From assembly GCA_046329805.1 (NCBI GenBank), contig JAXLUA010000001.1, positions 86,542-150,541 on the forward strand: 64,000 bases of DNA. The letters are read 5' to 3'. Positions 1-64,000 of this stretch are shown here, one piece after another. The position numbers were made by a program, and so were the translations under genes. Below the pieces are notes generated by a model that did not search any database, was not told the origin of the DNA, and saw only the letters and a program-made list of their open reading frames with translations. This DNA comes from Chitinophagales bacterium. Its GTDB lineage: Bacteria; Bacteroidota; Bacteroidia; Chitinophagales; JADIYW01. Numbering within the stretch: the stretch's first letter is position 1; each line of letters opens with the position of its first letter.

Positions 1-1
1 T

Positions 2-442
2 TACTCTATTGCAGAAGTATTGACAAAAAACAACCTTACCATTGACGATATCGATGTATTTGAAATACACGAAGCTTTTGCCGGACAAGTATTAGCCAAC
101 TTAAATGCTTTAGCTTCTGCGGAATGGTGCAAAAAACAATTAGGATTAGACAAACCAATCGGTCGTATTCCGATGAATAAACTTAACCAATGGGGAGGCT
201 CATTATCTATCGGACATCCATTTGGGGCAACAGGCGGTCGTTTGTTGACCATGGCTGCTAATCGCTTACAACATGGCGGAGGAAAATATGCCATTTTAGC
301 GGCTTGCGCAGCCGGAGCACACGGGCATGCCATGTTAATTAAAAGATACGAAACTACTGAACAAAAAGTAAAATCTGCTGCTAAAAATGTAATTGAAAAA
401 GCAGAAGGAAAATTAGAAGATTTAAAAGAAAAAATAAAATAA
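2..442 (+). CDS. acetyl-CoA C-acyltransferase (thiolase), C-terminal fragment; 5' end lies outside the window
   Basis: The frame is open from the window edge to the stop at 440-442. Thiolase C-terminal signatures are present (EIHEAFAGQ, NQWGGSLSIGHPFGATGGR, LAACAAGAHG). It sits directly upstream of a FadB-like gene. Confidence 0.85.
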   Translation, partial: YSIAEVLTKNNLTIDDIDVFEIHEAFAGQVLANLNALASAEWCKKQLGLDKPIGRIPMNKLNQWGGSLSIGHPFGATGGRLLTMAANRLQHGGGKYAILAACAAGAHGHAMLIKRYETTEQKVKSAAKNVIEKAEGKLEDLKEKIK

Positions 443-464
443 TCATCATTTATAAAAATAAAAA

Positions 465-2660
465 ATGGCAACATTAAAACGTGAAGATTATATATCCATC
501 GAAAAAAATGCGAATGGCGTTTGCACCATTTGGATGGATCAGAAAAATGAAAAAATAAATAAAATCGGCCCGGATTTAATCGGCTTATTTGAAGAAGTTT
601 TTGCTGAACTAAATTCTGATAATTCTATCAAAGCATTTGTATTAAGCAGCAAGAAAAAAGATTTTATTGCAGGTGCAGACATCGATGCTTTTAAAAAAGT
701 AAAAAATCCCGGAGATTGGAAACCTATTTCAAGAAAAGGGCATGCAATTTTAAATCAAATTGAAACTTCAAAAAAACCTATCGTTGCAGCCATTCATGGC
801 AATGCTTTAGGAGCAGGATTGGAAATTGCGCTGGCTTGTCAAGCACGTATTGCCTCTAACGATAAATCTACCAAATTGGCATTACCGGAAGTGAAATTAG
901 GCTTACTTCCGGGCGGCGGCGGTACACAACGTTTGCCACGCTTAGTTGGGTTGCAAGCTGCTTTGGATATGATGCTGACCGGTAAAAACGTATTTGCAAA
1001 TCCTGCATTAAAACTTGGATTAGTAGATAAAGTAGTACACGTTACGGCACTACAAAAAGCAGCTCAAAAATTAGCATTGGAATTAGTAGAAAAACCAATT
1101 GTCCGCGAACGCAATACCCTTAATTTAGATACGGTAAAAGCAGGTATTCCTACCCTACAAAAAACGCTGACTAACCTTGTGATGGAAGCTCCTTTAGTAA
1201 ATAAAATTGTGTTTGACCAAGCCAGAAAAATGGTGGACAAACAAGCACATGGCAACTACCCTGCTCCGTACAAAATATTAGAATGTGTGGAAATTGGTTG
1301 GAATCAAGGACTTGAAAAAGGCTACGAAGCAGAAGTAGAAAAATTTGAAGAGCTTATCCTATCGCCTGTTTCGCATCAATTGATTAATATTTTCTTTGCG
1401 ATGACGGAGAAAAAGAAAAACCCGTACGGCGACGATAAGGTAAAACATGTACACCGCATGGGTATGATTGGTGCCGGATTTATGGGTGCAGGAATTGCTG
1501 AAGTATCTATGAATGATGATATTCATGTTTTATTGAAAGACATCAATCAGGAAATGATAAACACTGCGTACAAAACCATTTATAATGATTACGCTAAGCG
1601 TGTGTCTAAAAAAGCAATGACAAAGATTGAGCTGGAAGAGAAAATGACATTACTGTCCGGTAGTTTAAATTATGAAGACCTCGACAATCAAGAATTGATT
1701 ATCGAAGCAGTGTTTGAAGATTTAAAATTAAAACAACGTATCCTTGCCGATGTAGAAGCCAATGCAAAACCAAATACTATTTTTGCTTCTAACACTTCTG
1801 CATTACCACTAAAACATATTGCAGCAAATGCAAAACATCCTGAGTTAGTAATCGGTATGCATTATTTTTCACCGGTACCTAAAATGCCATTATTGGAAAT
1901 AATAAAAACCGATAAAACCGCTGATTGGGTAATTGCTACTTGTTATGATATTGGCGTTCGACAAGGCAAAACGGTGATAGTGGTGAGCGACGGTCCCGGA
2001 TTTTATACCACACGTATCTTGGCGCCACTCATGAATGAATCGCAATTACTTTTAGATGAAGGCGGCGATATTCTGCAAATCGATAAGGAGATGAATTTAT
2101 TCGGATTTCCGGTAGGACCAATTACTTTGGCTGACGAAGTGGGTATCGACGTTGGTGCACATATCATGAGCGGCGAGCTGATGCAGGAAATGTTGGCTTT
2201 ACGTCCGAAATTCAAAGTGAGTAAAACGTTATTAGAGATTTCTAAAGCCGGATACAAAGGCAGAAAAAACAAAAAAGGATTTTACAAATACGACGAAAAG
2301 GGCAAAAAAATTTCCGGACAAGTAGATGCTGATATTTATTCATTTTATGGTGGTAACACACGCAAAAAATTCGATGCAAATGAAATACGCATGCGATGTG
2401 CTATGGCAATGGTAAATGAAGCTGCTCTTTGTTTACAAGAAAATATTATTTCTTCTCCATTAGATGGCGATATCGGTGCTGTATTTGGTTTAGGATTTCC
2501 TCCATTCCGCGGCGGTCCGTTCCGATACATCGACACAGTAGGCGCACAATTTGTTGTAGATACCTTAAACGATTTAACCGCCAAACATGGCGAACGTTTT
2601 GAACCTGCACAAATTTTGGTGGATTATGCAAAAAACAACAAGAAATTTTACACAGAATAA
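465..2660 (+). CDS. multifunctional enoyl-CoA hydratase / 3-hydroxyacyl-CoA dehydrogenase (FadB/FadJ type)
   Basis: 731-aa ORF. The N-terminal crotonase fold shows FIAGADI and GNALGAGLEIALAC. The central NAD-binding Rossmann motif is MGMIGAGFMGAGIA. The 3-hydroxyacyl-CoA dehydrogenase C-terminal region follows. It is paired with a thiolase. Confidence 0.9.
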   Translation: MATLKREDYISIEKNANGVCTIWMDQKNEKINKIGPDLIGLFEEVFAELNSDNSIKAFVLSSKKKDFIAGADIDAFKKVKNPGDWKPISRKGHAILNQIETSKKPIVAAIHGNALGAGLEIALACQARIASNDKSTKLALPEVKLGLLPGGGGTQRLPRLVGLQAALDMMLTGKNVFANPALKLGLVDKVVHVTALQKAAQKLALELVEKPIVRERNTLNLDTVKAGIPTLQKTLTNLVMEAPLVNKIVFDQARKMVDKQAHGNYPAPYKILECVEIGWNQGLEKGYEAEVEKFEELILSPVSHQLINIFFAMTEKKKNPYGDDKVKHVHRMGMIGAGFMGAGIAEVSMNDDIHVLLKDINQEMINTAYKTIYNDYAKRVSKKAMTKIELEEKMTLLSGSLNYEDLDNQELIIEAVFEDLKLKQRILADVEANAKPNTIFASNTSALPLKHIAANAKHPELVIGMHYFSPVPKMPLLEIIKTDKTADWVIATCYDIGVRQGKTVIVVSDGPGFYTTRILAPLMNESQLLLDEGGDILQIDKEMNLFGFPVGPITLADEVGIDVGAHIMSGELMQEMLALRPKFKVSKTLLEISKAGYKGRKNKKGFYKYDEKGKKISGQVDADIYSFYGGNTRKKFDANEIRMRCAMAMVNEAALCLQENIISSPLDGDIGAVFGLGFPPFRGGPFRYIDTVGAQFVVDTLNDLTAKHGERFEPAQILVDYAKNNKKFYTE

Positions 2661-2680
2661 ATTGTAAAATCACTCCACAA

Positions 2681-2718
2681 GAAAGCCGGATACAACTGTA
2701 TTCGGCTTTCTTTGTTTT
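2681..2718 (+). terminator. Rho-independent terminator after the FadB-like gene
   Basis: gaaagccg (2681-2688) pairs with cggctttc (2703-2710) and is followed by tttgtttt. Confidence 0.6.
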
Positions 2719-2852
2719 AAATTAATGCATAAACGAATTATAGTAAACCTATACAAGTCCGATTAAAAACAAATGAAGATTAATTCTTATGCATTTCAAT
2801 GCACACAAAAAAGTTTGGCAAACAATTTGAATATCCTTATAAAAATTATTTT

Positions 2853-3608
2853 ATGAAGAAAACACTATTTTATCTGATTATGGCAATATCGCCAATTATC
2901 GGATTTTCAAAAACTATCCCTACAGATGTAAAATTAACCCTGAAAAAACTAAACGGAAAAACAATAAAAAGCACAACCGTTTATTTTACTATTGACGCAA
3001 AGAAGAAAAGTTTATACGGAAAAAGTGGCTGCAACAACTTTAACCTAAGCTATACGGCAAATAAAGAACAAACACAAATAACTACCGGCAAAGGAATGAG
3101 CACTATGATGGCTTGTGATGAAGTAAGCATGAATTTGGAAAATGATTTTTTAAAAGCAATTCAAGACAAAAAATTTACGATAGCCACAAAAGGAAATATC
3201 GTACAATTTAAAAATGTAAAGGGGAAAATTGTGCTGGAGCTGGAACAACAAACAACACAAAGCGTTTGGAACTACATTGGCAAAAATAATTGGAAATTAA
3301 TTTCGCTAAACAATGTAAGTCAAGAATATGGTGATGCTGCCTTAAAATTTGACGTAAAAACTAAAACAGTAAACGGCAATACGGGTTGCAATCGCTTTTT
3401 TGGTAATTACAAAGTAAATGGCGAATATATTACTTTTGCGCAAATGGGAGCAACAAAAATGGCGTGCGCAAATACGGAGGTAAATAAAACGGAAACTGAG
3501 CTTTTGAAAATATTTTCAGACAGAAAACTCCGTTTTGATGTAGCTGACCAAACGCTTAATTTCTATGACGGCGACCGCTTAGTAGCAATGTATGGCATAG
3601 TGCGATAG
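2853..3608 (+). CDS. META-domain (HslJ-like) secreted protein with two tandem META modules
   Basis: The start was moved to the ATG at 2853, which gives the signal peptide MKKTLFYLIMAISPIIGF. Two copies of the META-like pattern are present (SGCNNFNLSY...MMACDE and TGCNRFFGNY...KMACAN). Confidence 0.6.
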   Translation: MKKTLFYLIMAISPIIGFSKTIPTDVKLTLKKLNGKTIKSTTVYFTIDAKKKSLYGKSGCNNFNLSYTANKEQTQITTGKGMSTMMACDEVSMNLENDFLKAIQDKKFTIATKGNIVQFKNVKGKIVLELEQQTTQSVWNYIGKNNWKLISLNNVSQEYGDAALKFDVKTKTVNGNTGCNRFFGNYKVNGEYITFAQMGATKMACANTEVNKTETELLKIFSDRKLRFDVADQTLNFYDGDRLVAMYGIVR

Positions 3609-3620
3609 CAAATTAGAAAA

Positions 3621-4358
3621 TCAACCTAAAATCAGTCGGATTTTTTCTTTGTATGCTTCCATTTCATGTATATTGAAATGATCGGCATATTCTATAGCAA
3701 AGAAATGCGCTGGAGATTTTAGAAATGGAATCAATTTTTCTGCAATAGAAATCGGAATTAGTTTATCCTTTGTGCCGTGTAAAATATAACTTTTGCACGG
3801 CACTTTTGGTAAGTAAAGGAAATTTTCCAACTTGAAATGCAATCTATTAAAAGTAAATAATTTCACTTTATGCTGAAACAAATCGGGCATGCTGTAATAC
3901 GGAGAAATCAATATCAATGCCATAGCCGAAATTTTAGTAGCTAAGTTGCTTGCCAGCGCAGTACCCAATGATCTTCCTGCAATAATCCATGCTGTAGTGG
4001 GCGGCAATAAATCGCGTACTTTTATAAACGTAGATTCTACTACTTTATACAACAAAGGTGCTGTAAGTACTCCTTTGCTTTTACCGTATTTCGGATAATC
4101 CATCATCACTACATCATAGCCGTTTTCTATAAATAAATCTGTTTTGGGTAAATGATATTGAATATGATTTAACGTTCCGTGTAAAAAGAATACGATTCCT
4201 TTTGGCTGTACCGTTTGGACATGAACGACATTGATTTGGAAAGAATTTCCTTCTATGTTAAAATCGAAAAAATATTCTGTTAATGGGAAACGGCCTTTAA
4301 ACACATATTGCTGAGGTAATTTTTTGGGTCGGAAGATAATTTGCTGTTCCAATAACAT
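3621..4358 (-). CDS. alpha/beta-fold hydrolase
   Basis: 245-aa ORF with an HG oxyanion motif (FFLHGT), a GxSxG nucleophile elbow (AGRSLGTA), and a C-terminal D/H pair (HGTKDKL, ADHFN). Confidence 0.7.
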   Translation of the reverse strand: MLLEQQIIFRPKKLPQQYVFKGRFPLTEYFFDFNIEGNSFQINVVHVQTVQPKGIVFFLHGTLNHIQYHLPKTDLFIENGYDVVMMDYPKYGKSKGVLTAPLLYKVVESTFIKVRDLLPPTTAWIIAGRSLGTALASNLATKISAMALILISPYYSMPDLFQHKVKLFTFNRLHFKLENFLYLPKVPCKSYILHGTKDKLIPISIAEKLIPFLKSPAHFFAIEYADHFNIHEMEAYKEKIRLILG

Positions 4359-4363
4359 TTTCT

Positions 4364-4394
4364 AAAATAAAAAAAGACTTGGAAAACTCCAAGC
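4364..4394 (-). terminator. candidate terminator for the glutathione peroxidase gene
   Basis: On the minus strand the hairpin cttgga/tccaag (plus-strand 4378-4393) is followed by a T-run (plus-strand A-run at 4366-4375). Confidence 0.4.
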
Positions 4395-4419
4395 CTTGGT
4401 TCTTATTCTAGACTTTGTT

Positions 4420-5010
4420 TTATTTTAACAAGTCATCTATATTTTGCAGAAACTCCTGATCTTTCACTGTTGTTCTCGGAGCAATGGCACATACCACTTT
4501 GCCGTCTTTATTAATAATGAATTTTTGGTAATTCCATTTCACCGGAGCATCTACCACGCCGTTTTCGTCTTTAGTGGTCAAGTATTTATACAGAGGGTCG
4601 ATATCGTCGCCTTTTACAGATATTTTGGAGAACATAGGAAAAGTAACACCGTAATTTTTTGTACAAAATGCTTTTATTTCTGTATTGCTCAACGGCTCTT
4701 GCCCTAAGAAATTATTCGCCGGAAATCCTAATACTACAACGCCTTTGTCTTGGTATTTTTTATAAAACTCTTCTAGTTCACTCAACTGACCTACTAAGCC
4801 GCATTGGCTGGCCGTATTTACAATTACCACAATTTTGCCTTTATATTTTGACAAAGACACCGAATTTCCATCTATATCTTTCATAGTGAAATCATAGATT
4901 GTTTTCCCTGAATTGGCAGCATTAGCAGTTGTAGCACTCTTTGCATTACAACCCACTGCAAAAATAAGCATTGCAATAAAAACACTCCAAACTTTCATTT
5001 TCTTATTCAT
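4420..5010 (-). CDS. glutathione peroxidase family protein, lipoprotein-type signal
   Basis: GPx signatures are VNTASQCGL (peroxidatic Cys), FPANNFLGQEP and KWNYQKFII. The start was chosen at MNKKMKVW, which gives a signal peptide with the lipobox-like sequence FAVGC. Confidence 0.9.
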   Translation of the reverse strand: MNKKMKVWSVFIAMLIFAVGCNAKSATTANAANSGKTIYDFTMKDIDGNSVSLSKYKGKIVVIVNTASQCGLVGQLSELEEFYKKYQDKGVVVLGFPANNFLGQEPLSNTEIKAFCTKNYGVTFPMFSKISVKGDDIDPLYKYLTTKDENGVVDAPVKWNYQKFIINKDGKVVCAIAPRTTVKDQEFLQNIDDLLK

Positions 5011-5251
5011 TGTATAAAACATAACAATATTAGCATTAAATAAGTTCAAAATCAAACTTTTAACCTAAGATATCAAAATCTGTTCCAACTATAATTTTTA
5101 TTTTATTTCGTACACCTCCACTACCGGGCAAGCAGCACAACCTTCCATTAATTTTCATTTTATTGTATTTTATGTGAATTTTAGAAGTAATTTATCTATA
5201 AACGTTGAATCTTTTGAATTTTATGAAATACCTTCGCAGTATAATAATTTT

Positions 5252-5953
5252 ATGGAATCTAAATCCAACAACCACCGTAAATTTCACATTTTTATCGTAG
5301 ATAAAGATAAAGCCGGAATCGACAAAACACTTTCTGCCTTAAAATCAGAACAATATAAATTCACAGAAGTTACAAAAATAAAAGACCTGCCCGCTGCACT
5401 AAAAAAAGAAAAAGCCGACTTGGTTGTTTTAGATGTGGACTTAAATGATGCGGATGGAGTAGAGCTCTGCTGGGATATCCGTGCAGAAGCTTCATTAGCC
5501 AAGTTACCAATTGTATTTTATTCGGAGCGTGCTGACGATTTTACGCAAATTGCAGCCTTTGAAGCCGGAGCCGACGAGTTTGTTCCCAAAACCGCTCGAA
5601 ACAGATTATATGCAAGCCGGATAAAAGCAGTATTGCGCCGGAGCTACGACAAAGAAGAAACGCCTAAAGAAATAAAGAGATTTGGCAACATAGATATTGA
5701 TGAAGAGCAAGTAATCATCTTCAAAAAAGGGGAACCTTTAAAACTCTCTAAAAAAGAATTTCAGTTAGTATTACTGCTCACCTCGCAGCCCGGAAAAGTG
5801 TTTAAACGAAACTATATACTCTTAAAAGTTTGGGGCGACGATATCATTGTCGGCGATAGAAATATCGATACGCACATAAAAAAAATACGAAAAAAATTAG
5901 GCAAGCAACACATCGAAACGGTACGCGGAATCGGGTATAAATTTATTCCATAA
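5252..5953 (+). CDS. OmpR/PhoB-type response regulator (receiver + winged-helix)
   Basis: Receiver acidic pocket (IFIVDKD, LVVLDVDLNDADG). The C-terminal trans_reg_C pattern shows LSKKEFQLVLLL, RNIDTHIKKIRKKL and VRGIGYKF. The start at the internal ATG is preferred over the GTG at 5174. Confidence 0.8.
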   Translation: MESKSNNHRKFHIFIVDKDKAGIDKTLSALKSEQYKFTEVTKIKDLPAALKKEKADLVVLDVDLNDADGVELCWDIRAEASLAKLPIVFYSERADDFTQIAAFEAGADEFVPKTARNRLYASRIKAVLRRSYDKEETPKEIKRFGNIDIDEEQVIIFKKGEPLKLSKKEFQLVLLLTSQPGKVFKRNYILLKVWGDDIIVGDRNIDTHIKKIRKKLGKQHIETVRGIGYKFIP

Positions 5954-6009
5954 AAAAATAGGAAAAATAGGCTGTAGTTGCCTTTTTTGTACATATTATT
6001 ATAGTATAA

Positions 6010-7374
6010 CTATGATTTACTCCAACGGTTATAAAACGAAGTCATCCAATCTATTTCAGTAAGTGGTTTCGCCTGTTGTATTTCTTCTTGAACACTTAAA
6101 AAATCTTCTTTTTTAGAATTAATTATTTTATTTAGCAACCGATAAAAATTCCTATAATTAGATGTGTATTCTTCATTTATCTCTTTATTAGTATAAATAT
6201 ATTTCTTAAATGCATTAAGGTTGCTTTCCAACACATCAATATAATCTTCATTTACTATAGCCAACTCGGCAAAAGTTTTTATTTGCAAAACCCGGCTGCT
6301 TAGCTTAAAAAAAACATCTGTAAACTTAGATTGGGAAAGCAACTTCAATACATCGTCAAATTTCTTTTTGTAAAAATATATATGAGCAATATTATATGCA
6401 TATACATCCTCTTGTTCTTCTTGTGGCAAGAAACTTTTATACTGCTCGGCAAATTGTTCTGCGTAATCCAATTTATTTAAACGCAAACTTATTGTTACAA
6501 CATTTTTATAAAATGCCGGCAGTAAATACCCACTTTCTTCGAATGCTAAATTATTATCTAATAGAAAAATATATGCATTCAATAAATGCGTATAAAACTC
6601 CGGATTATTGGTATTTATTTTACGAATACAAATGTTCACAAAAATTACGGTAATGGTTTTTAAATCATCCAAAGCAATATTTGAAGAAACTGAAATAAAT
6701 TTTTCCCACAGCAGCAAATAATCAGTCGTTTCATTTTGTACAATTAGTAAGCATAATTCTTTATAAATAAAATGCAAATCGCTGTTCAATGGGGTTTCTA
6801 ATAAAGTATTATGTAGATTTATTTCTGATAAACATTTAATTTTTTGAGATTCTATTTCATAATGCGCTTGTAAATATTCATGTAATTTTGAATAATCACT
6901 ATATCGTTGATTATAGCTCAAATCATGCTGAATTCTTAAATGCTCCATTCGATGCAGCATATAATATTTACTACTGCTCTCCTTAGTGCTACTTAATTCC
7001 TCGAGCAATAAAAACATCTGTTGTTTAAAATATTTATCTAATGCATTTTTCTGATAATGATCAGCAAGTATATAATATTGTTTCGCATTATCTTGACGTA
7101 TTGCTGTTTGAATAATAATCCACTCACATATCTTAACCCCTTCATTTAATAGTTTTTGTAATTTTTTTTCGTCGATATTATTTTTAAAAACTTTTTTAAT
7201 TACATTTTCTCTGCTCAACTTTTCTTCATTATTTTTTTTATTTAACCATTTTGACAAATAATGAAATAATTCCACAGATAATTTATCTGATTGTTCTATA
7301 AAATACTGTTCAACCTCATCAAGTTGTTTTTTTGTTAACGTCTTGAGTATTTCAAAATATTTTGATTTATGCAT
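6010..7374 (-). CDS. hypothetical all-alpha protein (TPR-like repeats possible)
   Basis: Long 454-aa ORF with no competing frame. No recognisable catalytic motif. It is divergent from the repeat-rich OMP gene. Confidence 0.5.
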   Translation of the reverse strand: MHKSKYFEILKTLTKKQLDEVEQYFIEQSDKLSVELFHYLSKWLNKKNNEEKLSRENVIKKVFKNNIDEKKLQKLLNEGVKICEWIIIQTAIRQDNAKQYYILADHYQKNALDKYFKQQMFLLLEELSSTKESSSKYYMLHRMEHLRIQHDLSYNQRYSDYSKLHEYLQAHYEIESQKIKCLSEINLHNTLLETPLNSDLHFIYKELCLLIVQNETTDYLLLWEKFISVSSNIALDDLKTITVIFVNICIRKINTNNPEFYTHLLNAYIFLLDNNLAFEESGYLLPAFYKNVVTISLRLNKLDYAEQFAEQYKSFLPQEEQEDVYAYNIAHIYFYKKKFDDVLKLLSQSKFTDVFFKLSSRVLQIKTFAELAIVNEDYIDVLESNLNAFKKYIYTNKEINEEYTSNYRNFYRLLNKIINSKKEDFLSVQEEIQQAKPLTEIDWMTSFYNRWSKS

Positions 7375-7623
7375 ATCGTTATAAAATCAGGTACAAATTG
7401 AGTTAAAATTAAGCAATTGTAATTGTAAGAAAGTATCTATTTTTTAGACTAAATGGCTTTTTCATAACTAAGTACAAATAATTGATATTCTATAACTTAA
7501 ACCTTAAAACTACGCAAATACAGTATAAAAATGCGCTAAAAATTCAGACTAAAAATAGAAAATTGTAATTTATTATACAGGTACTTTCATTCAAATTTAC
7601 AATATCATTTAAATAGGAGTTTT

Positions 7624-9957
7624 ATGAAAACACGTACAACAACAATGAAATTTTTGCTTTGTACATTTTTGCTAGTATCTGTATCTTTTCAATTAGTTGC
7701 ACAAACAACATTAAACGCTATGTCAAAAAACAAGCAAGTTATTTCAGTTTTATCCATTGATGCAGGAGCTTCTCTTTTAGGCGGAGCTATGCCAAATAAT
7801 AGTATGCTTGGCAATGGCGTCTCTGCGTCTATCAATGCTTATTTCCCAGTATGGAAAATAAAAACTACGCCTACTTTTAAAGCTACATTTGGTTTGAATG
7901 TCGGAATAGGTGTACAATCTCTATCTAACCGCCCTCCTAAACAAAATATTTTGCCATCTGCTTTTAATATTCAAAATCAATCAGGAGCTCCTATTCTTAC
8001 AAACAAGATAGGTAGCTCCAATTGGAAAACCTCCGCTTTACCAGAAGCCGGCATTCAGGCAGAATTGACTGTGCATAATTTCAACATCACTCCTATTTTA
8101 AACTTGGGATTTGCCAAATTTAAAGGGAATACAGACACACTAACACAAAAAGGTTCTTTTAATGGGAAAGAACAACAAAAAGATATTTATACTCAAGAGG
8201 TGAAAGACATAAAAGGCTTGGTTGTAAGTCCAAAATTACGCTTAGGATATTCATTTAAAAACGTAGGAATTTATATGGAAGGAAGTTATACATTCGTTAA
8301 CAGCGGTACATCAAGCACCTCTACTTTTAAACCGAATGGAGAACCTTCAAAAGAAGGCACCTATTCTATCGACCAAATTATAAGTGGAAGTTACATTAAA
8401 AAAGAAACAACAAAAAAATTCAATTCTTATGGTATAAAATTCGGAATAAGCATTCCGCTCGGAAGGTCGATTGATGAACCTGGAATTTCTGTAAAAAGTG
8501 ATCCGAAACCTAAAAAGAAAAAAGCAAATGCTTTAGTAAGAACTGGTAATAATGGGGGGAAGGGCATTGTAACTGGAACAGGTGGAAACGCAAAAGGTAT
8601 CAATGAAGCTGGTATAAAAGTAGTAGAAGAACAAAACGAAGCAAGAAAAGGCTGGGATGGTACGGTAAAAGGAAAACCTGCCGTAGTTGAAGAACAAAAT
8701 GAAGCAAGAAAAGGCTGGGATGGTACTGTGAAGAATGGTTCAACAAAAGTAGTAGAGGACAACGATGCATCAATTCGGAAAGGTTGGGATGGTACGGTAA
8801 AAGGAAAACCTGCTGTAGTTGAAGAACAAAATGAAGCAAGAAAAGGCTGGGACGGCACTGTGAAGAATGGTTCAACTAAAGTAGTAGAGGACAACGATGC
8901 ATCAATTCGGAAAGGTTGGGATGGTACGGTAAAAGGAAAACCTGCTGTAGTTGAAGAACAAAACGAAGCAAGAAAAGGCTGGGACGGTACGGTGAAGAAT
9001 GGTTCAACTAAAGCAGTTGAAGAACAAAGCGAAGCTAGAAAAGGTTGGGATGGTACGGTGAAGAATGGTTCAACTAAGGCAGTTGAAGAACAAAACGAAG
9101 CAAGAAAAGGTTGGGATGGTACGGTGAAGAATGGTTCAACTAAAGCAGTAGAAGAACAAGACGAAGCTAGAAAAGGTTGGGACGGTACTGTAAAGAATGG
9201 TTCAACTAAAGCAGTAGAGGACAACGATGCATCAATTCGGAAAGGTTGGGACGGTACGGTGAAGAATGGTTCAACTAAAGTAGTTGAAGAACAAAACGAA
9301 GCCAAAAAAGGATGGGATGGCACGGTGAAGAATGGTTCAACTAAAGCAGTTGAAGAACAAAACGAAGCAAGAAAAGGCTGGGACGGGTCTGTAAAAGGTA
9401 ATAGCAAAGGAATACAAGAAGCCGGTATAAAAAGACAAGAAGATATGCCTAAAAACAATGTGAAAGATTTAAGCACAGAACCAACTGCACCACAACCGCA
9501 AAACCAACCCACCACAAACACAACAAAAAGTAACACTAAGGATAAAGCAATTCAGAATTCTGAGGATACAACAAGCACGTCTGGTAGAAGTTCTGGCGAA
9601 AATCCAATGTTTGAAGGAACTGGAAGTGCAAGGCCGGGAAATCCAATTCCGGGAATTATTGTAAAAGGCGGGAAAAATCCGGGAGCACAAAAAATAACGT
9701 TAACCAGTAACAACAACGGTGAGGTTTCTCTAAATAATTTAGAAATCGGAAGTTATGCTTTTGAAGTATCAAAGCCGGGGCAATCACCTAATGGAGTTAT
9801 TGTAAAAGGCGAAAAAATTTCAGGGGGGCAAATGCAAATCATCAACAATAATAATGGAAAATTTGAGTTTACTATTTCAGAAAAAGGAAATTATAAAATT
9901 CAATTTTCAACACCAAACACAAATTCAAAAGGAATACAAGAAGCCGGTATAAAATAA
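7624..9957 (+). CDS. secreted repeat protein: OMP beta-barrel-like N-domain + 12 KGWDGTVK repeats + two small beta-sandwich-like modules
   Basis: Signal peptide (MKFLLCTFLLVSVSFQLVAQ). The N-terminal ~270 aa show an alternating beta-strand pattern. A tandem repeat array follows. The C-terminus carries two G(I/V)IVKG...NNNG...(Y)xF(E/T) modules. Confidence 0.7.
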   Translation: MKTRTTTMKFLLCTFLLVSVSFQLVAQTTLNAMSKNKQVISVLSIDAGASLLGGAMPNNSMLGNGVSASINAYFPVWKIKTTPTFKATFGLNVGIGVQSLSNRPPKQNILPSAFNIQNQSGAPILTNKIGSSNWKTSALPEAGIQAELTVHNFNITPILNLGFAKFKGNTDTLTQKGSFNGKEQQKDIYTQEVKDIKGLVVSPKLRLGYSFKNVGIYMEGSYTFVNSGTSSTSTFKPNGEPSKEGTYSIDQIISGSYIKKETTKKFNSYGIKFGISIPLGRSIDEPGISVKSDPKPKKKKANALVRTGNNGGKGIVTGTGGNAKGINEAGIKVVEEQNEARKGWDGTVKGKPAVVEEQNEARKGWDGTVKNGSTKVVEDNDASIRKGWDGTVKGKPAVVEEQNEARKGWDGTVKNGSTKVVEDNDASIRKGWDGTVKGKPAVVEEQNEARKGWDGTVKNGSTKAVEEQSEARKGWDGTVKNGSTKAVEEQNEARKGWDGTVKNGSTKAVEEQDEARKGWDGTVKNGSTKAVEDNDASIRKGWDGTVKNGSTKVVEEQNEAKKGWDGTVKNGSTKAVEEQNEARKGWDGSVKGNSKGIQEAGIKRQEDMPKNNVKDLSTEPTAPQPQNQPTTNTTKSNTKDKAIQNSEDTTSTSGRSSGENPMFEGTGSARPGNPIPGIIVKGGKNPGAQKITLTSNNNGEVSLNNLEIGSYAFEVSKPGQSPNGVIVKGEKISGGQMQIINNNNGKFEFTISEKGNYKIQFSTPNTNSKGIQEAGIK
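8620..9405 (+). repeat. 12 tandem in-frame 63-69 bp coding repeats
   Basis: Each unit encodes (V/A)VE(EQNEA|DNDASI)(R/K)KGWDG(T/S)VK(NGSTK|GKPA). Units were counted directly in the translation. Confidence 0.9.
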
Positions 9958-9989
9958 TCGTATAATTGTAAATATTAAACAACATTATT

Positions 9990-10364
9990 ATGAAAACAAA
10001 AATTGTATTAATCACTCTCACCTTAACACTATTTATTTTTGGATGCAAAAAGGAAAACTTACAATCAATAAACCAATTTAAATTCACATCTATTACCGGA
10101 AATAAAACTGGCACTACAGGAACTATATTAATGGGATGGAAAGATGCAAAAAATACCAGTTGGAAAATTAAAGTAATAAACCCTGATGGTACCGTGCGTT
10201 TGAATACCAATTGGGATAGCCCACAAATGCAAATCACCAATTTAGGATTAGATTCCACTTATGCATTTTCTGTAACCGGAGTTAAGGATACTACGCAAGG
10301 TGGTAGCTTTAATGCCCGCATCGGTACAATGGGAGATGTAATGATTGGAGAGCAAAAACCTTAA
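9990..10364 (+). CDS. small lipoprotein, hypothetical
   Basis: Signal peptide with lipobox (LFIFGCKKE). 124 aa. Followed by the hairpin tagcaacc/ggttgcta at 10396-10420. Confidence 0.6.
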   Translation: MKTKIVLITLTLTLFIFGCKKENLQSINQFKFTSITGNKTGTTGTILMGWKDAKNTSWKIKVINPDGTVRLNTNWDSPQMQITNLGLDSTYAFSVTGVKDTTQGGSFNARIGTMGDVMIGEQKP

Positions 10365-10492
10365 ATTCTCTTTTTTTCATAAAGCTTCTTAGTTGTAGCA
10401 ACCTCATTTTGGGGTTGCTATTACATTTACACATTAAACAACATTAACTTAAATTGTAGGTTTAACAGAAACTCCTTATTTTTGTGTGACTT

Positions 10493-12418
10493 ATGAGTAT
10501 TAAAATTACCTTTCCGGATGGTGCAGTAAAAGAATTCAACAGTGGAATTTCTGCGCTTGACATTGCCGGCCAACTCAGCAATAGCTTGGCAAAAAAAGTA
10601 TTAGGTGCTGAAATTAACGGTGAAGTGTGGGATGCCACTCGCCCAATAACGACAGACGCTACGATAAAATTACTCACGTGGAATGACGAAAACGGAAAAT
10701 CTACCTTTTGGCACTCTTCTGCACACCTCATGGCTGAGGCTATCGAATCTTTATATTCCGGTGTAAAATTCGGCATCGGCCCTCCAATAGAGCATGGCTT
10801 CTATTACGACATTGACACGGGCGATAACAATTTCACCTTAGCCGATTTAGAAAAAATAGAAAAGAAAATGAAAGAATTGGCGGCGCAAAAAAATGAATAC
10901 AAACGCCAAGCCATCTCTAAAGCTGATGCCATAAAATATTTTGAAGAAAAAGGCGACGAATATAAGTTAGAATTGTTAGAAGGACTAAATGATGGCGACA
11001 TCACTTTCTATACACAAGGAAACTTCACCGACCTATGCCGTGGCCCACACATTCCTAATACCGGACATGTGAAAGCAGTAAAACTCATGAAACTTGCGGG
11101 GGCTTATTGGCGTGGCGATGAAAAGCGCAAACAGCTTACCCGTATTTATGGTATCACATTTCCCAATCAGCAAGAGCTGGAGGACTATTTGAAAATGCTG
11201 GAGGAAGCCGAAAAACGCGACCACCGAAAATTAGGGCAGCAATTAGAAATATATACCTTTGACGAGGAAGTAGGCCCGGGACTACCGTTATGGTTGCCCA
11301 ATGGTGGCTTCTTAATCGAGAAAATTGAAGAATTGGCAAAAAAAACAGAAGAAGAAGCCGGCTATTACAGAGTTCGCACTCCACACATTGCTAAAGAAGC
11401 CTTGTATTTACGCAGTGGACATTTGCCATACTATTCCGAAAGTATGTTTCCGCCAATGGAATTAGATAATGTAAAATATTATCTGAAAGCGATGAACTGC
11501 CCGCACCACCATAAAATATTCGGTGCCATTCCAAAATCGTATAAAGACTTACCTATCCGATTAGCAGAATACGGCACTTGCTATCGCTACGAAGATTCAG
11601 GAAGTTTATTTGGTCTAATGCGTGTACGCTCTTTACAGATGAATGACGCCCATATTTACTGTACCAAAGAGCAATTTGAAGAAGAATTTAGAGCAGTAAA
11701 TGCCATGTATTTAAAATATTTCAAAATTTTTGGAATAGAAAAATACAAAATGCGTTTAAGTAAGCACGAACCCTCAAAATTGGGACAAAAATATATTAAC
11801 GAACCGGAACTTTGGATAGAAACCGAAAAAATGGTACGCGATGTATTAATAAGTTCAGGCATTCCGTTTGATGAAGTTCCGGATGAAGCAGCATTTTACG
11901 GACCAAAAATCGACATTCAAATATATTCCGTTATCGGGCGAGAATTTACGTTAGCCACCAACCAAGTGGACTTTGCACAAGGGAAGCGTTTCAATTTAAA
12001 ATACATTAACAAAGACAACCAAGAAGAATTTCCAATTATAATACATCGTGCGCCATTAAGTACGCATGAGCGGTTTATCGGATTTTTATTAGAACATTAT
12101 GCCGGAAATTTCCCATTGTGGTTAGCACCGAAACAAATTGCCATTTTACCGATTAGCGATAAATTTTTAGAGTATGCAAAAACAATAGTAGCAGATTTAA
12201 AAACTAAAGGATTTAGAATAAAATTAGATGAACGAGCAGAGAAAATAGGCAAAAAAATTAGAGATGCAGAGCTGATGAAAATACCTTACATGTGCGTAAT
12301 TGGCGAAAAAGAGGTCGAAAACCAACAAATTTCGATAAGAAAACATGGAAAAGGTGATATTGGTGCTTTTACTATTGAAGACTTTGCCGTACTTTTGCAG
12401 AACGAATTGAATAATTAA
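10493..12418 (+). CDS. thrS: threonine--tRNA ligase
   Basis: N-terminal TGS-like domain, editing-domain motif HSSAHLMAEA, and class II core (MRVRSLQMNDAHIYC, HRAPLSTHERFIGFLLEH). Followed by infC-rpmI-rplT. Confidence 0.97.
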   Translation: MSIKITFPDGAVKEFNSGISALDIAGQLSNSLAKKVLGAEINGEVWDATRPITTDATIKLLTWNDENGKSTFWHSSAHLMAEAIESLYSGVKFGIGPPIEHGFYYDIDTGDNNFTLADLEKIEKKMKELAAQKNEYKRQAISKADAIKYFEEKGDEYKLELLEGLNDGDITFYTQGNFTDLCRGPHIPNTGHVKAVKLMKLAGAYWRGDEKRKQLTRIYGITFPNQQELEDYLKMLEEAEKRDHRKLGQQLEIYTFDEEVGPGLPLWLPNGGFLIEKIEELAKKTEEEAGYYRVRTPHIAKEALYLRSGHLPYYSESMFPPMELDNVKYYLKAMNCPHHHKIFGAIPKSYKDLPIRLAEYGTCYRYEDSGSLFGLMRVRSLQMNDAHIYCTKEQFEEEFRAVNAMYLKYFKIFGIEKYKMRLSKHEPSKLGQKYINEPELWIETEKMVRDVLISSGIPFDEVPDEAAFYGPKIDIQIYSVIGREFTLATNQVDFAQGKRFNLKYINKDNQEEFPIIIHRAPLSTHERFIGFLLEHYAGNFPLWLAPKQIAILPISDKFLEYAKTIVADLKTKGFRIKLDERAEKIGKKIRDAELMKIPYMCVIGEKEVENQQISIRKHGKGDIGAFTIEDFAVLLQNELNN

Positions 12419-12463
12419 ATAATAAAACAATGAAATAATGAATTCATTCTCTTGAAAAAGATT

Positions 12464-12523
12464 AATTCATAATTCATAATTCATAATTCATAATTCATAA
12501 TTCATAATTCATAATTCATAATT
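12464..12523. repeat. heptanucleotide microsatellite (AATTCAT) x 8.6
   Basis: Perfect 7-bp periodicity read directly from the sequence. Units start at 12464, 12471, ... 12513. The array ends 7 nt before the infC start. Confidence 0.95.
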
Positions 12524-12530
12524 TAAAAGA

Positions 12531-13079
12531 TTGATACCTAAAAGACGACCATTTATTCCGAAGAAAAAAGAAACGGAACATCGATTAAACAAAGATATAC
12601 GCGTACCGGAAGTACGATTAGTAGGCGAAGAAATAGAGCCCGGCATTTATCCGATTGAAGAAGCTTTACGCTTAGCAAAAGAACAGGAAGTAGATTTGGT
12701 GGAAATTTCGCCTAAAGCCGTGCCACCGGTTTGCCGATTAGTGGACTACAACAAATTTTTGTACGACAAGAAGAAGAAAGATAAAGAAATAAAAGCCAAA
12801 CAAAAGAAAACGGAAGTAAAAGAAATCCGTTTTACGCCGAATACCGACGACCATGATTTGGATTTTAAGAAAAAACATGCTCAAAAGTTCTTGCAAGAAG
12901 GTTCAAAAGTAAAAATTTACGTACAATTTAAAGGTCGTGCTATCCAATTTAAAGATAGAGGCGAGTTGGTATTGTTACAATTTGCAGATTCTTTAAAAGA
13001 ATATGGCGCTTTAGAGGCTATGCCAAATTTGGAAGGTAAAAAGATGATTGCCTACATAGCACCTAAGAAGAAAGGATAA
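12531..13079 (+). CDS. infC: translation initiation factor IF-3, non-ATG (TTG) start
   Basis: IF-3 N- and C-domain sequence (INKDIRVPEVRLVGEE..., VDLVEISPKAVPPVCRLVDYNKF, KEIRFTPNTDDHDLDFK). The frame opens at 12522 and contains no ATG before conserved residues. TTG at 12531 is the first start-like codon. Confidence 0.9.
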   Translation: MIPKRRPFIPKKKETEHRLNKDIRVPEVRLVGEEIEPGIYPIEEALRLAKEQEVDLVEISPKAVPPVCRLVDYNKFLYDKKKKDKEIKAKQKKTEVKEIRFTPNTDDHDLDFKKKHAQKFLQEGSKVKIYVQFKGRAIQFKDRGELVLLQFADSLKEYGALEAMPNLEGKKMIAYIAPKKKG

Positions 13080-13129
13080 ATTCAAGACACAATTATTTAA
13101 CAAAAAAAGCGTACTTTCGCAAAATTGAA

Positions 13130-13153
13130 TTAGCTAATTAGCTAATAATTTTG
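13130..13153 (+). promoter_or_regulatory. candidate Bacteroidota -7 promoter box preceded by two tandem TTAGCTAA palindromes
   Basis: taattttg (13146-13153) fits TAnnTTTG and lies ~50 nt upstream of rpmI. ttagctaa occurs at 13130-13137 and again at 13138-13145, and each copy is self-complementary. Confidence 0.3.
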
Positions 13154-13202
13154 TACATTTGCACCCTATTTTCAAGTATTATAATCTATAAATTGCATCT
13201 TT

Positions 13203-13400
13203 ATGCCTAAAATGAAAACAAACTCCAGTGCTAAAAAACGTTTTAAAGTAACTGGAAGCGGCAAAATCCAAAGTGGACAAGCTTACAAACGACATATTTT
13301 AACTAAAAAATCAACCAAACAAAAACGCAACTTGACAGGTTCTACTATCGTTCGTAAATGCGACGAAGGAAATATCAAGTCGTTATTGTGCATGAATTAA
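13203..13400 (+). CDS. rpmI: 50S ribosomal protein L35
   Basis: [22 protein letters not shown]... 65 aa in the conserved infC-rpmI-rplT order. Confidence 0.95.
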
Positions 13401-13490
13401 TCTATAATAAGTTTACCGCTTATCTAAATAAACAGACATAAGGCAAGGCATCGCCGATGGTCGTATTTATCACATTAAAAACAAAAAGTC

Positions 13491-13835
13491 ATGCCACGTT
13501 CAGTCAATTCAGTAGCAGCAAAAGCTCGTAAAAAAAAGGTGTACAAACTTGCGAAAGGTTATTTTGGCCGTCGTAAAAATGTTTGGACCGTAACTAAAAA
13601 TGCCGTAGAGAAAGGGTTAACATACGCTTTCGTAGGCAGAAAATTAAAGAAAAGAGATTACAGAAGCATGTGGATAGTGCGTATCAATGCAGCTGTTCGT
13701 CCTTATGGATTATCTTATTCTGTATTCATCAACAAATTGGCAAATGCCGGTATCGAAATCAACCGTAAGGCATTGGCAGATTTAGCATTAAACGATCCAA
13801 AAGCATTTGAGGCTATCGTAAACCAAGTGAAGTAA
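13491..13835 (+). CDS. rplT: 50S ribosomal protein L20
   Basis: [30 protein letters not shown]... 114 aa. Confidence 0.95.
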
Positions 13836-13857
13836 TTTTTACTTTATCATACCATAC

Positions 13858-13889
13858 AAATCCCGACCATTAAGTCGGGATTTTTTTTC
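13858..13889 (+). terminator. Rho-independent terminator after rplT
   Basis: tcccgac (13861-13867) pairs with gtcggga (13874-13880) and is followed by an 8-T run. Confidence 0.8.
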
Positions 13890-14012
13890 GCTATCGGATG
13901 TGTTCGTACCAACCGAAATAAAGTTAGTCGGTGAGGATACAATTGTGCACAAAAAAGGCCGCCTTTTTAAGACAGCCTCATTTTTGTTTACATACATTAT
14001 CGTTTCATACTT

Positions 14013-16250
14013 TTAAAACAAGCAATTATTACATGGGTTTACTTCTATTTTTTCTTTAGTTTTAGAGTTGATAATTTCTCCTGCATTCAACACTTTAAAT
14101 TCCGTTCTTCTGTTTCTTTGATGTTCTTCTTCTGTACATTTTACATTATTGGTACATTTATTTACCGGCTGTGATTCACCGTAGCCGATGGGTTTAATCT
14201 TGTTTATATTTACCCCATTCATCACCAACCAATCAACTGCGGATTGTGCTCGTTTTTGTGATAATTTCTGATTGTAAACATCATCGCCTCGGGCATCCGT
14301 ATGAGAACTTAATTCCACAATTGCCTCGGGGTTGTTATTCATAAAAGTTAGTAGCATTTTTAAATCCGGAACAGCTTCGGGGCGAATATCCCATTTATTA
14401 AAATCGTAATAGATATTATTTAAAGCAATAGCTTTTTCCGTAATCTGCATTAATTCAATCACCAAAAGTGTAGTATCCTTTACAGTAACGGCAATCTCTT
14501 TGGGAGCTGCCGGAAGGTAACTTTTTGCGGATGCGGAAACATTGTAAGTGCATTTATCCATTACGCCATAATTAATCACTCCATTTTCATTTGTAAAATT
14601 AGCGCGTGGAGATTTTTGACAAGGGCTATTACAAGTTACAGCGGCATTGCCAATTGGTGCTTTCGTTATAGCATTTATTACTGCTACTTGCATTACCATA
14701 GGCTGTAGTTCTATTGTAATTTTTTGTAAAGGTTGCTTTTCATTATTTATAATTGTTTTCTTTACAGTTGCGGGCATGAAGCCTTGCATATCAACATCTA
14801 TTTGATATGCAGTTCCTGCTTCTACATCACTAATAGACACTCCATTATCATCTGTTTTCAGGTGTACATTTTCTTTATCTTGCGCTTTCATGCGCACTGC
14901 AGCATTTGCAATTGGTTCTTTAGAAAATTTATGAACTACTTTAATTTCTAATTTATATGGAATGTTGGAAAATCTATAAATATCATCTTCGCCTTTACCT
15001 CCTTGTCTATTACTGGAAAAAAAACCTACGGTTCCTTCATTATTAATAAGATACGCAAAATCATCGTAGCTGGAATTTATAGGTGTTTGAAGATTTTTTA
15101 TATCTTGAATACCGTTGTTAGTTAATTGTGTAGAAAAAATATCCAATCCACCTAATCCACCTAATCCGTTAGAAGCAAAATAAAATGTACCGTCGGAGCC
15201 GAAAGAAGGAAACATTTCTTCTCCTTCTGTATTTATTTCAGCACCTAAGTTTACAGGCTTTTCCCATTTATCTCCATTAAATTTTACTTTCCAAAGGTCG
15301 GATGCACCAAAGCCACCGGGCATGGTTGACGAAAAATAAAGCACTGAATTTGCTTCGTCTAATGCCGGGTGTCCGCAACTGAATTGTTTGCTATTAAAGG
15401 GGAGTTCCTTTATTTTTGTCCAATTTCCGTTTTCTATAGTTGCTTCATAAATACTTAGGTTAGCTTCTTTTTCTTTACTGTATGCCATTTTTGCTTTTTC
15501 TTCCGGATTATATTGATTTCTGGTGAAAAATACTTTTGTACCATCTTTTGTAAAGCACATCGGTCCTTCATTGTATTTTGTATTTGCTCCATTGGACAAT
15601 ACTGATGCTGCGGAAAACACATCGGTGGCAGTGTCGCTTTGGACAATATTTACAGCATATAAATTCATAAACCGTTCACCTGTCCATGCATTTTTCTCAC
15701 GAGTATTTAAATTTTTTTCCTTACCACCGGTCGAAGTATAATACAACGTATTATCTACAATTGCTGACCCAAAATCATAGCCATCGGTATTAAAAGGGAG
15801 ATTATAAATACTAAGTTTTTTATTAGTAATATATTGACTTATATTTTCTGATGCCTTTAATTGGTTTTGTGCTAAACGATCATTTGGATAAGCATCTAGG
15901 TAATTTTTATACCATTGTGCTGCCAAATCATATTTTTGATTGGTTTGCAATATTTGTGCATAGTACAATTTTTGCCGGTTATCCTTTAACCGTTTATCTT
16001 GGCAAACGATTGCATATTCGCCTTCAGCCAACTTAAACTGTCCTGTTTTTTTGTAACAATCAGCCAACATAATATCTGCTTCGAGAAATTTATTATTTTT
16101 TCCGGTGCATTCTTTTAGCAGCAATGGAATAGCTTCGCTATATGCTAATCTGTTGTATAAATCTCTGGCCTGTTGGTAAGCGGCAGGTACTATTTGTCCG
16201 AGCGAAATCGAGTAAATGCACATCAGAATGGGAAGAATTAACTTTTTCAT
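14013..16250 (-). CDS. OmpA-family protein (TPR + beta-propeller-like + CarboxypepD_reg-like + OmpA C-terminal domain)
   Basis: The C-terminal OmpA peptidoglycan-binding motif is NNIYYDFNKWDIRPEA...LSSHTDARGDDVYNQKLSQKRAQSAVDWL...GYGESQP. It is the last gene of the adhesin/PorP operon. Confidence 0.85.
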   Translation of the reverse strand: MKKLILPILMCIYSISLGQIVPAAYQQARDLYNRLAYSEAIPLLLKECTGKNNKFLEADIMLADCYKKTGQFKLAEGEYAIVCQDKRLKDNRQKLYYAQILQTNQKYDLAAQWYKNYLDAYPNDRLAQNQLKASENISQYITNKKLSIYNLPFNTDGYDFGSAIVDNTLYYTSTGGKEKNLNTREKNAWTGERFMNLYAVNIVQSDTATDVFSAASVLSNGANTKYNEGPMCFTKDGTKVFFTRNQYNPEEKAKMAYSKEKEANLSIYEATIENGNWTKIKELPFNSKQFSCGHPALDEANSVLYFSSTMPGGFGASDLWKVKFNGDKWEKPVNLGAEINTEGEEMFPSFGSDGTFYFASNGLGGLGGLDIFSTQLTNNGIQDIKNLQTPINSSYDDFAYLINNEGTVGFFSSNRQGGKGEDDIYRFSNIPYKLEIKVVHKFSKEPIANAAVRMKAQDKENVHLKTDDNGVSISDVEAGTAYQIDVDMQGFMPATVKKTIINNEKQPLQKITIELQPMVMQVAVINAITKAPIGNAAVTCNSPCQKSPRANFTNENGVINYGVMDKCTYNVSASAKSYLPAAPKEIAVTVKDTTLLVIELMQITEKAIALNNIYYDFNKWDIRPEAVPDLKMLLTFMNNNPEAIVELSSHTDARGDDVYNQKLSQKRAQSAVDWLVMNGVNINKIKPIGYGESQPVNKCTNNVKCTEEEHQRNRRTEFKVLNAGEIINSKTKEKIEVNPCNNCLF

Positions 16251-16292
16251 TTGGCTTTATTTAGGATTATGGTATTTTATTACATTTAATTA

Positions 16293-17267
16293 TTAAAAAT
16301 AACGAGGAGTACGAATTCCTTTTTTTCTCAAACTAACGTCGTACCCTATCATTATTTCATGTGTTCCTTTATTATATGCCTTAATTTTCGATACCGTTTG
16401 ATCATAAGCGTATCCTATTGTTAGGCCTTTAGGCAAATACCCTATCATCATTACATCTACACTTTCTCTATTTTGATATGGGTCTGCAATTCCTGTTCTA
16501 TAGGTCAAACCGACACCTATTATTTTATAGAATGTAAACGTCATGTTTGCATCAACTTCTAACGGAATTTTATATTTTGAATTCGGCATGTATTTGAGTA
16601 ATATTTGTGGTTGTATCCAAAAATTTTTCTTTTTACCAATTTCAAAAGAATAGCCTCCCATAAACAACAAACTCGTCATTTGCTGCAAGCGTACATTTCC
16701 TGAGATATAATCTTTTATTTTTTTATCAAATAAACCTACCGGTACTGCATTTGGAATAGCAATTCCTACATAAAATTTTGTACCATAATAATAAATACCC
16801 ATGCCAATATTTGGCCGCACCCCTTTCAAGTTTTGTATCAATAGTGGGTCGCCGGCATCAACGGCCTCTAATTGTGTGAGCTTGGAATTAAATATCATCA
16901 TCCCTGCGCTTAATCCAAAACTTAATTTAGTATCGTTTTTAAATGGTAATCTGTACGCAAATGAAACATTTAAATGCGTCATGTTAGTTGCACCCAAACG
17001 GTCATTTATTATTGAACCACCTAATGCTAATCTGTCTATTTTCAAAGGACTATGAATATTTATATTAATGGTTTGTGGATTACCCGGCAAATTCACCCAT
17101 TGATGGCGATAAAGTGCACGTACACTTAGCACATCTTTTCCTCCTGTGTATCCGGGATTTACAGGTAATTTATTAAAGGCAAACATCGTACTGTAGGGTT
17201 CTTGTTGAGCTTTTGATCTGCTATATATTGCTGTAATGAACAACAATGCTATGATATATCCTTTCAT
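16293..17267 (-). CDS. PorP/SprF-family type IX secretion system membrane protein
   Basis: 324 aa. The N-terminus (AQQEPYSTMFAFNKLPVNPGYTG) and beta-barrel pattern are typical of PorP/SprF. It lies immediately downstream of a type-B CTD cargo gene. Confidence 0.8.
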   Translation of the reverse strand: MKGYIIALLFITAIYSRSKAQQEPYSTMFAFNKLPVNPGYTGGKDVLSVRALYRHQWVNLPGNPQTININIHSPLKIDRLALGGSIINDRLGATNMTHLNVSFAYRLPFKNDTKLSFGLSAGMMIFNSKLTQLEAVDAGDPLLIQNLKGVRPNIGMGIYYYGTKFYVGIAIPNAVPVGLFDKKIKDYISGNVRLQQMTSLLFMGGYSFEIGKKKNFWIQPQILLKYMPNSKYKIPLEVDANMTFTFYKIIGVGLTYRTGIADPYQNRESVDVMMIGYLPKGLTIGYAYDQTVSKIKAYNKGTHEIMIGYDVSLRKKGIRTPRYF

Positions 17268-17293
17268 GTTATTTAGTTTGATGGGATTTAGAA

Positions 17294-20200
17294 TTAATTA
17301 ATAATCATAAAGTAATTGACTTCATGGATTTGTTTTCCTGTTTCCGGTTCTTCATAATCAATACTATACCAATATGTTCCGGATGGCAATATTCCACCTT
17401 TAAATGTACCTTGCCAATCATTTTTATAATTGTCATCTTCGTAAACAATCAATCCCCAGCGATGCCATACCAATAACTTCACTCCTGCAGTTCTGCTTAA
17501 ACATGGAAAAAGTAAATTATCATTAAAGCCATCATTGTTTGGGGTAATAACTTGTGGAAATACACATTCACAGTTTACATGTAAACATACCATTGCTGTA
17601 TCACAGCCGTCTTCGCCATCACATACTTCATAATACAAAGTATCTCTGCCACAGAAATTTTTGTTTGGTGTATATAAAATTAAATTCTGCCCTTCACCTC
17701 CAACTATCGAAGCAATACCATATTTTGGTTGGGTGGTAATAGCAGAAATATACAATCTATCATGATCCGGATCTACATCATTTTCCAACACATTAATAGT
17801 AGTTTCTGAATTATGTTGGATTTCTTGTACACAATCATCGCTTGCTATCGGAGGAACGCCTGTTATTATAATCACTATTGTAGTAGTATTACATTGTCTC
17901 GTTGAAGGATCACATGCACTTATGCAAATTGTATCATTTCCCGTGTATGTTCCCGCAGTATATTCCAAGCAATGTGTTTGAGCATTTAACGTCCATGTAC
18001 CATGAGGTAATGTCCCATGTGTTGAATCGCCATAACACGATGCTACAATAACCCCATCACCTGGAGGCAATGAAATAGTGCATATTGTATCAGATGTCAA
18101 AACAGGTATAGTATCATAAATAAGTGTATCAATTCCTATAGGTATCGTGTCGCAAATTATTACTCTCAAATTTAATGTAACTATACTATCACAAACATCC
18201 GAAGCAGGAAGAACAATTTCTTCATTTGAAACACTTGTTGTAAATACATGCTCTCCGATTACAATTCTTTCACCATCGCATATTACAGTATCCATTGTAG
18301 TTCGTTTTGCTAAGTGTTTAGTTAAATACAAAGTAACAATACTATCGCACCCGTTTTGTGCTTCTAAAGTAATTACATAAACCCCTGTTTCACTATAACT
18401 ACCCTCTCCAATTTTGATAGAATTACCCTCGCAAACATCTGCCATAATAGAACTTGTTTTCGTAGGGCTTTTTAGAATTGTTTGTTGATGCTTAGTAATG
18501 TTTTGGCAAGCATCTGAAGCGACCCAAACACGTGTATATGTAATATATGGTGCATTGAGCACACTATCTATAACTTCTACAAATGACACTTCCGCAGTAC
18601 CACAATTATCTATTGCTGTAAGTATAGCAGGGGCAGAAATATTTCCGCATACAATACTATCTTGTGGCAGGTCGCCGACAAACGTCGGTTTTATCGTATC
18701 GTTTACGGTGATGATTTGACGGCTCGTGCTTTCATTACCGCAGGCATCTTTGGCTTTCCACGTTCTGATTATTTTATAGTTGTTCGGACATTGCTGTGCT
18801 TCAATGGCATCCGTTACACTCAATTGAACTTCGCCATTACAGTTGTCTGTGGCATGCACATTGGCTGTACCCAATTCCGGTACTTCGCTTGCACAACTTA
18901 CTATTATATCTTGAGGAGTGCCGATGATCTCCGGCTTGGTCGTGTCTTGTACCGTTATCGTTTGACGGTGTATCGTTTCATTTCCACAGGTATCTCTGGC
19001 GATCCATGTTCTGATGATGCCGCCATTGCCGCTGCATCCGCCCTCCGTGCTGCGCTCGAAGTACGTTACCGTTGCCATGCCGCAATTATCCGTCGCCGTT
19101 AAAGTCGGTATCGGTGGTATTGCTGCACAGTTAACCGTTACGTCTTGCGGTAGGTCGCCGACAAACGTCGGTTTTATCGTATCGTTTACAGTAATGATCT
19201 GACGGCTCGTGCTTTCATTACCACAGGCATCTTTGGCTTTCCACGTTCTGATTATTTTATAGTTGTTCGGACATTGCTGTGCTTCAATGGCATCCGTTAC
19301 ACTCAATTGAACTTCGCCATTACAGTTGTCTGTGGCATGCACATTGGCTGTACCCAATTCCGGTACTTCGCTTGCACAACTTACTATTATATCTTGAGGA
19401 GTGCCGATGATCTCCGGCTTGGTCGTGTCTTGTACCGTTATCGTTTGACGGTGTATCGTTTCATTTCCACAGGTATCTCTGGCGATCCATGTTCTGATGA
19501 TGCCGCCATTGCCGCTGCATCCGCCCTCCGTGCTGCGCTCGAAGTACGTTACCGTTGCCATGCCGCAATTATCCGTCGCCGTTAAAGTCGGTATCGGTGG
19601 TATTGCTGCACAGTTAACCGTTACGTCTTGCGGTAGGTCGCCGACAAACGTCGGTTTTATCGTATCGTTTACAGTAATGATCTGACGGCTCGTGCTTTCA
19701 TTACCACAGGCATCTTTGGCTTTCCACGTTCTGATTATTTTATAGTTGTTCGGACATTGCTGTGCTTCAATGGCATCCGTTACACTCAATTGAACTTCGC
19801 CATTACAGTTGTCTGTGGCATGCACATTGGCTGTACCCAATTCCGGTACTTCGCTTGCACAACTTACTATTATATCTTGAGGAGTGCCGATGATCTCCGG
19901 CTTGGTCGTGTCTTGTACCGTTATCGTTTGACGGTGTATCGTTTCATTTCCACAGGTATCTCTGGCGATCCATGTTCTGATGATGCCGCCATTGCCGCTG
20001 CATCCGCCCTCCGTGCTGCGCTCGAAGTACGTTACCGTTGCCATGCCGCAATTATCCGTCGCCGTTAAAGTCGGTATCGGTGGTATTGCTGCACAGTTAA
20101 CCGTTACGTCTTGCGGTAGGTCGCCGACAAACGTCGGTTTTATCGTATCGTTTACAGTAATGATCTGACGGCTCGTGCTTTCATTACCACAGGCATCTTT

Positions 20201-23200
20201 GGCTTTCCACGTTCTGATTATTTTATAGTTGTTCGGACATTGCTGTGCTTCAATGGCATCCGTTACACTCAATTGAACTTCGCCATTACAGTTGTCTGTG
20301 GCATGCACATTGGCTGTACCCAATTCCGGTACTTCGCTTGCACAACTTACTATTATATCTTGAGGAGTGCCGATGATCTCCGGCTTGGTCGTGTCTTGTA
20401 CCGTTATCGTTTGACGGTGTATCGTTTCATTTCCACAGGTATCTCTGGCGATCCATGTTCTGATGATGCCGCCATTGCCGCTGCATCCGCCCTCCGTGCT
20501 GCGCTCGAAGTACGTTACCGTTGCCATGCCGCAATTATCCGTCGCCGTTAAAGTCGGTATCGGTGGTATTGCTGCACAGTTAACCGTTACGTCTTGCGGT
20601 AGGTCGCCGACAAACGTCGGTTTTATCGTATCGTTTACAGTAATGATCTGACGGCTCGTGCTTTCATTACCACAGGCATCTTTGGCTTTCCACGTTCTGA
20701 TTATTTTATAGTTGTTCGGACATTGCTGTGCTTCAATGGCATCCGTTACACTCAATTGAACTTCGCCATTACAGTTGTCTGTGGCATGCACATTGGCTGT
20801 ACCCAATTCCGGTACTTCGCTTGCACAACTTACTATTATATCTTGAGGAGTGCCGATGATCTCCGGCTTGGTCGTGTCTTGTACCGTTATCGTTTGACGG
20901 TGTATCGTTTCATTTCCACAGGTATCTCTGGCGATCCATGTTCTGATGATGCCGCCATTGCCGCTGCATCCGCCCTCCGTGCTGCGCTCGAAGTACGTTA
21001 CCGTTGCCATGCCGCAATTATCCGTCGCCGTTAAAGTCGGTATCGGTGGTATTGCTGCACAGTTAACCGTTACGTCTTGTGGTAGGTCGCCGACAAACGT
21101 CGGTTTTATCGTATCGTTTACAGTAATGATCTGACGGCTCGTGCTTTCATTACCGCAGGCATCTTTGGCTTTCCACGTTCTGATTATTTTATAGTTGTTC
21201 GGACATTGCTGTGCTTCAATGGCATCCGTTACACTCAATTGAACTTCGCCATTACAGTTGTCTGTGGCATGCACATTGGCTGTACCCAATTCCGGTACTT
21301 CGCTTGCACAACTTACTATTATATCTTGAGGAGTGCCGATGATCTCCGGCTTGGTCGTGTCTTGTACCGTTATCGTTTGACGGTGTATCGTTTCATTTCC
21401 ACAGGTATCTCTGGCGATCCATGTTCTGATGATGCCGCCATTGCCGCTGCATCCGCCCTCCGTGCTGCGCTCGAAGTACGTTACCGTTGCCATGCCGCAA
21501 TTATCCGTCGCCGTTAAAGTCGGTATCGGTGGTATTGCTGCACAGTTAACCGTTACGTCTTGTGGTAGGTCGCCGACAAACGTCGGTTTTATCGTATCGT
21601 TTACAGTAATGATCTGACGGCTCGTGCTTTCATTACCGCAGGCATCTTTGGCTTTCCACGTTCTGATTATTTTATAGTTGTTCGGACATTGCTGTGCTTC
21701 AATGGCATCCGTTACACTCAATTGAACTTCGCCATTACAGTTGTCTGTGGCATGCACATTGGCTGTACCCAATTCCGGTACTTCGCTTGCACAACTTACT
21801 ATTATATCTTGAGGAGTGCCGATGATCTCCGGCTTGGTCGTGTCTTGTACCGTTATCGTTTGACGGTGTATCGTTTCATTTCCACAGGTATCTCTGGCGA
21901 TCCATGTTCTGATGATGCCGCCATTGCCGCTGCATCCGCCCTCCGTGCTGCGCTCGAAGTACGTTACCGTTGCCATGCCGCAATTATCCGTCGCCGTTAA
22001 AGTCGGTATCGGTGGTATTGCTGCACAGTTAACCGTTACGTCTTGCGGTAGGTCGCCGACAAACGTCGGTTTTATCGTATCGTTTACAGTAATGATCTGA
22101 CGGCTCGTGCTTTCATTACCACAGGCATCTTTGGCTTTCCACGTTCTGATTATTTTATAGTTGTTCGGACATTGCTGTGCTTCAATGGCATCCGTTACAC
22201 TCAATTGAACTTCGCCATTACAGTTGTCTGTGGCATGCACATTGGCTGTACCCAATTCCGGTACTTCGCTTGCACAACTTACTATTATATCTTGAGGAGT
22301 GCCGATGATCTCCGGCTTGGTCGTGTCTTGTACCGTTATCGTTTGACGGTAAATAGGGCTTGTTCTACCACATTTATCTGAAAATGTCCAAGTGTTTGTA
22401 TAAGTCCCTTTTATGGGACAAGCTGCTGAAGTAGCAACAAAAGCACCTGAAATTTTTACTACAGCAAGAGCGCACTTATTAATAGCCGGCACTAATGCTT
22501 GAGCTGCAGCTAATGATTGTGCATCGTTACAATTAATTATTCTATCTAAAGCTCCAACTTCGGTAGCCCATGCTACAGGTGGCGGAGTATTTATTTGTAC
22601 TGTATTGGGTTTTCCATCTCCTAAGCCGCAACTTGTTAATGCTTTTGAACTATAGGTAGTTTGAATGTTTTTATTTTTTAAGCCTGAATAAGTTGCTATT
22701 AATTGAGCATCGGTACTATTTACACATGCTGATTCTAAAAAATAGCATTGTGGTTTCACTACCACTTTATAAGAAATATTAATTGCAGTAGCTGCAACAT
22801 CTACTAATCCATCTGCAATTGTAAATTTCAGTTCGCGAGTTATAGTATTATATGAATAAGTTACTCCAGAAGGCAAAGGAGAAATAGGTTGAACTAAATC
22901 TACTTCGGGCGGCAACGTTCTTGAAATAGTAACATTTCGGGCATCGTCATTTCCGACATCTTTGACTGTAAATGTGTAAGAAATTGTATCTCCAGGGTTT
23001 ACTATACTTGGAGAAGCAACTTGTACCAATGGATCTAAATTAGGCGCCCATATATCTGTAGAAAAACCAACCGCATACAATCCATATAATTCTTGGTCAG
23101 AAGTTAATCTAAAAACCGCTGAAGTTTGGTTGTTGGTAATAATACTATTGGAAGTATTATTCAAAGTAAAATAACCGGCATCGAATCCGAGCGTATTTGT

Positions 23201-24169
23201 ACTTGCAGGGTTTCTGTCAATAAAATCACTTCCTTCAACGGTAATTCTACTATTAAAAAAATTATTAGCCGGACGATTGGCAGTTGATAAATCGACAAAA
23301 CTATTAGCTACATTTTTTATTTGAAATCTGTCCCCTGTTAAATCTCTATCTCCTTCCAATGCACCAAACAAAATTCTTGTGCTTATATTTCCTGTTGGTG
23401 GCGTTTGAAACCCGGACATAGTAATATCATAATTATTTTGAGAAGAAGATACGTTAGCATATCCATCAAAAATAGTTATATATTTAGACGGCAAAGTGGT
23501 GCTGCCTGCTGCTGTACTTTCATATACAAAAACTATTTGCCATCCGCCTGAAGTACCTACATTACCAGAAGGATGGGCAGGGTTTAAACTCCCTTTTTTA
23601 GCTCTTACATTTGCCACTTGATATTTACCATAAGGGCTTGTTAATGCTTGAACTTGTGCAGTAATATCTTTAACACAAATATAAGGGTCGTTTTGAAAAT
23701 GATTAGTTTGGCATCTACCACAGAAAATCACATTGTCGGCTGTGATAGTAGTATATGTTGAACTTCCCGGCAACATTAACTTAGCTGTATTATAACTCCA
23801 ACTGGGTTCGTTACTAATAGTTGATTCTTCAAAATCAGCGGCAGCCCAATACAAGTATGCTTTTTTTATAGATACACAAGTAGTATTTGGCACTGGTTTC
23901 GTAAAATTCGCACTACTAGAATTAAATGTTGTTGCATCATTATCAATATCAACAAACACAGTAACACGATTATGATTTCCTTCATTACCTGTATAATTAC
24001 CGGTAGCAGTTGTTGATAAAACATTATTCCCAATTGATACAAAATCACCATTAAGGCGTGCAGAAAATCGAGGAGTGAAAGGTGTCATTAACTGTGTGAA
24101 ACCTGCGTTATGTATTAATAACAATATAGCTGTGCATATTATTATTTTTATTACTCTACTATATCTCAT
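17294..24169 (-). CDS. giant T9SS cargo adhesin with HYR-like Ig repeats and gliding-motility-associated (type B) C-terminal domain
   Basis: 2291-aa ORF with a signal peptide. It has eight copies of the module ...CPNNYKIIRTWKAKDACGNESTSRQIITVND.... The C-terminus (VITPNNDGFNDNL...GTYWYSIDY) matches the CHU_C/type-B T9SS CTD pattern. Confidence 0.9.
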   Translation of the reverse strand: MRYSRVIKIIICTAILLLIHNAGFTQLMTPFTPRFSARLNGDFVSIGNNVLSTTATGNYTGNEGNHNRVTVFVDIDNDATTFNSSSANFTKPVPNTTCVSIKKAYLYWAAADFEESTISNEPSWSYNTAKLMLPGSSTYTTITADNVIFCGRCQTNHFQNDPYICVKDITAQVQALTSPYGKYQVANVRAKKGSLNPAHPSGNVGTSGGWQIVFVYESTAAGSTTLPSKYITIFDGYANVSSSQNNYDITMSGFQTPPTGNISTRILFGALEGDRDLTGDRFQIKNVANSFVDLSTANRPANNFFNSRITVEGSDFIDRNPASTNTLGFDAGYFTLNNTSNSIITNNQTSAVFRLTSDQELYGLYAVGFSTDIWAPNLDPLVQVASPSIVNPGDTISYTFTVKDVGNDDARNVTISRTLPPEVDLVQPISPLPSGVTYSYNTITRELKFTIADGLVDVAATAINISYKVVVKPQCYFLESACVNSTDAQLIATYSGLKNKNIQTTYSSKALTSCGLGDGKPNTVQINTPPPVAWATEVGALDRIINCNDAQSLAAAQALVPAINKCALAVVKISGAFVATSAACPIKGTYTNTWTFSDKCGRTSPIYRQTITVQDTTKPEIIGTPQDIIVSCASEVPELGTANVHATDNCNGEVQLSVTDAIEAQQCPNNYKIIRTWKAKDACGNESTSRQIITVNDTIKPTFVGDLPQDVTVNCAAIPPIPTLTATDNCGMATVTYFERSTEGGCSGNGGIIRTWIARDTCGNETIHRQTITVQDTTKPEIIGTPQDIIVSCASEVPELGTANVHATDNCNGEVQLSVTDAIEAQQCPNNYKIIRTWKAKDACGNESTSRQIITVNDTIKPTFVGDLPQDVTVNCAAIPPIPTLTATDNCGMATVTYFERSTEGGCSGNGGIIRTWIARDTCGNETIHRQTITVQDTTKPEIIGTPQDIIVSCASEVPELGTANVHATDNCNGEVQLSVTDAIEAQQCPNNYKIIRTWKAKDACGNESTSRQIITVNDTIKPTFVGDLPQDVTVNCAAIPPIPTLTATDNCGMATVTYFERSTEGGCSGNGGIIRTWIARDTCGNETIHRQTITVQDTTKPEIIGTPQDIIVSCASEVPELGTANVHATDNCNGEVQLSVTDAIEAQQCPNNYKIIRTWKAKDACGNESTSRQIITVNDTIKPTFVGDLPQDVTVNCAAIPPIPTLTATDNCGMATVTYFERSTEGGCSGNGGIIRTWIARDTCGNETIHRQTITVQDTTKPEIIGTPQDIIVSCASEVPELGTANVHATDNCNGEVQLSVTDAIEAQQCPNNYKIIRTWKAKDACGNESTSRQIITVNDTIKPTFVGDLPQDVTVNCAAIPPIPTLTATDNCGMATVTYFERSTEGGCSGNGGIIRTWIARDTCGNETIHRQTITVQDTTKPEIIGTPQDIIVSCASEVPELGTANVHATDNCNGEVQLSVTDAIEAQQCPNNYKIIRTWKAKDACGNESTSRQIITVNDTIKPTFVGDLPQDVTVNCAAIPPIPTLTATDNCGMATVTYFERSTEGGCSGNGGIIRTWIARDTCGNETIHRQTITVQDTTKPEIIGTPQDIIVSCASEVPELGTANVHATDNCNGEVQLSVTDAIEAQQCPNNYKIIRTWKAKDACGNESTSRQIITVNDTIKPTFVGDLPQDVTVNCAAIPPIPTLTATDNCGMATVTYFERSTEGGCSGNGGIIRTWIARDTCGNETIHRQTITVQDTTKPEIIGTPQDIIVSCASEVPELGTANVHATDNCNGEVQLSVTDAIEAQQCPNNYKIIRTWKAKDACGNESTSRQIITVNDTIKPTFVGDLPQDSIVCGNISAPAILTAIDNCGTAEVSFVEVIDSVLNAPYITYTRVWVASDACQNITKHQQTILKSPTKTSSIMADVCEGNSIKIGEGSYSETGVYVITLEAQNGCDSIVTLYLTKHLAKRTTMDTVICDGERIVIGEHVFTTSVSNEEIVLPASDVCDSIVTLNLRVIICDTIPIGIDTLIYDTIPVLTSDTICTISLPPGDGVIVASCYGDSTHGTLPHGTWTLNAQTHCLEYTAGTYTGNDTICISACDPSTRQCNTTTIVIIITGVPPIASDDCVQEIQHNSETTINVLENDVDPDHDRLYISAITTQPKYGIASIVGGEGQNLILYTPNKNFCGRDTLYYEVCDGEDGCDTAMVCLHVNCECVFPQVITPNNDGFNDNLLFPCLSRTAGVKLLVWHRWGLIVYEDDNYKNDWQGTFKGGILPSGTYWYSIDYEEPETGKQIHEVNYFMIIN
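18661..22350 (-). repeat. ~7.6 tandem copies of a near-identical 483-bp (161-aa) coding repeat
   Basis: Antisense shadow ORFs recur at an exact 483-bp period (19274, 19757, ... 22172). Direct comparison of the sequence lines shows only a few SNPs between copies. Confidence 0.95.
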
Positions 24170-24201
24170 AAAATTAGTTTATGGTTTAAAAATTAAATAC
24201 G

Positions 24202-24714
24202 CTATCTAAAATCAGCCGGATTGGGAATAAAAGACTCAATTATTATAGTATTAGAATAATACTTTTTACTGCCATTATCCATAGCCTTCACTTCTGTACA
24301 ATTATTTCGATTCAAGACATTAGGAGGATTTTGCAGCTTAAGATAAAACTCATGGTGATTATTTGGTGGTAGCATAAAGTCCAACAGGGTAGTTGCATCA
24401 AGTTCTTTGTCCGAACTCGTGTATAATTTCTGTACTACATCAACATTTTCTAAACGATTCTGCGTATTTGGATTTATATCGCATTGTACATTAGAAGCTC
24501 GTACAACTACATGCAATTGTTCTGATGTTAGGTTTAATGCCTTCAACAAATAAATGTGTTCATTACTTGTTAATGACTGTTCGCTCGTTTTTAAAACAGA
24601 CAATTCTATAGCCGTATGTTCGACCAATGGTTTTAAGGTAAATGATTGTGCAAAGACATTTGCAGAAAATTGCAAAAAACAAAAGCACATAGCAGTTAAA
24701 AAAGAATTTCTCAT
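24202..24714 (-). CDS. hypothetical secreted protein, first gene of the adhesin operon
   Basis: The start was chosen at MRNSFLTAMCFCFLQFSANVFAQS (signal peptide). The gene ends 32 bp before the adhesin start, on the same strand. Confidence 0.5.
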   Translation of the reverse strand: MRNSFLTAMCFCFLQFSANVFAQSFTLKPLVEHTAIELSVLKTSEQSLTSNEHIYLLKALNLTSEQLHVVVRASNVQCDINPNTQNRLENVDVVQKLYTSSDKELDATTLLDFMLPPNNHHEFYLKLQNPPNVLNRNNCTEVKAMDNGSKKYYSNTIIIESFIPNPADFR

Positions 24715-25313
24715 AGTATTGGTTTTAAATAATAATAATAATCTATAAACGCTTTGCATACTCTACGTGATGTAGTATTACATTTACATTCTTATACAAC
24801 TAAAACAGGGTAATATATTTTAGAAAATCAGAGTTATATTATATACCATAACTCTGCCTACTAAAAAACAAGCAAGAGTTTGGAAGTCGCTATTTGTATA
24901 GCGCATTTACATTTACGACATGAACAAATTAAAATAGCTGCAAGCGAAAACCATCTGCAACGCTATTCAATTTTTAACTGTAGTAATTAAAAAATGGGAT
25001 TGATAATTTGTTTTTCATAGTTAATATTTAGTTTATGGTTTATGGTTTTTACATAAAAAATGAATTAACATCTTTTATGAATAGTAATTAATAAAATTTG
25101 GGGTAAATGCTTCTAAATGGAGGGTATCTATTCTCTTTTCAACAGATAAAGTAAATTTATAATACATTTTTGAAAAGCGCAACTATTTTTTTTTAAAATG
25201 TAAAAAAATATTAAAATTGGTACCGTTTTTAAATTGCAGAAAAGAAAAAATACAGTTGTAATTTTTAACTTTGAATAGTACATTTACCAATATCACCTTT
25301 TCGGAATTTACAC

Positions 25314-25802
25314 ATGAAGAAGTTAATTTTAGTATTGTTTATCGGCATTTGTTCTATCCATTTTTCTATAGCTAAAGACAAAAACATTACATTCCCTATT
25401 TTTAGTTTATTGAAAATGGATAGCACTTCATATTTAACCAACATTGATTTATCAAACGGGAAAAACACCGTATTTATTAACTTTAGCCCAACTTGCGACC
25501 ATTGCGAACGCACTATAAAAAGTATTTTGAGTAATATTTCTAAATTTACTTCTACGCAATTTATACTTACCTCTTTCGAGGATTTTACGTCTATACGGAA
25601 ATTTTACTTTGAGAATGGTATCGGTTCCTTTACTAATGTTTTTGTAGTACAAGAAACAGACTACAGCCTTACAAGGCAATTAAAATATTCCAGTTTTCCA
25701 TGCTTAGTTTTATTTGATAAGGAAAAAAATTACCTCAAAACAATTGATGAAGAAACCAATGCAAGAGCATTACTAAAAGCCTTGAAAATAAAAAGCAAAT
25801 AA
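25314..25802 (+). CDS. thioredoxin-fold (TlpA/ResA-like) protein
   Basis: Signal peptide plus a CxxC motif in the usual context (VFINFSPTCDHCE). 162 aa. Confidence 0.6.
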   Translation: MKKLILVLFIGICSIHFSIAKDKNITFPIFSLLKMDSTSYLTNIDLSNGKNTVFINFSPTCDHCERTIKSILSNISKFTSTQFILTSFEDFTSIRKFYFENGIGSFTNVFVVQETDYSLTRQLKYSSFPCLVLFDKEKNYLKTIDEETNARALLKALKIKSK

Positions 25803-25803
25803 A

Positions 25804-27111
25804 TTAATGCACCAATTTATTGCTTAATTTTTTCAATTCTATTTCTGCAATTTTTGCATTATAGCGCGCTAAAATCACATTATAAAGGGCATCTTCCAGG
25901 CTACTTTGCGCAGTACGAATATCTAATGAATTGGATTCATTTAACCGAAAGCGTTCTAAGGTTATTTCTACATTTTCTCGGGCTGCTTGTACAGTTTCTT
26001 CATTCAGTTGAAGTACTTTTTTAGCATAATCAAAATTTTGGTATGCCGACAACACTTGTGCATCTAAATTATTTTTCACTTGGGCTAACTGCACTTCTTG
26101 ACTGGCAATATTTACTGCTGATGCTTCTAATTGCTTTTTCACCATACCACCATTAAAAATCGGAATGATTGCATTTAAACCAAAGGTAGGACCATACGAG
26201 CGGTTAAACAATTGCAACCCTGCTTTGCTATTATTTTGTGTAAAAGTATATCCGGAAGTAACGTTAATGGAAGGCATTCGTTGTGCATTTATTTCTTTGT
26301 GTTGAAACTTTGCAATATCAATATTTTTTAAGGCAGATTGTACTAAGTAATTATTCGCAACAGACGAATCTTTTATGTTCTCCCATTCAGGAAGTACATC
26401 AACAGTTATTGTATCGACGACGGAAAAATCTGTATTTGCAGCTCTTCCCATTAAGTTATTTAATAGAATTTTCTTTTGCTGCAAAATTGTTTGTTGCTGA
26501 AGAATATTTATTTTCTGTGTTGAAAAATCTACTTTGGCTTGTAATAGCGGTGTTTTATCACTGTAGCCGACGTCTAATTTTTTTTGAGACAGCGCCACTC
26601 GTTCTTCTGAAATTTTTGCTGTTTCTTGCAATGCTTTTATTTGTTGTATTTGTCTGGATATATCATAATATGCTTCTAATACTTGAGCTACTGTGTTTTG
26701 TATTTGATTTTTTAATTGTATATCGCCTAATGATTGTAATGCGGCTAATCTATCTTTTGTAGCAAACATTCTCATTCCATCAAAAATAGTCCAATTCATA
26801 TTTAAACCGGCATTGAAACTATTTATAGGTACCCAATTTTTATTTACGGTTTGTCCTGTGGTAAATTTCTGATTTACGTTACTTAAATTAAATACGTCGC
26901 CGGTGGAAATATTAATTTTCGGGAACATTCCGGCGGTAGCTTTATTATTATTTATTTTAGCAATATCTGCATCATTTTTTGCAAGCACAATATCGAAGTT
27001 TTTATTTAATGCATAAGACACTGCATCTTCCGGTGTTAATAATTCTTGTGCATTTAACATTACAGCCACGAAAATCATAGCTATAAAAATTCCTATTTTA
27101 TATTTTTTCAT
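25804..27111 (-). CDS. TolC-family outer membrane efflux protein
   Basis: 435 aa with a signal peptide and two repeated OEP-type coiled-coil halves. It is the last gene of the tetR-MFP-RND-OMF operon. Confidence 0.85.
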   Translation of the reverse strand: MKKYKIGIFIAMIFVAVMLNAQELLTPEDAVSYALNKNFDIVLAKNDADIAKINNNKATAGMFPKINISTGDVFNLSNVNQKFTTGQTVNKNWVPINSFNAGLNMNWTIFDGMRMFATKDRLAALQSLGDIQLKNQIQNTVAQVLEAYYDISRQIQQIKALQETAKISEERVALSQKKLDVGYSDKTPLLQAKVDFSTQKINILQQQTILQQKKILLNNLMGRAANTDFSVVDTITVDVLPEWENIKDSSVANNYLVQSALKNIDIAKFQHKEINAQRMPSINVTSGYTFTQNNSKAGLQLFNRSYGPTFGLNAIIPIFNGGMVKKQLEASAVNIASQEVQLAQVKNNLDAQVLSAYQNFDYAKKVLQLNEETVQAARENVEITLERFRLNESNSLDIRTAQSSLEDALYNVILARYNAKIAEIELKKLSNKLVH

Positions 27112-27112
27112 T

Positions 27113-30100
27113 TTATTGTGCTGTTTGAGGTTTGGTAGTGGACATTAAAGAATACATTGCCGGAATTACAAATAACGTAAGAACTAAGGAAAACAGTATT
27201 CCTCCGATAATAACAATACCTAACGATACGCGGCTGGTTGCGCCGGCTCCGAATGCGGCGGCTATTGGCACTGCGCCTAACGCCATTGCCAAGCTGGTCA
27301 TTAAAATAGGACGCAAGCGCATTGATGATGCATAGATAGCGGCTTCTATTTTGCTCATTCCCTCTCGCCGTTTATGGTTGGCAAATTCTACAATTAAAAT
27401 ACCATTTTTTGTCACCAAACCGATTAGCATAATCATCCCAATTTGGCTGAAGATATTTAAAGTTTGATCAAAAATCCATAGAGATAATAATGCGCCGGCT
27501 AATGCCAAAGGTACAGTAATCATTATAATAAATGGGTCAATAAAACTTTCAAATTGAGCTGCCAATACTAAATAAATTAATACTAAAGCAAGTATCAAAG
27601 CAAACATGGTATTAGAGGAACTCTCTGCAAAATCTCGTGAAGAGCCTGCTAAAGATGTCGTAAATGAATCGTCTAAAATCTCTTTAGCAATTCGTTGCAT
27701 TTCTTTTATACCATCACCAATTGTTTTTCCGGGAGCCAATCCCGAAGAAATAGTTGCCGATTTATATCTATCGTAGTGGTATAATTGAGGCGGTTTTGCC
27801 ATTTCCTCTAAAGAAATTACATTATCTAAAGAAACTAATTTCCCTTGATTGTTTCGAACATAAACATCTCGTAAATCACTTGGTTTATTCCGTTCTTGAT
27901 ATAAACTTTGTCCTATAATTTGATATTGTTTTCCATCTCGTAAAAAATAACCGAAGCGCCTTCCACTCAAAGTAAATTGCAGCGTTTGAGCAATATCTTG
28001 TACGGAAACACCTAATGTATTGGCTTTATCTTTATCAATTCTAATATCTACTTCAGGTTTATTGAATTTCAAATTTACATCATACCCAACAAATACAGGG
28101 CTTTTGGATACTTCTTCCATAAATTTGGGTATTGTATGTTGTAATTTATCAAAATCAAAATTTTGTATTACGAATTGGATAGGCATACCAAATTTACTTG
28201 CCCCCACGGAGATAGTTTGTTCTTGTATTACAAAAGCTTTCCCTAAATTAAATTTTGAAAAATTCTTTCCTAAATACTGTGCAATGTCATCTTGTGAGCG
28301 TGTTCGTTCTGTTTTATCTTTCAAAGCAATACGCATAAATGCGGTGTTAGCTGCACCGGATCCAATAAATCCGGGTGACGTAACGCTTAGCGAAATTCGC
28401 TGCTCGGGTACTGAGTCCATAATAAATTGCGTCACTCTATCGGTATAGTCTTGCATGGCAGGATATGCGGTACCTTCGGGTGCCGTAAGGGAAACTCTAA
28501 GTAATCCGCGGTCTTCCATTGGAGCCAACTCTGATTGTAAACTTTTACCAATAATAAAAATTAATAAAAAACAAATGCCGATTATTGCTAATGACACCCA
28601 TCTTATTTTCATAAAAGAGGCAACCATTTCTTTATAGCCTTCTTCCATGCCGTTAAAGAATGGTTCTGTTTTTTCGTAAAACCACGAGTTGGAATGTACT
28701 TTTTTTCCTAACCATACATTTAACACCGGAGTTAGCGTTAAGGATACAAATGCAGAAATAAGAACTGCGCCGGCGACTACAATTCCAAATTCTTTAAATA
28801 AACTTCCTACAAATCCCTGCATAAAAATGATAGGTAAAAACACAATAGCAAGTGTAATGGAAGTAGCTACAACGGCAAAGAAAATTTCTTCAGAACCCTC
28901 GCGAGCTGCTTGCATTTTAGGCATCCCTAATTCTAATTTTTTAAAGATGTTTTCGGTCACAACAATACCATCGTCCACTACTAATCCGGTAGCTAATACA
29001 ATGGCTAAAAGTGTAAGTACGTTAATGGTAAACCCGAAAATATACATAATAAAAAATGCGCCGATTAAAGAAACAGGAATATCAAACAATGGGCGTAATG
29101 CGAAAATCCAATCTCTAAAAAACAAATAGATAATCAAAACTACAAGTGCAATAGCGATGAGTAGTGTCTCTTTTACTTCCGACACAGAATTTTTAATAAA
29201 AACGGTGTTATCCATTGCTATATCCAATTGGATATCTTTGGGTACTTCTTTTTTAATTTTATCTAATCGTTTATAAAATTCATTGGCAATTTCAATATAG
29301 TTTGCGCCGGGTTGTGGCACCAATGCCAATGCAATCATATTTACTCCTTTTTCTTTTAAACTTGTTTCATAATTATCCGGCCCAAGCACCGCATAACCTA
29401 CATCTTTCAGGCGCACTATCTGCCCTCCGTCATCTTTAATAATTAAGTTATTGTACTCTTCTTCCGTATTTATACGTCCTTGCGTATTTACGGTAAGTTC
29501 GGTATTTCTACCTGCCAATTTTCCCGAAGGCAATTCTACATTTGTTGTATTTAGTGCGTTTTGTACATCAATAGCGGTTAAATTATAAGCTGCTAATTTC
29601 TGTGGGTCGAACCACATCCGCATTGCATAATTTTTTTGTCCCCAAATCTGAATGCTACTTACGCCCGGAATAGTTTGCATTCGTTGCTGCAATACATTCA
29701 CGGCATAATCATTCAGTTGTAAAATCCCCTTGGTATCGCTTTTTACCGTCATAGAAATAATAGCATCTGAATTTGCATCTGCTTTTGAAACAACCGGAGG
29801 TGCGTCAATATCTTGTGGCAATAAGCGTACAGCTTGCGCTACTTTATCTCGCACATCATTGGCTGCTGTTTCTAAGTCTGCGGATAAATCAAACTCTACG
29901 GTAATATTAGAAGACCCCTGATTACTTGCTGACGAGATAGTGCGAATACCTTGCACGCCATTAATGGCATTTTCCAATGGCTCCGTAACCTGAGATTCTA
30001 TGATATCTGCATTAGCTCCGGTATATACTGTTCTTACGTTAATTACAGGTGGATCGATGGATGGATACTCGCGAACGCCCAAAAATGTATAGCCAATTAC

Positions 30101-30175
30101 ACCGAATAAAATAATTATGATGTTCAAGACGACAGCAAAAATCGGGCGGCGCAAACTGAGTGATGGTAATCCCAT
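27113..30175 (-). CDS. RND efflux transporter permease (AcrB/HAE1 type)
   Basis: 1020 aa. Typical N-terminus (LSLRRPIFAVVLNIIIILFG...REYPSIDPPVI), 12-TM architecture, and conserved VVDDGIVVTENI. Confidence 0.95.
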   Translation of the reverse strand: MGLPSLSLRRPIFAVVLNIIIILFGVIGYTFLGVREYPSIDPPVINVRTVYTGANADIIESQVTEPLENAINGVQGIRTISSASNQGSSNITVEFDLSADLETAANDVRDKVAQAVRLLPQDIDAPPVVSKADANSDAIISMTVKSDTKGILQLNDYAVNVLQQRMQTIPGVSSIQIWGQKNYAMRMWFDPQKLAAYNLTAIDVQNALNTTNVELPSGKLAGRNTELTVNTQGRINTEEEYNNLIIKDDGGQIVRLKDVGYAVLGPDNYETSLKEKGVNMIALALVPQPGANYIEIANEFYKRLDKIKKEVPKDIQLDIAMDNTVFIKNSVSEVKETLLIAIALVVLIIYLFFRDWIFALRPLFDIPVSLIGAFFIMYIFGFTINVLTLLAIVLATGLVVDDGIVVTENIFKKLELGMPKMQAAREGSEEIFFAVVATSITLAIVFLPIIFMQGFVGSLFKEFGIVVAGAVLISAFVSLTLTPVLNVWLGKKVHSNSWFYEKTEPFFNGMEEGYKEMVASFMKIRWVSLAIIGICFLLIFIIGKSLQSELAPMEDRGLLRVSLTAPEGTAYPAMQDYTDRVTQFIMDSVPEQRISLSVTSPGFIGSGAANTAFMRIALKDKTERTRSQDDIAQYLGKNFSKFNLGKAFVIQEQTISVGASKFGMPIQFVIQNFDFDKLQHTIPKFMEEVSKSPVFVGYDVNLKFNKPEVDIRIDKDKANTLGVSVQDIAQTLQFTLSGRRFGYFLRDGKQYQIIGQSLYQERNKPSDLRDVYVRNNQGKLVSLDNVISLEEMAKPPQLYHYDRYKSATISSGLAPGKTIGDGIKEMQRIAKEILDDSFTTSLAGSSRDFAESSSNTMFALILALVLIYLVLAAQFESFIDPFIIMITVPLALAGALLSLWIFDQTLNIFSQIGMIMLIGLVTKNGILIVEFANHKRREGMSKIEAAIYASSMRLRPILMTSLAMALGAVPIAAAFGAGATSRVSLGIVIIGGILFSLVLTLFVIPAMYSLMSTTKPQTAQ

Positions 30176-30203
30176 TATAGTATTGTATTAAGCGTTTAAA
30201 AAA

Positions 30204-31295
30204 TTAATGTGCAATTACTCTGGTGCTTGTTTTGGTAATTTTTACCGGCATTCCGGGCTTCACTTGCAACAATCCTGAAACTAACACAGTATCTCCGGCA
30301 TGTAACCCCGATAAAACTTGCACTTCTTTATCCGTTCGAACACCAATTTCTACCGGAATAAATTTTGCTTTACTGCTGTCTGTTACTACAATACGGGTAG
30401 TTCTATCGTCCGGAATTACGGCATTAGAAGGTATCATTATGGCGTTCGGAATTTCTTTTAATTGGATATCTACTTTCACGTAAGCACCCGGAATTAAAGA
30501 CGTTGTAGGATTTTGGATAAGTGCCCTGATTTTTAAATTTCTTGTCGTTTCATCAATATTCGGTTCAATTGCTATAACACGGGCATTAAATGGTTTATCT
30601 ACTCCTGCTACTTTGCAATTCATATTATCTCCGATACGGATAGAAGATGCATATTTCTCCGGAACTGTAACATCCATTTTTAATTGACTAAGATTTTGTA
30701 GAGAAGTGATAATTGTATTGGGGGAAATATATGCGCCCAAACTCACATTTCTAAGTCCTAACCTTCCGCTAAATGGTGCACGTAATTCTGTCTTCGCAAT
30801 TTGTGCTTCCAATAACGCCATGTCAGCTTTTATATCACTTACGGCATTTTCTGCGGCATCATATTCTGCTTGTGATACGCCTTTTATTTTTAGTAATTCT
30901 GCTACTCTGGTAAAATTACTTTGCGCTACTTTTAATTGTGGTTTTAGTTTCGAAAGTTGTGCTTGTAAATCGGCATCATTTATTTTTAGCAACAAGGTGC
31001 CCTTTGCTACCGTACTTCCTTCTTTAATATTAATGGCTGTTATGCGCCCTGACGCTTCGGGTTGCAGTTGCACTTCATCTTGTGCCAATACCGTACCGTT
31101 GGCGCTTAGATCATTACTCAACGGAGTGTATTCAGCAATATAGCCACTTGCAAATAGTGTTTGAAAACCGCCTTTCCCCATTCCCATTGGCGATTGCTTA
31201 GCGGCTTTTATAGCGTTTTTATGGTGTTTTACATAAGCTAATACTGCAATTAGCAGTACTATACTTGAAAAGAAAATTACTTTACCTTTCGTCAT
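30204..31295 (-). CDS. RND efflux periplasmic adaptor (membrane fusion protein)
   Basis: 363 aa. N-terminal TM, lipoyl/hairpin region (LLKINDADLQAQL...AQIAKTELRAPFSGRLG), and beta-barrel domain. Confidence 0.9.
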   Translation of the reverse strand: MTKGKVIFFSSIVLLIAVLAYVKHHKNAIKAAKQSPMGMGKGGFQTLFASGYIAEYTPLSNDLSANGTVLAQDEVQLQPEASGRITAINIKEGSTVAKGTLLLKINDADLQAQLSKLKPQLKVAQSNFTRVAELLKIKGVSQAEYDAAENAVSDIKADMALLEAQIAKTELRAPFSGRLGLRNVSLGAYISPNTIITSLQNLSQLKMDVTVPEKYASSIRIGDNMNCKVAGVDKPFNARVIAIEPNIDETTRNLKIRALIQNPTTSLIPGAYVKVDIQLKEIPNAIMIPSNAVIPDDRTTRIVVTDSSKAKFIPVEIGVRTDKEVQVLSGLHAGDTVLVSGLLQVKPGMPVKITKTSTRVIAH

Positions 31296-31915
31296 GATTG
31301 TTGTTTTATTTCAGTAATAGAATCAATAAATCGCAAGAGTGCATTTTTAAATACTGTCAAAATTTTTTCGGGTGGTGACTTTACTTTATTTGCCATTTGC
31401 ATAGAAATAAATCCGTGAATTATGGCAATCATATTATCTGTAAGCTCCAACCTAAATGCTTCAGATCGTTTTGCTTTTTTATTTAATTGTGAAAATTCCG
31501 GGTGATAGTACGACATAACAGTATTATTCACTTTTGTTGTAGCGGAATTATTGTGCAAACAAATTGCCCCTTGTAAATTAAACATCACTTGATAAATCTC
31601 ACTATTTTTTAGTGCAAAATTCCACCACGTCAAGCCGTATTCAAGCAATCGTTTTTCAGGCTTTTTAAATTTAATATTTACTGTTTCAAAATCCTCAAAT
31701 ATTTGCACAAATCCTTCTCTGCGGAGTTCCTGCAATATCATTTCTTTGCTTTCAAAATAATGATATACAATTGGTGCGGTGTAGCCTATTTCATCGCAAA
31801 TTTTTCTGATGGTAACATTTTGCCAGCCATTATCCGACGCAATATTTTGTGCTGCGGTAAGTATATGCTTGCGTAGTTCTTCCTTTTTTTGCTTTTTCAG
31901 CTCTACTTTTGACAT
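31292..31915 (-). CDS. TetR/AcrR-family transcriptional repressor
   Basis: N-terminal HTH (ILTAAQNIASDNGWQNVTIRKICDEIGYTAPIVYHYFESKE). A 4-bp overlap with the adaptor gene indicates an operon. Confidence 0.85.
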   Translation of the reverse strand: MSKVELKKQKKEELRKHILTAAQNIASDNGWQNVTIRKICDEIGYTAPIVYHYFESKEMILQELRREGFVQIFEDFETVNIKFKKPEKRLLEYGLTWWNFALKNSEIYQVMFNLQGAICLHNNSATTKVNNTVMSYYHPEFSQLNKKAKRSEAFRLELTDNMIAIIHGFISMQMANKVKSPPEKILTVFKNALLRFIDSITEIKQQS

Positions 31916-31920
31916 TTTTA

Positions 31921-31954
31921 TTAACTAAGTTAAATTCAAATAACAAAGTTAACT
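31921..31954. promoter_or_regulatory. candidate TetR operator palindromes
   Basis: ttaactaagttaa (31921-31933, 6-1-6 perfect palindrome) and agttaact (31947-31954, self-complementary) lie 6-40 bp upstream of the tetR start. They share the half-site AGTTAA. Confidence 0.35.
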
Positions 31955-32141
31955 AAAAAAAGTTCTGAGCAGTAACTTATGGATTATCTAAATGTAAAAA
32001 AGCATTAATGGTATAAATTCTTGCGGTAAATCAAAAATACTTTTTGGACGAATTGTGATAAATTACAACTAAGATTCCTTAGAATGATAACGTATGAATA
32101 TAAAAAAACGGATAAGCCTCCATTCATCTATTGAATAATAT

Positions 32142-33227
32142 TTATTTCTGTTTCCAAGCAAAAACCAAATCTATCATCTTATCGTAATTTTTTACGCCTT
32201 CTTTTATACCCATAGTTTTCAGGTAGTAATTATTTATCTTATCCCCAAAGTAGGCGGATTTAAAAGTATGTTCAAGATAATACTTTCTTATTGCTTCTAA
32301 ATCATTTTGGAGTGCTGCAGGCATCTGTTGTTTTAGCTGTTCCCACTGATCAGGTGCTTTTATTTTCAACGCCTCTATTAGATATAACAGATAATTTAGT
32401 TCTCCGCTATATTCCAACGAGAGATTACCGGATTCCACACAACTTACATAGGCTAAGAAGTTGCATTCCGCTTCATTGGTAAATCCGTTACCGTGTGCCA
32501 TTTCATGAATCAGGTAAAATGGTTTTTTAGAATAATAAACGGCATCATCTACATTTCCTTCGCCGGTATAGGGCAAATACTGCCCTCCTATTCCTACAAA
32601 CAAGAACATGTCTTCCAATAAAAATCGTCCTCTTATTTTTGTACTAAAAGGATATTTAAACATATGTAAAGTTGAATCCAACGCATCGCGGCTATTTTGC
32701 TCTATATTATTGATAAAAACAATTTCGGGAATGGGATTAGTATCTTTTTTTATGGACGTTCTTATTTTATTTAAAATCAAAATGGTAGTTTGTGTTTCTG
32801 CCAGCAACTGCTCATTGGTCAACGGTTTTACGGTTAATTGGATTTGATTTTCCAATGGTATTCTACCGTAATTAAATCCCCACATAATAAAAAATAGGGT
32901 TATCATTATACCTGCAAACGAGGCTATTTTAATCAATCGCTGTACTACGGGTTGTGGTTTTTCTTTAAAAAAATGTAGAAACCATTTTAATACAATTAGG
33001 AATAAGACCAACAAAAAAAGGTAATACGATGGGAAAGGCATTTTTCCGAATGTATTATCCAACAATTTCCTGATCCACAAGAAAAAACCTCTTGAGTAAT
33101 GCTCTTCAATAAATGATGACGGTAAAAGATATAACAACAAGAAGCATAATCCTGCCGTAAGTATCCATTTCCATTTACGTAATTGCTGCATCATCTTTGC
33201 AAGATAATAAATTACGCTGAAATGCAA
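32142..33227 (-). CDS. membrane protein with HExxH-like motif (DUF3810-like)
   Basis: N-terminal TM helices. HEMAHGNGF metalloprotease-like motif. The start is uncertain (alternative MMQQLRKW at 33194). Confidence 0.5.
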   Translation of the reverse strand: MHFSVIYYLAKMMQQLRKWKWILTAGLCFLLLYLLPSSFIEEHYSRGFFLWIRKLLDNTFGKMPFPSYYLFLLVLFLIVLKWFLHFFKEKPQPVVQRLIKIASFAGIMITLFFIMWGFNYGRIPLENQIQLTVKPLTNEQLLAETQTTILILNKIRTSIKKDTNPIPEIVFINNIEQNSRDALDSTLHMFKYPFSTKIRGRFLLEDMFLFVGIGGQYLPYTGEGNVDDAVYYSKKPFYLIHEMAHGNGFTNEAECNFLAYVSCVESGNLSLEYSGELNYLLYLIEALKIKAPDQWEQLKQQMPAALQNDLEAIRKYYLEHTFKSAYFGDKINNYYLKTMGIKEGVKNYDKMIDLVFAWKQK

Positions 33228-33249
33228 TAACTATCATTCTATTAAAAAA

Positions 33250-34479
33250 TTACCTGAAGCGTATTGCTTTCATTGGAGAAATGCGACTTATTAAGCGGGT
33301 GGGCAAAAGCAATATAAGCGTACAAATTAGTAGCGTGCCTGTATTTATCATAGCAATTCCGAGCCAATTAAAATAAACGGGTGCTACGCTTAAATAATAA
33401 TTCTCTTCATTGAGTTTTATAAATCCGGTAAAATGCTGTAAAGCGCAAATGCCTATTCCTAAAATATTTCCCCATAACAATCCATGCAAAATAATGTAAG
33501 CCGCATTAAATAAAAATATTTTCGTAATGCTTCTATCTGTTGCCCCTAATGATTTTAGAATACCTATCATATTGGTGCGGTCGAGAATTAAAATTATTAA
33601 TGCAGTAATCATGTTTAGCATTGCTACCAAAACCATAAAACCTAAAATCAAAAATTCATTTACTTTTTGCAAATCTAACCACTCAAAAATATTGCGGTTG
33701 ATGTCTTTCATCGTTTCGGCATTTAGTTTTTGATCAATGTATTTATAGTAAATAGAATCTTTAAACGCATTCATTTTATCCATATCTTTGAGGCGTACTT
33801 CATATCCTGCTACTTCATCATTTTCCCAATTATTCAATTCTCTAAGCAAGCGAATATCCACCAAGGCATATTGCTTGTCGTACTCTTCCAATCCCGTATG
33901 GAATATACCACAAACCTTCAGTCGCCTGCCTATCGGTGATGCCAAATCACTTCTAATAAAATAGGCAATAATATTATCTCCGATATTCAAATTTAGGCGC
34001 TTGGCGGTAGATTGAGAAACCATTATTTCTTTGCTTGCCATCGTGTCATTAAACGATAAAATACGCCCTTGTTTAAGATAATTACGAATGGTATTCCAAT
34101 CATATTCCGCATTTACTCCTTTTAGAACAATGCCTTCAATATCTGTTTTTGTTTTTAGTATGCCTGCTTTAATGATAAATGGAGCTACATTGCTTACATC
34201 AGTTGCTTTACGCAGCTTATCCACTAATACTTGTCCTTGTTTTATTGGTGTTGATTCATACGAGTCATTATTTTCAAAACTTGTGATATGAATTTGCCCC
34301 CAGAATCCAAAAATACGTTCTTTTATTTCTTTGGAAAATCCTGAAACCATACAAGTAGAAACGATCATTACAGCAACACTCAACGCTATAGCTACTACAG
34401 CTATACGGATAATAAATCGGGAAAATGATTTATTATCGCCAAGTGCCAAGCGTTTTGCTGTAAATAATTCAAAATTCAT
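33250..34479 (-). CDS. FtsX-like ABC transporter permease (LolC/LolE family)
   Basis: 409 aa. Typical N-terminus (FELFTAKRLALGDNKSFSRFIIRIAVVAIALSVAVMIV), a large periplasmic loop, and a C-terminal FtsX 3-TM bundle. Confidence 0.8.
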   Translation of the reverse strand: MNFELFTAKRLALGDNKSFSRFIIRIAVVAIALSVAVMIVSTCMVSGFSKEIKERIFGFWGQIHITSFENNDSYESTPIKQGQVLVDKLRKATDVSNVAPFIIKAGILKTKTDIEGIVLKGVNAEYDWNTIRNYLKQGRILSFNDTMASKEIMVSQSTAKRLNLNIGDNIIAYFIRSDLASPIGRRLKVCGIFHTGLEEYDKQYALVDIRLLRELNNWENDEVAGYEVRLKDMDKMNAFKDSIYYKYIDQKLNAETMKDINRNIFEWLDLQKVNEFLILGFMVLVAMLNMITALIILILDRTNMIGILKSLGATDRSITKIFLFNAAYIILHGLLWGNILGIGICALQHFTGFIKLNEENYYLSVAPVYFNWLGIAMINTGTLLICTLILLLPTRLISRISPMKAIRFR

Positions 34480-34569
34480 ATTAAGTTATGCACATCAAAA
34501 GTATTTCTTTCCTTTTGTATTACCAACACATTCCTCATCTTTAGCATACTATTTGTTAGAAGTAAGTAT

Positions 34570-35742
34570 ATGAAAAGGATTATTCTCATTTTATTTTGCG
34601 GCTTTTGTATTATTTCTTATACTACTGCCAAAAATATTGTCACCGGTGCGGAGCGTATCGAACAGTATCTTCCACTATTAAAAGGAAAAAATGTTGGATT
34701 AGTCGTTAATCCAACTTCGATTGTTAATTCCACACATTTATTAGACACTTTACTGAGTTTGGGAATAACTATAAAAACTATTTTTGCACCCGAACATGGC
34801 TTTAGAGGCATGGCAGATGCGGGAGAACACGTAAACAACAGTATAGATACCAAAACCCAAACGCCTATTGTTTCTTTGTATGGAGATAATAAAAAGCCTA
34901 AACCCGAACAGTTAAAAGACATTGACATTTTAGTGTTTGACATTCAAGATGTAGGCGTTCGGTTTTATACTTATATTTCTACTTTGCAGTATGTAATGGA
35001 GGCTTGTGCTGAAAACAATAAACCGCTGCTTATTTTAGACAGACCCAATCCAAACGGGCATTATGTAGATGGTCCTGTTTTAGAAAATGAAAATAAAAGT
35101 TTTGTGGGCATGCAAGCTGTTCCCGTAGTGTATGGAATGACGATTGGAGAATATGCAAAAATGCTGAATGGCGAAAAGTTATTAGCTAACAATGTTCAAT
35201 GCGCTTTAACTATAATTCCATGTTTAAATTATGACCATAAAACATTTTACGATTTACCGGTAAAACCTTCGCCCAACTTACCGAACATGGCTGCTATATA
35301 TTTATATCCGAGCCTCTGTTTTTTTGAAGGTACTGATTATGTGAGCTTAGGGCGAGGAACCACAAAACCATTTCAGATTTATGGCAGCAATCAATTTACG
35401 GGTAAGCTTCCATTTAGTTTTATTCCCAAAAGTATAGATGGCGCAAAAACACCTCCGTTGTTAGGCAAGCAATGTATCGGCTACGACTTGAGTAATATCT
35501 CTTTAGATAGTCTTCGCAAGCAAAAATTTACGTTAAAATATTTACTCAATGCGTATAAACTATCTACTGAAAAAACTAAATTTTTTAATAGCTTTTTTGT
35601 AAAACTGAGTGGCACTAATCAATTAGCCGCACAAATACAAAAAGGCGAAAGCGAAAAATCAATAAGAGCCACTTGGACACCCGCTTTGGTTAAATTTAAA
35701 GCTATACGTAAAAAATACTTATTATATAAAGATTTTGAGTAA
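34570..35742 (+). CDS. DUF1343-family protein (NamZ-like exo-muramidase family)
   Basis: Signal peptide. GAERIEQYLPLLKGKNVGLVVNPTS, FAPEHGFRG and ILVFDIQDVGVRFYTY are typical of DUF1343. Confidence 0.7.
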   Translation: MKRIILILFCGFCIISYTTAKNIVTGAERIEQYLPLLKGKNVGLVVNPTSIVNSTHLLDTLLSLGITIKTIFAPEHGFRGMADAGEHVNNSIDTKTQTPIVSLYGDNKKPKPEQLKDIDILVFDIQDVGVRFYTYISTLQYVMEACAENNKPLLILDRPNPNGHYVDGPVLENENKSFVGMQAVPVVYGMTIGEYAKMLNGEKLLANNVQCALTIIPCLNYDHKTFYDLPVKPSPNLPNMAAIYLYPSLCFFEGTDYVSLGRGTTKPFQIYGSNQFTGKLPFSFIPKSIDGAKTPPLLGKQCIGYDLSNISLDSLRKQKFTLKYLLNAYKLSTEKTKFFNSFFVKLSGTNQLAAQIQKGESEKSIRATWTPALVKFKAIRKKYLLYKDFE

Positions 35743-35761
35743 AATCTACTTATAGCGCAAA

Positions 35762-36109
35762 CTATAAATGCAATCTACTTTTCTTTTCTAAGAGTTGCTC
35801 TTCTGTCTCGATATGGTCTTCATCGATAATACAGCAATCCACCGGACAAACGGCAGCACATTGTGGTTCTTCATGAAACCCTTTACATTCAGTGCATTTG
35901 TCCGTTACAATAAAATATACTTCGTTAGATACCGGCTTTTGCTTTGCCTCGGCATCTATTACATTTCCATTCCATAGCGCATAAGAGCCTTTCAAGCTTG
36001 TTCCATCGCTCAACGCCCATTCGATACCGCCTTCATAAATTGCATTATTCGGACATTCCGGCTCGCATGCTCCACAATTAATGCATTCATCTGTGATTCT
36101 GATAGCCAT
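35762..36109 (-). CDS. 4Fe-4S dicluster ferredoxin
   Basis: The start was chosen at [20 protein letters not shown]. The second cluster motif is [18 protein letters not shown]. Confidence 0.85.
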
Positions 36110-36181
36110 TTTAAGTAAGTTTGATACAAAAATAAACATAGATAGCTTTTTAAGCGGCTTATTATTAATAACTTTGTGTTA

Positions 36182-37183
36182 ATGAATATTGAACAGCGCA
36201 TCACGGCATTTTCCCGCTTAGGCGACTATATCTTAAGAAATCCTATTGCTTTACAAGAGGTTACGCACCAATCTTATCGACACCACTCCTGGTTTACGCC
36301 GGAGAGCATTGCGCAATCGCTTAAAAATATTGCCGCTGAATTTTTATCAAAAGAAAAATTAGAAAATTGGCTGGTTAATTATACTATCAAACAAAATAAT
36401 GCGCCCAAAACCATTGCAATCGTTGCTGCCGGAAATATACCGATGGTTGCTTTTCATGATATTTTATGCGTTTTGATTTCAGGCAATAAATTGCAATTAA
36501 AACTTTCAGATAAAGATAAATTTTTGCTTCCATTTTTATTAGAGCGATTAATCGAGTTGGAATCGAGTTTTAAAACGCATATCTCTATACAAAATCGATT
36601 AGAGAATTTCGATGCCATCATCGCTACCGGAAGCAACTCCTCTGCACAACATTTTGAATTTTATTTTGGAAAATATAAAAATATAATTCGCAGAAACAGG
36701 AACTCCGTAGCTATCTTAAATGGTACGGAAACGGCTGAAGAATTACAACAACTCGGGCATGATATTTTTGATTATTTTGGATTAGGTTGTAGAAATGTTT
36801 CAAAAATTTTAATCCCTAATGATTTTGATTTATTAAAACTTAAAGAAGCGTTTAATGTATTTTCAAACATCATGCAACATACGCAATATATGAACAATCT
36901 CGACTATCAACGTACTATTTATCTAATGAATCAGATATCGATGGTGGATATTGATTTTATAAATATTGTAGAAAATAAAAGCTTGCATTCGCCTATTTCT
37001 TGCTTGCATTACGAGCGGTATGCCTCCGAAAAGGACGTTCAATCCTATTTAGAAACAGAAAAAGAAAACATACAATGTATCATCGGAAAAGGGTTTTTGC
37101 CGTTTGGTAGCAGTCAACAACCAACACTTACCGATTATGCCGACAATGTAGATACTTTAAAATTTATCACTTCATTAAACTAA
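36182..37183 (+). CDS. acyl-CoA reductase (LuxC-like) family protein
   Basis: ~334 aa. The IVAAGNIPMVAFHDILCVLISGNK segment and overall length fit my recollection of Bacteroidota LuxC-like proteins placed divergently from a ferredoxin. This is recollection only and has not been searched. Confidence 0.5.
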   Translation: MNIEQRITAFSRLGDYILRNPIALQEVTHQSYRHHSWFTPESIAQSLKNIAAEFLSKEKLENWLVNYTIKQNNAPKTIAIVAAGNIPMVAFHDILCVLISGNKLQLKLSDKDKFLLPFLLERLIELESSFKTHISIQNRLENFDAIIATGSNSSAQHFEFYFGKYKNIIRRNRNSVAILNGTETAEELQQLGHDIFDYFGLGCRNVSKILIPNDFDLLKLKEAFNVFSNIMQHTQYMNNLDYQRTIYLMNQISMVDIDFINIVENKSLHSPISCLHYERYASEKDVQSYLETEKENIQCIIGKGFLPFGSSQQPTLTDYADNVDTLKFITSLN

Positions 37184-37191
37184 TTTATCCA

Positions 37192-37755
37192 ATGAGTTCA
37201 GCATTTATTTGCAACAAATGTGGCAGCAATAATTACGAACAATTTTCACAAACGCAAGTACGCTGTATGAATTGCGGCACCGTTTCCGAATACGACTCCG
37301 GCTATCGTGTAATTCCTGAATTTGATTTAAGCAAAGACGAAACCCTCTTAAATATCGAACCTACGGTTTTATTTCCTGCAGCTCCAATCAGCAAACGAAT
37401 TGCCAACTATATAATCGATATTCTTTCCGCAAGTTTTATAATCTTTTTTATTGGCACGCTTTTAAAAATAGAAATTAGCACCCCTAAAGGGGAAATTACA
37501 GATAGCGGTTTATTGATAATGATGATTACAATTCCGGTTTACTACTTTGTTTTAGAATCTTTGTTTGGTAAAACCATCGGAAAATATTTTACAAAAACAA
37601 AAGTAATTTCAGCAGATGGTAAAAGGCCAACGATTTTACAATGTATATTTCGTTCTATATTCCGACTTTTGCCGTTTGAACAATTTAGCGGGTTATTTAT
37701 GAAAGGTGTATTTTGGCACGATTTACTGCCGAAAACATTGGTAATAGAAGATTAG
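37192..37755 (+). CDS. RDD-family membrane protein with N-terminal zinc ribbon
   Basis: CNKCGS...CMNCG zinc ribbon. C-terminal TM region with RIANYIIDIL...GKTIGKYFTKTKV, typical of an RDD domain. Confidence 0.6.
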   Translation: MSSAFICNKCGSNNYEQFSQTQVRCMNCGTVSEYDSGYRVIPEFDLSKDETLLNIEPTVLFPAAPISKRIANYIIDILSASFIIFFIGTLLKIEISTPKGEITDSGLLIMMITIPVYYFVLESLFGKTIGKYFTKTKVISADGKRPTILQCIFRSIFRLLPFEQFSGLFMKGVFWHDLLPKTLVIED

Positions 37756-37775
37756 CATTTAAAAATTATATCTAT

Positions 37776-38264
37776 ATGCACATTCGATTATTTATCACAG
37801 GAGGCACATTCGACAAAGAATACAACGAACTCAATGGTAAGTTATTTTTTGAAGATACACACGTACCCGAAATGCTGGAATTGGGTAGATGTAAATTAGA
37901 CATCAACGTCAGAACACTAATGATGCTGGATAGTTTGGAGATGACCCATGAGGATAGAGAAATAATTGCACACAACTGCCAGCAATGCGATGAAGACAAA
38001 ATTGTAATTACGCACGGCACCGATACAATGGTAGAAACGGCTAAATTGCTGGCGCATAAAATAAAAAATAAAACAATTGTACTAACCGGCGCGATGATAC
38101 CCTATAAATTTGGCAGCTCTGATGGGTTGTTTAATTTTGGAGCTGCTTTAGCATACGTTCAAACACTGCCTTTTGGAGTATATATTGCGATGAATGGGAA
38201 ATATTTTAATTGGGATAATGTGCGTAAAAACAAAGAATTAGGTTTATTTGAGACACTACATTAA
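37776..38264 (+). CDS. asparaginase-domain protein (N-terminal domain only, ~162 aa)
   Basis: The start was set at MHIRLFITGGTFDK (TGGT catalytic-Thr motif). A second motif is ITHGTDTM. There is no C-terminal asparaginase domain. Confidence 0.65.
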   Translation: MHIRLFITGGTFDKEYNELNGKLFFEDTHVPEMLELGRCKLDINVRTLMMLDSLEMTHEDREIIAHNCQQCDEDKIVITHGTDTMVETAKLLAHKIKNKTIVLTGAMIPYKFGSSDGLFNFGAALAYVQTLPFGVYIAMNGKYFNWDNVRKNKELGLFETLH

Positions 38265-38284
38265 TTTCAATTAAAAAAATACTT

Positions 38285-39115
38285 ATGGATACATTTTTTG
38301 TTATCAAGGACTCCGGCGAGAAAGAAGTTTTTTCTAAAGAAAAATTAAAAAATTCTTTGCGTAAAACCCATGCTACCGAAGAAGAAATTTCGGCAATCTT
38401 ACTTGCACTACAACCACAATTATGCGAAGGCGTTTCCTCTAAACATATTTATCAAGAAGCATTCAAATTATTGCGACGTCGCTCTCGCGCAAAGGCATCA
38501 CGATATTATCTAAAAAGAGGTTTAATGGAATTTGGCCCTACCGGATTCCCTTTTGAACGTTTCATTGGAGAACTATTTAAGCACAAAGGATATTTGGTAA
38601 AAATTGACACCATCGTTCAGGGGAAATGCGTAACACACGAAGTAGATGTAATCGCCCAAAAAGAGAATGAAATTATTTTTATAGAATGTAAATACCGCAA
38701 CCAACCCGGCTACTCTGTTGACGTAAAAAATCCGTTATATATTTATGCTCGCTTCCAAGATATTTTAGAAAATGGATTGCTAAAAAATGAAGAGGAAAAA
38801 TTTAGTGGATTTATCGCTACAAACACCAAATTTACGGATGATGCCACAGCTTATGCGAACTGCAAAGGACTGCAACTTATCAGTTGGAATTACCCCATAA
38901 ATAATTCACTGAAAGACATCATAGACGAAACCGGTTTATATCCGTTAACCTGTTTAACGTCATTGACAAAAAATGAAAAGCAAGCACTATTAAACAACGG
39001 GTATATATTGGTCAGAGAGATTTACAACCAAGTATCTATTCTGCGCGCAGTAGGCGTAAAAGAAAGTCGGTTAAATGCCATTTTTAAAGAAGGGGAGCAA
39101 CTTTGTACTTTATAA
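38285..39115 (+). CDS. ATP-cone domain fused to an Mrr-like PD-(D/E)xK nuclease-fold domain
   Basis: The N-terminus (FVIKDSGEKEVFSKEKLKNSLRK...) resembles an ATP-cone. The central region (FERFIGELFKHKGY..., HEVDVIAQKENEIIFIECKYR) fits a D...(D/E)xK restriction-endonuclease core. Confidence 0.55.
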   Translation: MDTFFVIKDSGEKEVFSKEKLKNSLRKTHATEEEISAILLALQPQLCEGVSSKHIYQEAFKLLRRRSRAKASRYYLKRGLMEFGPTGFPFERFIGELFKHKGYLVKIDTIVQGKCVTHEVDVIAQKENEIIFIECKYRNQPGYSVDVKNPLYIYARFQDILENGLLKNEEEKFSGFIATNTKFTDDATAYANCKGLQLISWNYPINNSLKDIIDETGLYPLTCLTSLTKNEKQALLNNGYILVREIYNQVSILRAVGVKESRLNAIFKEGEQLCTL

Positions 39116-39122
39116 ATCGCTG

Positions 39123-40256
39123 TTATTTTATTTCGTATATCTTCTTCAACTTTTCGATTACAAAATCTACTTCTTCTTTTGTATTTCGTTTAGAAAAAGA
39201 AAAACGAATAGACACTCTATTCTCATCCTTTTTCAATGCTCGAATAACATGAGAACCCGTGGATGCTCCGCTACCACAAGCACTTCCACCGCTACAGCAA
39301 ACGCCTTCCATATCTAACATAAACAATAACAATGCAGATTTATCACTCGGTGGAAATGATACATTTAATACCGTGTACAAACTACGTTCATCCGTATTCC
39401 CATTAAAATCAATATCTGAAAAAGTAGCTTTCAACTGTTGAATGAAATAGTTTTTTATAGCTAAAATTGTGGCTTTATCTTGCGCTAAATTAGCATAAGC
39501 ACTTTTTGCAGCTGCCCCCATACCTACAATGCCATATACATTTTCAGTACCTGAGCGCATACCTCTCTCCTGCCCTCCGCCGTGTATAAGTGGTTGTAAT
39601 TTGTTTTGTTTGCGCATATACAAAAATCCCGCACCTTTGGGACCGTGAAATTTATGGGCGGCTCCCGACATAAAATCTAAATGCATGCGTTGAACATCTA
39701 TCGGGAAATGTGCAAATGTTTGCACGGTATCCGAATGAAATAAAGCATGATATTGTTGGCACAAATCGCCTACTTTTTCAATATCTAATAGTGTGCCAAT
39801 TTCATTATTAGCGTGCATCAAGGAGACTAACGTTTTTTTATCAGAAGCTTTCAATTTATTTTCTAAATCTTCCAAATCTACATTTCCATTCTTATCAATA
39901 GATACAAATTCCGTGTCAATGTTTAATTTATCTCTGCAATATTCTACAGCGTTTTCTACACAATGATGTTCAATGGGAGAAGTAATAATACGCTGTACTC
40001 CTAAATCATTTACTGCACTTTTTATTATCGTATTGTTTGCTTCGGTAGCTCCCGAAGTGAAAACGATTTTTCCGGGTTGTGCATTAATCAGCTGAGCGAT
40101 TGTTTTTCGAGCTTCTTCTATTGCTGCACGCGTATCTCTACCAAAAGAATAGGTAGTGGAAGGGTTGCCAAAATGTTCTGTAAGGTAAGGCAACATAGCG
40201 TCTAACACTTCCGGTGCTATAGGCGTAGTAGCAGCATTATCAAAGTAAACTCTCAT
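39123..40256 (-). CDS. cysteine desulfurase (class V aminotransferase, NifS/IscS-like)
   Basis: PLP-Lys context SGAAHKFHGPKG. Active-site Cys loop CCSGGSACGSG. 377 aa. Confidence 0.9.
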   Translation of the reverse strand: MRVYFDNAATTPIAPEVLDAMLPYLTEHFGNPSTTYSFGRDTRAAIEEARKTIAQLINAQPGKIVFTSGATEANNTIIKSAVNDLGVQRIITSPIEHHCVENAVEYCRDKLNIDTEFVSIDKNGNVDLEDLENKLKASDKKTLVSLMHANNEIGTLLDIEKVGDLCQQYHALFHSDTVQTFAHFPIDVQRMHLDFMSGAAHKFHGPKGAGFLYMRKQNKLQPLIHGGGQERGMRSGTENVYGIVGMGAAAKSAYANLAQDKATILAIKNYFIQQLKATFSDIDFNGNTDERSLYTVLNVSFPPSDKSALLLFMLDMEGVCCSGGSACGSGASTGSHVIRALKKDENRVSIRFSFSKRNTKEEVDFVIEKLKKIYEIK

Positions 40257-40425
40257 GCTTAAAAATTAATAGGCAAAGTTAGAAATAAAATCAAGAATAA
40301 CACAAAGATTGTATTAGAGGTAAGTTAAAAAATACGAGAATAAGCATCCGTACAATAAATAAAAGTTGAACTTAAATAAGGATGATTAAAGGAAGAAAAG
40401 AATAAAATCAACAATTCAACCACTA

Positions 40426-41592
40426 CTAATCCGATGCTCTCAGTTGTATTCTAAACGTTGTTCCTTTGGGTGAAGATTCTTTTACAAATATTTTTCCATG
40501 ATGATATTCTTCTATAATACGCCGAGCTAACGTCAACCCTAATCCCCAGCCTCGTTTTTTGGTGCTAAACCCGGGTTCAAAAATTTGTTCTAAATTATTT
40601 TTAGAAATACCTTTACCCGTATCCGAAATATCTATATAGATAAAGCCTTCTTTTTGAAAAGCATATACATGAATTTCACCTCTATCGTCCATTGCATCTA
40701 ACGCATTTTTCATAATATTTTCCAACACCCACTCAAACAATGGCGGATTTAGTTGAGCAAACAAGTTTATATCTGTATCTTTCAACAAGAAAATATGAAT
40801 CTTCTTTGATGCTCGCTTAGAGATATAATCTACTCCATTTTGGAGCACATCCACCACACGATGTTTAGTTAATTCGGGAACCGACCCTATTTTGGAAAAA
40901 CGCTCTGCTATTAATACTAACCTGTCTATATCTTTCTGCATTTCATCAAACATTGAAGCATCCTCTTCAGAATTTAGTTTCTCGCGCAAAATATCAATCC
41001 ATGCGGTAAGGGAAGATAGTGGAGTGCCCAACTGATGTGCTGTTTCCTTAGCCAACCCCACCCATACTTGGTTTTGCTCTGCCCTGCGTGCCGATGTGAA
41101 GGCTGTATAGCTGATTAAAAAAAACAAAGCCACCAATGCTAATACATAAAATGGATACTTGCGGATACTCACCAATAAATACGAATCTTTATAATATAGA
41201 TATTGCACTTCATTGCCCGGCAACTCTATCGGAATAAATTGTTGGTCTGCTTTTAATGCTTTTAGTTGTGCCGATAAATATTGTTTATCCTTTTTAATAC
41301 GAATGGAATCGAAATTTTTTTCAGCTAAAATTTCATCTTGTGCATTTGCCCAAATAACGGGGATAGTAGAATTGAGTTTAATTTTATCCAATGCTTTAGA
41401 CAGTTCTAATTCATCGGAGCTATTGCTATTTAATACCTTATACGCATCTGCAATTTCTGTAGCTTTTTTAATTTCTTCTTGTGCAATTGATTTTGCCAAT
41501 TGGTGCGTGTACCACAAGGTGAAAAAGACAATACTTACTGCAAAAATGGACAGCAGTATTTTCCATCTATTACGTTTTTGGAGGATATTCAC
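40426..41592 (-). CDS. sensor histidine kinase
   Basis: Two TM helices flank a periplasmic segment. H-box ETAHQLGTPLSSL. N/G boxes MKNALDA, DTGKGI and GWGLGL. Confidence 0.85.
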   Translation of the reverse strand: MNILQKRNRWKILLSIFAVSIVFFTLWYTHQLAKSIAQEEIKKATEIADAYKVLNSNSSDELELSKALDKIKLNSTIPVIWANAQDEILAEKNFDSIRIKKDKQYLSAQLKALKADQQFIPIELPGNEVQYLYYKDSYLLVSIRKYPFYVLALVALFFLISYTAFTSARRAEQNQVWVGLAKETAHQLGTPLSSLTAWIDILREKLNSEEDASMFDEMQKDIDRLVLIAERFSKIGSVPELTKHRVVDVLQNGVDYISKRASKKIHIFLLKDTDINLFAQLNPPLFEWVLENIMKNALDAMDDRGEIHVYAFQKEGFIYIDISDTGKGISKNNLEQIFEPGFSTKKRGWGLGLTLARRIIEEYHHGKIFVKESSPKGTTFRIQLRASD

Positions 41593-41699
41593 TGATAATT
41601 CTAAAATTGCTTAATGTAAATATTACACATTTTTTTCAAAGTATGCTTGTTTAATAAAAAGTATTTTATATCTTTGCACTCGCTTTACAGAAATATTTC

Positions 41700-41761
41700 G
41701 GGCGCATAGCTCAGCTGGTTCAGAGCATCCCGATTTACAATCGGGAGGGGTCACGGTTGAA
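41700..41761 (+). pseudogene. 3'-truncated tRNA-Val(TAC)-like pseudogene
   Basis: The first 30 nt plus 8 nt of upstream sequence (41692-41729) are identical to the intact tRNA (41793-41830). A different but base-paired anticodon stem (TCCCGA/TCGGGA) retains the TTTACAA loop. Similarity is lost in the T-loop and there is no 3' acceptor strand. Confidence 0.6.
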
Positions 41762-41800
41762 TTGTTCTTTTTTTACTTTCCGAAATTATTTCAATATTTC

Positions 41801-41878
41801 GGGCGCATAGCTCAGCTGGTTCAGAGCATCTGCCTTACAAGCAGGGGGTCCGCGGTTCGAACCCGTGTGCGCCCACCA
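41801..41878 (+). tRNA. tRNA-Val (anticodon TAC), CCA encoded
   Basis: Cloverleaf read by hand. Acceptor GGGCGCA/TGCGCCC, D-arm GCTC...GAGC, anticodon stem TCTGC/GCAGG with loop CTTACAA, T-arm CGCGG-TTCGAAC-CCGTG, discriminator A, then CCA. Confidence 0.95.
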
Positions 41879-41885
41879 CATAATC

Positions 41886-41920
41886 AAGCACTTAGGTTAA
41901 AAACTAAGTGCTTTTTTATT
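41886..41920 (+). terminator. Rho-independent terminator after tRNA-Val
   Basis: aagcacttag (41886-41895) pairs with ctaagtgctt (41903-41912) and is followed by a T-run. Confidence 0.7.
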
Positions 41921-42007
41921 TTATTGCAAGTATTTCGCAAGTAAAAGACTGGTAGCCCATAGAGTCACTTATTAGATTTTACAATTATTTCGTATCTTTC
42001 TTCTACC

Positions 42008-42292
42008 ATGATAACTAATGAAATAATCTGCTTAGACAACCCTGCTTTTGAGAAATTAATAGACCGGGTGGTGTTGTACATTAAAGAAACACACGACTTA
42101 AAAGGGAAAGAGGAACTTTGGATTACACCAGAGGAAGCAAAAAAGAAATTAAACATTTCAAGTGACACCACATTGATGCATTTGAGAAATCAAGGAAAGA
42201 TTCGTTATACGCAACCAATGCGTAAACTTATCCTCTATGATCGACTTTCTATTGAAGAATATTTACAAGAAAACGCAAAAGATACCTTTTAA
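42008..42292 (+). CDS. excisionase-family helix-turn-helix DNA-binding protein
   Basis: 94 aa. The C-terminal half (WITPEEAKKKLNISSDTTLMHLRNQGKIRYTQPMRKLILYDRLSIEEYL) matches the HTH_17/excisionase-type pattern common at the ends of Bacteroidota mobile elements. Confidence 0.65.
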   Translation: MITNEIICLDNPAFEKLIDRVVLYIKETHDLKGKEELWITPEEAKKKLNISSDTTLMHLRNQGKIRYTQPMRKLILYDRLSIEEYLQENAKDTF

Positions 42293-42294
42293 TT

Positions 42295-42534
42295 ATGGAA
42301 CAGGAAATAAATGAAGACAGAGTAGCCAAAGGCTTTAATGATGGCTTTTTAATCAGTCAACACGATGCGGATTTGGCAAATGACCTCAAAGGAAAAATAC
42401 AACAATCTACCGATGAATATATAATCGGTTTTCAGAAAGGATTGGTTGAATTGGATAAAGAGAAGAAACTTACGGATGAGTTTAATAAAATTCGTGAGCA
42501 AGGAAATGAATTGGAAAAGGATATAGAGCGATAA
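42295..42534 (+). CDS. hypothetical small acidic protein
   Basis: 79-aa ORF that starts 3 nt after the HTH gene stop, which suggests translational coupling. No recognisable motif. Confidence 0.4.
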   Translation: MEQEINEDRVAKGFNDGFLISQHDADLANDLKGKIQQSTDEYIIGFQKGLVELDKEKKLTDEFNKIREQGNELEKDIER

Positions 42535-42597
42535 ATATATTTATAGATATTCATTATTAACTAAAATTACAATCTGTAAATATCTTTTTAATATCTC

Positions 42598-43983
42598 ATG
42601 CAACATTTAGACATTTTTGAATTTAATGAACATAAACCTTTTTTAAATAGGAGTTTTGATAAATTGTTAGATTCTTTGCAGTATGACATAGATTTTATAT
42701 CAGAAACAAAAGATATTAATGACGAGTCAGGGTATTGTGCTTTAATAAAAAAATTATATTATAGAAATAGAATTTCTGATTCAATTATTGTTTGTAAAAG
42801 GTGCTTAAGAGATTACAAGGATTCATATACAGCACATTTATATTTAGCAATGTGTTTCTGGGAATTTGAAGATCGTGAGAATGCTGCTTTGTTACTTGCA
42901 TTCGCATTACAGGCTAATACAAATACCGAAAATAAGATAATCTCTGATTTTATTAGGACAATCAAGATAGAACTTCCTGTATTTGATGCACTTGTGCCTG
43001 TTAAATCAGATATACAATTTACTTCTGTTGAAATTTCAGAAACATTTTTAATACATGGTTTCAAAAAGGAAAATAATGATGAAAGAGTGCGTCTATTTTA
43101 TCTTCTAATGGGTTGTGAACTAAATCCAAAGAATGCAGAAGCACTTATACAGTTGAGTTCTAGTTATATTAATAATTCTCAGTTTGTAGAAGCAATTCAT
43201 CCAATATTCAAGGCACTAGAAAATACAAATAATACTACAGCACATTCTAATTTATTTACATTACTTGGTATAATATACAAACTGTTTGATTTTACATTCT
43301 TTTCAAAGATATGTTTTAATCATTCGATAAAGTTAATACCGAATAATAAAATTGCACTACATCTTCTTAAAGATGAGGCTGATGATTTGTCTTCTATTGT
43401 AATGAAGACCAAAGATATTGTTTATTATAAATTTCTAAACCCTTATTTTTATTCAGGGCTATTGTTTTCTCAAAATTCAAGACTGGCAATTCAAACTGTC
43501 GCATACATTTTCAATTCTAATATTGAGCGGTATAATTTGAACATTATTACAACACTATCTGCCATATTAGAAAATGAATTTAAAGAGACAATCTTTAAAC
43601 ATATGATTGGTTGTACAACTGAATTTAATGAGAGAAAGTATAATAATTTACCTTTGCAAATTATAAGAGATTGCCTAACTAGAAATCCAAAGAATCTTCT
43701 TACGGGCAAAACAAAGATTAGATATAACAAAGAAATTGGATTACAAACTCATATTGCTAATTATTTTAATTGTCAAAGTAGTATGCTTGAAGAAATTGGA
43801 AATATTGTGCATACTATTATTCCTATAAGAAATAATGTTACTCATGGGACAGTTATAAAAACCAGAGATGTTTATATTTTTCTTGAATTTTCAAAGTTAC
43901 TACTACTTAGATTCAAGTTGCAAATGCAACTTTTTGCAGAATACAAAGTAAAGGTTAAAAAAATCAAAGCAGCAGACAAATAA
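42598..43983 (+). CDS. TPR + C-terminal HEPN-like domain protein (paralog 1), 3' end replaced by IS30 sequence
   Basis: Clear paralogy to 45958-47328 (IIVCKRCLRDY/LIVCRKCIQDF, NPYFY, NIITTLSAILENEFKE/NIVTTLSSIFETELKD). TPR-like segments are present (CELNPKNAEALIQLSSSY...). An Rx4H motif IRNNVTHG lies at 43828-43845. The last 24 codons (from 43909) are read from the IS30 left inverted repeat. Confidence 0.6.
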   Translation: MQHLDIFEFNEHKPFLNRSFDKLLDSLQYDIDFISETKDINDESGYCALIKKLYYRNRISDSIIVCKRCLRDYKDSYTAHLYLAMCFWEFEDRENAALLLAFALQANTNTENKIISDFIRTIKIELPVFDALVPVKSDIQFTSVEISETFLIHGFKKENNDERVRLFYLLMGCELNPKNAEALIQLSSSYINNSQFVEAIHPIFKALENTNNTTAHSNLFTLLGIIYKLFDFTFFSKICFNHSIKLIPNNKIALHLLKDEADDLSSIVMKTKDIVYYKFLNPYFYSGLLFSQNSRLAIQTVAYIFNSNIERYNLNIITTLSAILENEFKETIFKHMIGCTTEFNERKYNNLPLQIIRDCLTRNPKNLLTGKTKIRYNKEIGLQTHIANYFNCQSSMLEEIGNIVHTIIPIRNNVTHGTVIKTRDVYIFLEFSKLLLLRFKLQMQLFAEYKVKVKKIKAADK

Positions 43984-45025
43984 ATGTTCTACTGCTTTGA
44001 GAAGAAAGATAATCATTATTTTGTTCTGTACTAAAAGCGCATCATAATGGCACACCTAACTTCACAACAAAGATACACAATAGAACAACTTCTAAAAGCT
44101 AAAAAATCACAACAATATATTGCCGATATTATTGGCAAAGACAAAAGCGTAGTAAGTAGAGAAATCAAACGCAATAGCATGTACAATGGTATTTATAAAT
44201 CAGATAATGCACAATCTTATTATCTTTTTAACCGGGAAAAATCTAGGCGTAAAAGCAAATGGACACTTACATTACAGGAGGAAATCATAAAAACCCTAAA
44301 AGAAGATAAAAGCCCTGAGCAGGTAGTGGGTATTCGTAAAAAAAATAAACAAGACACCGTATCTGTTGAAAGTATTTACACCTTTATTTGGCAGGATAAA
44401 AAGAATGGTGGGAGTCTTTATACCCATTTGCGCAATGGAGCTAAAAGATACAGAAAACGAGGTAATTACAAGGACAATAGAGGTATTGTCAAAGACAAAG
44501 TGATGATTGTTGAACGACCAGAAATAGTAGCTAAAAAAGAACGAGTTGGGGATGTAGAAGTTGATTTAGTAATAGGCGCAAATCATCAACACGCACTACT
44601 TACTATTGTAGATAGAAGTACAGGATTTGCTTGGATAAGAAAACTAGAAAGTAAAAATGCAACAGCGGTAAGCACTCAAATTATTGATGCGCTAAGACCG
44701 CATAAGCACTGGATAAGAACCATTACCTCAGACAATGGAAAAGAATTTGCAAATCATAAAACAATAGCTACAGCCTTAGAAATAGATTATTATTTTGCCA
44801 ATCCATACCACAGTTGGGAAAGAGGTTGTAATGAAAACTACAACCGATTGGTAAGACAATATTTTCCTAAAAAATCAGACTTTACAATTATTACTAAACA
44901 ACAAGTTCAAGAGGTAGAAAACAAACTAAACCAAAGAGAACGAAAACGATTAGATTTTGAAAATCCAATCAACTATATTTACAAAAAATTATTAACCCAA
45001 AAAGTTGCATTTGCAACTTGAATCT
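43909..45025 (+). mobile_element. IS30-family insertion sequence (1117 bp)
   Basis: Perfect 28-bp terminal inverted repeats: agattcaagttgcaaatgcaactttttg at 43909-43936 is the reverse complement of 44998-45025. They enclose a single transposase ORF. Confidence 0.9.
44047..45021 (+). CDS. IS30-family DDE transposase
   Basis: N-terminal HTH (QQRYTIEQLLKAKKSQQYIADIIGKDKSVVSREIKRN). DDE region VDLVIG...TSDNGKEF...PYHSWERGCNENYNRLVRQYFPK. Confidence 0.9.
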   Translation: MAHLTSQQRYTIEQLLKAKKSQQYIADIIGKDKSVVSREIKRNSMYNGIYKSDNAQSYYLFNREKSRRKSKWTLTLQEEIIKTLKEDKSPEQVVGIRKKNKQDTVSVESIYTFIWQDKKNGGSLYTHLRNGAKRYRKRGNYKDNRGIVKDKVMIVERPEIVAKKERVGDVEVDLVIGANHQHALLTIVDRSTGFAWIRKLESKNATAVSTQIIDALRPHKHWIRTITSDNGKEFANHKTIATALEIDYYFANPYHSWERGCNENYNRLVRQYFPKKSDFTIITKQQVQEVENKLNQRERKRLDFENPINYIYKKLLTQKVAFAT

Positions 45026-45136
45026 TGCCTATATAAACTTACAAATTTGAGATTAACAAGAATTATAAATGAACCATCAGTATTAAAGTACTCATTTGAT
45101 GTTAGGGAGTATTATTTTAAAATAAGAATTGAATAA
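45026..45136 (+). pseudogene. displaced original 3' end (36 codons + stop) of TPR-HEPN paralog 1
   Basis: Joining 43908 to 45026 keeps the frame and yields ...KLLLLCLYKLTNLRLTRIINEPSVLKYSFDVREYYFKIRIE*. This aligns with the paralog 2 C-terminus (...LLTNLRVMK...YPFKIKIEII*). Confidence 0.75.
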
Positions 45137-45877
45137 TTATTCGAAATCATAAGGATCACCTAAAGATTCGAATTCACTTTCTCGCCATCTGTCTATATTT
45201 TCACGTTCTTTTTCGGACATTTCTTCGTACGATGGTCTTTTTTCACCAGTTGACTTCCAGACAGAACTATCACCGGTTGCAGTCTTCCAAGGGCTCTTAA
45301 AAACAATACCCTCATACTTTGTTAAAAGTAGTCTGTCTAATTTATATTTTGAATCAGCAATCACTTTATGACTTGCATCCATAGGTAAAATAGTGGTAGC
45401 AATTTCAAATCCTTCTTCATGTATTGATTCAGGATAATTAAAATTAGTACACGGAAAGCGCAGAGACGACCAATTTTGATAGCCATGATAAGCAATTTGA
45501 ATGGGATCATCATACACAACAAAAACCTTACCTGCAAGTTCCTTGTCTTCACTTATTCTGTCTAATAGTTTGACATAATTATTAAATGAAATCTCATGAG
45601 TCTCAAGCTTTGGGAGAAATTTGTCGGAAGTTATTTTGCTGTCTTGAAAACAATCTGCATATTGTTTTAACAGCCGATTGACCACAAAGTCATATTCTTC
45701 TTTATGTTGCTCTAAATATTTTTCCCTTAATACTCTTCTTTTGTTTTCTGCATTTAGGATACTTTCTTTAGGATTTGAAGAATCGTATGTTGGGAGTTTA
45801 TTGAATGGGTTTTGTTCCATATTTTTACATTGCCCCTTTACAAACTTATGGGTATTGCAATATTGACAGTGTAACAC
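45137..45877 (-). CDS. hypothetical protein (246 aa from GTG; 227 aa if ATG at 45820)
   Basis: Clean ORF. Possible N-terminal CxxC...C knuckle (HCQYCNTHKFVKGQC) if the GTG start is used. Acidic C-terminus. Its stop abuts the ancestral stop of paralog 1 with 0-bp spacing. Confidence 0.5.
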   Translation of the reverse strand: MLHCQYCNTHKFVKGQCKNMEQNPFNKLPTYDSSNPKESILNAENKRRVLREKYLEQHKEEYDFVVNRLLKQYADCFQDSKITSDKFLPKLETHEISFNNYVKLLDRISEDKELAGKVFVVYDDPIQIAYHGYQNWSSLRFPCTNFNYPESIHEEGFEIATTILPMDASHKVIADSKYKLDRLLLTKYEGIVFKSPWKTATGDSSVWKSTGEKRPSYEEMSEKERENIDRWRESEFESLGDPYDFE

Positions 45878-45957
45878 AGATATTATTGCAAGTAAACTAT
45901 TGTAGTGTGTATAGATATTTTAAACCAAATCATTATATTTACATTAAATAAATTATA

Positions 45958-47328
45958 ATGTCAGGTAAGCAACATTGGATTTCGGAACAATATTTGGAGT
46001 TGTCATTAACCCTTGAAAAGGATCATGAATTTAATAACATAATTATTCTACCCAATACGGAAGCAAAACTTATTCAATTAGCATTAAAATTAATTAACTG
46101 GAAACGAAAAGATGAAGCTTTAATTGTATGTAGAAAATGCATCCAAGACTTTCCAGAATGTGGCGAAGGTTACATTGTCACAGCTCAGATATTTTGGGAA
46201 TATAGAGATGAGAAAAGGGTTGTTTTTCTGCTTAAGTGTGCACTTGTTTGTATAGTATCAAATTCAAAAGAACCATCTATTTCGACAGAAGATCTATCAG
46301 ATGTTTTATCCTTATGGCCAGTTTCGTCAGAAATTGACAATACAGATATTGAACTTTCAGATACGTTTTCTTTATTAGGCGAACGTTATAATAATTTGAA
46401 ATATTATAGTGCCTCAACTATTTTTTTACGAGCAAGTTGTTTATTAGATAAATCAAACAGTTATTCGCATTCACGATTGGCTTATGCCTTACTTGAAGAT
46501 GATAAATTGATTGAAGCCATTCCTGTTATAAATGCTGGATTACTTTTAAATCCAAAAGACGATAAGTTATTGTCTTACTTAGGAATTGTATTTAAGACTT
46601 TCCATTATGAGCATTTTTCTTTTTTAGTTTTTATAAAGGCAGCATCCATTCAATTAAAAGATGAATCTATTCTGTTAAAAAAGAGAGAGCCTTCTGAAAT
46701 AGATACAATGTATGAACTCTTAAAAGATGACGTGCTCGAAAAATATTCAAACCCTTATTTTTATTTTCCAATCTTATCTTTAGAATCTTCACGTAAGTCC
46801 TTTGAGTCAGTAGCATATCTTTTAAACGCAAATAATTTAACGTATGCAATAAATATAGTTACTACACTATCTTCTATATTTGAAACAGAACTTAAAGATG
46901 TTTTATTTCAGTATTTTAAAAATGAAATCAACGCAACTGAAGGATTTAATTATGATAACCTTACAATGGGTACTATGCTAAGATTACTTCATCCACATCC
47001 TGAAAATTACATAACTTTAAAAGTGAAAACAAATAATCACAACAATGCTATATTACTAACACCGTTAATGAATTTTTATAAATGTAATAAAAATCAGATT
47101 ACTGAAATTGCAAATATAATCCAGACAATAATAGATATCAGAAACAACATTACACATGGTCAGATGATAAATGAAATAGAATTACAACAGTTTACTTCAT
47201 TTGTCAAATTAGCATTTATTTTACTTACAAATTTACGTGTGATGAAAACTACAGGAATTTTTTCAGAAATAAAGTTTGCAGTTAATAATAACTCATATCC
47301 ATTTAAAATAAAAATAGAGATTATATAA
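45958..47328 (+). CDS. TPR + C-terminal HEPN-like domain protein (paralog 2, intact)
   Basis: 456 aa. TPR-like segments (LLLNPKDDKLLSYLGIVFKTF...). The C-terminal ~190 aa carry a conserved acidic helix (SSIFETELKD) and the Rx4H motif IRNNITHG at 47140-47157. Confidence 0.6.
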   Translation: MSGKQHWISEQYLELSLTLEKDHEFNNIIILPNTEAKLIQLALKLINWKRKDEALIVCRKCIQDFPECGEGYIVTAQIFWEYRDEKRVVFLLKCALVCIVSNSKEPSISTEDLSDVLSLWPVSSEIDNTDIELSDTFSLLGERYNNLKYYSASTIFLRASCLLDKSNSYSHSRLAYALLEDDKLIEAIPVINAGLLLNPKDDKLLSYLGIVFKTFHYEHFSFLVFIKAASIQLKDESILLKKREPSEIDTMYELLKDDVLEKYSNPYFYFPILSLESSRKSFESVAYLLNANNLTYAINIVTTLSSIFETELKDVLFQYFKNEINATEGFNYDNLTMGTMLRLLHPHPENYITLKVKTNNHNNAILLTPLMNFYKCNKNQITEIANIIQTIIDIRNNITHGQMINEIELQQFTSFVKLAFILLTNLRVMKTTGIFSEIKFAVNNNSYPFKIKIEII

Positions 47329-47347
47329 ATAGTCTATCAGGGGGTTA

Positions 47348-48793
47348 CTATTTTATGTTGTAATTTTTCAATTTACTCTTCAATGTATTTGCAGTAATAC
47401 CTAAAACAATTCTGGTTCTTTCTAAATTCTTATTACACATTTCATATACATACCTACAATGCCGAAGTTCAATATCTTTTAGTAATAACGAATGTTCTTT
47501 GCTTGGGTTAAGTATTCTATCAGGTAAATTTTCTAACAATACAGTATCGTGTGCTTCGGCAAAGATTCTATCTACCAAGTTTTCCATCTCTCTGATATTA
47601 CCCGGAAATAGATACTCTAATATACGTTTTTTTATATCAAGTCTTATTTTAGGCTCTTTTTTATTAAATTTTACCTTACTCTTTTGCCATAAGAAATTAA
47701 AGACTTCTTCTTTTTCTTTTAATGTATATTCTTTCAAAGAGGGAAGATATAAATCAGTAACAGCAAGACGATAATATAGATCAGGTCGGAACTCTTTTTT
47801 GTTGCACATATCATATAGGTTTCTGTTAGTTGCAGAAATAACACGTACATCAACAATCTCAGGCTTACGGCTACCAACACGTAAAATTTCCTTTTTCTGA
47901 GGTTGTAATGCTCTTAATAAGCATTGTTGCATATATGGAGTAATATCACCTATTTCATCTAAAAAGATCGTACCTCCATCTGCTTCGTGAAATAAGCCTG
48001 TAGTTCTTTCATTAGCACCTGTAAAAGCACCTTTCTCATAACCAAACAACCTACTTTCTAAGAGTTCATTGCTTAATGCAGAACAATTTATTGCAACAAA
48101 TGTACCTTTTGCACGAGGCGAATTATCATGAATATACTTAGCCAACAATTCTTTCCCTGATCCTGTTTCACCACCAATCAATACAGATACGCAATCGGCT
48201 TCTGCTATCTTCTTTGCCTTGTCGTAAGTCTTTTTGAGGGTTTGAGTAATGACTATATTCTGTTGTTTCTCATTTAAAGATTGTGGGGATTCTTGCCTGA
48301 TGATTAATGATGATGTATAGTCAGATTTTTCAAGTTCAATCCATACTTGCTCTGATTCTTTATTTTTACTATGCTCTGGTCTTCGCATTTGAAACAAGCG
48401 GGTTTTAAGACCAAGTGTTTGATGTGCGAGATACCACGCAACCTGCATCGTGGGAGTGCCAGGCGATACAAAAATATCAATGCTATGTTCTTTATTACTT
48501 AGTAATAAAGTATTCACTTTGGCACTAATTTCTTTAATATCTATGACATCATTTATTGACATTGCTCTCTCAATTATTTTATGTCCTTTATATTCCTTAC
48601 GCAAATAGGTTACCAAAAATTGATACTTAGTATCATCTGATGTGTTTTTCTTACTGCTTAACAGTAGATGATAGTCATAGTCTGTATAGAAGTGTTTATG
48701 TAATAAACTATTGGGTCCGTTAGGATTTTCAGCAGATTTATCTTTGATAAAATCATTTTCTGTCGCTACCCAAGAGATAAGAATTTTGCCCAT
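47348..48793 (-). CDS. RtcR-like sigma-54-dependent transcriptional activator (CARF-like N-domain + AAA+ + HTH)
   Basis: The central bEBP core shows Walker A GETGSGKE, the sigma-54 contact loop EKGAFTGA, Walker B IFLDEIG, and an R-finger region. A C-terminal HTH is present. The N-terminal ~150 aa ([13 protein letters not shown]..., [20 protein letters not shown]..., RLFQMRRPE) parallel the RtcR N-domain as I remember it (ITTGTHVAQICWFLLAE...RLIQSSPP). It is not a receiver, PAS or GAF domain. Confidence 0.8.
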
Positions 48794-48900
48794 AACAAGA
48801 GAGTTTATTTCATATTAAATATAATCATTTTTTGATGTGCAGAATAAAAATTTGATTATTTCCTTTACACCAATTAGCATTTCATATACTGTTCTTCATT

Positions 48901-48916
48901 TGGCATTTTGGTTGCA
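48901..48916 (+). promoter_or_regulatory. sigma-54 (-24/-12) promoter, TGGCAT-N5-TTGCA
   Basis: tggcat tttgg ttgca read directly. GG lies at 48902-48903 and GC at 48914-48915, with exact GG-N10-GC spacing. It is 108 bp from, and divergent to, the bEBP start codon, and points toward 49466. Confidence 0.7.
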
Positions 48917-48997
48917 CAAGAGGTATAAAAGTTCTTTATAGTATTGACAATAAAAAATACCGAATACATCGTATTCGGCAAAATAAGTTTAACAATT

Positions 48998-49029
48998 ATA
49001 TGCGACAAGGGCGACACCATAGTCAGGGA
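48998..49029 (+). repeat. 32-bp conserved core repeat, copy 1
   Basis: atatgcgacaagggcgacaccatagtcaggga is identical to 49130-49161. It contains the internal direct repeat GCGACA-N3-GCGACA. Confidence 0.9.
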
Positions 49030-49129
49030 AATTATTGAATCACTCATACAGTCTTCTGAACTATATGCGACCAATGCAATGAAGCAGTCTGGGTATTCAA
49101 CGATATACTCATATTATTTAACAGAAGAA

Positions 49130-49161
49130 ATATGCGACAAGGGCGACACCATAGTCAGGGA
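49130..49161 (+). repeat. 32-bp conserved core repeat, copy 2
   Basis: Identical to copy 1, 132 bp downstream. The flanks are related but diverged with indels (TTTAACA...core...ATTATT(G/A)A). A third partial ATATGCGAC lies at 49063-49071. Confidence 0.9.
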
Positions 49162-49465
49162 TATACATGGATTATTAAGTCCACAATTTTCTCATATAGT
49201 AAAAGAACCTATTTGAGTAATAGTATACACGAATTAAAATATTTGTCAAGTGTTTTTAGATGTGTTTAAAGTAGCCTAAAAAGCCTTATAAATTATGAAC
49301 GAAAATCTACAACAACAATTTACAAGAGGTAATACCGAAGAATTATCGAACAGAATTTACTTACAAGATGATTCGTGATATACTCGAATCATTAGTGTTT
49401 CTATTGGTAAATAGTCGCACAAAATCTCTTTTCATAGTTCTTTTTAAAAATTAAAAATTTTAGCA

Positions 49466-50602
49466 ATGAAAAATAATCAATTAACAACGACTACATTCCA
49501 GTCAAACGATATTGATCTGGACGAAAAAATGTCTAAACTCAAAGATGAGTTAGATACACTCCATCATCAGTTTTTAGAGAAAGTTCCTTTTGATGCTTCG
49601 AGCCTTGCATATAGTAATCTGCCAACACAGGATGCAGATAAAATAGAGCCATACATCACTAAGATAAAAGGGTTTTATTCTCGCTTACGCAACGACATAC
49701 CACAAAAAGTACAAGGTTCTTTACAACTTGTGTATGGTGCTTTTGATATGACACCTTTGGATGAACAGTTAAAGAAACTGGAACAACAGAAAATAATTAC
49801 TGAAAGGGAAAAGAATCATCTCAAAGATGAATTGAAACAACGACCCAAGCCACGAGATATTAGTCAGTACAAATGGACCAAGGTGTTGTTAGGATTTCTT
49901 GCATTCTTTGATGTAATGTCTATGATTGCATCATTCATGGGTACGTTTCAAGAAAACTACCTCTTCGCCATTGTTCTCGGAATTACTATAGGTCTTTCAC
50001 TTATCTACTTCACTAAATCATTGGTATTGCACATTAGAGATACACCTCAAACAAAAACCTCACTTGCCGTTAAATGGGCATCGGTTATTTTACTCTTACT
50101 CATTTCGATATTCATAGGAGGACTACGATATGTTCAATCCACCGATGATGGCACAGTCCATCAGGCAACACTGTATTCCAACCCTTTTGTATTCATTGTC
50201 TTTAACCTGCTCATAGTAGCGACAACAGCGTTCATCGTGTACACGAAAGTACCAAGCGAGAAAGATATACAGGAATATTTGGCGTATAAAAAATGTGAAG
50301 ATGAAATTATTCAGAAAGAGCAAGAGATAAAACAGATTGATAAGGATATGGAGGATATAAAACTAAAGAAGTCCATTACTGCCAAATATCGTTTACAACT
50401 TCGCCACTATCAGAAAATCTTTTATGAACGCATACAGGCGATGTATGAACAGGCAGTAGGCGAGTTTATTATCGCCAATTTAAAAGGGCGCACCGATGGC
50501 AAGAACCCTCTTTGCTTTACGCTCCCACTTGCTCCGCTTAGCATTTCAAATGAAGATGAAATAATTGATAACGTATTAAAACACCACAACGATGAAAACT
50601 AA
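49466..50602 (+). CDS. hypothetical membrane protein (coiled-coil / 4 TM / coiled-coil)
   Basis: 378 aa. Four hydrophobic helices (VLLGFLAFFDVMSMIASFM, LFAIVLGITIGLSLIYF, WASVILLLLISIFIGGL, FVFIVFNLLIVATTAFIVY) are flanked by charged heptad-like regions. It is the first long ORF downstream of the sigma-54 promoter. Confidence 0.6.
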   Translation: MKNNQLTTTTFQSNDIDLDEKMSKLKDELDTLHHQFLEKVPFDASSLAYSNLPTQDADKIEPYITKIKGFYSRLRNDIPQKVQGSLQLVYGAFDMTPLDEQLKKLEQQKIITEREKNHLKDELKQRPKPRDISQYKWTKVLLGFLAFFDVMSMIASFMGTFQENYLFAIVLGITIGLSLIYFTKSLVLHIRDTPQTKTSLAVKWASVILLLLISIFIGGLRYVQSTDDGTVHQATLYSNPFVFIVFNLLIVATTAFIVYTKVPSEKDIQEYLAYKKCEDEIIQKEQEIKQIDKDMEDIKLKKSITAKYRLQLRHYQKIFYERIQAMYEQAVGEFIIANLKGRTDGKNPLCFTLPLAPLSISNEDEIIDNVLKHHNDEN

Positions 50603-51323
50603 AATCATACTCGGCATAGGCTTCTTAGCCCTACTCATTAGCATGGGTATATATTTCCTGATACCAATTTTTAAAACCCAAATACATGGTAGCGAAATAA
50701 CCGTCTTCATTGACAAGACCGATGTACAGAAAGAACAATTGAAAGTGAATGATATTGTTTCGCTACTCGATATAGATAAACATATATGGCAACGAAATAA
50801 AGTGGAACTGCAAACGCTGTCTAATTTTCAATATAATAATGTTCAGGAAAAAGAATTGCCCTTTGCTTTTTTCTTGGTATCTAATCCGAAGAAACGAAAG
50901 AAAGACATACAACAATTCAAGACAGAGTTAGATTCAGCTTTACAATCCATATACGACATAGATAGCGGACGTACACGATCCTCAATATATGAGCCAATAG
51001 TAAGAACGCTTAATGCCGTATCACAATCAAAGGCGCACAAAAAGATACTAATTGTTCAATCTGATTTACAAGAAAACACGCAAATATTTAGTGTGTACAG
51101 AGAAAGTGATTATCTCCTATTACAGAGAAACCGGGAACAAATTATTGAGCGATTTACCAAAGTACTTGCACTTCAAAACATACAGGATATTGAGGTATAT
51201 CTGATTTATCAACCCAAATCAGATGCCGACAATGACAGGTTTATTCTTATGGCAAACCTGTTTAAGGAAATACTGGAACAGAAAGGGGCAATCGTTCATA
51301 TTGGTTCAAATATAGTCATTTAA
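50592..51323 (+). CDS. hypothetical membrane-anchored protein (possible vWA/Rossmann-like alpha/beta domain)
   Basis: 243 aa with an N-terminal TM (IILGIGFLALLISMGIYFLIPIF). An 11-bp overlap with the upstream ORF indicates translational coupling. The beta-alpha pattern ITVFIDKTD...KKILIVQSDLQEN...IEVYLIYQP is only suggestive. Confidence 0.55.
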   Translation: MKTKIILGIGFLALLISMGIYFLIPIFKTQIHGSEITVFIDKTDVQKEQLKVNDIVSLLDIDKHIWQRNKVELQTLSNFQYNNVQEKELPFAFFLVSNPKKRKKDIQQFKTELDSALQSIYDIDSGRTRSSIYEPIVRTLNAVSQSKAHKKILIVQSDLQENTQIFSVYRESDYLLLQRNREQIIERFTKVLALQNIQDIEVYLIYQPKSDADNDRFILMANLFKEILEQKGAIVHIGSNIVI

Positions 51324-51335
51324 AATAGGTTGCCA

Positions 51336-51485
51336 TGAAGTCAGATAGTGTATTTATAGACTTGCTTTTTGCTGTACTAAAAACAATAGGCAGAACGTTC
51401 TTATTAACGCTTTACCTCGCAGGTCGCATCATTCAATTCATCATCATACATCTAAATCTATGGATCGAAACATTACTCAAATAAT
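51336..51485 (+). CDS. possible small membrane protein (49 aa), not in the ORF track
   Basis: ATG at 51336. Translation MKSDSVFIDLLFAVLKTIGRTFLLTLYLAGRIIQFIIIHLNLWIETLLK is mostly hydrophobic. It overlaps the T4CP start by 26 nt in another frame. Confidence 0.3.
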
Positions 51486-52923
51486 GGAAGAAATAGGCGA
51501 ACAGGTATCGCATTTCATCCGCAACTATGTAATTCCAATCATACAGGAATTCTTTTACACCGTATCAAGAGGAATAGACGGTATAGTAGAAGTATTGTCG
51601 TCAAAGAATCATTCATATAAAGCCGAGTTTATAACCTATGACGAAATACTAATGAAGTCTAATAGAGGTTTCTGTTTAGATGGCAGAAACTGCCTTGCTC
51701 GTTCAGAACCAAATGTATTGGTATGCGCTCCGTCAGGTGCAGGAAAGTCAACAGTCATTAGTATTCCATCACTTTTGAAAATTGATGGTTCTGTGATTTG
51801 CAATGATCCATCTATGGAACAATACCATAAGACGGCAGGGTATTTAATTTCAAAAGGATATAATGTTGAAGTGCTTAATTTCGCACAAATAACCAACACC
51901 TTTTACAACCCCATTTCGCAAATACATAATACAGCCGATGCACAAAAGATAGCAGGGATGTTAGTGAGAAATGTGTTACAGAACCCGGGCGATCCGTTTT
52001 GGAATTTAAGTGCGACAAACTTAATCGCACTATCCATACGCATACTGTTACGACATGAGAAACAGTATAGAAACTTCGCTAATGTTCGCCATCTCATACA
52101 ACTCCTTACCTTTGAGCCAAAATCAGTAGATGCGTTAGTCGCACAAACCAATGCCCAGGATATTATTGCAGACTACAAAAGTTTCATCGCACAAGACACC
52201 AAACTTCGCACTTCTATCATAGCAACGGCCATGAGTGCTTTACAAATCTTTGCCGATCCTATTGTCGCCAAAGTAACAAGCAAAGATACCTTAGATTTAG
52301 AATCTATACGAAAGCGAAAAACAGTCATATTCATTCACTCATCAACAAGTGACATGAAATATTACTCCACACTTATAAGCATCTTCTTTGAGCAGACTAC
52401 TAAAGTGATTATGTCTAAACTGCCTGAAAAAGAAGATAACTATGTATTCTTTATTTTAGATGAGTTGAGCAGTATGTATCTGCCATCGCTTGAAATAGTC
52501 ATAGCCAATATTCGTAAGTATAAAGGTTCACTACTTTGTATTCTGCAATCGTTCCAACAGTTAATCAATATATACGGCAGAGAACAAGCAAATGCTATTA
52601 GAATGAACTGTTTTGCTAAGGTGTATATGGCAGGGTTAGATCATACCACCGCCTCTGAATTAAGCCAACAGTTGGGTAAATATGAGTGGATTGATGAAGA
52701 AACAGGCAAAAAGCACATCAGGGAATTAGCAACACCGGATGAAGTAAGAATGTTGCCTCGTGATAAAGCAATACTTATTTGTGGTAATTACAATCCTATG
52801 AAACTTACACTTACACCCTATTACAACAATCCATTTCTTAAACTGCGAACAGAAATACCGATACCATATACCAATACTGCCATAGATGAAACGCCTGTTG
52901 AACTCATAACCAATGATGAATAA
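51460..52923 (+). CDS. type IV secretion coupling protein (TraG/TraD/VirD4 family ATPase)
   Basis: Walker A VCAPSGAGKST. Walker B VFFILDELSSM. 487 aa. It is adjacent to relaxase genes. No N-terminal TM segment is present in this ORF. Confidence 0.8.
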   Translation: MDRNITQIMEEIGEQVSHFIRNYVIPIIQEFFYTVSRGIDGIVEVLSSKNHSYKAEFITYDEILMKSNRGFCLDGRNCLARSEPNVLVCAPSGAGKSTVISIPSLLKIDGSVICNDPSMEQYHKTAGYLISKGYNVEVLNFAQITNTFYNPISQIHNTADAQKIAGMLVRNVLQNPGDPFWNLSATNLIALSIRILLRHEKQYRNFANVRHLIQLLTFEPKSVDALVAQTNAQDIIADYKSFIAQDTKLRTSIIATAMSALQIFADPIVAKVTSKDTLDLESIRKRKTVIFIHSSTSDMKYYSTLISIFFEQTTKVIMSKLPEKEDNYVFFILDELSSMYLPSLEIVIANIRKYKGSLLCILQSFQQLINIYGREQANAIRMNCFAKVYMAGLDHTTASELSQQLGKYEWIDEETGKKHIRELATPDEVRMLPRDKAILICGNYNPMKLTLTPYYNNPFLKLRTEIPIPYTNTAIDETPVELITNDE

Positions 52924-52926
52924 CAT

Positions 52927-53499
52927 ATGCGGAAAATAAGACGAAATACGAAGTTGTGGCTTTATTTGTATCAATCAGGCGTTCTTGCATCTAATAATGA
53001 AACCTTGATTAAACAAAAGGTACATGAGTACTGGAAACTCTATGATAAGGAACGGAAGAAGCGTAAACGTGCGATTAAAACAGAATTTACGATATCCTTT
53101 ACCAAAGAAGAAGTAAAAGCGTTAAAATACGTTGCGTTGAATGTAGGATTAACAATACCTGACTACATCAAACAGTTGGTATATACCAATATAAAAACAC
53201 ATCCATTCACACCATACGCACAAACGATTAAGCATATTGAACAACTACTTATCCATTACAAGAACAAGATAAACGACATTGCCAAGAAAGAGGTAAAGAA
53301 CTTCTTAGGTATGAGTAAAAATTATGATCTACTTACTGCTGCTATTACAGAGATACAGACAACTATTGCTCAAACGCTTACACAAACACCAACGTTGCAA
53401 GAAACCATAAAAACAGCCTTAATGAATAACCCACTGTTTATACAAACACTCCGCCAACTTATGCAATCGTATAATGATACTCAAAAGCCTAACTCGTAA
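52927..53499 (+). CDS. relaxosome accessory protein (MobC/ribbon-helix-helix-like)
   Basis: 190 aa. The segment KRKRAIKTEFTISFTKEEVKALKYVALNVGLTIPDYIKQLV fits the RHH pattern of mobilisation accessory proteins. It overlaps the relaxase start. Confidence 0.5.
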   Translation: MRKIRRNTKLWLYLYQSGVLASNNETLIKQKVHEYWKLYDKERKKRKRAIKTEFTISFTKEEVKALKYVALNVGLTIPDYIKQLVYTNIKTHPFTPYAQTIKHIEQLLIHYKNKINDIAKKEVKNFLGMSKNYDLLTAAITEIQTTIAQTLTQTPTLQETIKTALMNNPLFIQTLRQLMQSYNDTQKPNS

Positions 53500-54373
53500 G
53501 ACAGCATCATTTAAACAGCTACTCGAATATATGGTGCATGATAAAGACCGCTACAAAGATGAACGTGGCGAATCTTTTGTAGTGCAACATAATGTAAAAG
53601 GCAAGACGATACCATCATGGGTAAAACAGTTTGAACAGAATGAAACCAACAGATTATATCAACGCTCAAATTCTGTAAAGGTATGTCACGATATTTTGAG
53701 TTGGAGTAATAAAGACACAAGTAATATGAGTTTGGAAAAGATGCAGGATATGGCAGAGAAGTATATTGAACTTCGCAATGAAAATGCCTTGTGGATTGCT
53801 GTACCACATATAGATAAAGACCACTTTCATGTTCATTTTGCTATGAGTGGAGTTGAAATTGAAACAGGGAAGTCATCACGAGTATCACGAGAACAGTTCA
53901 AAGAGATTAAGAAAGAATTACAGCAGTATCAAATTGAAAAATATCCTGAACTTACTCACTCCATTGTTGACCATGAAAAGAGCAAGAAGAAAGAACCTAT
54001 ATCAGAAAAAGAATACCAATTAACGAAACGTACTAAACAACCGAGCGAAAGGGAACGGACTAAAGAAGTACTTACTAAACTATATAGACAATCCAATTCT
54101 AAAGAAGATTTTTATAAACGCATACAAGATAATGGATTAAAGATGTACGAACGTGGTGGTAAGAACTATGGCATTGAGGGTGACAGGAAAATGCGATTTT
54201 CTACATTAGGTTTTGATGATAAAAAGATAGATACATTAGATGCTACTTTGGAATTTGAGAAATTACGGAATGATACGGAAGAAAAAGAGAAAGATAAATA
54301 CGATGATGATGGAAATGATACTGATAATAAAGATCACAGTAATGACACTGAATTAGATATGGATAAGAATTAA
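53474..54373 (+). CDS. relaxase/mobilisation nuclease (MobA/VirD2-type)
   Basis: The N-terminus MILKSLTRKTASFKQLLEYMVHDKDR is typical of the relaxase family. The histidine triad motif is VPHIDKDHFHVHFAMS. The tail is acidic and low-complexity. Confidence 0.8.
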   Translation: MILKSLTRKTASFKQLLEYMVHDKDRYKDERGESFVVQHNVKGKTIPSWVKQFEQNETNRLYQRSNSVKVCHDILSWSNKDTSNMSLEKMQDMAEKYIELRNENALWIAVPHIDKDHFHVHFAMSGVEIETGKSSRVSREQFKEIKKELQQYQIEKYPELTHSIVDHEKSKKKEPISEKEYQLTKRTKQPSERERTKEVLTKLYRQSNSKEDFYKRIQDNGLKMYERGGKNYGIEGDRKMRFSTLGFDDKKIDTLDATLEFEKLRNDTEEKEKDKYDDDGNDTDNKDHSNDTELDMDKN

Positions 54374-54659
54374 GTCATATCGTGACAGGTTTGTAGTATT
54401 AATAAATGGGAGAAATATAACGTAATTTATTTTTAAAATAAAATACTGCAAAACAAATGAGTATATATTTATAAATATCACTATGTGATATTGAGTAACA
54501 AATTTATGATAGCAGTATGTAAATAAGCATATAAATACTTGTGTATCTTAAATTCTTTCATTTATTTTGTATTGAACTAAGTTGTCTGCAATCCCTATTA
54601 GCGGTTTGTGGGCATTTTTTTTAGGTAGTAATTGATTATACTCATTTTAAATTATTTAT

Positions 54660-57600
54660 ATGCGGAAACAAACTTTAATAAAACTAATACTCACACTCGT
54701 GATCTTGTTGAATAAAATACATAGTTATGCACAAAGTACAAGTTATCAGATGTTATATAATGATGGCACTTTTACAAAGAGTATAAATACCGGTTTGCAG
54801 GTCGGTGTTGTTGATGGACAGCAAGGTACTACACAGACGGGAGCTGCAACATATACCATTCCAATAAAAGTAACTCCGGGAATAAATGGAATGGAACCTA
54901 AATTAGCAATTACATACAGTTCACAAAATGGAAATGGTTTATTAGGTGTAGGGTGGAACTTAAGTGGTCTAAGTTCAATAACATTAGATAATAGGAATAT
55001 ATATTATGATGGAAAGACTGCACCAATAAATATTGCACCAACTGTGTCGAGTGATGGGACAGCTTTTTCATTGGATGGCATGAGATTAATTGGGAGAAGT
55101 GGTACATATGGTTGGGCTGGATCAACTTATTCCACAGAATTAGAGAATTATTCTTTAATTACTGCTCAAGGTGTTGCTAATGCAAGTTGTGGTTGTCCTT
55201 TAAATTTTAATATTAAAACAAAAGATGGATTAAGTATGGATTATGGTGATAATGGAAGCAATCCAGATGCTCTCATACTTTCATATGGTAATTCATACCC
55301 AATAATGTGGCGTTTAAAAAGAACAACAGATAACAATGGAAATTACATAGATTATAAGTATTCTATTACGACTGACGGTGAATCTAAAATTGATGAGATT
55401 AATTATACAGGAAACTCTACAAATAATGTGGCAACTCCATTTGCCAAAGTAAAATTTATCTATTCTGAACGTTCAGATCCAAATATAATGTATGTAGTTG
55501 GTTCCAATTCAACGAATGCAACGACATTAAAGAGTAAATGGCTGTTAGATAAAATAATAATAACTTCCGATGCACAAACGGTAAAAACATACAAGTTTAA
55601 TTATGCCTTTGATGGTATTTATTCTGTATTACAAGAAGTTAAAGAAATTGGGTCTGATAATACAGAATTAAACTCTACCATTCTTAGGTACGGAAATCCA
55701 AAAGAATTGGATGCAGCAAACTCTAATGTTGTTTCAACAACAACTAATAATATTAGTACTACTAATTCGGATAATTTCACAGGTGATTTTGACGGAGATG
55801 GGTACACTGATATTTTAACTGCTTATTACACATCTCCTACATTGCGACAATATACAAGTATCAAAATATTTAGAAAGATTCCCAATACAAACAATTTTCA
55901 AGATATATATACTTATAATTTACCATCAACGATTAATATTTCTGGTACTAATTACCCGGCTTTTAGATATATAAACGTAGCTGATTATGATGGGGATGGG
56001 AAAAGTGATATTATGTTTGATAACTATTATTCTGCAAGTATTCCCAATTCATCTGCTTACGTTTTTATTTCTGGGAAGTATTCAAATACGGCTTTAATGA
56101 GCACGTGTACAAATAGTAGTTATGGTTTTAGTGTTAATGAATACAATAACTTAACAAACCTTGGTGTTTTTGGAAGCTGTTCAGCTAGTATTTATGGGGC
56201 TACTGAATCTGCATCAACGACAGTGCGAAGCCAGTTTATTAATGGAGATTTTGACGGAGATGGAGCAACCGATATTATTACAACATTATTCAATGTTGGT
56301 GTTAATGCCCCTTCTCAAGGAAACAGAACATTTATTACAAGAATTAATACTAATGAATTTTATTCTCCAATTAAATTAAATTCGACAGGTAGCTATTCCG
56401 ATCTTGGTGACCTTTGCGCTACTTATAAGCCTGTTGCAGTGGCTGATTTTGATGGGGACGGTAAAGACGAAATATTATTAGAAAATGGAATGATTCTCTT
56501 TTTTAGAAAAAATAGTAGTAATCAATGGGAATGCGGTACCATTATGTCGCCTATTAGTTCTACAGACAAGGTTTATTGTGGTGATTTTAATGGAGATGGA
56601 AAGACTGATATTTTAAGAGGTAGCAAATACGCTTGGGGTTTTAATGATTGGAAAGTATTTTATAGTAAAGGATATGGTTTTGATTCCTTATCAATGTCTA
56701 TGCAAAGTATGGCTTTTGACCAGACGTTAGATTATAAGAATATGAAGATTATTATTGGCGATTTTAATGGAGATGGAAAAGCTGATATAATACAACAGGT
56801 AATTCCAATGATACAGGTTTCACAAACCTATTCCGCACCAGCAAATTATTCCAATTTACATATTTGCTATAGTAATGGAGTTAATTTTACTTACAGAGAT
56901 ATTACTATAAATAACAGTAATACCAATCTATACATACCCAAGATATTTGGTGATTTTGATGGTGATGGAGCTACGGATATTATATGTAGATCGGATATAT
57001 CGCATACTATAAATAGTAAACCATATATGTTCGAGAGTTTTGGAAATCAACAAAAAGAGAGATATTTACGGAAAATTATTGATGGATTTAATCGAAAAAC
57101 AGAATTTACATATAGCCCACTTACAATAGGGTTGCCATTTTACAACAATGGAAATGGACCAACATCTTATTATCTTACTACAAACTCATTGAAAATACCA
57201 ATATATGCAGTTTCAAATGTCATAACTCCTGATGGTATCGGCGGGAATATTACCACTTCATATACATATACAGATGTAGTTATGGGTAAATATCGGAAAG
57301 GATTTTTTGGATTCTCTAAGATTAATTCTCTAAACTCATTGACTAACATCAATACAGAAATTCTTTATGAAAATAATGTAAATGTTACTAATAATACAAT
57401 TACTTCTCTAATCCCAGTTAGTATTAAAGCAACGCTAAATGGCAATGTCATCTCACAAAATACATATTCATATGCATATACATTTTTAGGCAATAAAAGA
57501 TTTAAGACTGAACTTTCAAATAGCACAAGTATTGATAACGTGAATGGAAAGACTTTGAATTCTAACTATGTTTACGACGGAAATGGAAATGTTATAAATC

Positions 57601-60600
57601 AAACAATTAATAACACAGGTATTGAAGTATTTACAATAAATAGACCAGTGGCTGATTTCGTAATAAGCGGGACAGGAACTGTGCCCTCATTGCCAAAAAC
57701 AATAATTGAGTCAACAACAAGAGGTAGTACAACTTTTAGTAAGACGACCAAATTAAACTATGATTCAAAAGGAAGGATAATTAGCAAAATTGATTTCGAT
57801 GGTACAACAAACAAATTAACCACTACTTTTGGATATGATAATTTTGGAAATATTATAACCACTTCATCATCGGGATTTACTACTGGTGTTGGTATTGCAA
57901 CAATTACTAAAAATACTCCATTTAGTTTTGATGGCAGATACTTGCAATCTTCTGAGATACAAAATGTAAAAGGTGTTGAAAATATAGATGCATATGATAA
58001 TAAATGGCAGACGCCCACCTCTATAACCAATGCTTCAACTTATAGGCATACTCAAATAACCTATGATGCTTTTGGAAGAACTGTTAATTTAAAGCCAACT
58101 ATGCCTGGTGGACCGACAACTTATGATATTAATACCAAATATGATTGGAGTACATTGCCGAATAGTATCTATATGGTAACCCAAACCCCTTATGGTATGT
58201 CTGAAACAAGGCAATACTATGATATGTTTAATCGTTTAGTTAGAGAAGAAAAAACAGTAAATGGTAAGACAAAGTTTACCCAAAATACTTATGACGCAAA
58301 AGGGGATATTATAAATATTAAAACTAATGATGCAGATGGGGGTACAATAGAAACAATAAATACCTATGATTTATATCATAGGCTACTCACTAGTTCACCT
58401 ACTATTGGGGCTGCATCTGCTAATACTTATACTGTTTCCTCTAATGGATATACTGTTTCTAGTTCTACTACAGGATATCCATTAAAAATTAGTAAAATAG
58501 ATGCAACAGGAAAAACAACAGAAGTTACCGAAACTGCTGGAACCAATTCGGTTACAAATATATATTCTTATCATGCTAATGGCAGATTATTAAAAGTAAC
58601 TCAGTCAGGAAAAGATTTAGTTGTTTGTGAATACGATGCTAATGGTAATCAAACTAAATTAACCGATATTGATGCCGGTTCAACTTTGTATGAGTATGAT
58701 GCTTTTAGGAATATTACAAAGCAGACCGATGGTAAAAATAATATAACTGAATCCACCTATGACCTTTCTGCAAGACCATCAACAAAGTCTGTTACGGATG
58801 GTGCTAACCCAGGAAATTATCAGACGGTCGATTTGTATAGTTATTATCCTGCAAATTCTAGTGGAGAAGGGTTAGTAAAACAAATTCAACATTTTAATTA
58901 TGCAGAATCAGGTGCTAATATTATTCAGAATTATGAGTATGATGAATATGATAGATTAAAAAAAGAGACTAAAAATTTTGAAGGAACTAATTTTGTCACT
59001 CAATATGAATACGGCGATTATGGTAGGTTAAAAAGCGTAACATATCCAAGTGCTACAGGTATTAACCCTGTTAAAATTTCATATACAACAACTGCTGATG
59101 GTTATGTAACTAATGTGAGTGCTTTAAATGCTGGAGTTTCAAAAACAATTTTAAATACTTCAACAGCTAATAACTATAATGCATTCGACCAGTTAAAATC
59201 CTATTCATTAGGCAATGGATTAAGTAGTCAAACAGATTACAATAAATTGGGTATGCCTACAAGGTATCTGACAAACTCTGTATTTCTTTTTATACCATAC
59301 AGATTACAAGATTTGCAGATGCCAATTTGGGATTTAAATAATGGTAATTTGATGAAAAGAATTGATGCATCAAACAATAACAGACCAACTACAACTGAAG
59401 TTTTTACGTATGATGGTTTTAATAGATTAACTAGTTCTACAGTCGGGACAACAACACTTGGAGTTGGATATGATGCTATTGGCAATATAACAAATAAGTT
59501 TGACGCAGGGACAGAGTATCTTTACAATTCGCCTAAGATACATGCAGTAGAAAACATAAAAAGCAAAATTTATGATTATCCGTTGCCAATTTATCCTCAA
59601 TATCCAAGCAATAACGCCCCTAATGAACGCAGTGATATAAGTGGTGATAAACAGCAAATCATTTATAACGGAATTAACCAGCCATCTTTAATAATAGAAG
59701 GTGGAGGAGTTGGAAGTAATCTTATAAAAAAATTAAAGTATATCTATGATATTGATGGAAATAGAATTAAGAGTATATACACAGAAGAGAATAGTTTAGG
59801 TGTTATTGATGCAAGTAAAACTATAAATCGTTATTATTTGGGTAACTATGAATTTGAAAAGGATGCTAATAACAACATTACTCGCCAACTTAATTATATC
59901 AGTACGCCTGTTGGCTTAACATCAATTTTAGATAAAGAATCTGGACAGGCTGATGCTTATTTCTTTACATATACAGACCACTTAGGTAGCGTTGTTACAG
60001 TTACGGATCAAAATGCCGTACCAGTAGTTTATCAGAGTTTTGATGCATGGGGAAGACCTAGAAGTACATACGACTGGAGTTACAATAATATATCTGCACC
60101 ACCAGCTGCTTTAAACGTAGGCTTCACCGGGCACGAAATGTTATCTAAGTTTGACTTGATAAATATGAACGGTAGATTATATGATCCAAAAGTCGGACGT
60201 ATGTTAGCATCTGATAATTATGTACATGATGCCTTTAATACACAGCATTTTAATCGATATAGTTATGTTTGGAATAATCCTTTAAAATATATAGATATCA
60301 ATGGAGAAGATGGAGATGGTTTTTCTTTTTATATTCCATCTAGTCCAATAAATTGGGACTTCTCAAATATTAACCTTACAATTCCAAGCCCTCAACTCCC
60401 AACAATATATAATCTTGATTATTACAACACGCCACTATTTCCTATTTCTACATTTGGAGGATATAGCTCAAATGCTTGGGGTAATACCGATAATTTTGTT
60501 TGGACTACAAATCAAGCCATAGCTACAGCCAATTCAGTAGTTGGAGATGCTAATGCTGTCAATGCAAGTTTAATGACATACATGAATGGATATACAACAA

Positions 60601-61139
60601 ATGGAGCTGCTGCAACAACTGAATTAGCGACAACAATAAGTTGGGGAGAAATAGGAACAAGTATAGGTGAAGGATTAGCAGCATTGGGTACATTTGCAAC
60701 TTCTGTAACATGGGGGGCTATAGGTATATTAACTAGTGGTGGTAGTTCTGAGCGAAGAGTAGATGATTATGCACCAGCACAGCCAATTACCATTGCGCCA
60801 CCAATTAGTACGACAGGTAATCCTCAATTATATGAACAATATGCATTAGTTGCTACAAGAACAGGTTTATATCCTACAGCATCCTGGGGTGTTCCATTTA
60901 GGGCAGATTTGGCACCTAAAAAGCTAATGTTTGCCGGGGAAGTGTGGAAATATGGAACTACAAAAAATGGAGTTGGCAGATATACAAATTCATTTTATAC
61001 TACCACGGGAATGGGTTTAGATTATGTGACACAATTTTCAGGCACCTTATTACAAGTAAGAGCAGAAGAAGCAACTAAGATTATAAATTATTATTTTTGG
61101 TATGGCGATTTGCCACCGGGAAATAAATGCTTACATTAA
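54660..61139 (+). CDS. SpvB/FG-GAP/RHS-repeat polymorphic toxin (TcB-TcC-like fusion) with variable C-terminal domain
   Basis: Signal peptide. SpvB-like N-terminus ([47 protein letters not shown]). Seven FG-GAP/VCBS motifs (GDFDGDGxTDI) lie at ~55780-56990. YD repeats ([30 protein letters not shown]...) are present. The RHS core ends at [16 protein letters not shown]...[19 protein letters not shown] (60171-60308). Confidence 0.9.
   Translation: [2159 protein letters not shown]
60309..61136 (+). other. C-terminal variable (toxin) region of the RHS protein
   Basis: ~276 aa after the RHS core boundary. It includes a Gly/Ala/Thr-rich hydrophobic stretch ([36 protein letters not shown]) and a terminal ~120-aa globular part with [20 protein letters not shown]. 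Confidence 0.6.
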
Positions 61140-61149
61140 AAGAAATATT

Positions 61150-61647
61150 ATGCTAATAAAAGGTTCATCAGAGACGGGGTATCCATTTGAAGAGTTACGT
61201 GAATATTATTTATATCATTTAGTTTATGACAAAAATGCAATTGATAAGATTACACGAGACTTTATTCCAGATGATTATGAAGAGTTTACAAAAGGTGCTA
61301 TGAGTAAGTCTATTCAAGGGAAAGATTATGGGAAAGATATTGATGAAATATCTGTATTGTTAATATGTAGGCAGGGAGCAAGTGAATTTAAGGTGCGTAA
61401 ACGCCTTTGTATAACAAATAGTAGAATCAATACTCTTGGCATAGATTGCATTTTAAATGTTGCTAAAGCAAATTTGCTCAAAGAAGATGATCTTAAAATA
61501 TATCTCTTGCAAGAGCTAAAAAAGACATTTACATCTATACAGACGTACAAGAAAAAATTAAAGAATTTTAATTTTGATGCTTTTGAAACAGATATTCAAT
61601 CGTTCTTAGATAATGAAATTGAGAGGATTGAAAAGAATAAAAAATAG
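61150..61647 (+). CDS. candidate cognate immunity protein
   Basis: 165-aa ORF that starts 11 nt after the RHS stop, on the same strand. It has no signal peptide. The call rests on position only. Confidence 0.5.
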   Translation: MLIKGSSETGYPFEELREYYLYHLVYDKNAIDKITRDFIPDDYEEFTKGAMSKSIQGKDYGKDIDEISVLLICRQGASEFKVRKRLCITNSRINTLGIDCILNVAKANLLKEDDLKIYLLQELKKTFTSIQTYKKKLKNFNFDAFETDIQSFLDNEIERIEKNKK

Positions 61648-64000
61648 CAGATACAGTTTGAAAATTAGTTCCAAAATATTGCCTTTTAAGATTTATACAG
61701 TATTTGCATTGCTGTTTATTTATAAAAGTAATACAGCTCAAGATTTAGCCGTAAAATTTTATGCAGATTCTCCAAATTCATTTTATATCTATAGCTCCAC
61801 TTTTGATACAATTAGCAATTGTTATTACATGTCTGTTTCAGGTAAAACCTCAAACGACTTTAAAACAGGATTAATAAAACTAGATAAATGTGGAAATATT
61901 ATTTGGTTTAAAAAGTATAAAAATTTGAAAGGTGTAGGTTCTTATTCCTGTTTAGTTATTAAACCCAACATTATTGCAGTAACTACTGTTTATGAAAGTC
62001 TCCAGCCCAATGATAAAGGATCAATACTTTTCATTGATTCAAGTGGTAACATCATTACACAATTAACTACAAAAAGTGCCCACAAACAATTACCCAACCC
62101 ACTAAAGGGGGCTACGATTAATTACATATATTCTGATAATTCAATATATGGGGTGGATAATTCGGGTAATGTAATTTGGTCTAAATTATTGCAAGGCTTA
62201 AATTTAAATGCCTTAAATGCTTTTATATATAGTACCTCAATCAAGAGTAACGGAAATTTATTAATATTGCTGGTTAATGATTCATTACATTATGTTTTAG
62301 AAATAGATAATAGTGGTAGTTTAATAAAGCAATGTAAAGCCAAAACTGCATATAGTCCATATTATTGCTTTTCAGCATATAGTGATGGTATTTATTTGCA
62401 ATATAATGGAAATGGTCTTATTGAAAATTATGGAAAAAGTGTATTGAAATTGGATGATAACTTAAACCTTGTATGGGCGAAAGAATTTTATGCTACAAAT
62501 GGTGTTGATACAATCCCCCCCATATATACCAATAGCTTTAATATACCATTTAGTTTAGATTTTAATGATGGGGTATTTTATGCTGAATTTATGAGCAAAA
62601 TAAATGGACGCTTTGAATATAGTATTGTGGGAATGGATAATAATGACGGGCATGTTTTATCTCATAATTACTTTGAAAGAGGGATTGTCTATTATGTATA
62701 TAATAATCTTATGAGAGGCTTTATATTGGAAGATTCAGTAACAAGACTATATAATCCATCCTTATTAACTGGAAAAGAAAGGATTTTTAATAATTGTTAT
62801 ATGAGATCGGCTAATAATGTTTCCGTAAAAAACGCACAGGCAAATGTTATACTAGAAAATAACTTTGTATTATTGAATGATACATCTGGACTTGAGAAAT
62901 ATTCTTCTTACACTATCGAAGATGGCACAGCAGGGGTGTCTTTTTTATGTTCTCATTTAAATTTAGGGAATGATTCAACTGTATGTAGTTTCAAGAACTA
63001 TTTCTTATATATAACAGATTCAGCACAATTTAAAAGAGTACTCTGGAATACTGGAGATACATTGTTTCATTTGCAGATAACCAAACCCGGGAAATACATT
63101 GCAACTGTATTCAATGATTGTGGATTAAAAGTTTCTGATACTGTGAATATATATCAAACATTTCTAACCAAACATGATACAATATTCAGGTTCTGCAAAG
63201 GTGACACTTTGACTTATAATAATAGTAAATATTATACACAGGGTTCTTTTTTTGATACAATCCATTCAATATCTAATTGCGATACTTTGCAAAAAGTAAT
63301 AGTACAGTTATACCCCAATTATTTATCTGCTTCTTTTGATACTTTATGCGAGGGCGATTTATTTAATAATATTCCGATTTATACTGATACCATATTGTCC
63401 CTACATTTAAATACCATTTATGGGTGTGATAGTATTATTAATCGTAAAATAAAGGTTAATAAAAAATCTAATAGCATTCAGAATATTGAGATATGTAGAT
63501 TTTCTTCGTTTAATGGTGTTACAATTAATAAAGATACTCTTATAAAGAAGGTATTTCTTAATAGGGGTAATTGTGATAGTGTTGTAAGTTATATCATAAA
63601 TGTAAAAGATACAGTTCATGTCTTGTTAGATACTAGTATTTGTACAGGTGATATTTTTTTAGGTAAATATTTAAAGAATGATACCACAATACAATTGATA
63701 AATAAAAATGCAAATAATTGTGATAGTATTACTATTTATCATGTTTTGGTAAAAAGATTAAAAGAAGCAATAGTTAATGCATCAGTATGTAGAGGTGTCC
63801 AATATGTTTTACCCAATGGGAAACATGTAAATCAGACAGGAATATATAAAGATACTACTACAAATAATATTGGTTGTGATAGTGTAATAATTACAAATCT
63901 TAGTGTTCAAGATCCAATTCCAGTTATTCAAAGTATTTCAATTTGTGATGGACAAAGTTACATATTGCCCAATGGAGGTAAGGTAAAAACAGCAGGTATT
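61613..64000 (+). CDS. large secreted adhesin-like protein with repeated Cys-containing (N/G)CDS(I/V) modules; 3' end outside the window
   Basis: Hand translation shows an uninterrupted frame from ATG 61613 (MKLRGLKRIKNSRYSLKISSKILPFKIYTVFALLFIYKSNTAQD, signal peptide) to the window end (796 codons). It is absent from the supplied ORF track. Modules such as ...NCDTLQKVIVQLYP, GCDSIINRKIKVN, NCDSVVSYIINVKD and GCDSVIITNLSVQD resemble the C-proximal part of the 17294-24169 adhesin. Confidence 0.75.
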   Translation, partial: MKLRGLKRIKNSRYSLKISSKILPFKIYTVFALLFIYKSNTAQDLAVKFYADSPNSFYIYSSTFDTISNCYYMSVSGKTSNDFKTGLIKLDKCGNIIWFKKYKNLKGVGSYSCLVIKPNIIAVTTVYESLQPNDKGSILFIDSSGNIITQLTTKSAHKQLPNPLKGATINYIYSDNSIYGVDNSGNVIWSKLLQGLNLNALNAFIYSTSIKSNGNLLILLVNDSLHYVLEIDNSGSLIKQCKAKTAYSPYYCFSAYSDGIYLQYNGNGLIENYGKSVLKLDDNLNLVWAKEFYATNGVDTIPPIYTNSFNIPFSLDFNDGVFYAEFMSKINGRFEYSIVGMDNNDGHVLSHNYFERGIVYYVYNNLMRGFILEDSVTRLYNPSLLTGKERIFNNCYMRSANNVSVKNAQANVILENNFVLLNDTSGLEKYSSYTIEDGTAGVSFLCSHLNLGNDSTVCSFKNYFLYITDSAQFKRVLWNTGDTLFHLQITKPGKYIATVFNDCGLKVSDTVNIYQTFLTKHDTIFRFCKGDTLTYNNSKYYTQGSFFDTIHSISNCDTLQKVIVQLYPNYLSASFDTLCEGDLFNNIPIYTDTILSLHLNTIYGCDSIINRKIKVNKKSNSIQNIEICRFSSFNGVTINKDTLIKKVFLNRGNCDSVVSYIINVKDTVHVLLDTSICTGDIFLGKYLKNDTTIQLINKNANNCDSITIYHVLVKRLKEAIVNASVCRGVQYVLPNGKHVNQTGIYKDTTTNNIGCDSVIITNLSVQDPIPVIQSISICDGQSYILPNGGKVKTAGI

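Follow-up and report, generated by a model that had tools for sequence, protein, structure and literature searches.

A predicted sigma-54 promoter divergent from an RtcR-type CARF activator gene precedes mobilization genes in a proposed integrative element of a Chitinophagales bacterium

Gene content and proposed mobile-element setting of the locus

We analyzed a 64-kb stretch of DNA from a Chitinophagales bacterium (64,000 nt, referred to here as the window, or WIN in comparisons between loci; related loci are numbered L001 and so on). Near position 48,900, a 672-nt intergenic region separates a regulatory gene on the minus strand from a series of DNA-transfer genes on the plus strand. The genes on the two sides are as follows.

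47348–48793, minus strand: activator gene, 481 aa, with CARF, AAA+ sigma-54 interaction and Fis-type HTH domains (Pfam, NCBIfam, PADLOC, Foldseek)
49466–50602, plus strand: predicted membrane protein, 378 aa, the first long gene (ORF; only sub-threshold Pfam hits)
50592–51323, plus strand: 243-aa protein, N-terminal hydrophobic helix, tentative vWA-like fold (structure model, Foldseek)
51460–52923, plus strand: type IV coupling protein (Pfam T4SS-DNA_transf, E = 5.7e-63)
52927–53499, plus strand: accessory protein, 190 aa (ORF)
53474–54373, plus strand: MobA/VirD2-type relaxase (Pfam Relaxase, E = 5.9e-15)

The activator matched Pfam Sigma54_activat (E = 6.7e-62) and AAA_lid_14, and its translation contains the GAFTGA loop, a Walker A motif (GETGSGKE) and a Walker B motif (DE). 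It thus combines the AAA+ domain and the GAFTGA loop expected of a cognate enhancer-binding protein. The C terminus is Fis-like, and HTH_8 was found in homologs. For the N-terminal residues 1 to 172, an AlphaFold model (pLDDT 89.8) gave as its best Foldseek matches in the PDB the CARF proteins Csm6, Can2, Cam1, Card1 and Cad1 and ring nucleases (best E = 1.8e-6). A sequence-only PDB search with the N-terminal profile returned a weak match to Csm6' alone (E = 0.064) and was too weak for assignment; the CARF domain was therefore assigned by fold comparison. NCBIfam RtcR (NF038308) aligned with residues 3 to 427 at 257.3 bits, below its cutoff of 650, whereas the PADLOC model RtcR_PspF2--CARF_AAA_HTH matched over the full length (E = 1.9e-120; RtcR model, E = 8.2e-48). 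No RtcB or RtcA domain was detected among the window ORFs scanned, and the divergent genes are not rtcBA. By these domain models, the activator is an RtcR-type CARF-AAA+-HTH protein of the RtcR_PspF2 subfamily and not an RtcR ortholog.

Beside the activator lies a convergent 456-aa gene (45958–47328) with weak, sub-threshold HEPN hits, whose product matched nothing in PADLOC or NCBIfam. In many relatives, three or four co-directional genes follow the activator, among them genes for vWA-like, PP2C-like and protein-kinase-like proteins that make up a TerY-P-like triad. Genes of this type were located at 4174–7657 in L081, 2708–5729 in L084 and 76–2860 in L103, as well as in L098 and L099; they are absent from the window.

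Among the plus-strand genes, the 378-aa and 243-aa ORFs overlap (50602 versus 50592). Only four homologs of the 378-aa protein were found in 5.8 billion proteins; distant homologs are encoded ahead of the coupling protein gene in L001 and L097, and the L078 contig ends at the homolog. The model of the 243-aa protein had a pLDDT of 65, and most of its top Foldseek matches were vWA domains with a TM score of about 0.35; because of this low model confidence, the vWA assignment is tentative. L001, L002, L003, L004, L010, L097 and L105 each have a homolog of this protein upstream of the coupling protein. L010 (JBBTUE010000002.1), which carries a close activator homolog and a mobilization module, comes from a MAG labelled Patescibacteria; this label may reflect a binning artefact or inter-phylum transfer.

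Up to 41.8 kb, the genes of the window are ordinary for a Bacteroidota chromosome (ThrRS, an RND efflux system and PorP/SprF). A tRNA-Val gene at 41801–41878 follows, with element-type genes to its right, and one end of an element appears to adjoin this tRNA gene. Since the tRNA-Val gene is followed by element-type genes, including one for an IS30-type transposase, and further right by an RHS/Tc toxin gene, we propose that the intergenic region described above lies within an integrative mobilizable element. No tyrosine integrase was found in the window, an IS30-type transposase (44047–45021) being the only enzyme of this kind. A search of the window for a repeat of the tRNA-Val 3′ end did not locate the other end of the element, and no similar DNA was present in PLSDB plasmids.

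Several further features of the window were recorded. The tRNA-Val gene has a second copy of its first 30 nt at a distance of exactly 101 nt upstream (41700–41729 and 41801–41830), where ARAGORN called only one tRNA; the upstream copy may be a second or partial tRNA gene by the presumed element boundary. After the relaxase gene, 54660–61647 encodes a 2,159-aa RHS/Tc-toxin-like protein (SpvB, FG-GAP, TcdB_mid and RHS repeats) and then a 181-aa ORF; an RHS-type giant protein is also encoded near the activator homolog in L098. The last ~2.3 kb (61650–64000) is low in GC (0.29), with no ORF longer than 74 aa and no copy of the tRNA-Val 3′ end; it could consist of decayed genes or mark the element's far end. 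Elsewhere, eight copies of one 17-mer occur on the plus strand at 18877–22258, within the minus-strand ORF 17294–24169, at an exact spacing of 483 nt. This spacing indicates a 161-aa tandem domain repeat in a 2,291-aa protein, and GC across the same interval rises to 0.44 to 0.49.

The promoter motif and its candidate activator sites

The original prediction placed a near-consensus sigma-54 promoter in the intergenic region. The proposed 16-mer, TGGCATTTTGGTTGCA (TGGCAT, the spacer TTTGG and TTGCA), was found exactly at 48901–48916 on the plus strand. Its GG (48902–48903) and GC (48914–48915) have the ten-base spacing of the TGGCAC-N5-TTGCW consensus; the −12 element is TTGCA, and the window has a T after TGGCA. 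The distance given to the start codon of a sigma-54 activator was likewise exact: 108 nt lie between the motif and the ATG (48793) of the ORF at 47348–48793, and the genes are divergent. By the usual −12 rule, transcription is predicted to start at about 48927 on the plus strand. No rpoN gene was present among the ORFs scanned in the 64-kb window, which is part of the genome.

The motif had also been judged unlikely to arise by chance. TGGCAY-N5-TTGCW matched once in the window, both strands considered. In shuffled windows, 0.14 matches were expected and 13 of 100 shuffles contained at least one, so that the motif by itself is only mildly unusual at the scale of the window and constitutes weak evidence. 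For one strand of the 672-nt intergenic region, the chance expectation would be about 0.0007 matches. Moreover, a looser weighted scan returned a second sigma-54-like match of equal score, TTGGCAATTCGTTTGCT, at 37390–37406 on the minus strand. This second site is probably a chance match, since it sits within an ORF (37192–37755) with no activator or palindromic sites close by. The shuffles and the equal-scoring intragenic match at 37406 are what could be said for regarding 48901–48916 as a fortuitous match in an AT-rich spacer, devoid of promoter function. As the motif alone is weak, the case for a promoter must rest on context and conservation.

We therefore turned to a sample of 80 genome loci encoding activator relatives plus metagenomic contigs; a metagenome scan contributed only 10 loci. 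In 90 homologous loci, the 250 nt upstream of the activator ATG were scanned, with the strand of the activator as the control. A high-scoring −24/−12 motif was present on the divergent strand in 35 of 90 loci, compared to 1 of 90 on the control strand. In all but two of the 35, the motif starts 77 to 106 nt from the activator ATG; in the same measure, the window motif starts at 106. GGCAT and TTGC are invariant across the four lineages closest to the window (WIN, L081 to L083, L084 and L103), while the flanking spacer diverges; the activators of L081 to L083 and of L084 are 86% and 71% identical to that of the window, respectively. The family consensus, derived from 32 sites, is T-TGGCA(T/C)-N5-TTGCA, in which the T that follows TGGCA in the window is the commoner base (20 of 32 sites). 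Some close relatives have poor −12 elements, with TTGA or TAGA in L097 and L095 and TTGG in L004 and L010.

This retention of the motif at the same place in relatives is the decisive evidence for a promoter. Conservation of position and sequence (35 loci versus 1 on the control strand), invariance of the motif amid a diverging spacer, and co-occurrence with conserved palindromes and an intact activator make a chance match very improbable. Thus the judgement that the motif is unlikely to be fortuitous was borne out by the relatives and not by the 16-mer taken alone.

The palindromes lie between the activator gene and the promoter motif.

48824–48836, no strand assigned: candidate activator site 1, palindrome ATCATTTTTTGAT with a TCA-N5-TGA core (exact match, window-wide scan)
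48844–48856, no strand assigned: candidate activator site 2, ATAAAAATTTGAT, with one mismatch to the core (loose match, offset 51)

Activator sites had been anticipated at 48794–48900 or inside the activator gene, and the palindrome pair falls inside the former interval. The original prediction also held that the only conspicuous repeats lie downstream of the promoter; this has to be corrected, because the conserved palindromes at 48824–48856 stand upstream of it. The two centres, 20 bp apart, lie at about −97 (site 1) and −77 (site 2) relative to the predicted start, within the ~70 to 150 bp before the start in which such sites are usual. Site 1, which forms part of an inverted repeat (I3), is conserved in WIN, L081, L084, L103, L001, L002, L078, L086, L087, L097 to L099 and L101, and a TCA-N5-TGA pair occupies the corresponding place in all of these relatives. 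The 120 nt next to the ATG contained at least one exact TCA-N5-TGA in 82 of 91 loci, compared to 382 of 8,198 control windows (4.7%). Exact pairs at a spacing of 19 to 23 bp (~21 bp) occurred in 27 of 91 loci versus 25 of 8,198 control windows (0.3%), and loose pairs in 47 of 91 versus 129 of 8,198. The pair has the layout expected of enhancer-binding protein sites, which makes these palindromes candidate binding sites for the activator.

Together, positional conservation, the invariant core, the upstream sites and the intact activator agree with the original proposal of a sigma-54 promoter that is divergent from, and served by, the adjacent activator gene. Judged from these sequence comparisons, we are highly confident that 48901–48916 is a genuine sigma-54 promoter, for which RpoN dependence is predicted, and we consider it likely that it depends on the adjacent CARF activator.

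Genes behind the promoter and the 540-nt leader

Within the clade of the window, the promoter heads xis-int-mob or mob modules, with three arrangements on the divergent side. In the first, a small HTH/xis-like ORF, a ~470-aa tyrosine integrase and a 129- to 231-aa protein are followed by homologs of the 378- and 243-aa proteins, the coupling protein, the accessory protein and the relaxase. The series is complete in L097 and reaches the coupling protein in L001; L002 and L078 have its beginning, up to the end of the contig, and in L095 and L087 the integrase alone is seen. The second arrangement, in L003, L004 and L010, has the mob module itself. In the third, represented by L101 (65% identity), only a short leader separates the promoter from the membrane/vWA-like pair. 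In distant relatives, the same promoter position is followed by genes for patatin and a DncV-like CD-NTase (CBASS), HsdM (type I RM), a RAMP protein or Cas6b with Cas10 (type III CRISPR), or a Dna2-like helicase. The CBASS, RM and CRISPR cargo agrees with published RtcR homologs beside defence systems (PMC11090510).

These distant relatives bear on what the cargo of the window promoter is. The 378- and 243-aa proteins could form a defence or abortive-infection effector pair that is the true cargo, with the coupling protein and relaxase genes as mere neighbours. Such a reading would fit the promoter layout before CBASS, HsdM, type III CRISPR and helicase genes, the position of the pair directly after the promoter in L101, and the RtcR homologs that head defence superoperons (PMC11090510). 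Against this, L105 and L106, which lack the activator, keep the pair together with the coupling protein, and L105 with the relaxase too, so that the linkage of the pair to the mob genes is tighter than that to the activator. Only 137 nt, without a terminator, separate the pair from the coupling-protein gene. Furthermore, neither protein of the pair, nor a 246-aa protein, matched anything in PADLOC or NCBIfam, and the integrase comes first after the promoter in L001, L002, L078 and L097. An effector pair as the true cargo is in our view unlikely. Since the pair stays with the transfer genes in the absence of the activator, we treated it as part of the mob module.

In the window, 540 nt separate the promoter from the 378-aa gene. 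This length is exceptional in the family, where the distance from the motif to the first ORF is usually about 30 to 40 nt (L002, L012 and L101); in lineages of the window type, non-coding DNA stands in place of xis-int. The leader contains the following features.

48948–48980, minus strand: intrinsic terminator, a 10-bp stem (48958–48980) and then a T-run (terminator scan)
48985–49215, no strand assigned: hypervariable leader cassette with three direct repeats (repeat scan, lineage alignment)
49218–49294, no strand assigned: nearly invariant block with TTGACA-16-TATACT on the minus strand (49249–49222), facing the sigma-54 promoter (promoter scan)
49295–49378, plus strand: candidate small ORF of 27 codons, MNENLQQQFTRGNTEELSNRIYLQDDS (conservation in four lineages)

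Read on the plus strand, the minus-strand terminator would give the sigma-54 transcript a 5′ stem-loop spanning about +31 to +53. In L081 and L084 this stem persists through two compensatory pair changes (CCGAATAC/GTATTCGG versus CTGGATAC/GTATCCAG), which separate the stems of WIN and L103 from those of L081 and L084. The plus-strand A-run before the hairpin, which is the T-run of the minus strand, is invariant. At the other side of the cassette, the block at 49218–49294 is invariant in WIN, L081, L084 and L103. Its minus-strand TTGACA-16-TATACT has 11 of 12 matches to an E. coli-type consensus, which is not the usual one in Bacteroidota. The 27-codon ORF keeps its start, stop and length in the four lineages, with synonymous and non-synonymous changes; it is absent from L105 and L106, where a 124- to 125-aa gene occurs instead. 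Conservation of the final ~100 nt ahead of the 378-aa gene extends even to L105 and L106, where no activator gene is adjacent.

The repeats that had been noticed downstream of the promoter are present as 35-nt copies at 48998–49032, 49063–49097 and 49130–49164, with periods of 65 and 67 nt, and no further copy of the unit occurs in the window. Even where the flanks of two lineages share more than 90% identity, their cassettes do not align, and other lineages hold unrelated repeats at this position: two 32-nt copies at a 66-nt period and part of a third in L103, and two copies of about 40 nt in L084. Boundaries this abrupt are more suggestive of recombinational replacement or diversifying selection than of drift. 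We rejected the repeats as activator sites, as they are lineage-specific and downstream of the promoter, with the conserved palindromes upstream instead. A CRISPR mini-array was also rejected: the geometry (35-nt units) fits, but the middle copy is 63% identical and the repeats of related lineages are unrelated. The scan of the window ORFs detected no cas genes. As an alternative to a place in an antisense RNA (see below), the repeats could just as well serve as protein-binding iterons.

An Rfam scan of 48600–49600 at E values up to 10 gave a MicF-like hit (E = 8.4), which is the terminator hairpin, as its sole hit; Y-RNAs (YrlA/B), riboswitches and known sRNA families gave no hit in this interval. 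The leader holds no tRNA or tRNA-like element, and a tblastn search of it for remnants of the integrase, the excisionase and other genes of the relatives had a best E value of 0.08. The 49218–49294 block had no match in IMG/VR viral contigs.

The succession of a conserved promoter, a variable body and a conserved terminator on the minus strand fits, and by sequence suggests, a cis-antisense RNA opposing the sigma-54 transcript. With this convergent promoter-like element, and a possible proximal promoter in the invariant block, the mob genes may be mainly driven from elsewhere. In its full form, this alternative holds that the sigma-54 promoter is real and that its product is essentially a regulatory leader RNA. 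Within the leader, sigma-54 transcripts would be stopped or neutralised, through collision or pairing, by a minus-strand RNA running from ~49215 to the terminator at ~48950, and the mob operon would be transcribed mainly from a proximal promoter within 49218–49465. Several features are in keeping with it, namely the minus-strand TTGACA-16-TATACT and intrinsic terminator, the invariance of the promoter-like block in four lineages, the compensatory changes in the terminator stem, and folding z-scores of −1.9 to −2.8 (modest values) for the minus strand of the cassette. In addition, as the ~100 nt before the 378-aa gene are conserved without the activator in L105 and L106, the mob genes would have upstream signals of their own.

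The relatives speak against this alternative. In L101 the gene pair lies right behind the sigma-54 promoter with a short leader, and other relatives place xis-int-mob immediately after it; the purpose of the promoter thus appears to be the expression of those genes. The E. coli-type −35/−10 is not the main Bacteroidota promoter consensus, and no plus-strand terminator-like site was found between 48927 and 54373. A promoter serving essentially a leader RNA seems to us improbable. On balance, we favour the sigma-54 promoter as the main driver of the mob operon, with less certainty than we attach to the promoter itself, given how long the leader is and that the 100 nt ahead of the 378-aa gene are conserved in their own right.

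Proposed regulation and relation to known systems

According to our model, the CARF-AAA+-HTH activator would bind the two TCA-N5-TGA palindromes at 48824–48856. On receiving a signal through the CARF domain, it would open the sigma-54 closed complex at the expense of ATP. Transcription would then proceed rightwards from about 48927, through the 540-nt leader, into a mobilization operon comprising the 378-aa membrane protein, the 243-aa vWA-like protein, the coupling protein, the accessory protein and the relaxase. As a second layer of control, the minus-strand terminator and the facing promoter-like block, which bracket the cassette, would yield a putative cis-antisense RNA acting against read-through. 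Cyclic oligoadenylates are a plausible CARF signal, given the family members beside Cas10. We regard the complete model, from the activator and palindromes through the promoter and mob operon to the antisense layer in the leader, as probable.

The closest known system is RtcR/rtcBA of E. coli and Salmonella, in which a CARF-domain sigma-54 activator has a divergent sigma-54 promoter (PMC7790460, PMC9650030) and the proposed signal is tRNA fragments with cyclic phosphate ends (PMC7790460). The window resembles it in the CARF-AAA+-HTH architecture, in the divergence of the activator from its sigma-54 target and in the candidate upstream sites between the two. It differs in the score against the RtcR model (257 versus 650 bits), in its RtcR_PspF2 subfamily, in the lack of rtcB and rtcA among the scanned ORFs, and in having a mobilization operon. 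RtcR homologs also head defence "superoperons" at CoCoNuT type II/III-A loci (PMC11090510). Like those loci, the family described here has RtcR-like CARF activators adjoining conflict-system genes (in its distant members); unlike them, where activator and presumed targets run in one direction and no promoter has been assigned, the window has a divergent target, a predicted promoter with candidate activator sites, and DNA-transfer cargo.

Two transfer systems offer further parallels. An RteB-controlled Bacteroidota mobile element likewise has its own activator as a signal-responsive switch for excision and transfer functions. RteB is a two-component response regulator phosphorylated after tetracycline exposure, whereas the sensor in the window is a CARF domain, there is no adjacent kinase partner, and a recognisable −24/−12 element lies directly upstream of the mob operon. 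In the RteB system, the small RNA RteR adds negative control of the transfer genes. FinP/traJ provides antisense control of F-like plasmid transfer. The leader of the window is similar in that a short opposite-strand RNA (putative here) would be complementary to the 5′ leader of a transfer-activating transcript, and lineage-specific sequences would give allele specificity. Unlike FinP, its putative body of ~265 nt carries direct repeats, and no FinO-like gene was identified.

Promoters of the sigma-54 class under RtcR-type activators are already known, with RNA repair genes and, by genomic association, defence genes as their described or putative targets. What is new is an RtcR-type sensor-promoter unit heading mobilization and excision genes, plus a family-wide candidate activator-site motif; we found no published description in the literature of such a unit at mobile-element transfer genes, or of the site motif.

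A more speculative reading, which we put forward tentatively and consider doubtful, is that this clade of integrative mobilizable elements captured a defence-type CARF sensor (RtcR_PspF2), with the sigma-54 promoter switching on excision and mobilization. The element might in this way sense cyclic-oligoadenylate or damaged-RNA alarms and leave a phage-attacked or aborting cell, and the hypervariable, lineage-specific antisense cassette might be an element-specific brake or immunity determinant.

At no fewer than a dozen independent loci, the sensor-promoter unit heads transfer genes, and in relatives it heads excision genes too. Sensing of cyclic oligoadenylates or cleaved RNA by the CARF domain would, if it occurs, tie horizontal transfer to immune or stress signalling, a link that has not been described for integrative elements. 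Two TCA-N5-TGA palindromes ~21 bp apart constitute a testable binding motif for the whole RtcR_PspF2 family, and this motif would aid the annotation of regulated defence operons in Bacteroidota.

Follow-up and report, generated by a model that had tools for sequence, protein, structure and literature searches.

A wholesale-replaced repeat cassette between an RtcR-like activator and the mobilization operon of a Bacteroidota element: a candidate antisense small RNA

Results

Gene organization of the locus

We analyzed a 64-kb window (here always the whole stretch of DNA, 64,000 nucleotides) from a Bacteroidota host of the Chitinophagales. It contains a mobilizable element integrated at tRNA-Val; ARAGORN reported tRNA-Val alone in the window, a tRNA was the sole Rfam match across it, and an attR search of the window with the tRNA 3′ end found no second copy. 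The mobilization operon opens with a gene for a 378-aa membrane/coiled-coil protein, followed in order by a 243-aa gene, a 49-aa gene, the T4CP gene, a 190-aa gene and the relaxase gene. On its other side, across the intergenic features of Table 1, lies a divergent gene for an RtcR-like activator. The cargo beside rtcR is variable: the window has HEPN/TPR proteins, encoded at 42598-43983 and 45958-47328, and relatives have a TerY-P-like vWA/kinase/PP2C triad. The locus is a replacement hot spot.

Table 1. Features between the RtcR-like activator gene and the start of the mobilization operon (window coordinates; L numbers denote related loci)
Feature	Position	Strand	Basis or remark
RtcR-like activator, 481 aa, CARF + sigma-54 AAA+ + HTH	47348-48793	-	PADLOC, Pfam, NCBIfam
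Inverted repeat ATAATCATTTTTTGAT / ATAAAAATTTGATTAT	48821-48859	.	Repeat search; kept in L001-L004
Sigma-54 (-24/-12) promoter TGGCATTTTGGTTGCA	48901-48916	+	Single match in window, 0.14 expected
Intrinsic-terminator-shaped hairpin (stem 48980-48958), then TTTTTTATTG	48948-48980	-	Terminator scan
Hypervariable non-coding cassette, allele A, ~240 nt	48981-49220	-	Unalignable to alleles B and C
32-nt core, copy 1	48998-49029	+	Exact-repeat search
Hairpin CATACAGT-loop-ACTATATG	49045-49067	-	Read from sequence; predicted in folds
Third core copy, degenerate, 63% identity, begins ATATGCGAC	49063-49097	+	Repeat search
32-nt core, copy 2	49130-49161	+	Exact-repeat search
Promoter-like TTGACA-16-TATACT, 11/12 matches	49222-49249	-	Promoter scan; identical in L001, L003
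AATATTTG, 7/8 match to Bacteroidota -7 box TAnnTTTG (consensus PMC7366714)	49238-49245	+	Motif match
27-aa upstream ORF (MNENLQQQF...YLQDDS)	49295-49378	+	Same length, related sequence in L001, L003, L007
First long gene of mobilization operon, 378-aa membrane/coiled-coil protein	49466-50602	+	ORF and profile searches

The activator was matched over its full length (residues 3-481) by the PADLOC profile RtcR_PspF2 (1.9e-120) and also by Pfam Sigma54_activat (PF00158; 6.7e-62), with its GAFTGA motif at residue 255. Its score to the NCBIfam RtcR model was 257 bits, under the equivalog cut-off of 650, and we therefore consider it a relative of RtcR and not an orthologue. We did not find RtcB, RtcA or Rsr; the genes downstream encode the 378-aa membrane protein, the 243-aa protein, the T4CP and the relaxase.

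The sigma-54 promoter diverges from the activator gene and faces the cassette and the mobilization operon, with a predicted transcript start at ~48927; its GGCAT-N6-TTGC is kept in L001, L003 and L007. The inverted repeat behind it probably serves the RtcR-like protein as upstream activating site; similar TCAA-N-TTGA palindromes lie upstream of promoters in L011, L012 and L022. In L022 and L011 the RtcR relatives adjoin distant homologues of the 378-aa gene, ~150 nt away, which argues that the sigma-54 promoter targets the mobilization operon, so that transcription from it has to traverse the cassette. The terminator scan gave no plus-strand site from this promoter up to the operon (49466). 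The original prediction, made from the letters of the sequence, had placed the region downstream of an RtcR-type sigma-54 promoter and had taken it for the leader of an operon. Both parts stand up: the promoter looks genuine, being accompanied by a full-length CARF-AAA+-HTH activator and kept together with the inverted repeat, and the second part agrees with the ~150-nt neighborhood in relatives.

A 32-nt repeat in a replaceable cassette

The 32-mer ATATGCGACAAGGGCGACACCATAGTCAGGGA occurs in two exact copies on the plus strand of the 64-kb window, where 100 shuffles give an expectation of 0 for such a pair, and where no further copy with ≤3 mismatches is present. Shuffling the cassette itself never produced a 32/32 match (0/300). 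With the third, degenerate copy the start-to-start spacings are 65 and 67 nt. The duplication noted originally is confirmed, as are the partial copy near 49063 and its ~66-bp spacing. The sequence also shows a tandem GCGACA-N3-GCGACA in the core and, around the two cores, related flanks (TTTAACA ... ATTATTGA/ATTATTAA) that have diverged with indels. The core is a GC island, at 53% GC versus 28% for the remaining cassette. The 32-mer alone has no secondary structure on either strand (z about 0), and Tandem Repeats Finder reported no array at the locus.

Two independent ENA assemblies (L015 and L016) also contain the cassette sequence with its repeats. In other samples, each of four Logan contigs ends within the first core, as is to be expected when a de Bruijn graph meets an exactly repeated sequence. 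The element is rare, known from a handful of metagenomic contigs. A 22-mer from the core had no match in 185,579 GTDB species-representative genomes, a set that lies outside the source genome, and had two metagenome matches, both within GC-rich coding sequence, which we judge to be chance. The conserved 24-mer anchor had 0 matches in GTDB representatives, JGI metagenomes and IMG/VR; the locus anchor treated as invariant was TAGTATACACGAATTAAAATATTTGTCAAGTG. Scanning viral contigs at the protein level gave no match, and the plasmid collection yielded generic sigma-54 AAA+ matches only.

Among related mobilizable elements, the cassette at this position comes in three alleles (A, B and C), none of which aligns to another, between flanks that are 85-94% identical and beside rtcR genes that are 91% identical. 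The cassette is bounded exactly by conserved terminator-like and promoter-like borders, is replaced wholesale between elements, and holds its length at 233-274 nt. Allele A is not an inversion of B or C, as its reverse complement also fails to align. Grouping of the cassette alleles follows the type of cargo on the left of rtcR and not the rtcR gene. The core had originally been called conserved; this holds for its two copies and for different samples of one allele, and it does not hold for homologous loci. Lack of conservation in such loci had been named in advance as a refutation, and it applies to the sequence of the core and not to the architecture. Allele C has its own 32-nt repeat pair, 27/32 identical and spaced by 66 nt, which 0/300 shuffles reach; the repeat of allele B is weak (21/32 in L007, none in L001).

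Short motifs are also shared by the alleles. GCGAC/GTCGC is seen 9 times across them versus 0.8 expected, in both orientations, and ACTAT is likewise found in both; GCGAC motifs are lost in L001. The sequence TATGCGAC is on one strand in the window and on the other in L007, and the ATAGT/ACTAT pairs vary in spacing and show extended complementarity. Since GCGAC and ACTAT occur in both orientations, they suit recognition at the DNA level no less than an RNA role.

The minus-strand fold of the cassette has z = -2.3, and minus-strand z-scores are equal to or better than those of the plus strand in 3/4 alleles. The hairpin at 49045-49067 forms 8 perfect pairs on the minus strand, one of them G-U; read on the plus strand, it contains a C-A mismatch. 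Hairpin 1 of L007 shows the same difference, with C-A on the plus strand and G-U on the minus strand. On the plus strand, a long-range GUUCUUU/AAAGAAC stem closes a domain in 3/4 alleles; GTTCTTT/AAAGAAC was rejected as a special motif because it is a common 7-mer in these sequences. Covariation within the cassette, for L001/L007 only, is similar on both strands (compensatory pairs 5 vs 4). We also rejected pairing in trans of the cassette with the operon's conserved leader, as similarity to GATGATTCGTGATATACTC was no higher than in shuffles; unrestricted duplexfold gave nothing informative.

Conserved borders on the minus strand

The terminator-like hairpin, on the minus strand, is the single site of its kind in 48700-49600, where 0.1 were expected. 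It recurs in L001, L003 and L007, with two compensatory stem changes (CCGAATAC/GTATTCGG to CTGGATAC/GTATCCAG) and a conserved U6, invariant in L001 and L003. The 8-bp hairpin at 48960-48978, pointed out originally at about +34 of the sigma-54 transcript, is present, and what had been overlooked is its terminator shape on the opposite strand.

At the other border, TTGACA-16/17-TAnAnT is kept at 7 loci with variable spacers, and this consensus is not the Bacteroidota sigma-A consensus. For the primary sigma factor of Bacteroidota, TAnnTTTG/TTTG has been reported rather than -35/-10 hexamers (PMC7366714). The minus strand showed no good TAnnTTTG that is conserved. On the plus strand, AATATTTG possibly serves as a back-to-back promoter for the operon, going by its match to the -7 box. 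Validated intergenic small RNAs of Bacteroides typically have their own start site and an intrinsic terminator (PMC7366714).

Sister elements without RtcR have the same promoter hexamers at the same place. The site has 10/12 matches in L006 and 12/12 in L024, and L005 too keeps hexamers and spacing; the spacers differ. Behind the hexamers a ~130-nt RNA unit is predicted, consisting of covarying hairpins and a terminator. The hairpin stems of L005, L006 and L024 differ from one another yet remain complementary, with double changes in 6/20 predicted pairs, and an intrinsic terminator follows them in L006 and L024; the L005 sequence stops earlier. Quite possibly, although we would not put it higher, a small-RNA slot is conserved in the element family and the RtcR-bearing lineage has turned the RNA body into a swappable, allele-specific cassette.

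A candidate antisense RNA

Our preferred interpretation, which we hold tentatively, is that the cassette encodes a ~265-nt minus-strand small RNA, antisense to the RtcR-induced leader, that gates expression of the transfer genes and has the repeats as modules. The RNA would start ~7 nt downstream of TTGACA-16-TATACT (49249-49222), run through the ~240-nt cassette and end at the hairpin and U6 (48980-48948), spanning ~49215 to ~48950, and the cores within it would read UCCCUGACUAUGGUGUCGCCCUUGUCGCAUAU. The sigma-54 promoter would be head-on to this gene, its leader transcript crossing the cassette toward 49466; from this geometry and the overlap of the two units, the small RNA would be a perfect countertranscript of the leader, and the proposed unit does overlap the sense leader with full complementarity (49215-48950). 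The RNA may gate RtcR-driven read-through by transcriptional interference, by duplex formation and then cleavage, or both. The GC-rich, unstructured 32-mers would be its two strongest pairing or binding modules, and the differences between alleles would make the gate specific to each element. The repeats appear to be internal modules of a non-coding RNA gene, and neither part of a protein nor of a generic leader; any role of their own, like minus-strand transcription in the host and the gating mechanism, is inferred.

An RNA role was among the possibilities originally raised, next to a DNA site and a small protein, and it is the best reading of these. The opposite-strand terminator shape and the conserved minus-strand promoter make it more likely that the functional RNA is the reverse complement of the one then envisaged. 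Two further observations sit awkwardly with a small RNA: its 32-mer is unstructured and the model needs no duplication of it, and the conserved promoter block could instead serve the plus strand (AATATTTG).

Discussion

Alternative interpretations

One alternative keeps to the plus strand: the cassette would be a structured 5′ leader of the RtcR/sigma-54 transcript, without a functional minus-strand RNA, in which the +34 hairpin is a 5′ stabilizer and the repeats are binding or processing modules, for instance for a cargo RNA-binding protein or an RNase. The conserved sigma-54 promoter and upstream site, oriented toward the cassette, agree with this, as do the equally good plus and minus folds of L001, the 5 compensatory and 13 one-sided consistent changes in the plus-strand alifold of L001/L007, and the stem closing the domain in 3/4 alleles, although that stem is built on the common 7-mer GTTCTTT. 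What it leaves unexplained is the invariant A6 5′ of the hairpin (the U6 after it on the other strand), the conserved minus-strand hexamers and the minus-strand RNA of the sister lineage; moreover, two C-A mismatches turn into G-U pairs on the minus strand alone. We consider it unlikely. Another alternative lies in double-stranded DNA: the repeats would be operator- or iteron-like sites for an allele-specific protein, for example one from the variable cargo beside rtcR, which would sit as a roadblock or an architectural element on the way from the sigma-54 promoter to the operon. The tandem GCGACA-N3-GCGACA, the enrichment of GCGAC/GTCGC in all alleles in both orientations, the strand switch of TATGCGAC between the window and L007, the lack of RNA structure in the 32-mer and the tracking of cargo type left of rtcR by the allele would all suit such sites, and yet we rate this reading as rather unlikely: a perfectly kept site of 32 bp exceeds the usual length of an operator, the spacings (65, 67 and 132 bp) do not correspond to whole helical turns, L001 lacks GCGAC motifs, the ATAGT/ACTAT pairs are hairpin-like in their variable spacing and extended complementarity and so differ from fixed dimer sites, and no candidate DNA-binding protein was found in the window cargo. 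It is improbable that there is no function here at all, the cassette being recombination debris at the cargo junction and the 32-bp identity a recent local duplication. The replacement hot spot would provide for this, and all available allele-A sequences are identical, so that purifying selection is not measurable; on the other hand, debris would hardly keep a GC-island core at 32/32 while its flanks diverge with indels, repeat the 32-nt/66-nt geometry in an unrelated allele, hold the cassette length, or end at borders that are conserved, regulatory-looking elements.

Other readings give the cassette a more particular job. Its RNA would, quite improbably, be an allele-specific partner of the variable defence cargo flanking rtcR, for example a bait cleaved or bound during phage attack or RNA damage; the bait would yield a ligand (such as 2′,3′-cyclic-phosphate fragments) that activates the CARF domain of the RtcR-like activator, coupling RNA damage directly to mobilization-gene expression ("abandon ship"), with the 32-mers as recognition or cleavage modules. 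A CRISPR-like mini-array or repeat mimic, producing a crRNA-like or anti-CRISPR RNA, is suggested by the 32-36-nt repeats, 30-34-nt spacers and ~66-nt period of alleles A and C, by the promoter and terminator layout, and by the CARF-protein neighbor within a mobile element. We find it scarcely credible, given that the middle repeat is only 63% identical, that repeats differ wholly between close relatives, the opposite of CRISPR behavior, that no cas genes were found near the locus, and that the core 22-mer has no match in the species-representative genomes (the source genome being outside that search) apart from the two chance metagenome matches. Least credible of all is a small repeat protein, translated from the TTG-started 90-aa ORF at 48944-49216 or from ATG ORFs starting in the cores. 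The 90-aa ORF exists and has both cores in the same frame, as originally stated, but it is not conserved: alleles B and C have no equivalent of it or of the shorter ATG ORFs, no ORF is conserved in the three other cassette versions, and no Pfam, NCBIfam or PADLOC family matches any of these ORFs; the 90-aa ORF also begins upstream of the conserved terminator hairpin and reads through it. Nor is the leader a decayed gene, since tblastn shows no similarity between it and the small proteins (104, 107, 178 and 122-127 aa) encoded after the sigma-54 promoter in relatives.

Comparison with known systems

FinP of F-like plasmids is an antisense RNA to the traJ leader, ~79 nt with two stem-loops, that needs FinO and acts on traJ translation. 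Our candidate would resemble FinP in being a countertranscript within a transfer-gene leader, transcribed toward the sense promoter between a promoter and a terminator of its own, and in allelic sequence differences between related elements that would confer specificity. It differs in its predicted length of ~265 nt, its internal 32-nt repeats, its sigma-54/RtcR sense promoter and its Bacteroidota host. The antitoxin RNAs of type III toxin-antitoxin systems (ToxI-like) offer another likeness, having a promoter, repeated RNA units, a terminator and same-strand downstream genes (here rtcR, and TerY-P-like genes in relatives), with repeats that co-vary with the neighboring proteins. ToxI-like arrays consist of head-to-tail repeats with a 35-45-nt period, whereas the units here are not head-to-tail and have a period of 66 nt. 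We rejected such an antitoxin, as Tandem Repeats Finder finds no array and searches with Pfam and PADLOC found no ToxN, AbiQ, CptN or TenpN family protein.

Within the same phylum, CTnDOT combines an activator cascade of the enhancer-binding type with a small RNA, encoded by the element, that dampens expression of tra; RteB is an NtrC-type protein. The CTnDOT activator belongs to a two-component system, in contrast to the CARF-domain RtcR here, and the RteR RNA of Bacteroides is trans-encoded, 90 nt long and comes from another part of its element (PMC3809561; PMC7366714). An Rfam search found no sequence relation to RteR. The Salmonella rsr-yrlBA-rtcBA locus (PMC7790460) shares a CARF-AAA+-HTH activator, a sigma-54 promoter and an ncRNA inside the regulated stretch, but here the targets are mobilization genes and the candidate RNA lies on the opposite strand with its own promoter. 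The original analogy to a Salmonella-type Y RNA or ncRNA did not survive: Rfam gave no match in the leader (E≤10) or in five related loci (E≤1), Rfam and ARAGORN showed no Y-RNA-like or tRNA-like match at the cassette, and Rsr, RtcB and RtcA are missing as described above. The sgm-sRNA of Salmonella Genomic Island 1 (PMC9299015) likewise belongs to an integrative mobilizable element, lies in its mobilization module and involves terminator-like transcript control; it differs in being 3′-derived, required for transfer and without repeats or a sigma-54 link, and in coming from an unrelated element family.

The rarity of the element limits the practical value of these findings for now. Transfer regulation in Bacteroidota beyond CTnDOT is, to our knowledge, poorly known, and at present we know of no outputs for RtcR homologues beside defence cargo. 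If our interpretation is true, this family of Bacteroidota mobilizable elements has an uncatalogued small-RNA slot, which in one lineage would be a swappable repeat-bearing cassette set head-on to a CARF/sigma-54 promoter driving transfer genes. A type of sensor usually connected with defence islands and RNA damage would then be linked to horizontal transfer through an element-specific antisense gate.

Duplicated core and cassette replacement

The 32-nt core, ATATGCGACAAGGGCGACACCATAGTCAGGGA, has two exact copies in the whole window (48998-49029 and 49130-49161), and no shuffle of the cassette approached the 32/32 match; the duplication claimed in the original prediction is thus real and non-random. 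Further copies at up to 3 mismatches were neither found in the window nor expected by chance. With a degenerate third copy (49063-49097; 63% identity, first 9 bases in common with the core), successive copies start 65 and then 67 nt apart. The core forms a GC island, at 53% GC vs 28% in the remaining cassette. Two independent ENA assemblies contain the identical sequence. Four contigs in Logan (L017-L020), assembled from other samples and different sequencing runs, break off inside the first core, with their position 1 at window 49027, because the exact repeat breaks de Bruijn assembly; given this assembly signature of an exact repeat, short-read assemblies will often miss the core region.

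We aligned the leader (~540 nt, from the sigma-54 promoter to the 378-aa gene at 49466) with those of the rtcR-carrying related loci L001/L002, L003/L004 and L007, and five zones resulted. Zone 1 is conserved and comprises the promoter, a site upstream of it, and the hairpin. The sigma-54 consensus (48901-48916) is as first described and is the sole match in the window; the hairpin (48960-48978) is likewise present, with two compensatory changes among loci (CCGAATAC/GTATTCGG vs CTGGATAC/GTATCCAG). Zone 2 is a hypervariable non-coding cassette of 233-274 nt (48981-49220 in the window) whose alleles, A in the window, B in L001 and L007 (71% identical to each other) and C in L003, are mutually unalignable on either strand, and inversion between alleles was rejected on that account. 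Directly past it lies the invariant block TAGTATACACGAATTAAAATATTTGTCAAGTG (zone 3), followed by a conserved 27-aa ORF (zone 4) and by ~100 nt immediately 5' of the 378-aa gene that are common even to RtcR-less elements (zone 5). The rtcR DNA is 91% identical between the window and L003 and the cassette flanks are 85-94% identical, with the cassette only at the random level of 53-58%; we therefore conclude that the cassette was replaced as a unit.

The core had been proposed to be conserved. Homologous loci do not retain its sequence, but its architecture is partly kept: allele C contains a 32-nt pair of its own (27/32 identical, 66-nt spacing), reached by 0 of 300 shuffles. L007 has a weak repeat pair 105 nt apart that 12 of 300 shuffles reach, and the shuffle-tested search found no pair in the L001 cassette. 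The cassette allele tracks the cargo left of rtcR rather than rtcR similarity (L001 goes with L007, L003 stands apart and the window differs), which over four loci gives only a hint of a possible functional link between cassette and defence cargo.

Coding potential and rejected identities

The 90-aa TTG-initiated ORF (48944-49216) exists as described, but its reading as a protein is wrong: it has no tblastn counterpart in the other alleles and no family match, and it would read through the conserved hairpin. No ORF common to the cassette alleles was found. Comparison of the leader with the small genes 3' of the promoter in relatives gave no similarity, and descent of the leader from a decayed copy of these was rejected. 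Rfam families, including Y-RNA-like ones, gave no match; a tandem array, base-pairing between the cassette and the conserved leader of the operon, and GTTCTTT as a special motif were also rejected. So was a CRISPR repeat, the core 22-mer being absent from 185,579 representative genomes, with two metagenome matches inside GC-rich coding sequences. These exact matches, in unrelated sequences (L013:2343-2364 and L014:2511-2532), both allow an in-frame reading as DKGDTIVL; they have 3 further bases in common, and one is a lipoprotein N-terminus (…FTACDKGDTIV…); we judge them to be chance, from common GC-rich codons.

Features of the window and related loci
Feature	Position	Strand	Remarks
tRNA-Val	41801-41878		Island begins just past it
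Two paralogues of ~460 aa, 31% identical, on either side of an IS30-family transposase	42598-43983, 45958-47328; transposase 44047-45021	+ (all)	
RtcR-like CARF / sigma-54 AAA+ / HTH protein	47348-48793	-	Full-length, GAFTGA motif
Conserved upstream ORF, 27 aa, MNENLQQQFTRGNTEELSNRIYLQDDS	49295-49378	+	
Mobilization genes	3' of leader	+	In order: 378-aa membrane protein, 243-aa protein, 49-aa ORF, type IV coupling protein (T4CP), 190-aa protein, MobA/VirD2-type relaxase
RHS / FG-GAP / SpvB / TcdB-type toxin gene, 2159 aa	54660-61139	+	Immediately 3' of relaxase
TerY-P-like set	L001:652-4135, L003:648-4418, L007:2708-5729	same as rtcR, 3' of it	Unknown 196-255-aa protein, vWA protein, kinase, PP2C phosphatase
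Predicted ~130-nt RNA gene	L005:1-114, L006:8004-8164, L024:5556-5716	- of each locus	TTGACA-17-TAnAnT promoter, two hairpins
Promoter-like sites in sister elements	L005, L006, L024	-	TTGACA-17-TATGAT (L005), TTGACA-17-TAGACT (L006), TTGACA-17-TATAAT (L024; 12/12)

Which strand would be transcribed

Four lines of sequence evidence (terminator, promoter, sister-lineage RNA and pairing asymmetry) point to a minus-strand transcript. On the plus strand the hairpin has an invariant A6 before it and no U after it; on the minus strand it takes the textbook shape of an intrinsic terminator (9-10 bp stem, 3-nt loop, U6), the only such site in the region, and likewise in L001, L003 and L007. At the other cassette border, within the invariant block, the minus strand reads TTGACA-16-TATACT (11/12 matches); in the RtcR-less sister elements (L005, L006 and L024) the hexamers and spacing persist and the spacer sequence differs. 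The sisters carry a convincing candidate for a ~130-nt structured RNA gene, which is not in Rfam. Its hairpin stems differ between loci yet stay complementary (6 of 20 predicted pairs have double changes in RNAalifold), its first loop is conserved as UCCAAAyCU, and in L006 and L024 it ends at an intrinsic terminator that shows compensatory changes; the L005 contig stops short of this point. The window cassette occupies the slot homologous to this predicted gene. Finally, at window 49045-49067 and in hairpin 1 of L007 the minus strand has a G-U pair where the plus strand has a C-A mismatch, and in three of four alleles the minus-strand fold has a z-score at least as good as that of the plus strand.

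Weighing against the minus strand are the sigma-A consensus and the covariation. For Bacteroidota sigma-A the reported promoter motif is TAnnTTTG/TTTG, not -35/-10 hexamers (PMC7366714); no conserved good TAnnTTTG match was found on the minus strand, and the invariant block also holds a 7/8 match to the -7 box on the plus strand. Covariation in allele B, from 2 sequences only, does not discriminate the strands. A reading of the cassette motifs as DNA-binding sites is kept alive by the enrichment of ACTAT/ATAGT (18 seen vs 3.1 expected) and GCGAC/GTCGC (9 vs 0.8), which holds for every allele and for either orientation, and by TATGCGAC, found on one strand in the window and on the other in L007. 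We think it probable that the element acts as an RNA, whichever its strand. The most likely full identity, a small RNA gene that bears repeats, is specific to its allele and lies on the opposite strand, facing the RtcR-type promoter of a mobilizable element, is tentative and falls somewhat short of an even chance.

The mobile element and the target of its promoter

The element in the window is an integrative mobilizable element. Related contigs have a common backbone, in which HTH_17 and 79-aa genes precede a cargo slot, and the 378-aa gene and those after it come next. L001, L003 and L007 have rtcR followed by a TerY-P-like vWA/kinase/PP2C set as cargo, whereas L006 and L024 have an HATPase_c protein and a 307-aa protein; in the window, rtcR is accompanied by two HEPN/TPR paralogues and an IS30-type transposase. 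RtcR/TerY-P association has already been reported for defence islands (PMC11090510). The TerY-P-like set evolves much faster than rtcR (32-59% vs 71-95% amino acid identity). Matches of the ~460-aa paralogues to HEPN and TPR are weak, as is the support for assigning them as HEPN RNases; the gene for the second one converges on rtcR and lies 20 nt from the rtcR stop. The exact sequence of the window's RtcR-like protein is annotated at NCBI from a Chitinophagales MAG.

Distant RtcR relatives (61-65% identity; 63-65% in L008-L011 and L022) in other Bacteroidota contigs (L008-L011, L012 and L022) lie ~150 nt from divergent operons. These include distant homologues of the 378-aa gene (first or internal) with a T4CP in L022 and L011, and a tyrosine integrase in L008-L010; the short spacers contain -24/-12-like elements and TCAA-N-TTGA palindromes. 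As in the window, an RHS-type protein is encoded near the relative in L012. From this adjacency, the biological target of the regulator family would be a mobilization or excision operon. These adjacent operons support the original framing as a sigma-54 leader, which is correct but not the whole account. In the window, the 540-nt leader separates promoter from operon as an insertion specific to this lineage.

Within that leader, the 27-aa ORF has equal length in L001, L003 and L007, and its stop codon lies within the inverted repeat ATGATTCG-N9-CGAATCAT (49368-49392). At the same spot, just 5' of the 378-aa gene, RtcR-less L005/L006 have a 13-aa ORF ending IDDS-stop. The 27-aa ORF resembles a leader peptide or an attenuator of the mobilization operon.

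Proposed mechanism

The minus-strand sRNA would be ~265 nt long, running from about 49215 to 48950 and including both cores as UCCCUGACUAUGGUGUCGCCCUUGUCGCAUAU. No plus-strand terminator was found from the sigma-54 start (about 48927) to the operon, so the RtcR-induced transcript would be fully complementary to the sRNA along the entire cassette, and transcription of the two units would meet head-on and collide. The role of the repeat is the weakest part of the model, and nothing computed requires two copies; the 32-mer, unstructured on both strands and GC-rich within an AU-rich RNA, could serve as a module that nucleates pairing or one that binds protein.

The regulatory logic is known, being that of FinP/traJ and of RteR in CTnDOT, from the same phylum (PMC3809561, PMC7366714), and SGI1 provides a precedent for an IME-encoded sRNA within a mobilization module (PMC9299015); the candidate RNA gene is in no described family and is seen only in a few metagenomic contigs. 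Excision or mobilization genes of mobile elements appear to have come under RtcR-type sensors repeatedly; here, a countertranscript may gate RtcR-driven transfer-gene expression, and wholesale allele replacement would make that gate element-specific.

Follow-up and report, generated by a model that had tools for sequence, protein, structure and literature searches.

VirD4-type coupling proteins (T4CPs) without a transmembrane (TM) domain function together with small membrane proteins, as in TraJ/TraI of pIP501, and TraG-type T4CPs require an adjacent multi-TM partner, TraJ in the case of R27; there are also a few mobilisable plasmids with a T4CP of their own (PMC7434980). The Bacteroidetes mobilisable elements NBU1/NBU2, Tn4555, Tn4399 and cLV25 code for a relaxase, in some cases joined by one accessory factor, and depend on the VirD4 of the helper, and SGI1 (TraG/TraH/TraN) and IncP islands (TrbJ/K/L) are mobilisable elements that carry mating-pore proteins (PMC5704250). 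The window, meaning here the whole stretch of 64,000 nucleotides from a Chitinophagales genome that was analysed, contains a co-oriented set of genes ending in a T4CP and a relaxase and headed by two genes for hypothetical proteins of 378 and 243 aa (Table 1). In the F plasmid, traS (entry exclusion), traT (surface-exclusion lipoprotein), traD (T4CP) and traI (relaxase) follow in that order. RtcR, a CARF-domain sigma-54 activator (bEBP), is transcribed divergently from its sigma-54 target operon, rtcBA.

The 378/243-aa pair is very probably a core part of a mobilisation module, which moves two "hypothetical proteins" out of the class of putative defence effectors. The best overall explanation of the locus, held with moderate confidence, is a six-gene mobilisation operon headed by this pair, in which membrane proteins would dock the T4CP. 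A module combining its own TM-less T4CP with three membrane proteins appears to be undescribed in Bacteroidota.

Table 1. Features of the element, the upstream cassette and the mobilisation operon in window coordinates.
Feature	Position	Strand	Evidence or remark
tRNA-Val(TAC), left junction of the element	41801..41878	+	ARAGORN, Rfam
HTH_17 / excisionase-like backbone gene, 94 aa	42008..42292	+	PF12728 E 1.6e-7; left end of related elements
79-aa backbone gene	42295..42534	+	Conserved beside the HTH_17 gene in relatives; no Pfam match
RtcR-like CARF-AAA+-HTH sigma-54 activator (bEBP), part of the cassette and outside the backbone	47348..48793	-	PF00158 E 6.7e-62
UAS-like pair of TCA-N5/6-TGA-type palindromes with a spacing of about 20 bp	48824..48857	.	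Read from the sequence; putative function
TGGCATTTTGGTTGCA, resembling a sigma-54 -24/-12 promoter and directed towards the operon	48901..48916	+	Single match in the window
Hairpin and T-run, minus-strand-only intrinsic terminator	48958..48980	-	Kept in L020; compensatory changes in L018
Variable cassette-specific body with ~66-bp periodic direct repeats	48998..49164	.	Copies at 48998, 49063 and 49130
TTGACA-16-TATACT promoter-like site	49222..49249	-	Within a block 100% conserved in three bEBP loci
~100-bp backbone leader conserved in all elements; candidate operator, 5'UTR or oriT	49367..49465	+	10-element alignment
378-aa inner-membrane protein, gene 1 of the mobilisation operon	49466..50602	+	ORF call, Kyte-Doolittle scan, AF2, synteny, dN/dS
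243-aa signal-anchored extracytoplasmic alpha/beta protein, low-confidence vWA-like fold	50592..51323	+	ORF call, AF2, Foldseek
49-aa hydrophobic protein	51335..51484	+	Overlaps T4CP start by 25 nt; dN/dS 0.1-0.26
VirD4-type coupling protein (T4CP) without TM domain	51460..52923	+	PF02534 E 5.7e-63
190-aa putative relaxosome accessory protein	52927..53499	+	Conserved position; faint NikA-like match E 0.067
MobA/VirD2-type relaxase	53474..54373	+	PF03432 E 5.9e-15; relaxase annotation in source MAG

The gene pair and its mobilisation context

Both open reading frames are present as the sequence-only reading had claimed, one for 378 aa with four TM helices and the other for 243 aa with a single N-terminal TM helix followed by an alpha/beta domain. 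Their 11-nt overlap, from which coupled translation had been proposed, is ATGAAAACTAA at 50592-50602 and recurs in the related elements L001, L004 and L010. In a further relative, L026 (P0122), both proteins are fused into one of 578 aa, with a lipobox-like segment between them and the operon context unchanged. The pair is translationally coupled or fused. The dN/dS values across the 378-, 243- and 49-aa ORFs range from 0.03 to 0.26 and indicate purifying selection, strong on both members of the pair, with dS near saturation, and identity between elements is 28-60% for both the 378-aa and the 243-aa families.

The comparison covered 14 distinct related elements, in which the 243-aa protein shows 28-100% identity. 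Wherever the contig is long enough, the order 378-aa type, 243-aa type, 49-56 aa, T4CP, accessory protein and relaxase is found (14/14 elements), with the membrane-protein genes adjoining the T4CP gene in the same orientation in the window and in the relatives. The transfer-related reading, one of the two options that had been offered, is strongly supported, the pair lying directly upstream of T4CP, accessory and relaxase genes in every element whose contig allows it to be seen. The other option, membrane-perturbing effectors as the output of the sigma-54 promoter, fared badly. Of 13 elements in which the upstream region can be seen, three (the window, L018/19 and L020/21) have the bEBP and the sigma-54 motif; the other ten have the mobilisation context with neither, which is the pattern, homologs in mobilisation operons unlinked to bEBP or HEPN genes, that had been named in advance as refuting this option. 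One of the ten is L022, whose operon is 94.7% identical to the window at the DNA level and is preceded by a cassette of histidine-kinase-like and receiver genes, with no bEBP. HEPN genes stand alongside the bEBP only in the window, L018 and L020 carrying a vWA / protein-kinase / PP2C set. Both genes of the pair are therefore conserved backbone in fixed order, independent of the bEBP. Because the activator is present in 3/13 elements, on a swappable cassette that ends about 100 bp before the start of the 378-aa gene, the pair belongs to the transfer backbone and is not a bEBP effector. Homology with bEBP-less elements begins at 49354-49367, and with L022 at 49435.

A 136-bp gap had been described ahead of the T4CP gene; this interval is in fact occupied by the 49-aa hydrophobic ORF, which is kept in all close relatives. 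In the window the six genes are closely packed, overlapping by 11, 25 and 26 nt at the first, third and fifth junctions and being separated by 11 and 3 nt at the second and fourth. The possibility that the small ORF is a frameshifted N-terminus of the T4CP was rejected, as an ORF of 49-56 aa is separate in every relative. The T4CP (487 aa) matches, besides PF02534, the models PF10412 (TrwB_AAD_bind, E 1.8e-28) and PF12696 (TraG-D_C, E 4.9e-20), and shows less than 30% identity to any plasmid T4CP. Its alignment to the VirD4 model misses about 56 residues at the N-terminal end, and no hydrophobic segment was found along its length, so that the N-terminal TM domain is missing. Hydrophobic segments number four in the 378-aa protein, one or two in the 49-aa protein and none in the T4CP.

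The operon appears, from its sequence context, to belong to an integrative mobilisable element next to tRNA-Val in this Chitinophagales genome. The segment at 41874-41944, directly 3' of the tRNA gene, is common to L001, L010, L020 and L022. A relaxase and a T4CP of its own are present, and the stretch from tRNA-Val to the end of the window is free of T4SS structural genes. No integrase was found within the window, and the 3' end of the tRNA does not recur there; a tyrosine integrase stands beside the related L004 element, and the island probably extends past position 64000. Mobilisation itself is what we infer here, because the window holds no helper T4SS and no integrase. These elements also carry defence or competition cargo, including HEPN, CBASS-like, RHS and KAP/PLD genes.

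Searches beyond the sampled elements showed a large 243-aa family, with 1,063 representatives at E<=1e-3, each standing for a cluster at 50% identity. The scan of genome contigs returned 2 loci and the metagenome scan with the 243-aa protein one short locus; the metagenome scan with the CARF domain of the bEBP returned none. No homolog of the 243-aa protein was present in the plasmid collection searched, and no related loci were found among viral contigs.

Topology and predicted folds of the membrane proteins

A Kyte-Doolittle scan places four hydrophobic helices of the 378-aa protein at about 139-262, with long helices on either side, and the low-confidence AF2 model (pLDDT 65) gives helices at 134-161, 165-192, 197-224 and 240-261. 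The N- and C-terminal domains around these TM helices are predicted to be cytoplasmic and helical, and together comprise about 245 conserved residues. Foldseek with this model returned generic coiled coils only, with E>0.1. L002 has the homolog in two pieces of 196 and 176 aa, which suggests that the 378-aa protein may be dispensable in some elements. Neither window protein of the pair reached the cut-off of any Pfam, NCBIfam, PHROG or PADLOC model. Family assignment through 51 and 7 diverse family members was also tried and rejected, yielding sub-threshold and inconsistent TM-protein noise (Frag1, SLC52 etc.).

The AF2 model of the 243-aa protein (pLDDT 65) consists of an N-terminal hydrophobic helix followed by b1-a1-b2-b3-a2-a3-b4-a4-b5-a5-b6. 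Relatives carry lipoprotein or Sec signals, therefore the domain is taken to be extracytoplasmic; the window protein has no lipobox. The protein had been described as faintly vWA/Rossmann-like, and what favours this is the predicted order of secondary-structure elements, with its b-a-b topology, together with the best Foldseek matches, which are vWA domains of TFIIH p44, Sec24, integrin I-domains and ANTXR in the PDB. These matches are weak, with E of 1.7e-4 to 2e-2, TM of about 0.35 and rmsd of 8-9 A on a model of pLDDT 65. The profile evidence differs: the Pfam vWA models PF00092 / PF13519 match neither the window protein nor any of 51 family members, and a PDB sequence-profile search with the family gave nothing meaningful. 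Comparisons by hhalign of the family profile were not significant against the vWA protein of L020 (E 0.11) or against an approximate sequence of the integrin alpha2 I-domain (E 0.13), and vWA membership is for this reason not claimed.

In vWA domains, three loops carry the MIDAS residues (DxSxS ... T ... D). On the three equivalent loops of the 243-aa family, D41-x-T43-[DE] is invariant and S130 and D158/E161 are nearly so, so that the canonical DxSxS...T...D is absent from the family and a variant D-x-T-[DE] stands in its place.

The upstream cassette, the sigma-54 promoter and the leader

The activator of the cassette matches the PADLOC model RtcR_PspF2--CARF_AAA_HTH over its full length (E 1.9e-120) and NCBIfam RtcR below the cut-off (E 3e-76). 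The promoter-like match is by itself not significant, as 34 of 100 shuffles of the sequence yield at least one match. The pattern is exact in L020/L021, and GG-N10-GC is retained in the diverged L018, where an equivalent palindrome pair, GTCAATTTTTGATA / GTCAAATTTTGATA, has a spacing of 20 bp. No plus-strand terminator is predicted in 48700-54700, and likewise in L018 and L020. The sigma-54 promoter is credible, with conserved -24/-12 elements, UAS-like palindromes and no plus-strand terminator after it. The sequence-only reading took the pair as the apparent output of this promoter. What stands is that the promoter faces the operon with no plus-strand terminator in three elements; as a general assignment it does not, with no co-occurrence in 10/13. 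On sequence grounds, a lineage-specific sigma-54/bEBP control of the whole mobilisation operon is possible.

It had further been noted that no long ORF lies between the promoter and the two genes. A 90-aa ORF with a TTG start does occupy 48944-49216, yet it is not conserved in L018/L020, and the 550-nt leader holds no ORF conserved among the three bEBP loci. A 27-aa ORF at 49296-49379 was set aside, its changes being mostly non-synonymous as judged by eye. A structured RNA in the 550-nt leader was rejected as well, with unremarkable fold z-scores of -1.4 and -1.8 and Rfam matches to the tRNA only. The repeat region is unalignable between loci, L020 having 66-bp repeats of its own. The leader contains the inverted repeat ATGATTCG-N9-CGAATCAT at 49368-49392, and no remnants of the ~125-aa backbone gene of bEBP-less relatives were found in the window.

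Function of the pair, rival explanations and known systems

In the proposed mechanism, the T4CP, lacking a TM domain of its own, would be held at the inner membrane by the 378-, 243- and 49-aa proteins. The coupling apparatus would have as its membrane part the 378-aa protein with its pair of helical domains in the cytoplasm, the 243-aa protein as an anchored periplasmic alpha/beta domain and the 49-aa protein, and through the periplasmic 243-aa domain the T4CP would be docked to the type IV secretion system that a helper conjugative element supplies. In this lineage, the exchangeable CARF-bEBP/sigma-54 cassette may in addition make transcription of the entire operon responsive to a signal. 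The specific anchor or adaptor role is plausible but tentative, falling a little short of probable. The case for it is built on gene order, topology and analogy, since neither of the two proteins shows sequence or confident structural homology to known T4SS, T4CP-partner or exclusion proteins.

The main rival, entry exclusion, holds that the pair blocks redundant entry of the same element in the manner of TraS/TraT, and is considered unlikely. It draws on the parallel between the order membrane protein, lipoprotein-like protein, T4CP, relaxase and traS-traT-traD-traI of F, on the lipoprotein signals of some 243-aa family members and on the quick divergence of both families between elements, a behaviour often seen in exclusion specificity determinants. 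Against this, Pfam and NCBIfam gave no match to TraT or another exclusion family in the window proteins or family members, the window 243-aa protein itself lacks the lipobox, and both the large conserved cytoplasmic domains and the fusion of the pair are atypical of exclusion proteins. Exclusion would also leave the TM-less T4CP with no membrane partner except the 49-aa protein. A different proposal, that the proteins replace or modify parts of the helper T4SS and so favour transfer of their own element or evade helper exclusion, seems distinctly unlikely. Mobilisable elements encoding mating-pore proteins are documented (SGI1, IncP islands), and a periplasmic domain with a low-confidence vWA-like fold would suit such remodelling, vWA-like folds being typically protein-protein interaction or adhesion modules. 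No homology to known mating-pair-formation families was found, however, and sequence data alone do not separate this proposal from the adaptor model.

The idea that the two proteins are membrane-perturbing, abortive-infection-type effectors, the dedicated output of the CARF-bEBP/sigma-54 system acting together with HEPN genes, is highly improbable and largely refuted by the comparative data. Its attraction lies in the arrangement seen at three loci, where a sigma-54 promoter faces the genes, UAS-like palindromes and an RtcR-like bEBP adjoin, and no plus-strand terminator is predicted in between. However, the pair occurs without bEBP or sigma-54 motif in most elements with a visible upstream region, is always tied to T4CP and relaxase genes, and begins beyond the cassette boundary; the HEPN genes accompany the bEBP in the window only, and neither protein has a PADLOC or PHROG match. 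A related proposal keeps the transfer function and wires it to the CARF sensor, so that the element would mobilise out of a stressed or infected cell; this is doubtful. RNA-damage products or cyclic-nucleotide signals, arising for example from the TPR-HEPN RNases of the island or from infection, would bind the CARF domain of the RtcR-like activator, and sigma-54 transcription would then run through the leader into the genes for the 378-, 243- and 49-aa proteins, T4CP and relaxase. The upstream slot could be a general plug-in site, with a CARF-bEBP here and histidine-kinase-like and receiver genes in relatives, and the convergent minus-strand unit may gate against leaky read-through. If true, the sigma-54 link would place horizontal transfer under the control of a CARF sensor, of which there are few examples.

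The genomic role of a large 243-aa family without a Pfam or NCBIfam model provides a handle for annotation and for helper-docking experiments, and the transfer biology of these elements bears on the spread of their defence and competition cargo.

Compared with pIP501 (TraJ+TraI) and R27 (TraG-TraJ), the likeness is one of arrangement, a TM-less coupling ATPase encoded beside small or multi-TM membrane proteins, with no Pfam or NCBIfam T4SS family matched by the pair. The locus differs in having three partner genes instead of one, including a periplasmic alpha/beta domain of about 210 residues, and in lying on a mobilisable rather than self-transmissible element of a diderm Bacteroidota host. 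The F plasmid resembles the locus in the succession of inner-membrane protein, lipoprotein-like protein, T4CP and relaxase, but the large cytoplasmic helical domains of the 378-aa protein, the fused pair in one relative and the lack of Pfam homology set the two apart. The RtcR-like CARF-AAA+-HTH activator, divergent from a sigma-54 promoter, recalls RtcR/rtcBA; here, however, no rtcA/rtcB lies downstream, and a 550-nt leader with a predicted convergent minus-strand unit of about 260 nt (49215 to 48950) precedes the mobilisation operon, which also exists without the bEBP. With NBU1/NBU2, Tn4555, Tn4399 and cLV25 the element shares tRNA-adjacent integration, a MobA/VirD2-type relaxase and the lack of a mating-pore set, and it differs from them in carrying its own T4CP together with three membrane proteins.

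Operon order and conservation

The two overlapping membrane-protein genes open a six-gene operon ending in a relaxase gene, which is the mobilisation (Dtr plus T4CP, VirD4-type coupling protein) module of an integrative mobilisable element, a known kind. Genomic context was fetched for 14 distinct elements, whose 243-aa homologs range from 100% down to 28% identity to the window protein, and the phmmer/hmmsearch table returned one gene order in all of them wherever the contig was long enough. This recurrence of the same T4CP, accessory and relaxase operon bears out the suggestion, made from sequence alone, that the pair is transfer-related. The six window genes follow one another with an 11-nt overlap (ATGAAAACTAA), an 11-nt gap, a 25-nt overlap (the 49-aa ORF running into the T4CP start), a 3-nt gap and a 26-nt overlap, tight spacing that indicates a single operon. 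P0122, a 578-aa relative encoded in a Chitinophagales MAG, unites the 4-TM and alpha/beta proteins in a single chain, its two halves joined by a lipobox-like segment, and lies in the same operon setting. Separately, in a Bacteroidota MAG (L002 8888-10011, equal to L003 and L024) two ORFs, of 196 and 176 aa, stand in place of a single 378-aa homolog, with the remaining module intact; this may be a true split, a frameshift from sequencing or the mark of a pseudogene.

Features of the mobilisation operon, its leader and the adjacent activator (window positions unless a related locus is named)
Feature	Position	Strand	Remark
RtcR-like CARF-AAA+-HTH activator (bEBP)	47348-48793	-	
Sigma-54-like site TGGCATTTTGGTTGCA	48901-48916	+	Sole match in window
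Putative convergent unit	48950-49250; L018 5735-6017; L020 6015-6337	-	
Terminator hairpin, minus strand only	48980-48958; L020 6035-6015; L018 5755-5735, with compensatory changes	-	
TTGACA-16-TATACT		-	Within 100% conserved block, all three bEBP loci
Operon gene 1, 378-aa ORF	49466-50602	+	ORF call; 4-TM protein, about 360-378 aa across elements
Operon gene 2, 243-aa ORF	50592-51323	+	ORF call; anchored alpha/beta protein, about 240 aa
Operon gene 3, 49-aa hydrophobic ORF	51335-51484	+	Conserved; about 50 aa, equivalents 49-56 aa; detected in closer relatives
Operon gene 4			VirD4-type T4CP
Operon gene 5			Accessory protein, 150-190 aa
Operon gene 6			MobA/VirD2 relaxase

The element adjoins tRNA-Val, and its first two genes, one HTH_17/excisionase-like and the other encoding 79 aa, are common to relatives. 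Cargo 3' of the relaxase varies, comprising an RHS/SpvB toxin (window, L014), a CBASS-like set (L010) or KAP NTPase/PLD (L002). The window cargo, directly 3' of the relaxase, is a 2,159-aa SpvB/FG-GAP/TcdB_mid/RHS-repeat toxin (54660-61647), the end of its gene overlapped by a 181-aa ORF that may encode an immunity protein; similar RHS cargo occupies the same position in L014/L015. The L010 cargo (9517-12892), a patatin phospholipase and a SMODS/DncV-like nucleotidyltransferase, indicates that this element family carries defence systems about. Elsewhere in the window, positions 18001-22000 have a G+C of 0.44-0.49 against an average of ~0.34, with no Rfam match in that stretch.

Properties of the overlapping pair

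Both genes are labelled 'hypothetical protein' in the source Chitinophagales MAG, and close homologs are scarce, with 4 and 10 clusters for the pair among 5.8 billion proteins. In a profile search against 1.84 billion representatives, the 243-aa protein had 1,063 relatives (E<=1e-3), almost all of them 230-250 aa long. The dN/dS values of 0.03-0.16 (against three or four relatives, with dS near saturation) mark both ORFs as genuinely coding. ORF calling, hydropathy and AF2 secondary structure reproduced the positions, topology and overlap of the sequence-only reading, placing four TM helices at about residues 139-262 of the 378-aa protein between helical flanks of ~130 N-terminal and ~115 C-terminal residues, and a single N-terminal hydrophobic helix ahead of a b-a-b domain in the 243-aa protein. 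The T4CP does lie downstream as described, but the 136-bp gap said to precede it is occupied by the 49-aa ORF (dN/dS 0.1-0.26). The leader does hold an ORF, of 90 aa with a TTG start, but this ORF is not conserved.

The faint vWA likeness attributed to the 243-aa protein held in part. Its AF2 strand and helix order agrees with vWA, the best Foldseek matches are vWA domains (TFIIH p44, Sec24, integrin I-domains, ANTXR) at TM-scores of only ~0.35 from a low-confidence model (pLDDT 65), and the invariant or near-invariant D41, T43, S130, D158 and E161 fall on the three loops bearing MIDAS residues in vWA domains. However, vWA profiles matched none of 51 family members, profile comparisons of the family with vWA were not significant, and the family motif is D-x-T-[DE] rather than DxSxS. 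The predicted domain may, with low confidence, be described as vWA-like in fold, without assignment to the vWA family.

Regulatory cassette and leader

The bEBP is confined, among the elements compared, to the window, L018/19 and L020/21, each pair being one element. The sigma-54-like site, by itself not statistically significant, is separated by 108 bp from the start codon of the bEBP gene and is preceded by two TCA-N5/6-TGA palindromes with equivalents in L018, while its GG/GC elements are kept in L020 (exact pattern) and the more diverged L018; on this distance, these palindromes and this retention, the predicted promoter is regarded as real. In L018 (652-5571) and L020 (648-5850), on the minus strand, the bEBP heads an operon with 210-255-aa, vWA, protein-kinase-like and PP2C-like proteins, the last three forming a TerY-P-like triad, in place of which the window has TPR-HEPN genes and an IS30-family transposase. 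In this part of the window (42598-43983, 44047-45021, 45958-47328), the two paralogous TPR and HEPN-like proteins (461 and 456 aa) have sub-threshold HEPN matches only; between them lie the transposase (HTH_38 and rve) and, on the minus strand, an ORF of 246 aa that matched no family.

DNA homology between the window and ten bEBP-less elements starts only at 49354-49367, and in L022 at 49435, 31 bp before the ATG, despite 94.7% identity across the operon. The same slot in bEBP-less elements holds genes for a histidine-kinase-like protein of 947-993 aa (PF06580/HATPase_c), for a 307-327-aa receiver-domain protein and for a conserved ~125-aa protein, all co-directional with the mobilisation operon in L001, L004, L014, L022 and L025 (e.g. 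L004 3968-8737); in some it is nearly empty. The kinase and receiver genes indicate that the slot repeatedly houses signal-transduction cassettes, and, judged by sequence comparison, the bEBP and its promoter belong to a cassette and not to the backbone. The proposal that the pair are dedicated sigma-54 effectors perturbing the membrane is contradicted by the bEBP's presence in three elements only, by the homology break upstream of the ATG and by the absence of any match to either protein in defence libraries. Homologs lie largely in mobilisation operons without bEBP or HEPN genes, the outcome that the sequence-only reading had itself named as refuting this proposal; ten elements are bEBP-less and three carry the activator.

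In bEBP loci the neighbouring cassette genes run against the operon, which must therefore be served by some promoter within 48794-49465; in bEBP-less relatives all genes from HTH_17 through the relaxase are co-directional, making upstream read-through possible. No plus-strand intrinsic terminator was predicted between 48916 and 49466 in the window, or in L018 or L020, and the sigma-54 promoter could thus still feed the operon; that its transcripts reach the operon is given slightly under an even chance. Between promoter and operon lies an apparent convergent unit of ~260 nt on the minus strand, with no ORF conserved among the three bEBP loci, no Rfam match and unremarkable RNA folding, which could be an sRNA or antisense gate. 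The leader body (~235-270 bp) is unalignable between these loci; in the window and in L020 it contains repeats with a period of ~66 bp. The ~100 bp before the 378-aa ATG (49367-49465), conserved in every element and more so than the coding regions, contain an inverted repeat, ATGATTCG-N9-CGAATCAT; they are a candidate operator, 5'UTR or oriT. Sensor-triggered mobilisation in full, with a CARF sensor controlling the transfer operon, is considered unlikely.

Proposed role at the coupling protein

The T4CP retains its VirD4 nucleotide-binding, all-alpha and TraG-D_C regions; no hydrophobic segment was found in it, and its start is ~56 residues short of VirD4 models. The three proteins ahead of it (378, 243 and 49 aa) are all membrane proteins, the smallest of which may provide the TM segment absent from the T4CP. 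Signals of the lipoprotein or Sec type occur in relatives of the 243-aa protein, and charge distribution, consistent with the fusion, would place its alpha/beta domain outside the cytoplasm and the two helical domains of the 378-aa protein inside. The main rival explanation is an exclusion function of the pair by analogy with traS-traT of F, which likewise stand ahead of traD and traI, but no homology backs it.

On the best inference, the membrane portion of the coupling apparatus would consist of the 378-aa, 243-aa and 49-aa proteins, which would anchor the T4CP ATPase and connect it to the type IV secretion system of a helper. T4CPs that lack a TM domain work alongside small membrane proteins, as TraJ does with TraI in pIP501; those of the TraG type depend on a neighbouring multi-TM protein (TraJ in R27), and a T4CP of their own is found in only a few mobilisable replicons (PMC7434980). 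Mobilisable elements encoding proteins that act on the helper's mating pore exist, such as SGI1 (PMC5704250).

The weight of the finding lies mainly in an uncharacterised, widespread T4CP-associated pair and in the chance that a CARF sensor controls mobilisation. Characterised Bacteroidetes mobilisable elements are without their own T4CP, whereas the present module has one. Unlike known systems with a TM-less T4CP, it has three partner genes, of which one encodes a sizeable periplasmic domain, and its protein families are without any curated model.

Follow-up and report, generated by a model that had tools for sequence, protein, structure and literature searches.

What does the C-terminus of a 2159-aa RHS protein from a Chitinophagales (Bacteroidota) genome encode, and is the 165-aa gene behind it an antidote? 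The question is raised by a 64-kb window, the whole stretch of DNA that was analysed, for which an earlier note had described a toxin tail belonging to no assigned family and a downstream ORF resembling nothing recognisable. Both proteins are placed in existing Pfam families when they are compared through profiles. By that comparison, the terminal domain is a divergent copy of Tox-URI2, a known predicted nuclease toxin, that had gone without a label until now; with the Imm44 antidote beside it, it makes up a known kind of toxin-antidote pair. The public entries carry uninformative labels, MFN8266488.1 from a Chitinophagales MAG ("FG-GAP-like repeat-containing protein", found by exact sequence look-up) and MFN8266489.1 ("hypothetical protein") for the 2159-aa and 165-aa proteins, respectively, and these can now be replaced with a specific toxin-immunity call.

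Architecture and setting of the RHS protein

The features of the locus are as follows.

54660..61139, + strand: RHS polymorphic toxin gene, 2159 aa (from the ORF listing)
60042..60305, + strand: RHS repeat-associated core, aa 1795-1882
60309..60818, + strand: linker or pre-toxin region of 170 aa, aa 1884-2053
60636..60743, + strand: Gly/Ala/Thr-rich hydrophobic stretch, aa 1993-2028, with its hydropathy peak at aa 2006-2024
60819..61136, + strand: toxin domain of the Tox-URI2 family, divergent clade, aa 2054-2159 (profile search, hhalign, BLASTP, conservation and AlphaFold)
61150..61647, + strand: immunity gene, divergent Imm44 (PF15571), 165 aa (PF15571 in homologs, hhalign and AlphaFold)

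From its N-terminus, the protein consists of a signal-peptide-like segment, SpvB, FG-GAP repeats, TcdB_toxin_midN, RHS/YD repeats, the RHS core and the toxin tail. Pfam matches include SpvB at aa 58-107, FG-GAP, TcdB_toxin_midN at aa 740-896 and RHS_repeat with an E-value of 1.4e-21. The core was matched by TIGR03696 (Rhs_assc_core, NCBIfam) at 49.5 bits against a cutoff of 32.5 bits. This match ends at aa 1882 and the core end motif NNPLKYIDINGE, read from the sequence, reaches aa 1883, which places the tail at aa 1884-2159 (276 aa, window 60309-61136), precisely as the earlier note had it. The peptides that the note quoted were all found, with ISWGEIG... starting at aa 1993, LMFAGEVWKYG at aa 2089 and RAEEATKIINYY at aa 2134. 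The end motif is the counterpart of the PxxxxDPxGL self-cleavage motif, in the variant NPLKYIDINGE, and from established knowledge of RHS/TcC proteins we infer that the chain cleaves itself after E1883.

YD/RHS repeats, a core with a PxxxxDPxGL-like end, a variable C-terminal toxin and an immunity gene, which together characterise RHS polymorphic toxins, are all present. The 2159-aa protein and the gene downstream of it quite probably form a conventional RHS polymorphic toxin-immunity module. Mobile-element genes adjoin the locus, and for biology at large it is an ordinary one: another RHS toxin-immunity cassette beside a mobile element. No TcA-like translocator, PAAR, VgrG, T6SS or other delivery machinery was found in the 64-kb window. 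The region from 61650 to 64000, in which no ORFs were listed, was considered as a site of orphan toxin/immunity cassettes; this was rejected, as the region is one long open frame that leaves the window.

The terminal domain belongs to Tox-URI2

Scanned directly against Pfam and NCBIfam, the 276-aa tail and the 165-aa ORF yielded no usable match, and neither the tail nor the isolated domain matched Pfam Tox-URI2 (PF15653) at its gathering cutoff of 20 bits. PDB sequences held no match for either protein or for the family profile. A word-indexed search with the whole tail had returned four proteins and suggested a rare domain, a reading overturned by exhaustive profile search: among 1.84 billion, the domain profile (A3) recovered 753 cluster representatives with E<=1e-3, of which 401 reached E<=1e-10, a signal far beyond chance. 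In 134 of 140 relatives the domain forms the very C-terminus of the protein. It is found after RHS boundaries, with linkers that differ in length. The terminal domain described in the earlier note is thus real, with a conserved length of ~105 aa (aa 2054-2159) in place of the ~120 aa proposed.

The connection to Tox-URI2 runs through these relatives. For the close relatives P0001 and P0004, Tox-URI2 was the top match at 14.2 and 15.7 bits, under the Pfam cutoff, and six members (P0184, P0192, P0210, P0225, P0235 and P0238) exceed the gathering cutoff with 37-63 bits. Alignment of the window clade with these six members using hhalign gave a probability of 99.7% and an E-value of 4.3e-26 over 102 columns, and BLASTP aligned the window domain with P0184 at 37% identity (E 6e-18). 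The genomic context agrees, with a C-terminal position in an RHS polymorphic toxin and an adjoining Imm44-type gene.

Tox-URI2 was assigned to the URI/GIY-YIG fold by Zhang, de Souza, Anantharaman, Iyer and Aravind (2012, Biol Direct 7:18; PMC3482391), who gave its signature as Y / KxG / [EQ] (their Table 2), listed Imm9, Imm12, Imm39 and Imm44 as immunity partners, and called the clade "particularly divergent". The URI-like guess of the earlier note therefore holds at the level of the family. Family membership predicts nuclease activity (URI/GIY-YIG, DNase); no assay of Tox-URI2 activity was found in the searchable literature, which offers bioinformatic predictions only.

The family comprises more than 1000 proteins, a minority of which are recognised by the Pfam model. 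That model spans from about G2069 to just before LPPGNK, with the invariant Y2061 and N2155 lying outside. It matched 29 of 97 sampled members at E<=0.1, against the more than 750 representatives recovered by the clade profile, and misses most of this large clade. Toxins of this type are therefore undercounted when Bacteroidota are surveyed for polymorphic toxins.

Conserved residues and the GIY-YIG question

A conservation table was compiled from 211 sequences. Conserved residues in the window domain are Y2061, Y2071, D/E2094, W2096, K2097, G2099, T2101, R2107, Y2108, E2137 and L2151-P-P-G-N2155-K2156, and the family-invariant ones (Y2061, K2097, R2107, Y2108, E2137 and N2155) are all retained. 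The published signature is present as Y2061/Y2071, K2097-Y-G2099 and E2137. Across the family, the tyrosines at 2061 and 2071 occur in 100% and 95% of sequences, the Lys and Gly of Lys-x-Gly in 100% each, and the position of E2137 holds Glu in 92% and Gln in 8%. The canonical "YIG" tyrosine position is Tyr in 52%, and Lys-x-Gly is conserved instead. Part of the residue mapping in the earlier note holds: its KYGTT, Arg and Glu lie at family-conserved positions. Its "GIY" (LMF) has no conserved Tyr, position 2089 being W/Y/F and position 2090 Leu in 91%. The Asn that it proposed, N2143 in INYY, is conserved in 51%, and the invariant Y2061, Y2071 and N2155 went unmentioned.

The toxin domain was modelled using AlphaFold with a pLDDT of 95.9. 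The model runs through one or more beta-hairpins, an Arg-bearing helix, a strand, a long Glu-bearing helix and an Asn-bearing tail, which is the GIY-YIG order; Arg2107, Glu2137 and Asn2155 are conserved in that order on fitting secondary-structure elements, and the counterpart of the "GIY" strand is ambiguous. A Foldseek search of the PDB with this model gave no significant match (best E 0.44, TM <= 0.35), and no GIY-YIG entries were among the top 50 matches. Against BFVD, about 16 of the top 40 matches were GIY-YIG, homing or intron endonucleases with TM 0.42-0.51, all of them non-significant (E >= 0.14); the best alignment reached a TM of up to 0.51, with an rmsd of 3.4 A over 100 columns. 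A profile link to GIY-YIG families was absent in Pfam (97 members, E<=0.1), in PHROGs (60 members) and in PDB sequences. Structure search thus lends weak support to the GIY-YIG fold suggested in the earlier note, and the model may tentatively be read as a GIY-YIG fold.

The same data bear on an alternative that we consider unlikely, namely that the domain is a true Tox-URI2 and the family is no GIY-YIG/URI nuclease but has a fold or chemistry of its own, for example as an RNase or as a modifying enzyme directed at nucleotides or other targets, the URI label of 2012 being misassigned. In its favour are a very confident model with no significant PDB or BFVD neighbour, the missing profile link, the unconserved "YIG" tyrosine and the Gln found in place of Glu in 8% of members. 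The description of the clade as "particularly divergent" and the failure to find an assay in the literature point the same way. However, the conserved Arg, Glu and Asn match both the GIY-YIG order and its secondary-structure placement, GIY-YIG endonucleases are strongly enriched among the BFVD neighbours with the best TM, and the domain is basic (pI 9.0). A divergent GIY-YIG-like nuclease domain of the Tox-URI2 family is the reading retained below.

The downstream gene is a divergent Imm44

The 165-aa ORF starts 10 nt past the toxin stop. An alternative reading of 181 aa from 61102 overlaps the 3' end of the toxin gene, and its extension is unconserved in most homologs. The local Pfam model (PF15571.11) did not match the 165-aa protein; a precomputed table (PF15571.13) lists Imm44 for P0005, which is identical to it, and for all seven other full-length homologs. 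Comparison using hhalign linked the protein to the immunity proteins of distant toxin loci (98%, E 1.6e-13). Proteins downstream of the toxin in two loci, L030 and L034, pass the local Imm44 cutoff with 31.7 and 42.9 bits, and these align with the window immunity clade at 96.7% (E 3.2e-10). The ORF that had been said to match nothing is thereby placed in Imm44, and the immunity position proposed for it is occupied by a protein of an immunity family.

The pairing is conserved. All six metagenomic loci examined have an Imm44 gene 2-15 nt downstream of the toxin, and an Imm44-like ORF was found downstream of the toxin in 29 of 59 genome loci using an immunity HMM built in this analysis. One candidate, P0002, had the appearance of a toxin-immunity fusion and was rejected as a frameshift artefact; it comes from a long-read contig full of indels that covers the same locus, L005 being 97.4% identical over 2319 nt. 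The 165-aa protein was modelled at a pLDDT of 89.3, and Foldseek found no match for this model in the PDB. It is soluble, with neither a signal peptide nor a transmembrane segment (Kyte-Doolittle 19-residue maximum 0.92), and this lack of a membrane segment fits a toxin whose site of action is the cytoplasm.

The linker and its hydrophobic stretch

The linker, rich in T/G/A/S/N, contains two Arg, lacks Lys and has a computed pI of 4.05; it is conserved only in the nearest relative, P0001, and in the near-identical locus L005. Its hydrophobic stretch peaks at aa 2006-2024 with a Kyte-Doolittle 19-residue mean of 1.56, the maximum of the 2159-aa protein and equal to that of the signal peptide. 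An analogous stretch in P0001 has a mean of 1.41. Of the 39 relatives that combine a DPxGL boundary with a linker of 40 aa or more, 10 have an upstream hydrophobic segment of at least 1.6 and 18 have one of at least 1.4; most of these segments lie no more than about 50 residues from the toxin domain. The stretch noticed earlier is therefore real, and "Gly-zipper" overstates it: it is a single segment with one strict GxxxG, borderline transmembrane-like and under the usual cutoff of 1.6.

Two more novel readings are rather doubtful. In one, the Gly/Ala-rich hydrophobic segments just upstream of the domain would be a built-in module for entry into the target membrane. In the other, Tox-URI2 would be a distinct small toxin fold, no GIY-YIG nuclease, with a catalytic set of Tyr, Lys-x-Gly, Arg-Tyr, Glu/Gln and a Pro-Gly-Asn-Lys tail; were the fold distinct, the window protein would be an intact, testable example. 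A further alternative is that the stretch is itself the toxic part, a glycine-zipper toxin that forms pores or depolarises membranes in the way of the Tse5 RHS tail, with the C-terminal domain as an accessory. We hold this to be very improbable. That the stretch is the most hydrophobic 19-residue window of the protein, with comparable or stronger segments upstream of the domain in relatives, is consistent with a pore-former; yet it is the sole such segment, the linker sequence is conserved in one relative against more than 750 clusters for the C-terminal domain, and that domain also occurs directly behind DPxGL without any linker. The immunity protein, moreover, co-varies with the C-terminal domain rather than with the linker. 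A glycine-zipper pore-former was rejected given the one GxxxG, the borderline hydropathy, the unconserved linker and the soluble immunity protein.

Least credible of all is a decayed or inactive cassette whose toxin tail or immunity gene is a non-functional remnant kept by linkage: orphan stubs of this toxin stand beside Imm44 genes in a related MAG (L010) and mobile-element genes are close by, but the 6.5-kb ORF is intact, every family-invariant residue is in place, and the immunity ORF is full length and aligns end to end with its homologs.

Proposed mechanism

With a Tox-URI2 toxin and its Imm44 antidote as the preferred reading, we hypothesize that the 2159-aa protein would be exported via its Sec-type signal peptide, and that SpvB, FG-GAP, TcdB-mid and RHS would form a TcB/TcC-like YD-repeat shell. 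Self-cleavage behind the RHS core, around E1883, would release a fragment of ~30 kDa that consists of the poorly conserved, Lys-free, low-complexity linker, with its hydrophobic segment and possible membrane role, and the basic ~105-aa Tox-URI2 domain. Given its family assignment, this domain is predicted to be a metal-dependent URI/GIY-YIG endonuclease that would act on nucleic acid in the cytoplasm of the target cell. R2107, E2137 and N2155 may take the Arg, Glu and Asn roles, K2097-x-G2099 may stand for "YIG", and the catalytic tyrosine would be Y2061 or Y2071. The predicted role of the soluble 165-aa Imm44 in the producer is to bind the toxin and neutralise it.

Comparison with known systems

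Like other Tox-URI2 toxins, the window domain is a unit of ~100 aa at the extreme C-terminus of an RHS protein. It shares with them the motifs ...LYAL.A..G.YPV..G......L..G[DE].WK.G.T.....RY...L....G......E..K...Y....G.LPPGNK..., including the terminal PPGNKC.H. It differs in carrying three extra residues in the loop that follows G2077 and in the 170-aa linker that separates it from the RHS core; in members above the Pfam cutoff, the domain stands directly behind DPxGL.

With GIY-YIG/URI nucleases (the UvrC N-terminal domain, I-TevI, Eco29kI and Slx1), the domain has in common a strand hairpin, an Arg on the first helix, a Glu on a later helix and a late Asn. Both are small alpha/beta units of ~100 aa, and the best BFVD neighbours are GIY-YIG homing endonucleases. 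In contrast to these nucleases, the window domain has an invariant Lys-x-Gly in place of the "YIG" Tyr and an extra N-terminal hairpin bearing invariant Tyr residues. Its Arg-to-Glu spacing of 30 residues is shorter than that of I-TevI, which is 48 residues.

The immunity protein resembles Imm44 in its gene position directly downstream of a URI-type toxin, in being an alpha+beta protein, and in the motifs YG...(I/L)..(I/L)(I/L/M)C and K.R and the C-terminal FD..F..D(L/I) helix. It is ~35 aa longer, with an N-terminal insertion at aa ~25-48, and within its own clade the final ~50 residues vary unusually little.

As a whole, the 2159-aa protein is built like TcB/TcC (ABC toxin) and RHS cocoon proteins, with SpvB, FG-GAP, TcdB_toxin_midN, RHS repeats and the RHS core ahead of a hypervariable toxin at the C-terminus. 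It differs from TcB/TcC in that a single chain with a Sec signal peptide combines the B and C components.

Carrier protein and genomic context

The toxin domain and the immunity gene were placed among the following features (window coordinates, or residues of the 2159-aa protein).

51460-52923: T4SS coupling protein (TraG/VirD4 type), directly upstream of the RHS gene
53474-54373: MobA/VirD2 relaxase, directly upstream of the RHS gene
54660-61139 (+): RHS toxin ORF, 2159 aa
aa 58-107: SpvB (Pfam)
aa 740-896: TcdB_toxin_midN (Pfam)
aa 1795-1882: RHS-associated core TIGR03696 (NCBIfam, 49.5 bits)
61150-61647 (+): immunity ORF, 165 aa, starting 10 nt past the toxin stop

FG-GAP and RHS repeats were also identified in the 2159-aa protein by Pfam, and its N-terminus (MRKQTLIKLILTLVILLNKIHSYAQ) resembles a Sec signal peptide, with hydropathy in support. 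The RHS core ends in NNPLKYIDINGE (aa 1872-1883), a local form of PxxxxDPxGL. Because the core closes at aa 1883, the tail comprises aa 1884-2159 (276 aa; window 60309-61136), the extent proposed in the earlier note. NCBI entries identical to the toxin and immunity proteins, MFN8266488.1 ('FG-GAP-like repeat-containing protein') and MFN8266489.1 ('hypothetical protein'), derive from a 661-kb contig of a Chitinophagales MAG.

Since the T4SS coupling protein and the relaxase lie immediately upstream, the toxin locus adjoins a mobilisable element; a 190-aa ORF without a family match also falls within 51460-54373. A scan of the large window ORFs showed no TcA, PAAR, VgrG or T6SS genes. From 10 nt past the immunity stop, an open frame longer than 780 aa (61658-64000, +) continues up to the window end; it has a signal-like N-terminus and a Cys-rich repetitive C-terminal part, and had no Pfam match. 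Elsewhere in the window, a 2290-aa protein (17294-24169, -) contains 15 matched HYR_4C stretches, Big_9/cadherin-like domains and a CHU_C type IX secretion signal, so the genome uses a T9SS for large surface proteins. The linker (aa 1884-2053) has a G+C content of 0.38 and the toxin domain (aa 2054-2159) one of 0.36, compared with 0.32 for the RHS body and 0.29 for the immunity gene; these differences are compatible with cassette exchange or merely with amino-acid composition.

Family of the terminal domain

Searches of Pfam, NCBIfam and PDB sequences with the whole 276-aa tail returned no match, and a word-indexed search of 5.8 billion proteins returned only four relatives, whose alignment had just the last ~105 residues in common. 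Three relatives were informative, with differing N-terminal contexts: P0001 (a fragment whose linker resembles that of the window protein), P0003 (171 aa with a signal-like N-terminus) and P0004 (an RHS fragment with a DPQGL boundary and a 200-aa helical linker). P0002, an apparent toxin-tail/immunity fusion, is a frameshift artefact created by indels in a long-read contig that covers practically the same locus (L005, ENA ERZ1714334 contig_1971), in which positions 9367-11659 match window 60300-62600 at 97.4% identity over 2319 nt. Because of these indels, gene calling yields dozens of small ORFs in place of the RHS gene.

A family profile built from the four domains and searched against 1.84 billion cluster representatives gave 753 matches at E<=1e-3, 401 at E<=1e-10 and 41 at E<=1e-30. 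Of 140 full-domain matches, 134 have a domain end that coincides with the protein C-terminus. The proteins that carry the domain are between about 100 and 3288 aa long, a breadth typical of polymorphic-toxin tips. Homology to the domain was found in 1130 proteins by a second, word-indexed profile search and at 61 loci in a one-genome-per-species scan, the majority of these loci in Bacteroidota (Saprospiraceae, Lewinellaceae, Haliscomenobacter, Chitinophagales, Flavobacterium, Chryseobacterium) and the remainder in Burkholderiales, Acidobacteriota and further groups.

When the domain only was scanned against Pfam, Tox-URI2 (PF15653) was the best match of two close relatives, at 14.2 and 15.7 bits (below the 20-bit cutoff), and 29 of 97 family members matched it at E<=0.1. 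Six members, found by the profile at E 1e-24 to 1e-31, exceed the cutoff (37-63 bits), and their motifs agree with those of the window domain (for example DPFGLKELYALLASKDGWYPVMEYGKKNPVGEMFLKKGDLWKIGETKNPARRYTQKWL...LEKMKLKGYKAWKGFLPPGNKACH), terminal PPGNKC.H included. Alignment of the window clade with these six using hhalign gave 99.7% probability (E 4.3e-26, 102 columns), which bears out as essentially right the earlier guess of a URI-type domain and names the family as Tox-URI2. The window domain also aligned with a homolog, P0184, at 37% identity (BLASTP, E 6e-18). Tox-URI2 was defined by the signature 'Y, KxG, [EQ]' and by RHS association (Zhang et al. 2012, PMC3482391).

Conservation of toxin-domain residues over 211 sequences
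Y2061: 100%
Y2071: 95%
D/E2094: 99%
W2096: 99%
K2097: 100%
G2099: 100%
T2101: 94%
R2107: 100%
Y2108: 100%
E2137: 92% (remaining 8% Gln)
L2151-P-P-G: 96%, 99%, 82% and 99%, respectively
N2155: 100%
K2156: 92%

Since the window protein retains every residue in this table, its toxin looks functional as judged from sequence. Among the motif residues proposed in the earlier note, KYGTT, Arg and Glu were correct, whereas the conserved positions do not include its 'GIY' (LMF) or its 'N' (INYY), the latter 51% conserved.

Predicted fold

A high-confidence AlphaFold model of the toxin domain (60-sequence alignment; pLDDT 95.9, pTM 0.87) contains strands at 5-12, 16-19, 34-37, 42-48 and 67-75, short helices at 51-54 and 57-62, and a longer helix at 77-95 followed by the LPPGNK tail (domain numbering). 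Arg maps to the first helix and Glu to the long one, with Asn beyond it; Arg at the first helix, then Glu on a helix, then Asn is the GIY-YIG order. Foldseek found no match to the model in the PDB (best E 0.44, TM <= 0.35, no GIY-YIG entry) and nothing significant in BFVD (best E 0.14). Among the top 40 BFVD matches, all non-significant, GIY-YIG, homing or intron endonucleases account for about 16; their query-normalised TM is 0.42-0.51, and the best has an rmsd of 3.4 A over 100 columns. No profile-level connection to GIY-YIG was found in Pfam, PHROGs or PDB sequences. Given no clear confirmation by structure search and no profile link, a URI fold is plausible from the model, not established here. 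Nuclease activity of Tox-URI2 is prediction only in the searchable literature, and it is worth keeping in mind that the fold and activity assignment of this family is still soft.

Linker and hydrophobic segment

The 170-aa linker is T/G/A/S/N-rich, with zero Lys, 2 Arg and a pI of 4.05, and is common to the window protein and P0001 only. The 'Gly-zipper' stretch suggested earlier does include a hydrophobic segment, with peak hydropathy of 1.56 at aa 2006-2024 (slightly below the usual transmembrane-helix threshold of 1.6), but only one strict GxxxG. A DPxG[LWFM] boundary could be recognised, together with a linker of 40 aa or more, in 39 relatives; in 10 of these a hydrophobic segment upstream of the toxin domain reaches at least 1.6, and in 18 at least 1.4. 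Such segments are typically rich in Gly and Ala and no more than about 50 residues N-terminal to the domain. Pfam-passing Tox-URI2 members can adjoin DPxGL directly, without a linker. The hydrophobic pre-toxin segment, found in many relatives and missing in linkerless members, is therefore recurrent yet dispensable, an observation on Tox-URI2 tails worth keeping. That the linker, with its sub-threshold peak, is itself pore-forming is unlikely; a putative role of the segment in membrane entry is a reasonable idea.

Immunity gene

The 165-aa ORF had been proposed as an immunity gene by position, with no recognised match; the position holds, and the protein does have a family, Imm44 (PF15571). 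All eight of its homologs carry a precomputed Imm44 label. The 165-aa protein itself had no match by hmmscan, because the local model was PF15571.11 and the precomputed table used PF15571.13. The genes for toxin homologs P0003 (at two loci), P0004, P0170, P0208 and P0014 are each followed directly by an Imm44-labelled gene (129-164 aa) that starts 2-15 nt after the toxin stop, and hhalign of the window immunity clade against four such neighbours gave 98% (E 1.6e-13). An HMM built from these neighbours found a homolog downstream of the toxin at 29 of 59 genome loci. Two of the 29 exceed the local Pfam Imm44 cutoff (31.7 and 42.9 bits), and the window clade aligned with these two at 96.7% (E 3.2e-10). 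The remaining 30 loci presumably carry other immunity families, as listed by Zhang et al.

No hydrophobic segment was found in the immunity protein (maximum Kyte-Doolittle 19-residue mean 0.92), and a soluble-type immunity protein fits a toxin acting in the cytoplasm. AlphaFold modelled the immunity protein as alpha+beta (pLDDT 89.3), and this model had no neighbour in the PDB. The C-terminal ~45 residues (KIYLLQELKKTFTSIQTYKKKLKNF.FDAFE.DIQ.FLD.EI.RIE) are invariant among homologs 47-62% identical overall. Only here, in the last ~50 codons of the gene (window 61495-61646), could DNA similarity (80%) be detected to the homologs of another Chitinophagales MAG (L010:4507-4658, L010:10346-10497 and L011:1164-1315). 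This end of the gene could serve cassette exchange as a recombination arm, or it could encode a helical hairpin under strong constraint.

Two related arrangements were also observed. At L010:3998-4659 (Chitinophagales MAG JAWKKZ010000012.1), a 42-aa toxin-tail stub (...EFEGTWTQAKFLELAKLKQYFFINKALPPGNKMFK) lies directly 5' of an Imm44 gene; the locus is repeated, flanked by IS110-type transposases and has two Imm44 copies, and looks like an orphan toxin remnant with a poly-immunity arrangement. In loci L041, L043-L046, L048-L050, L054-L057, L060 and L063, from Saprospiraceae, Lewinellaceae and other Bacteroidota MAGs, the match spans domain residues 6-91 only and the ORF runs 69-78 nt past it to the stop, so that the tail may differ. 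The absence of an Imm44-like gene downstream in this subgroup suggests a sub-clade with another immunity family.

Conclusions

The observation in the earlier note is real, but the window toxin does not represent a new type. By homology, it is a divergent, unannotated Tox-URI2 member; its RHS carrier is TcB/TcC-like and its partner a divergent Imm44. The annotation gap in the Pfam models of both families is also worth keeping in mind. The immunity partners given for Tox-URI2 by Zhang et al. 2012 (PMC3482391) are Imm9, Imm12, Imm39 and Imm44.
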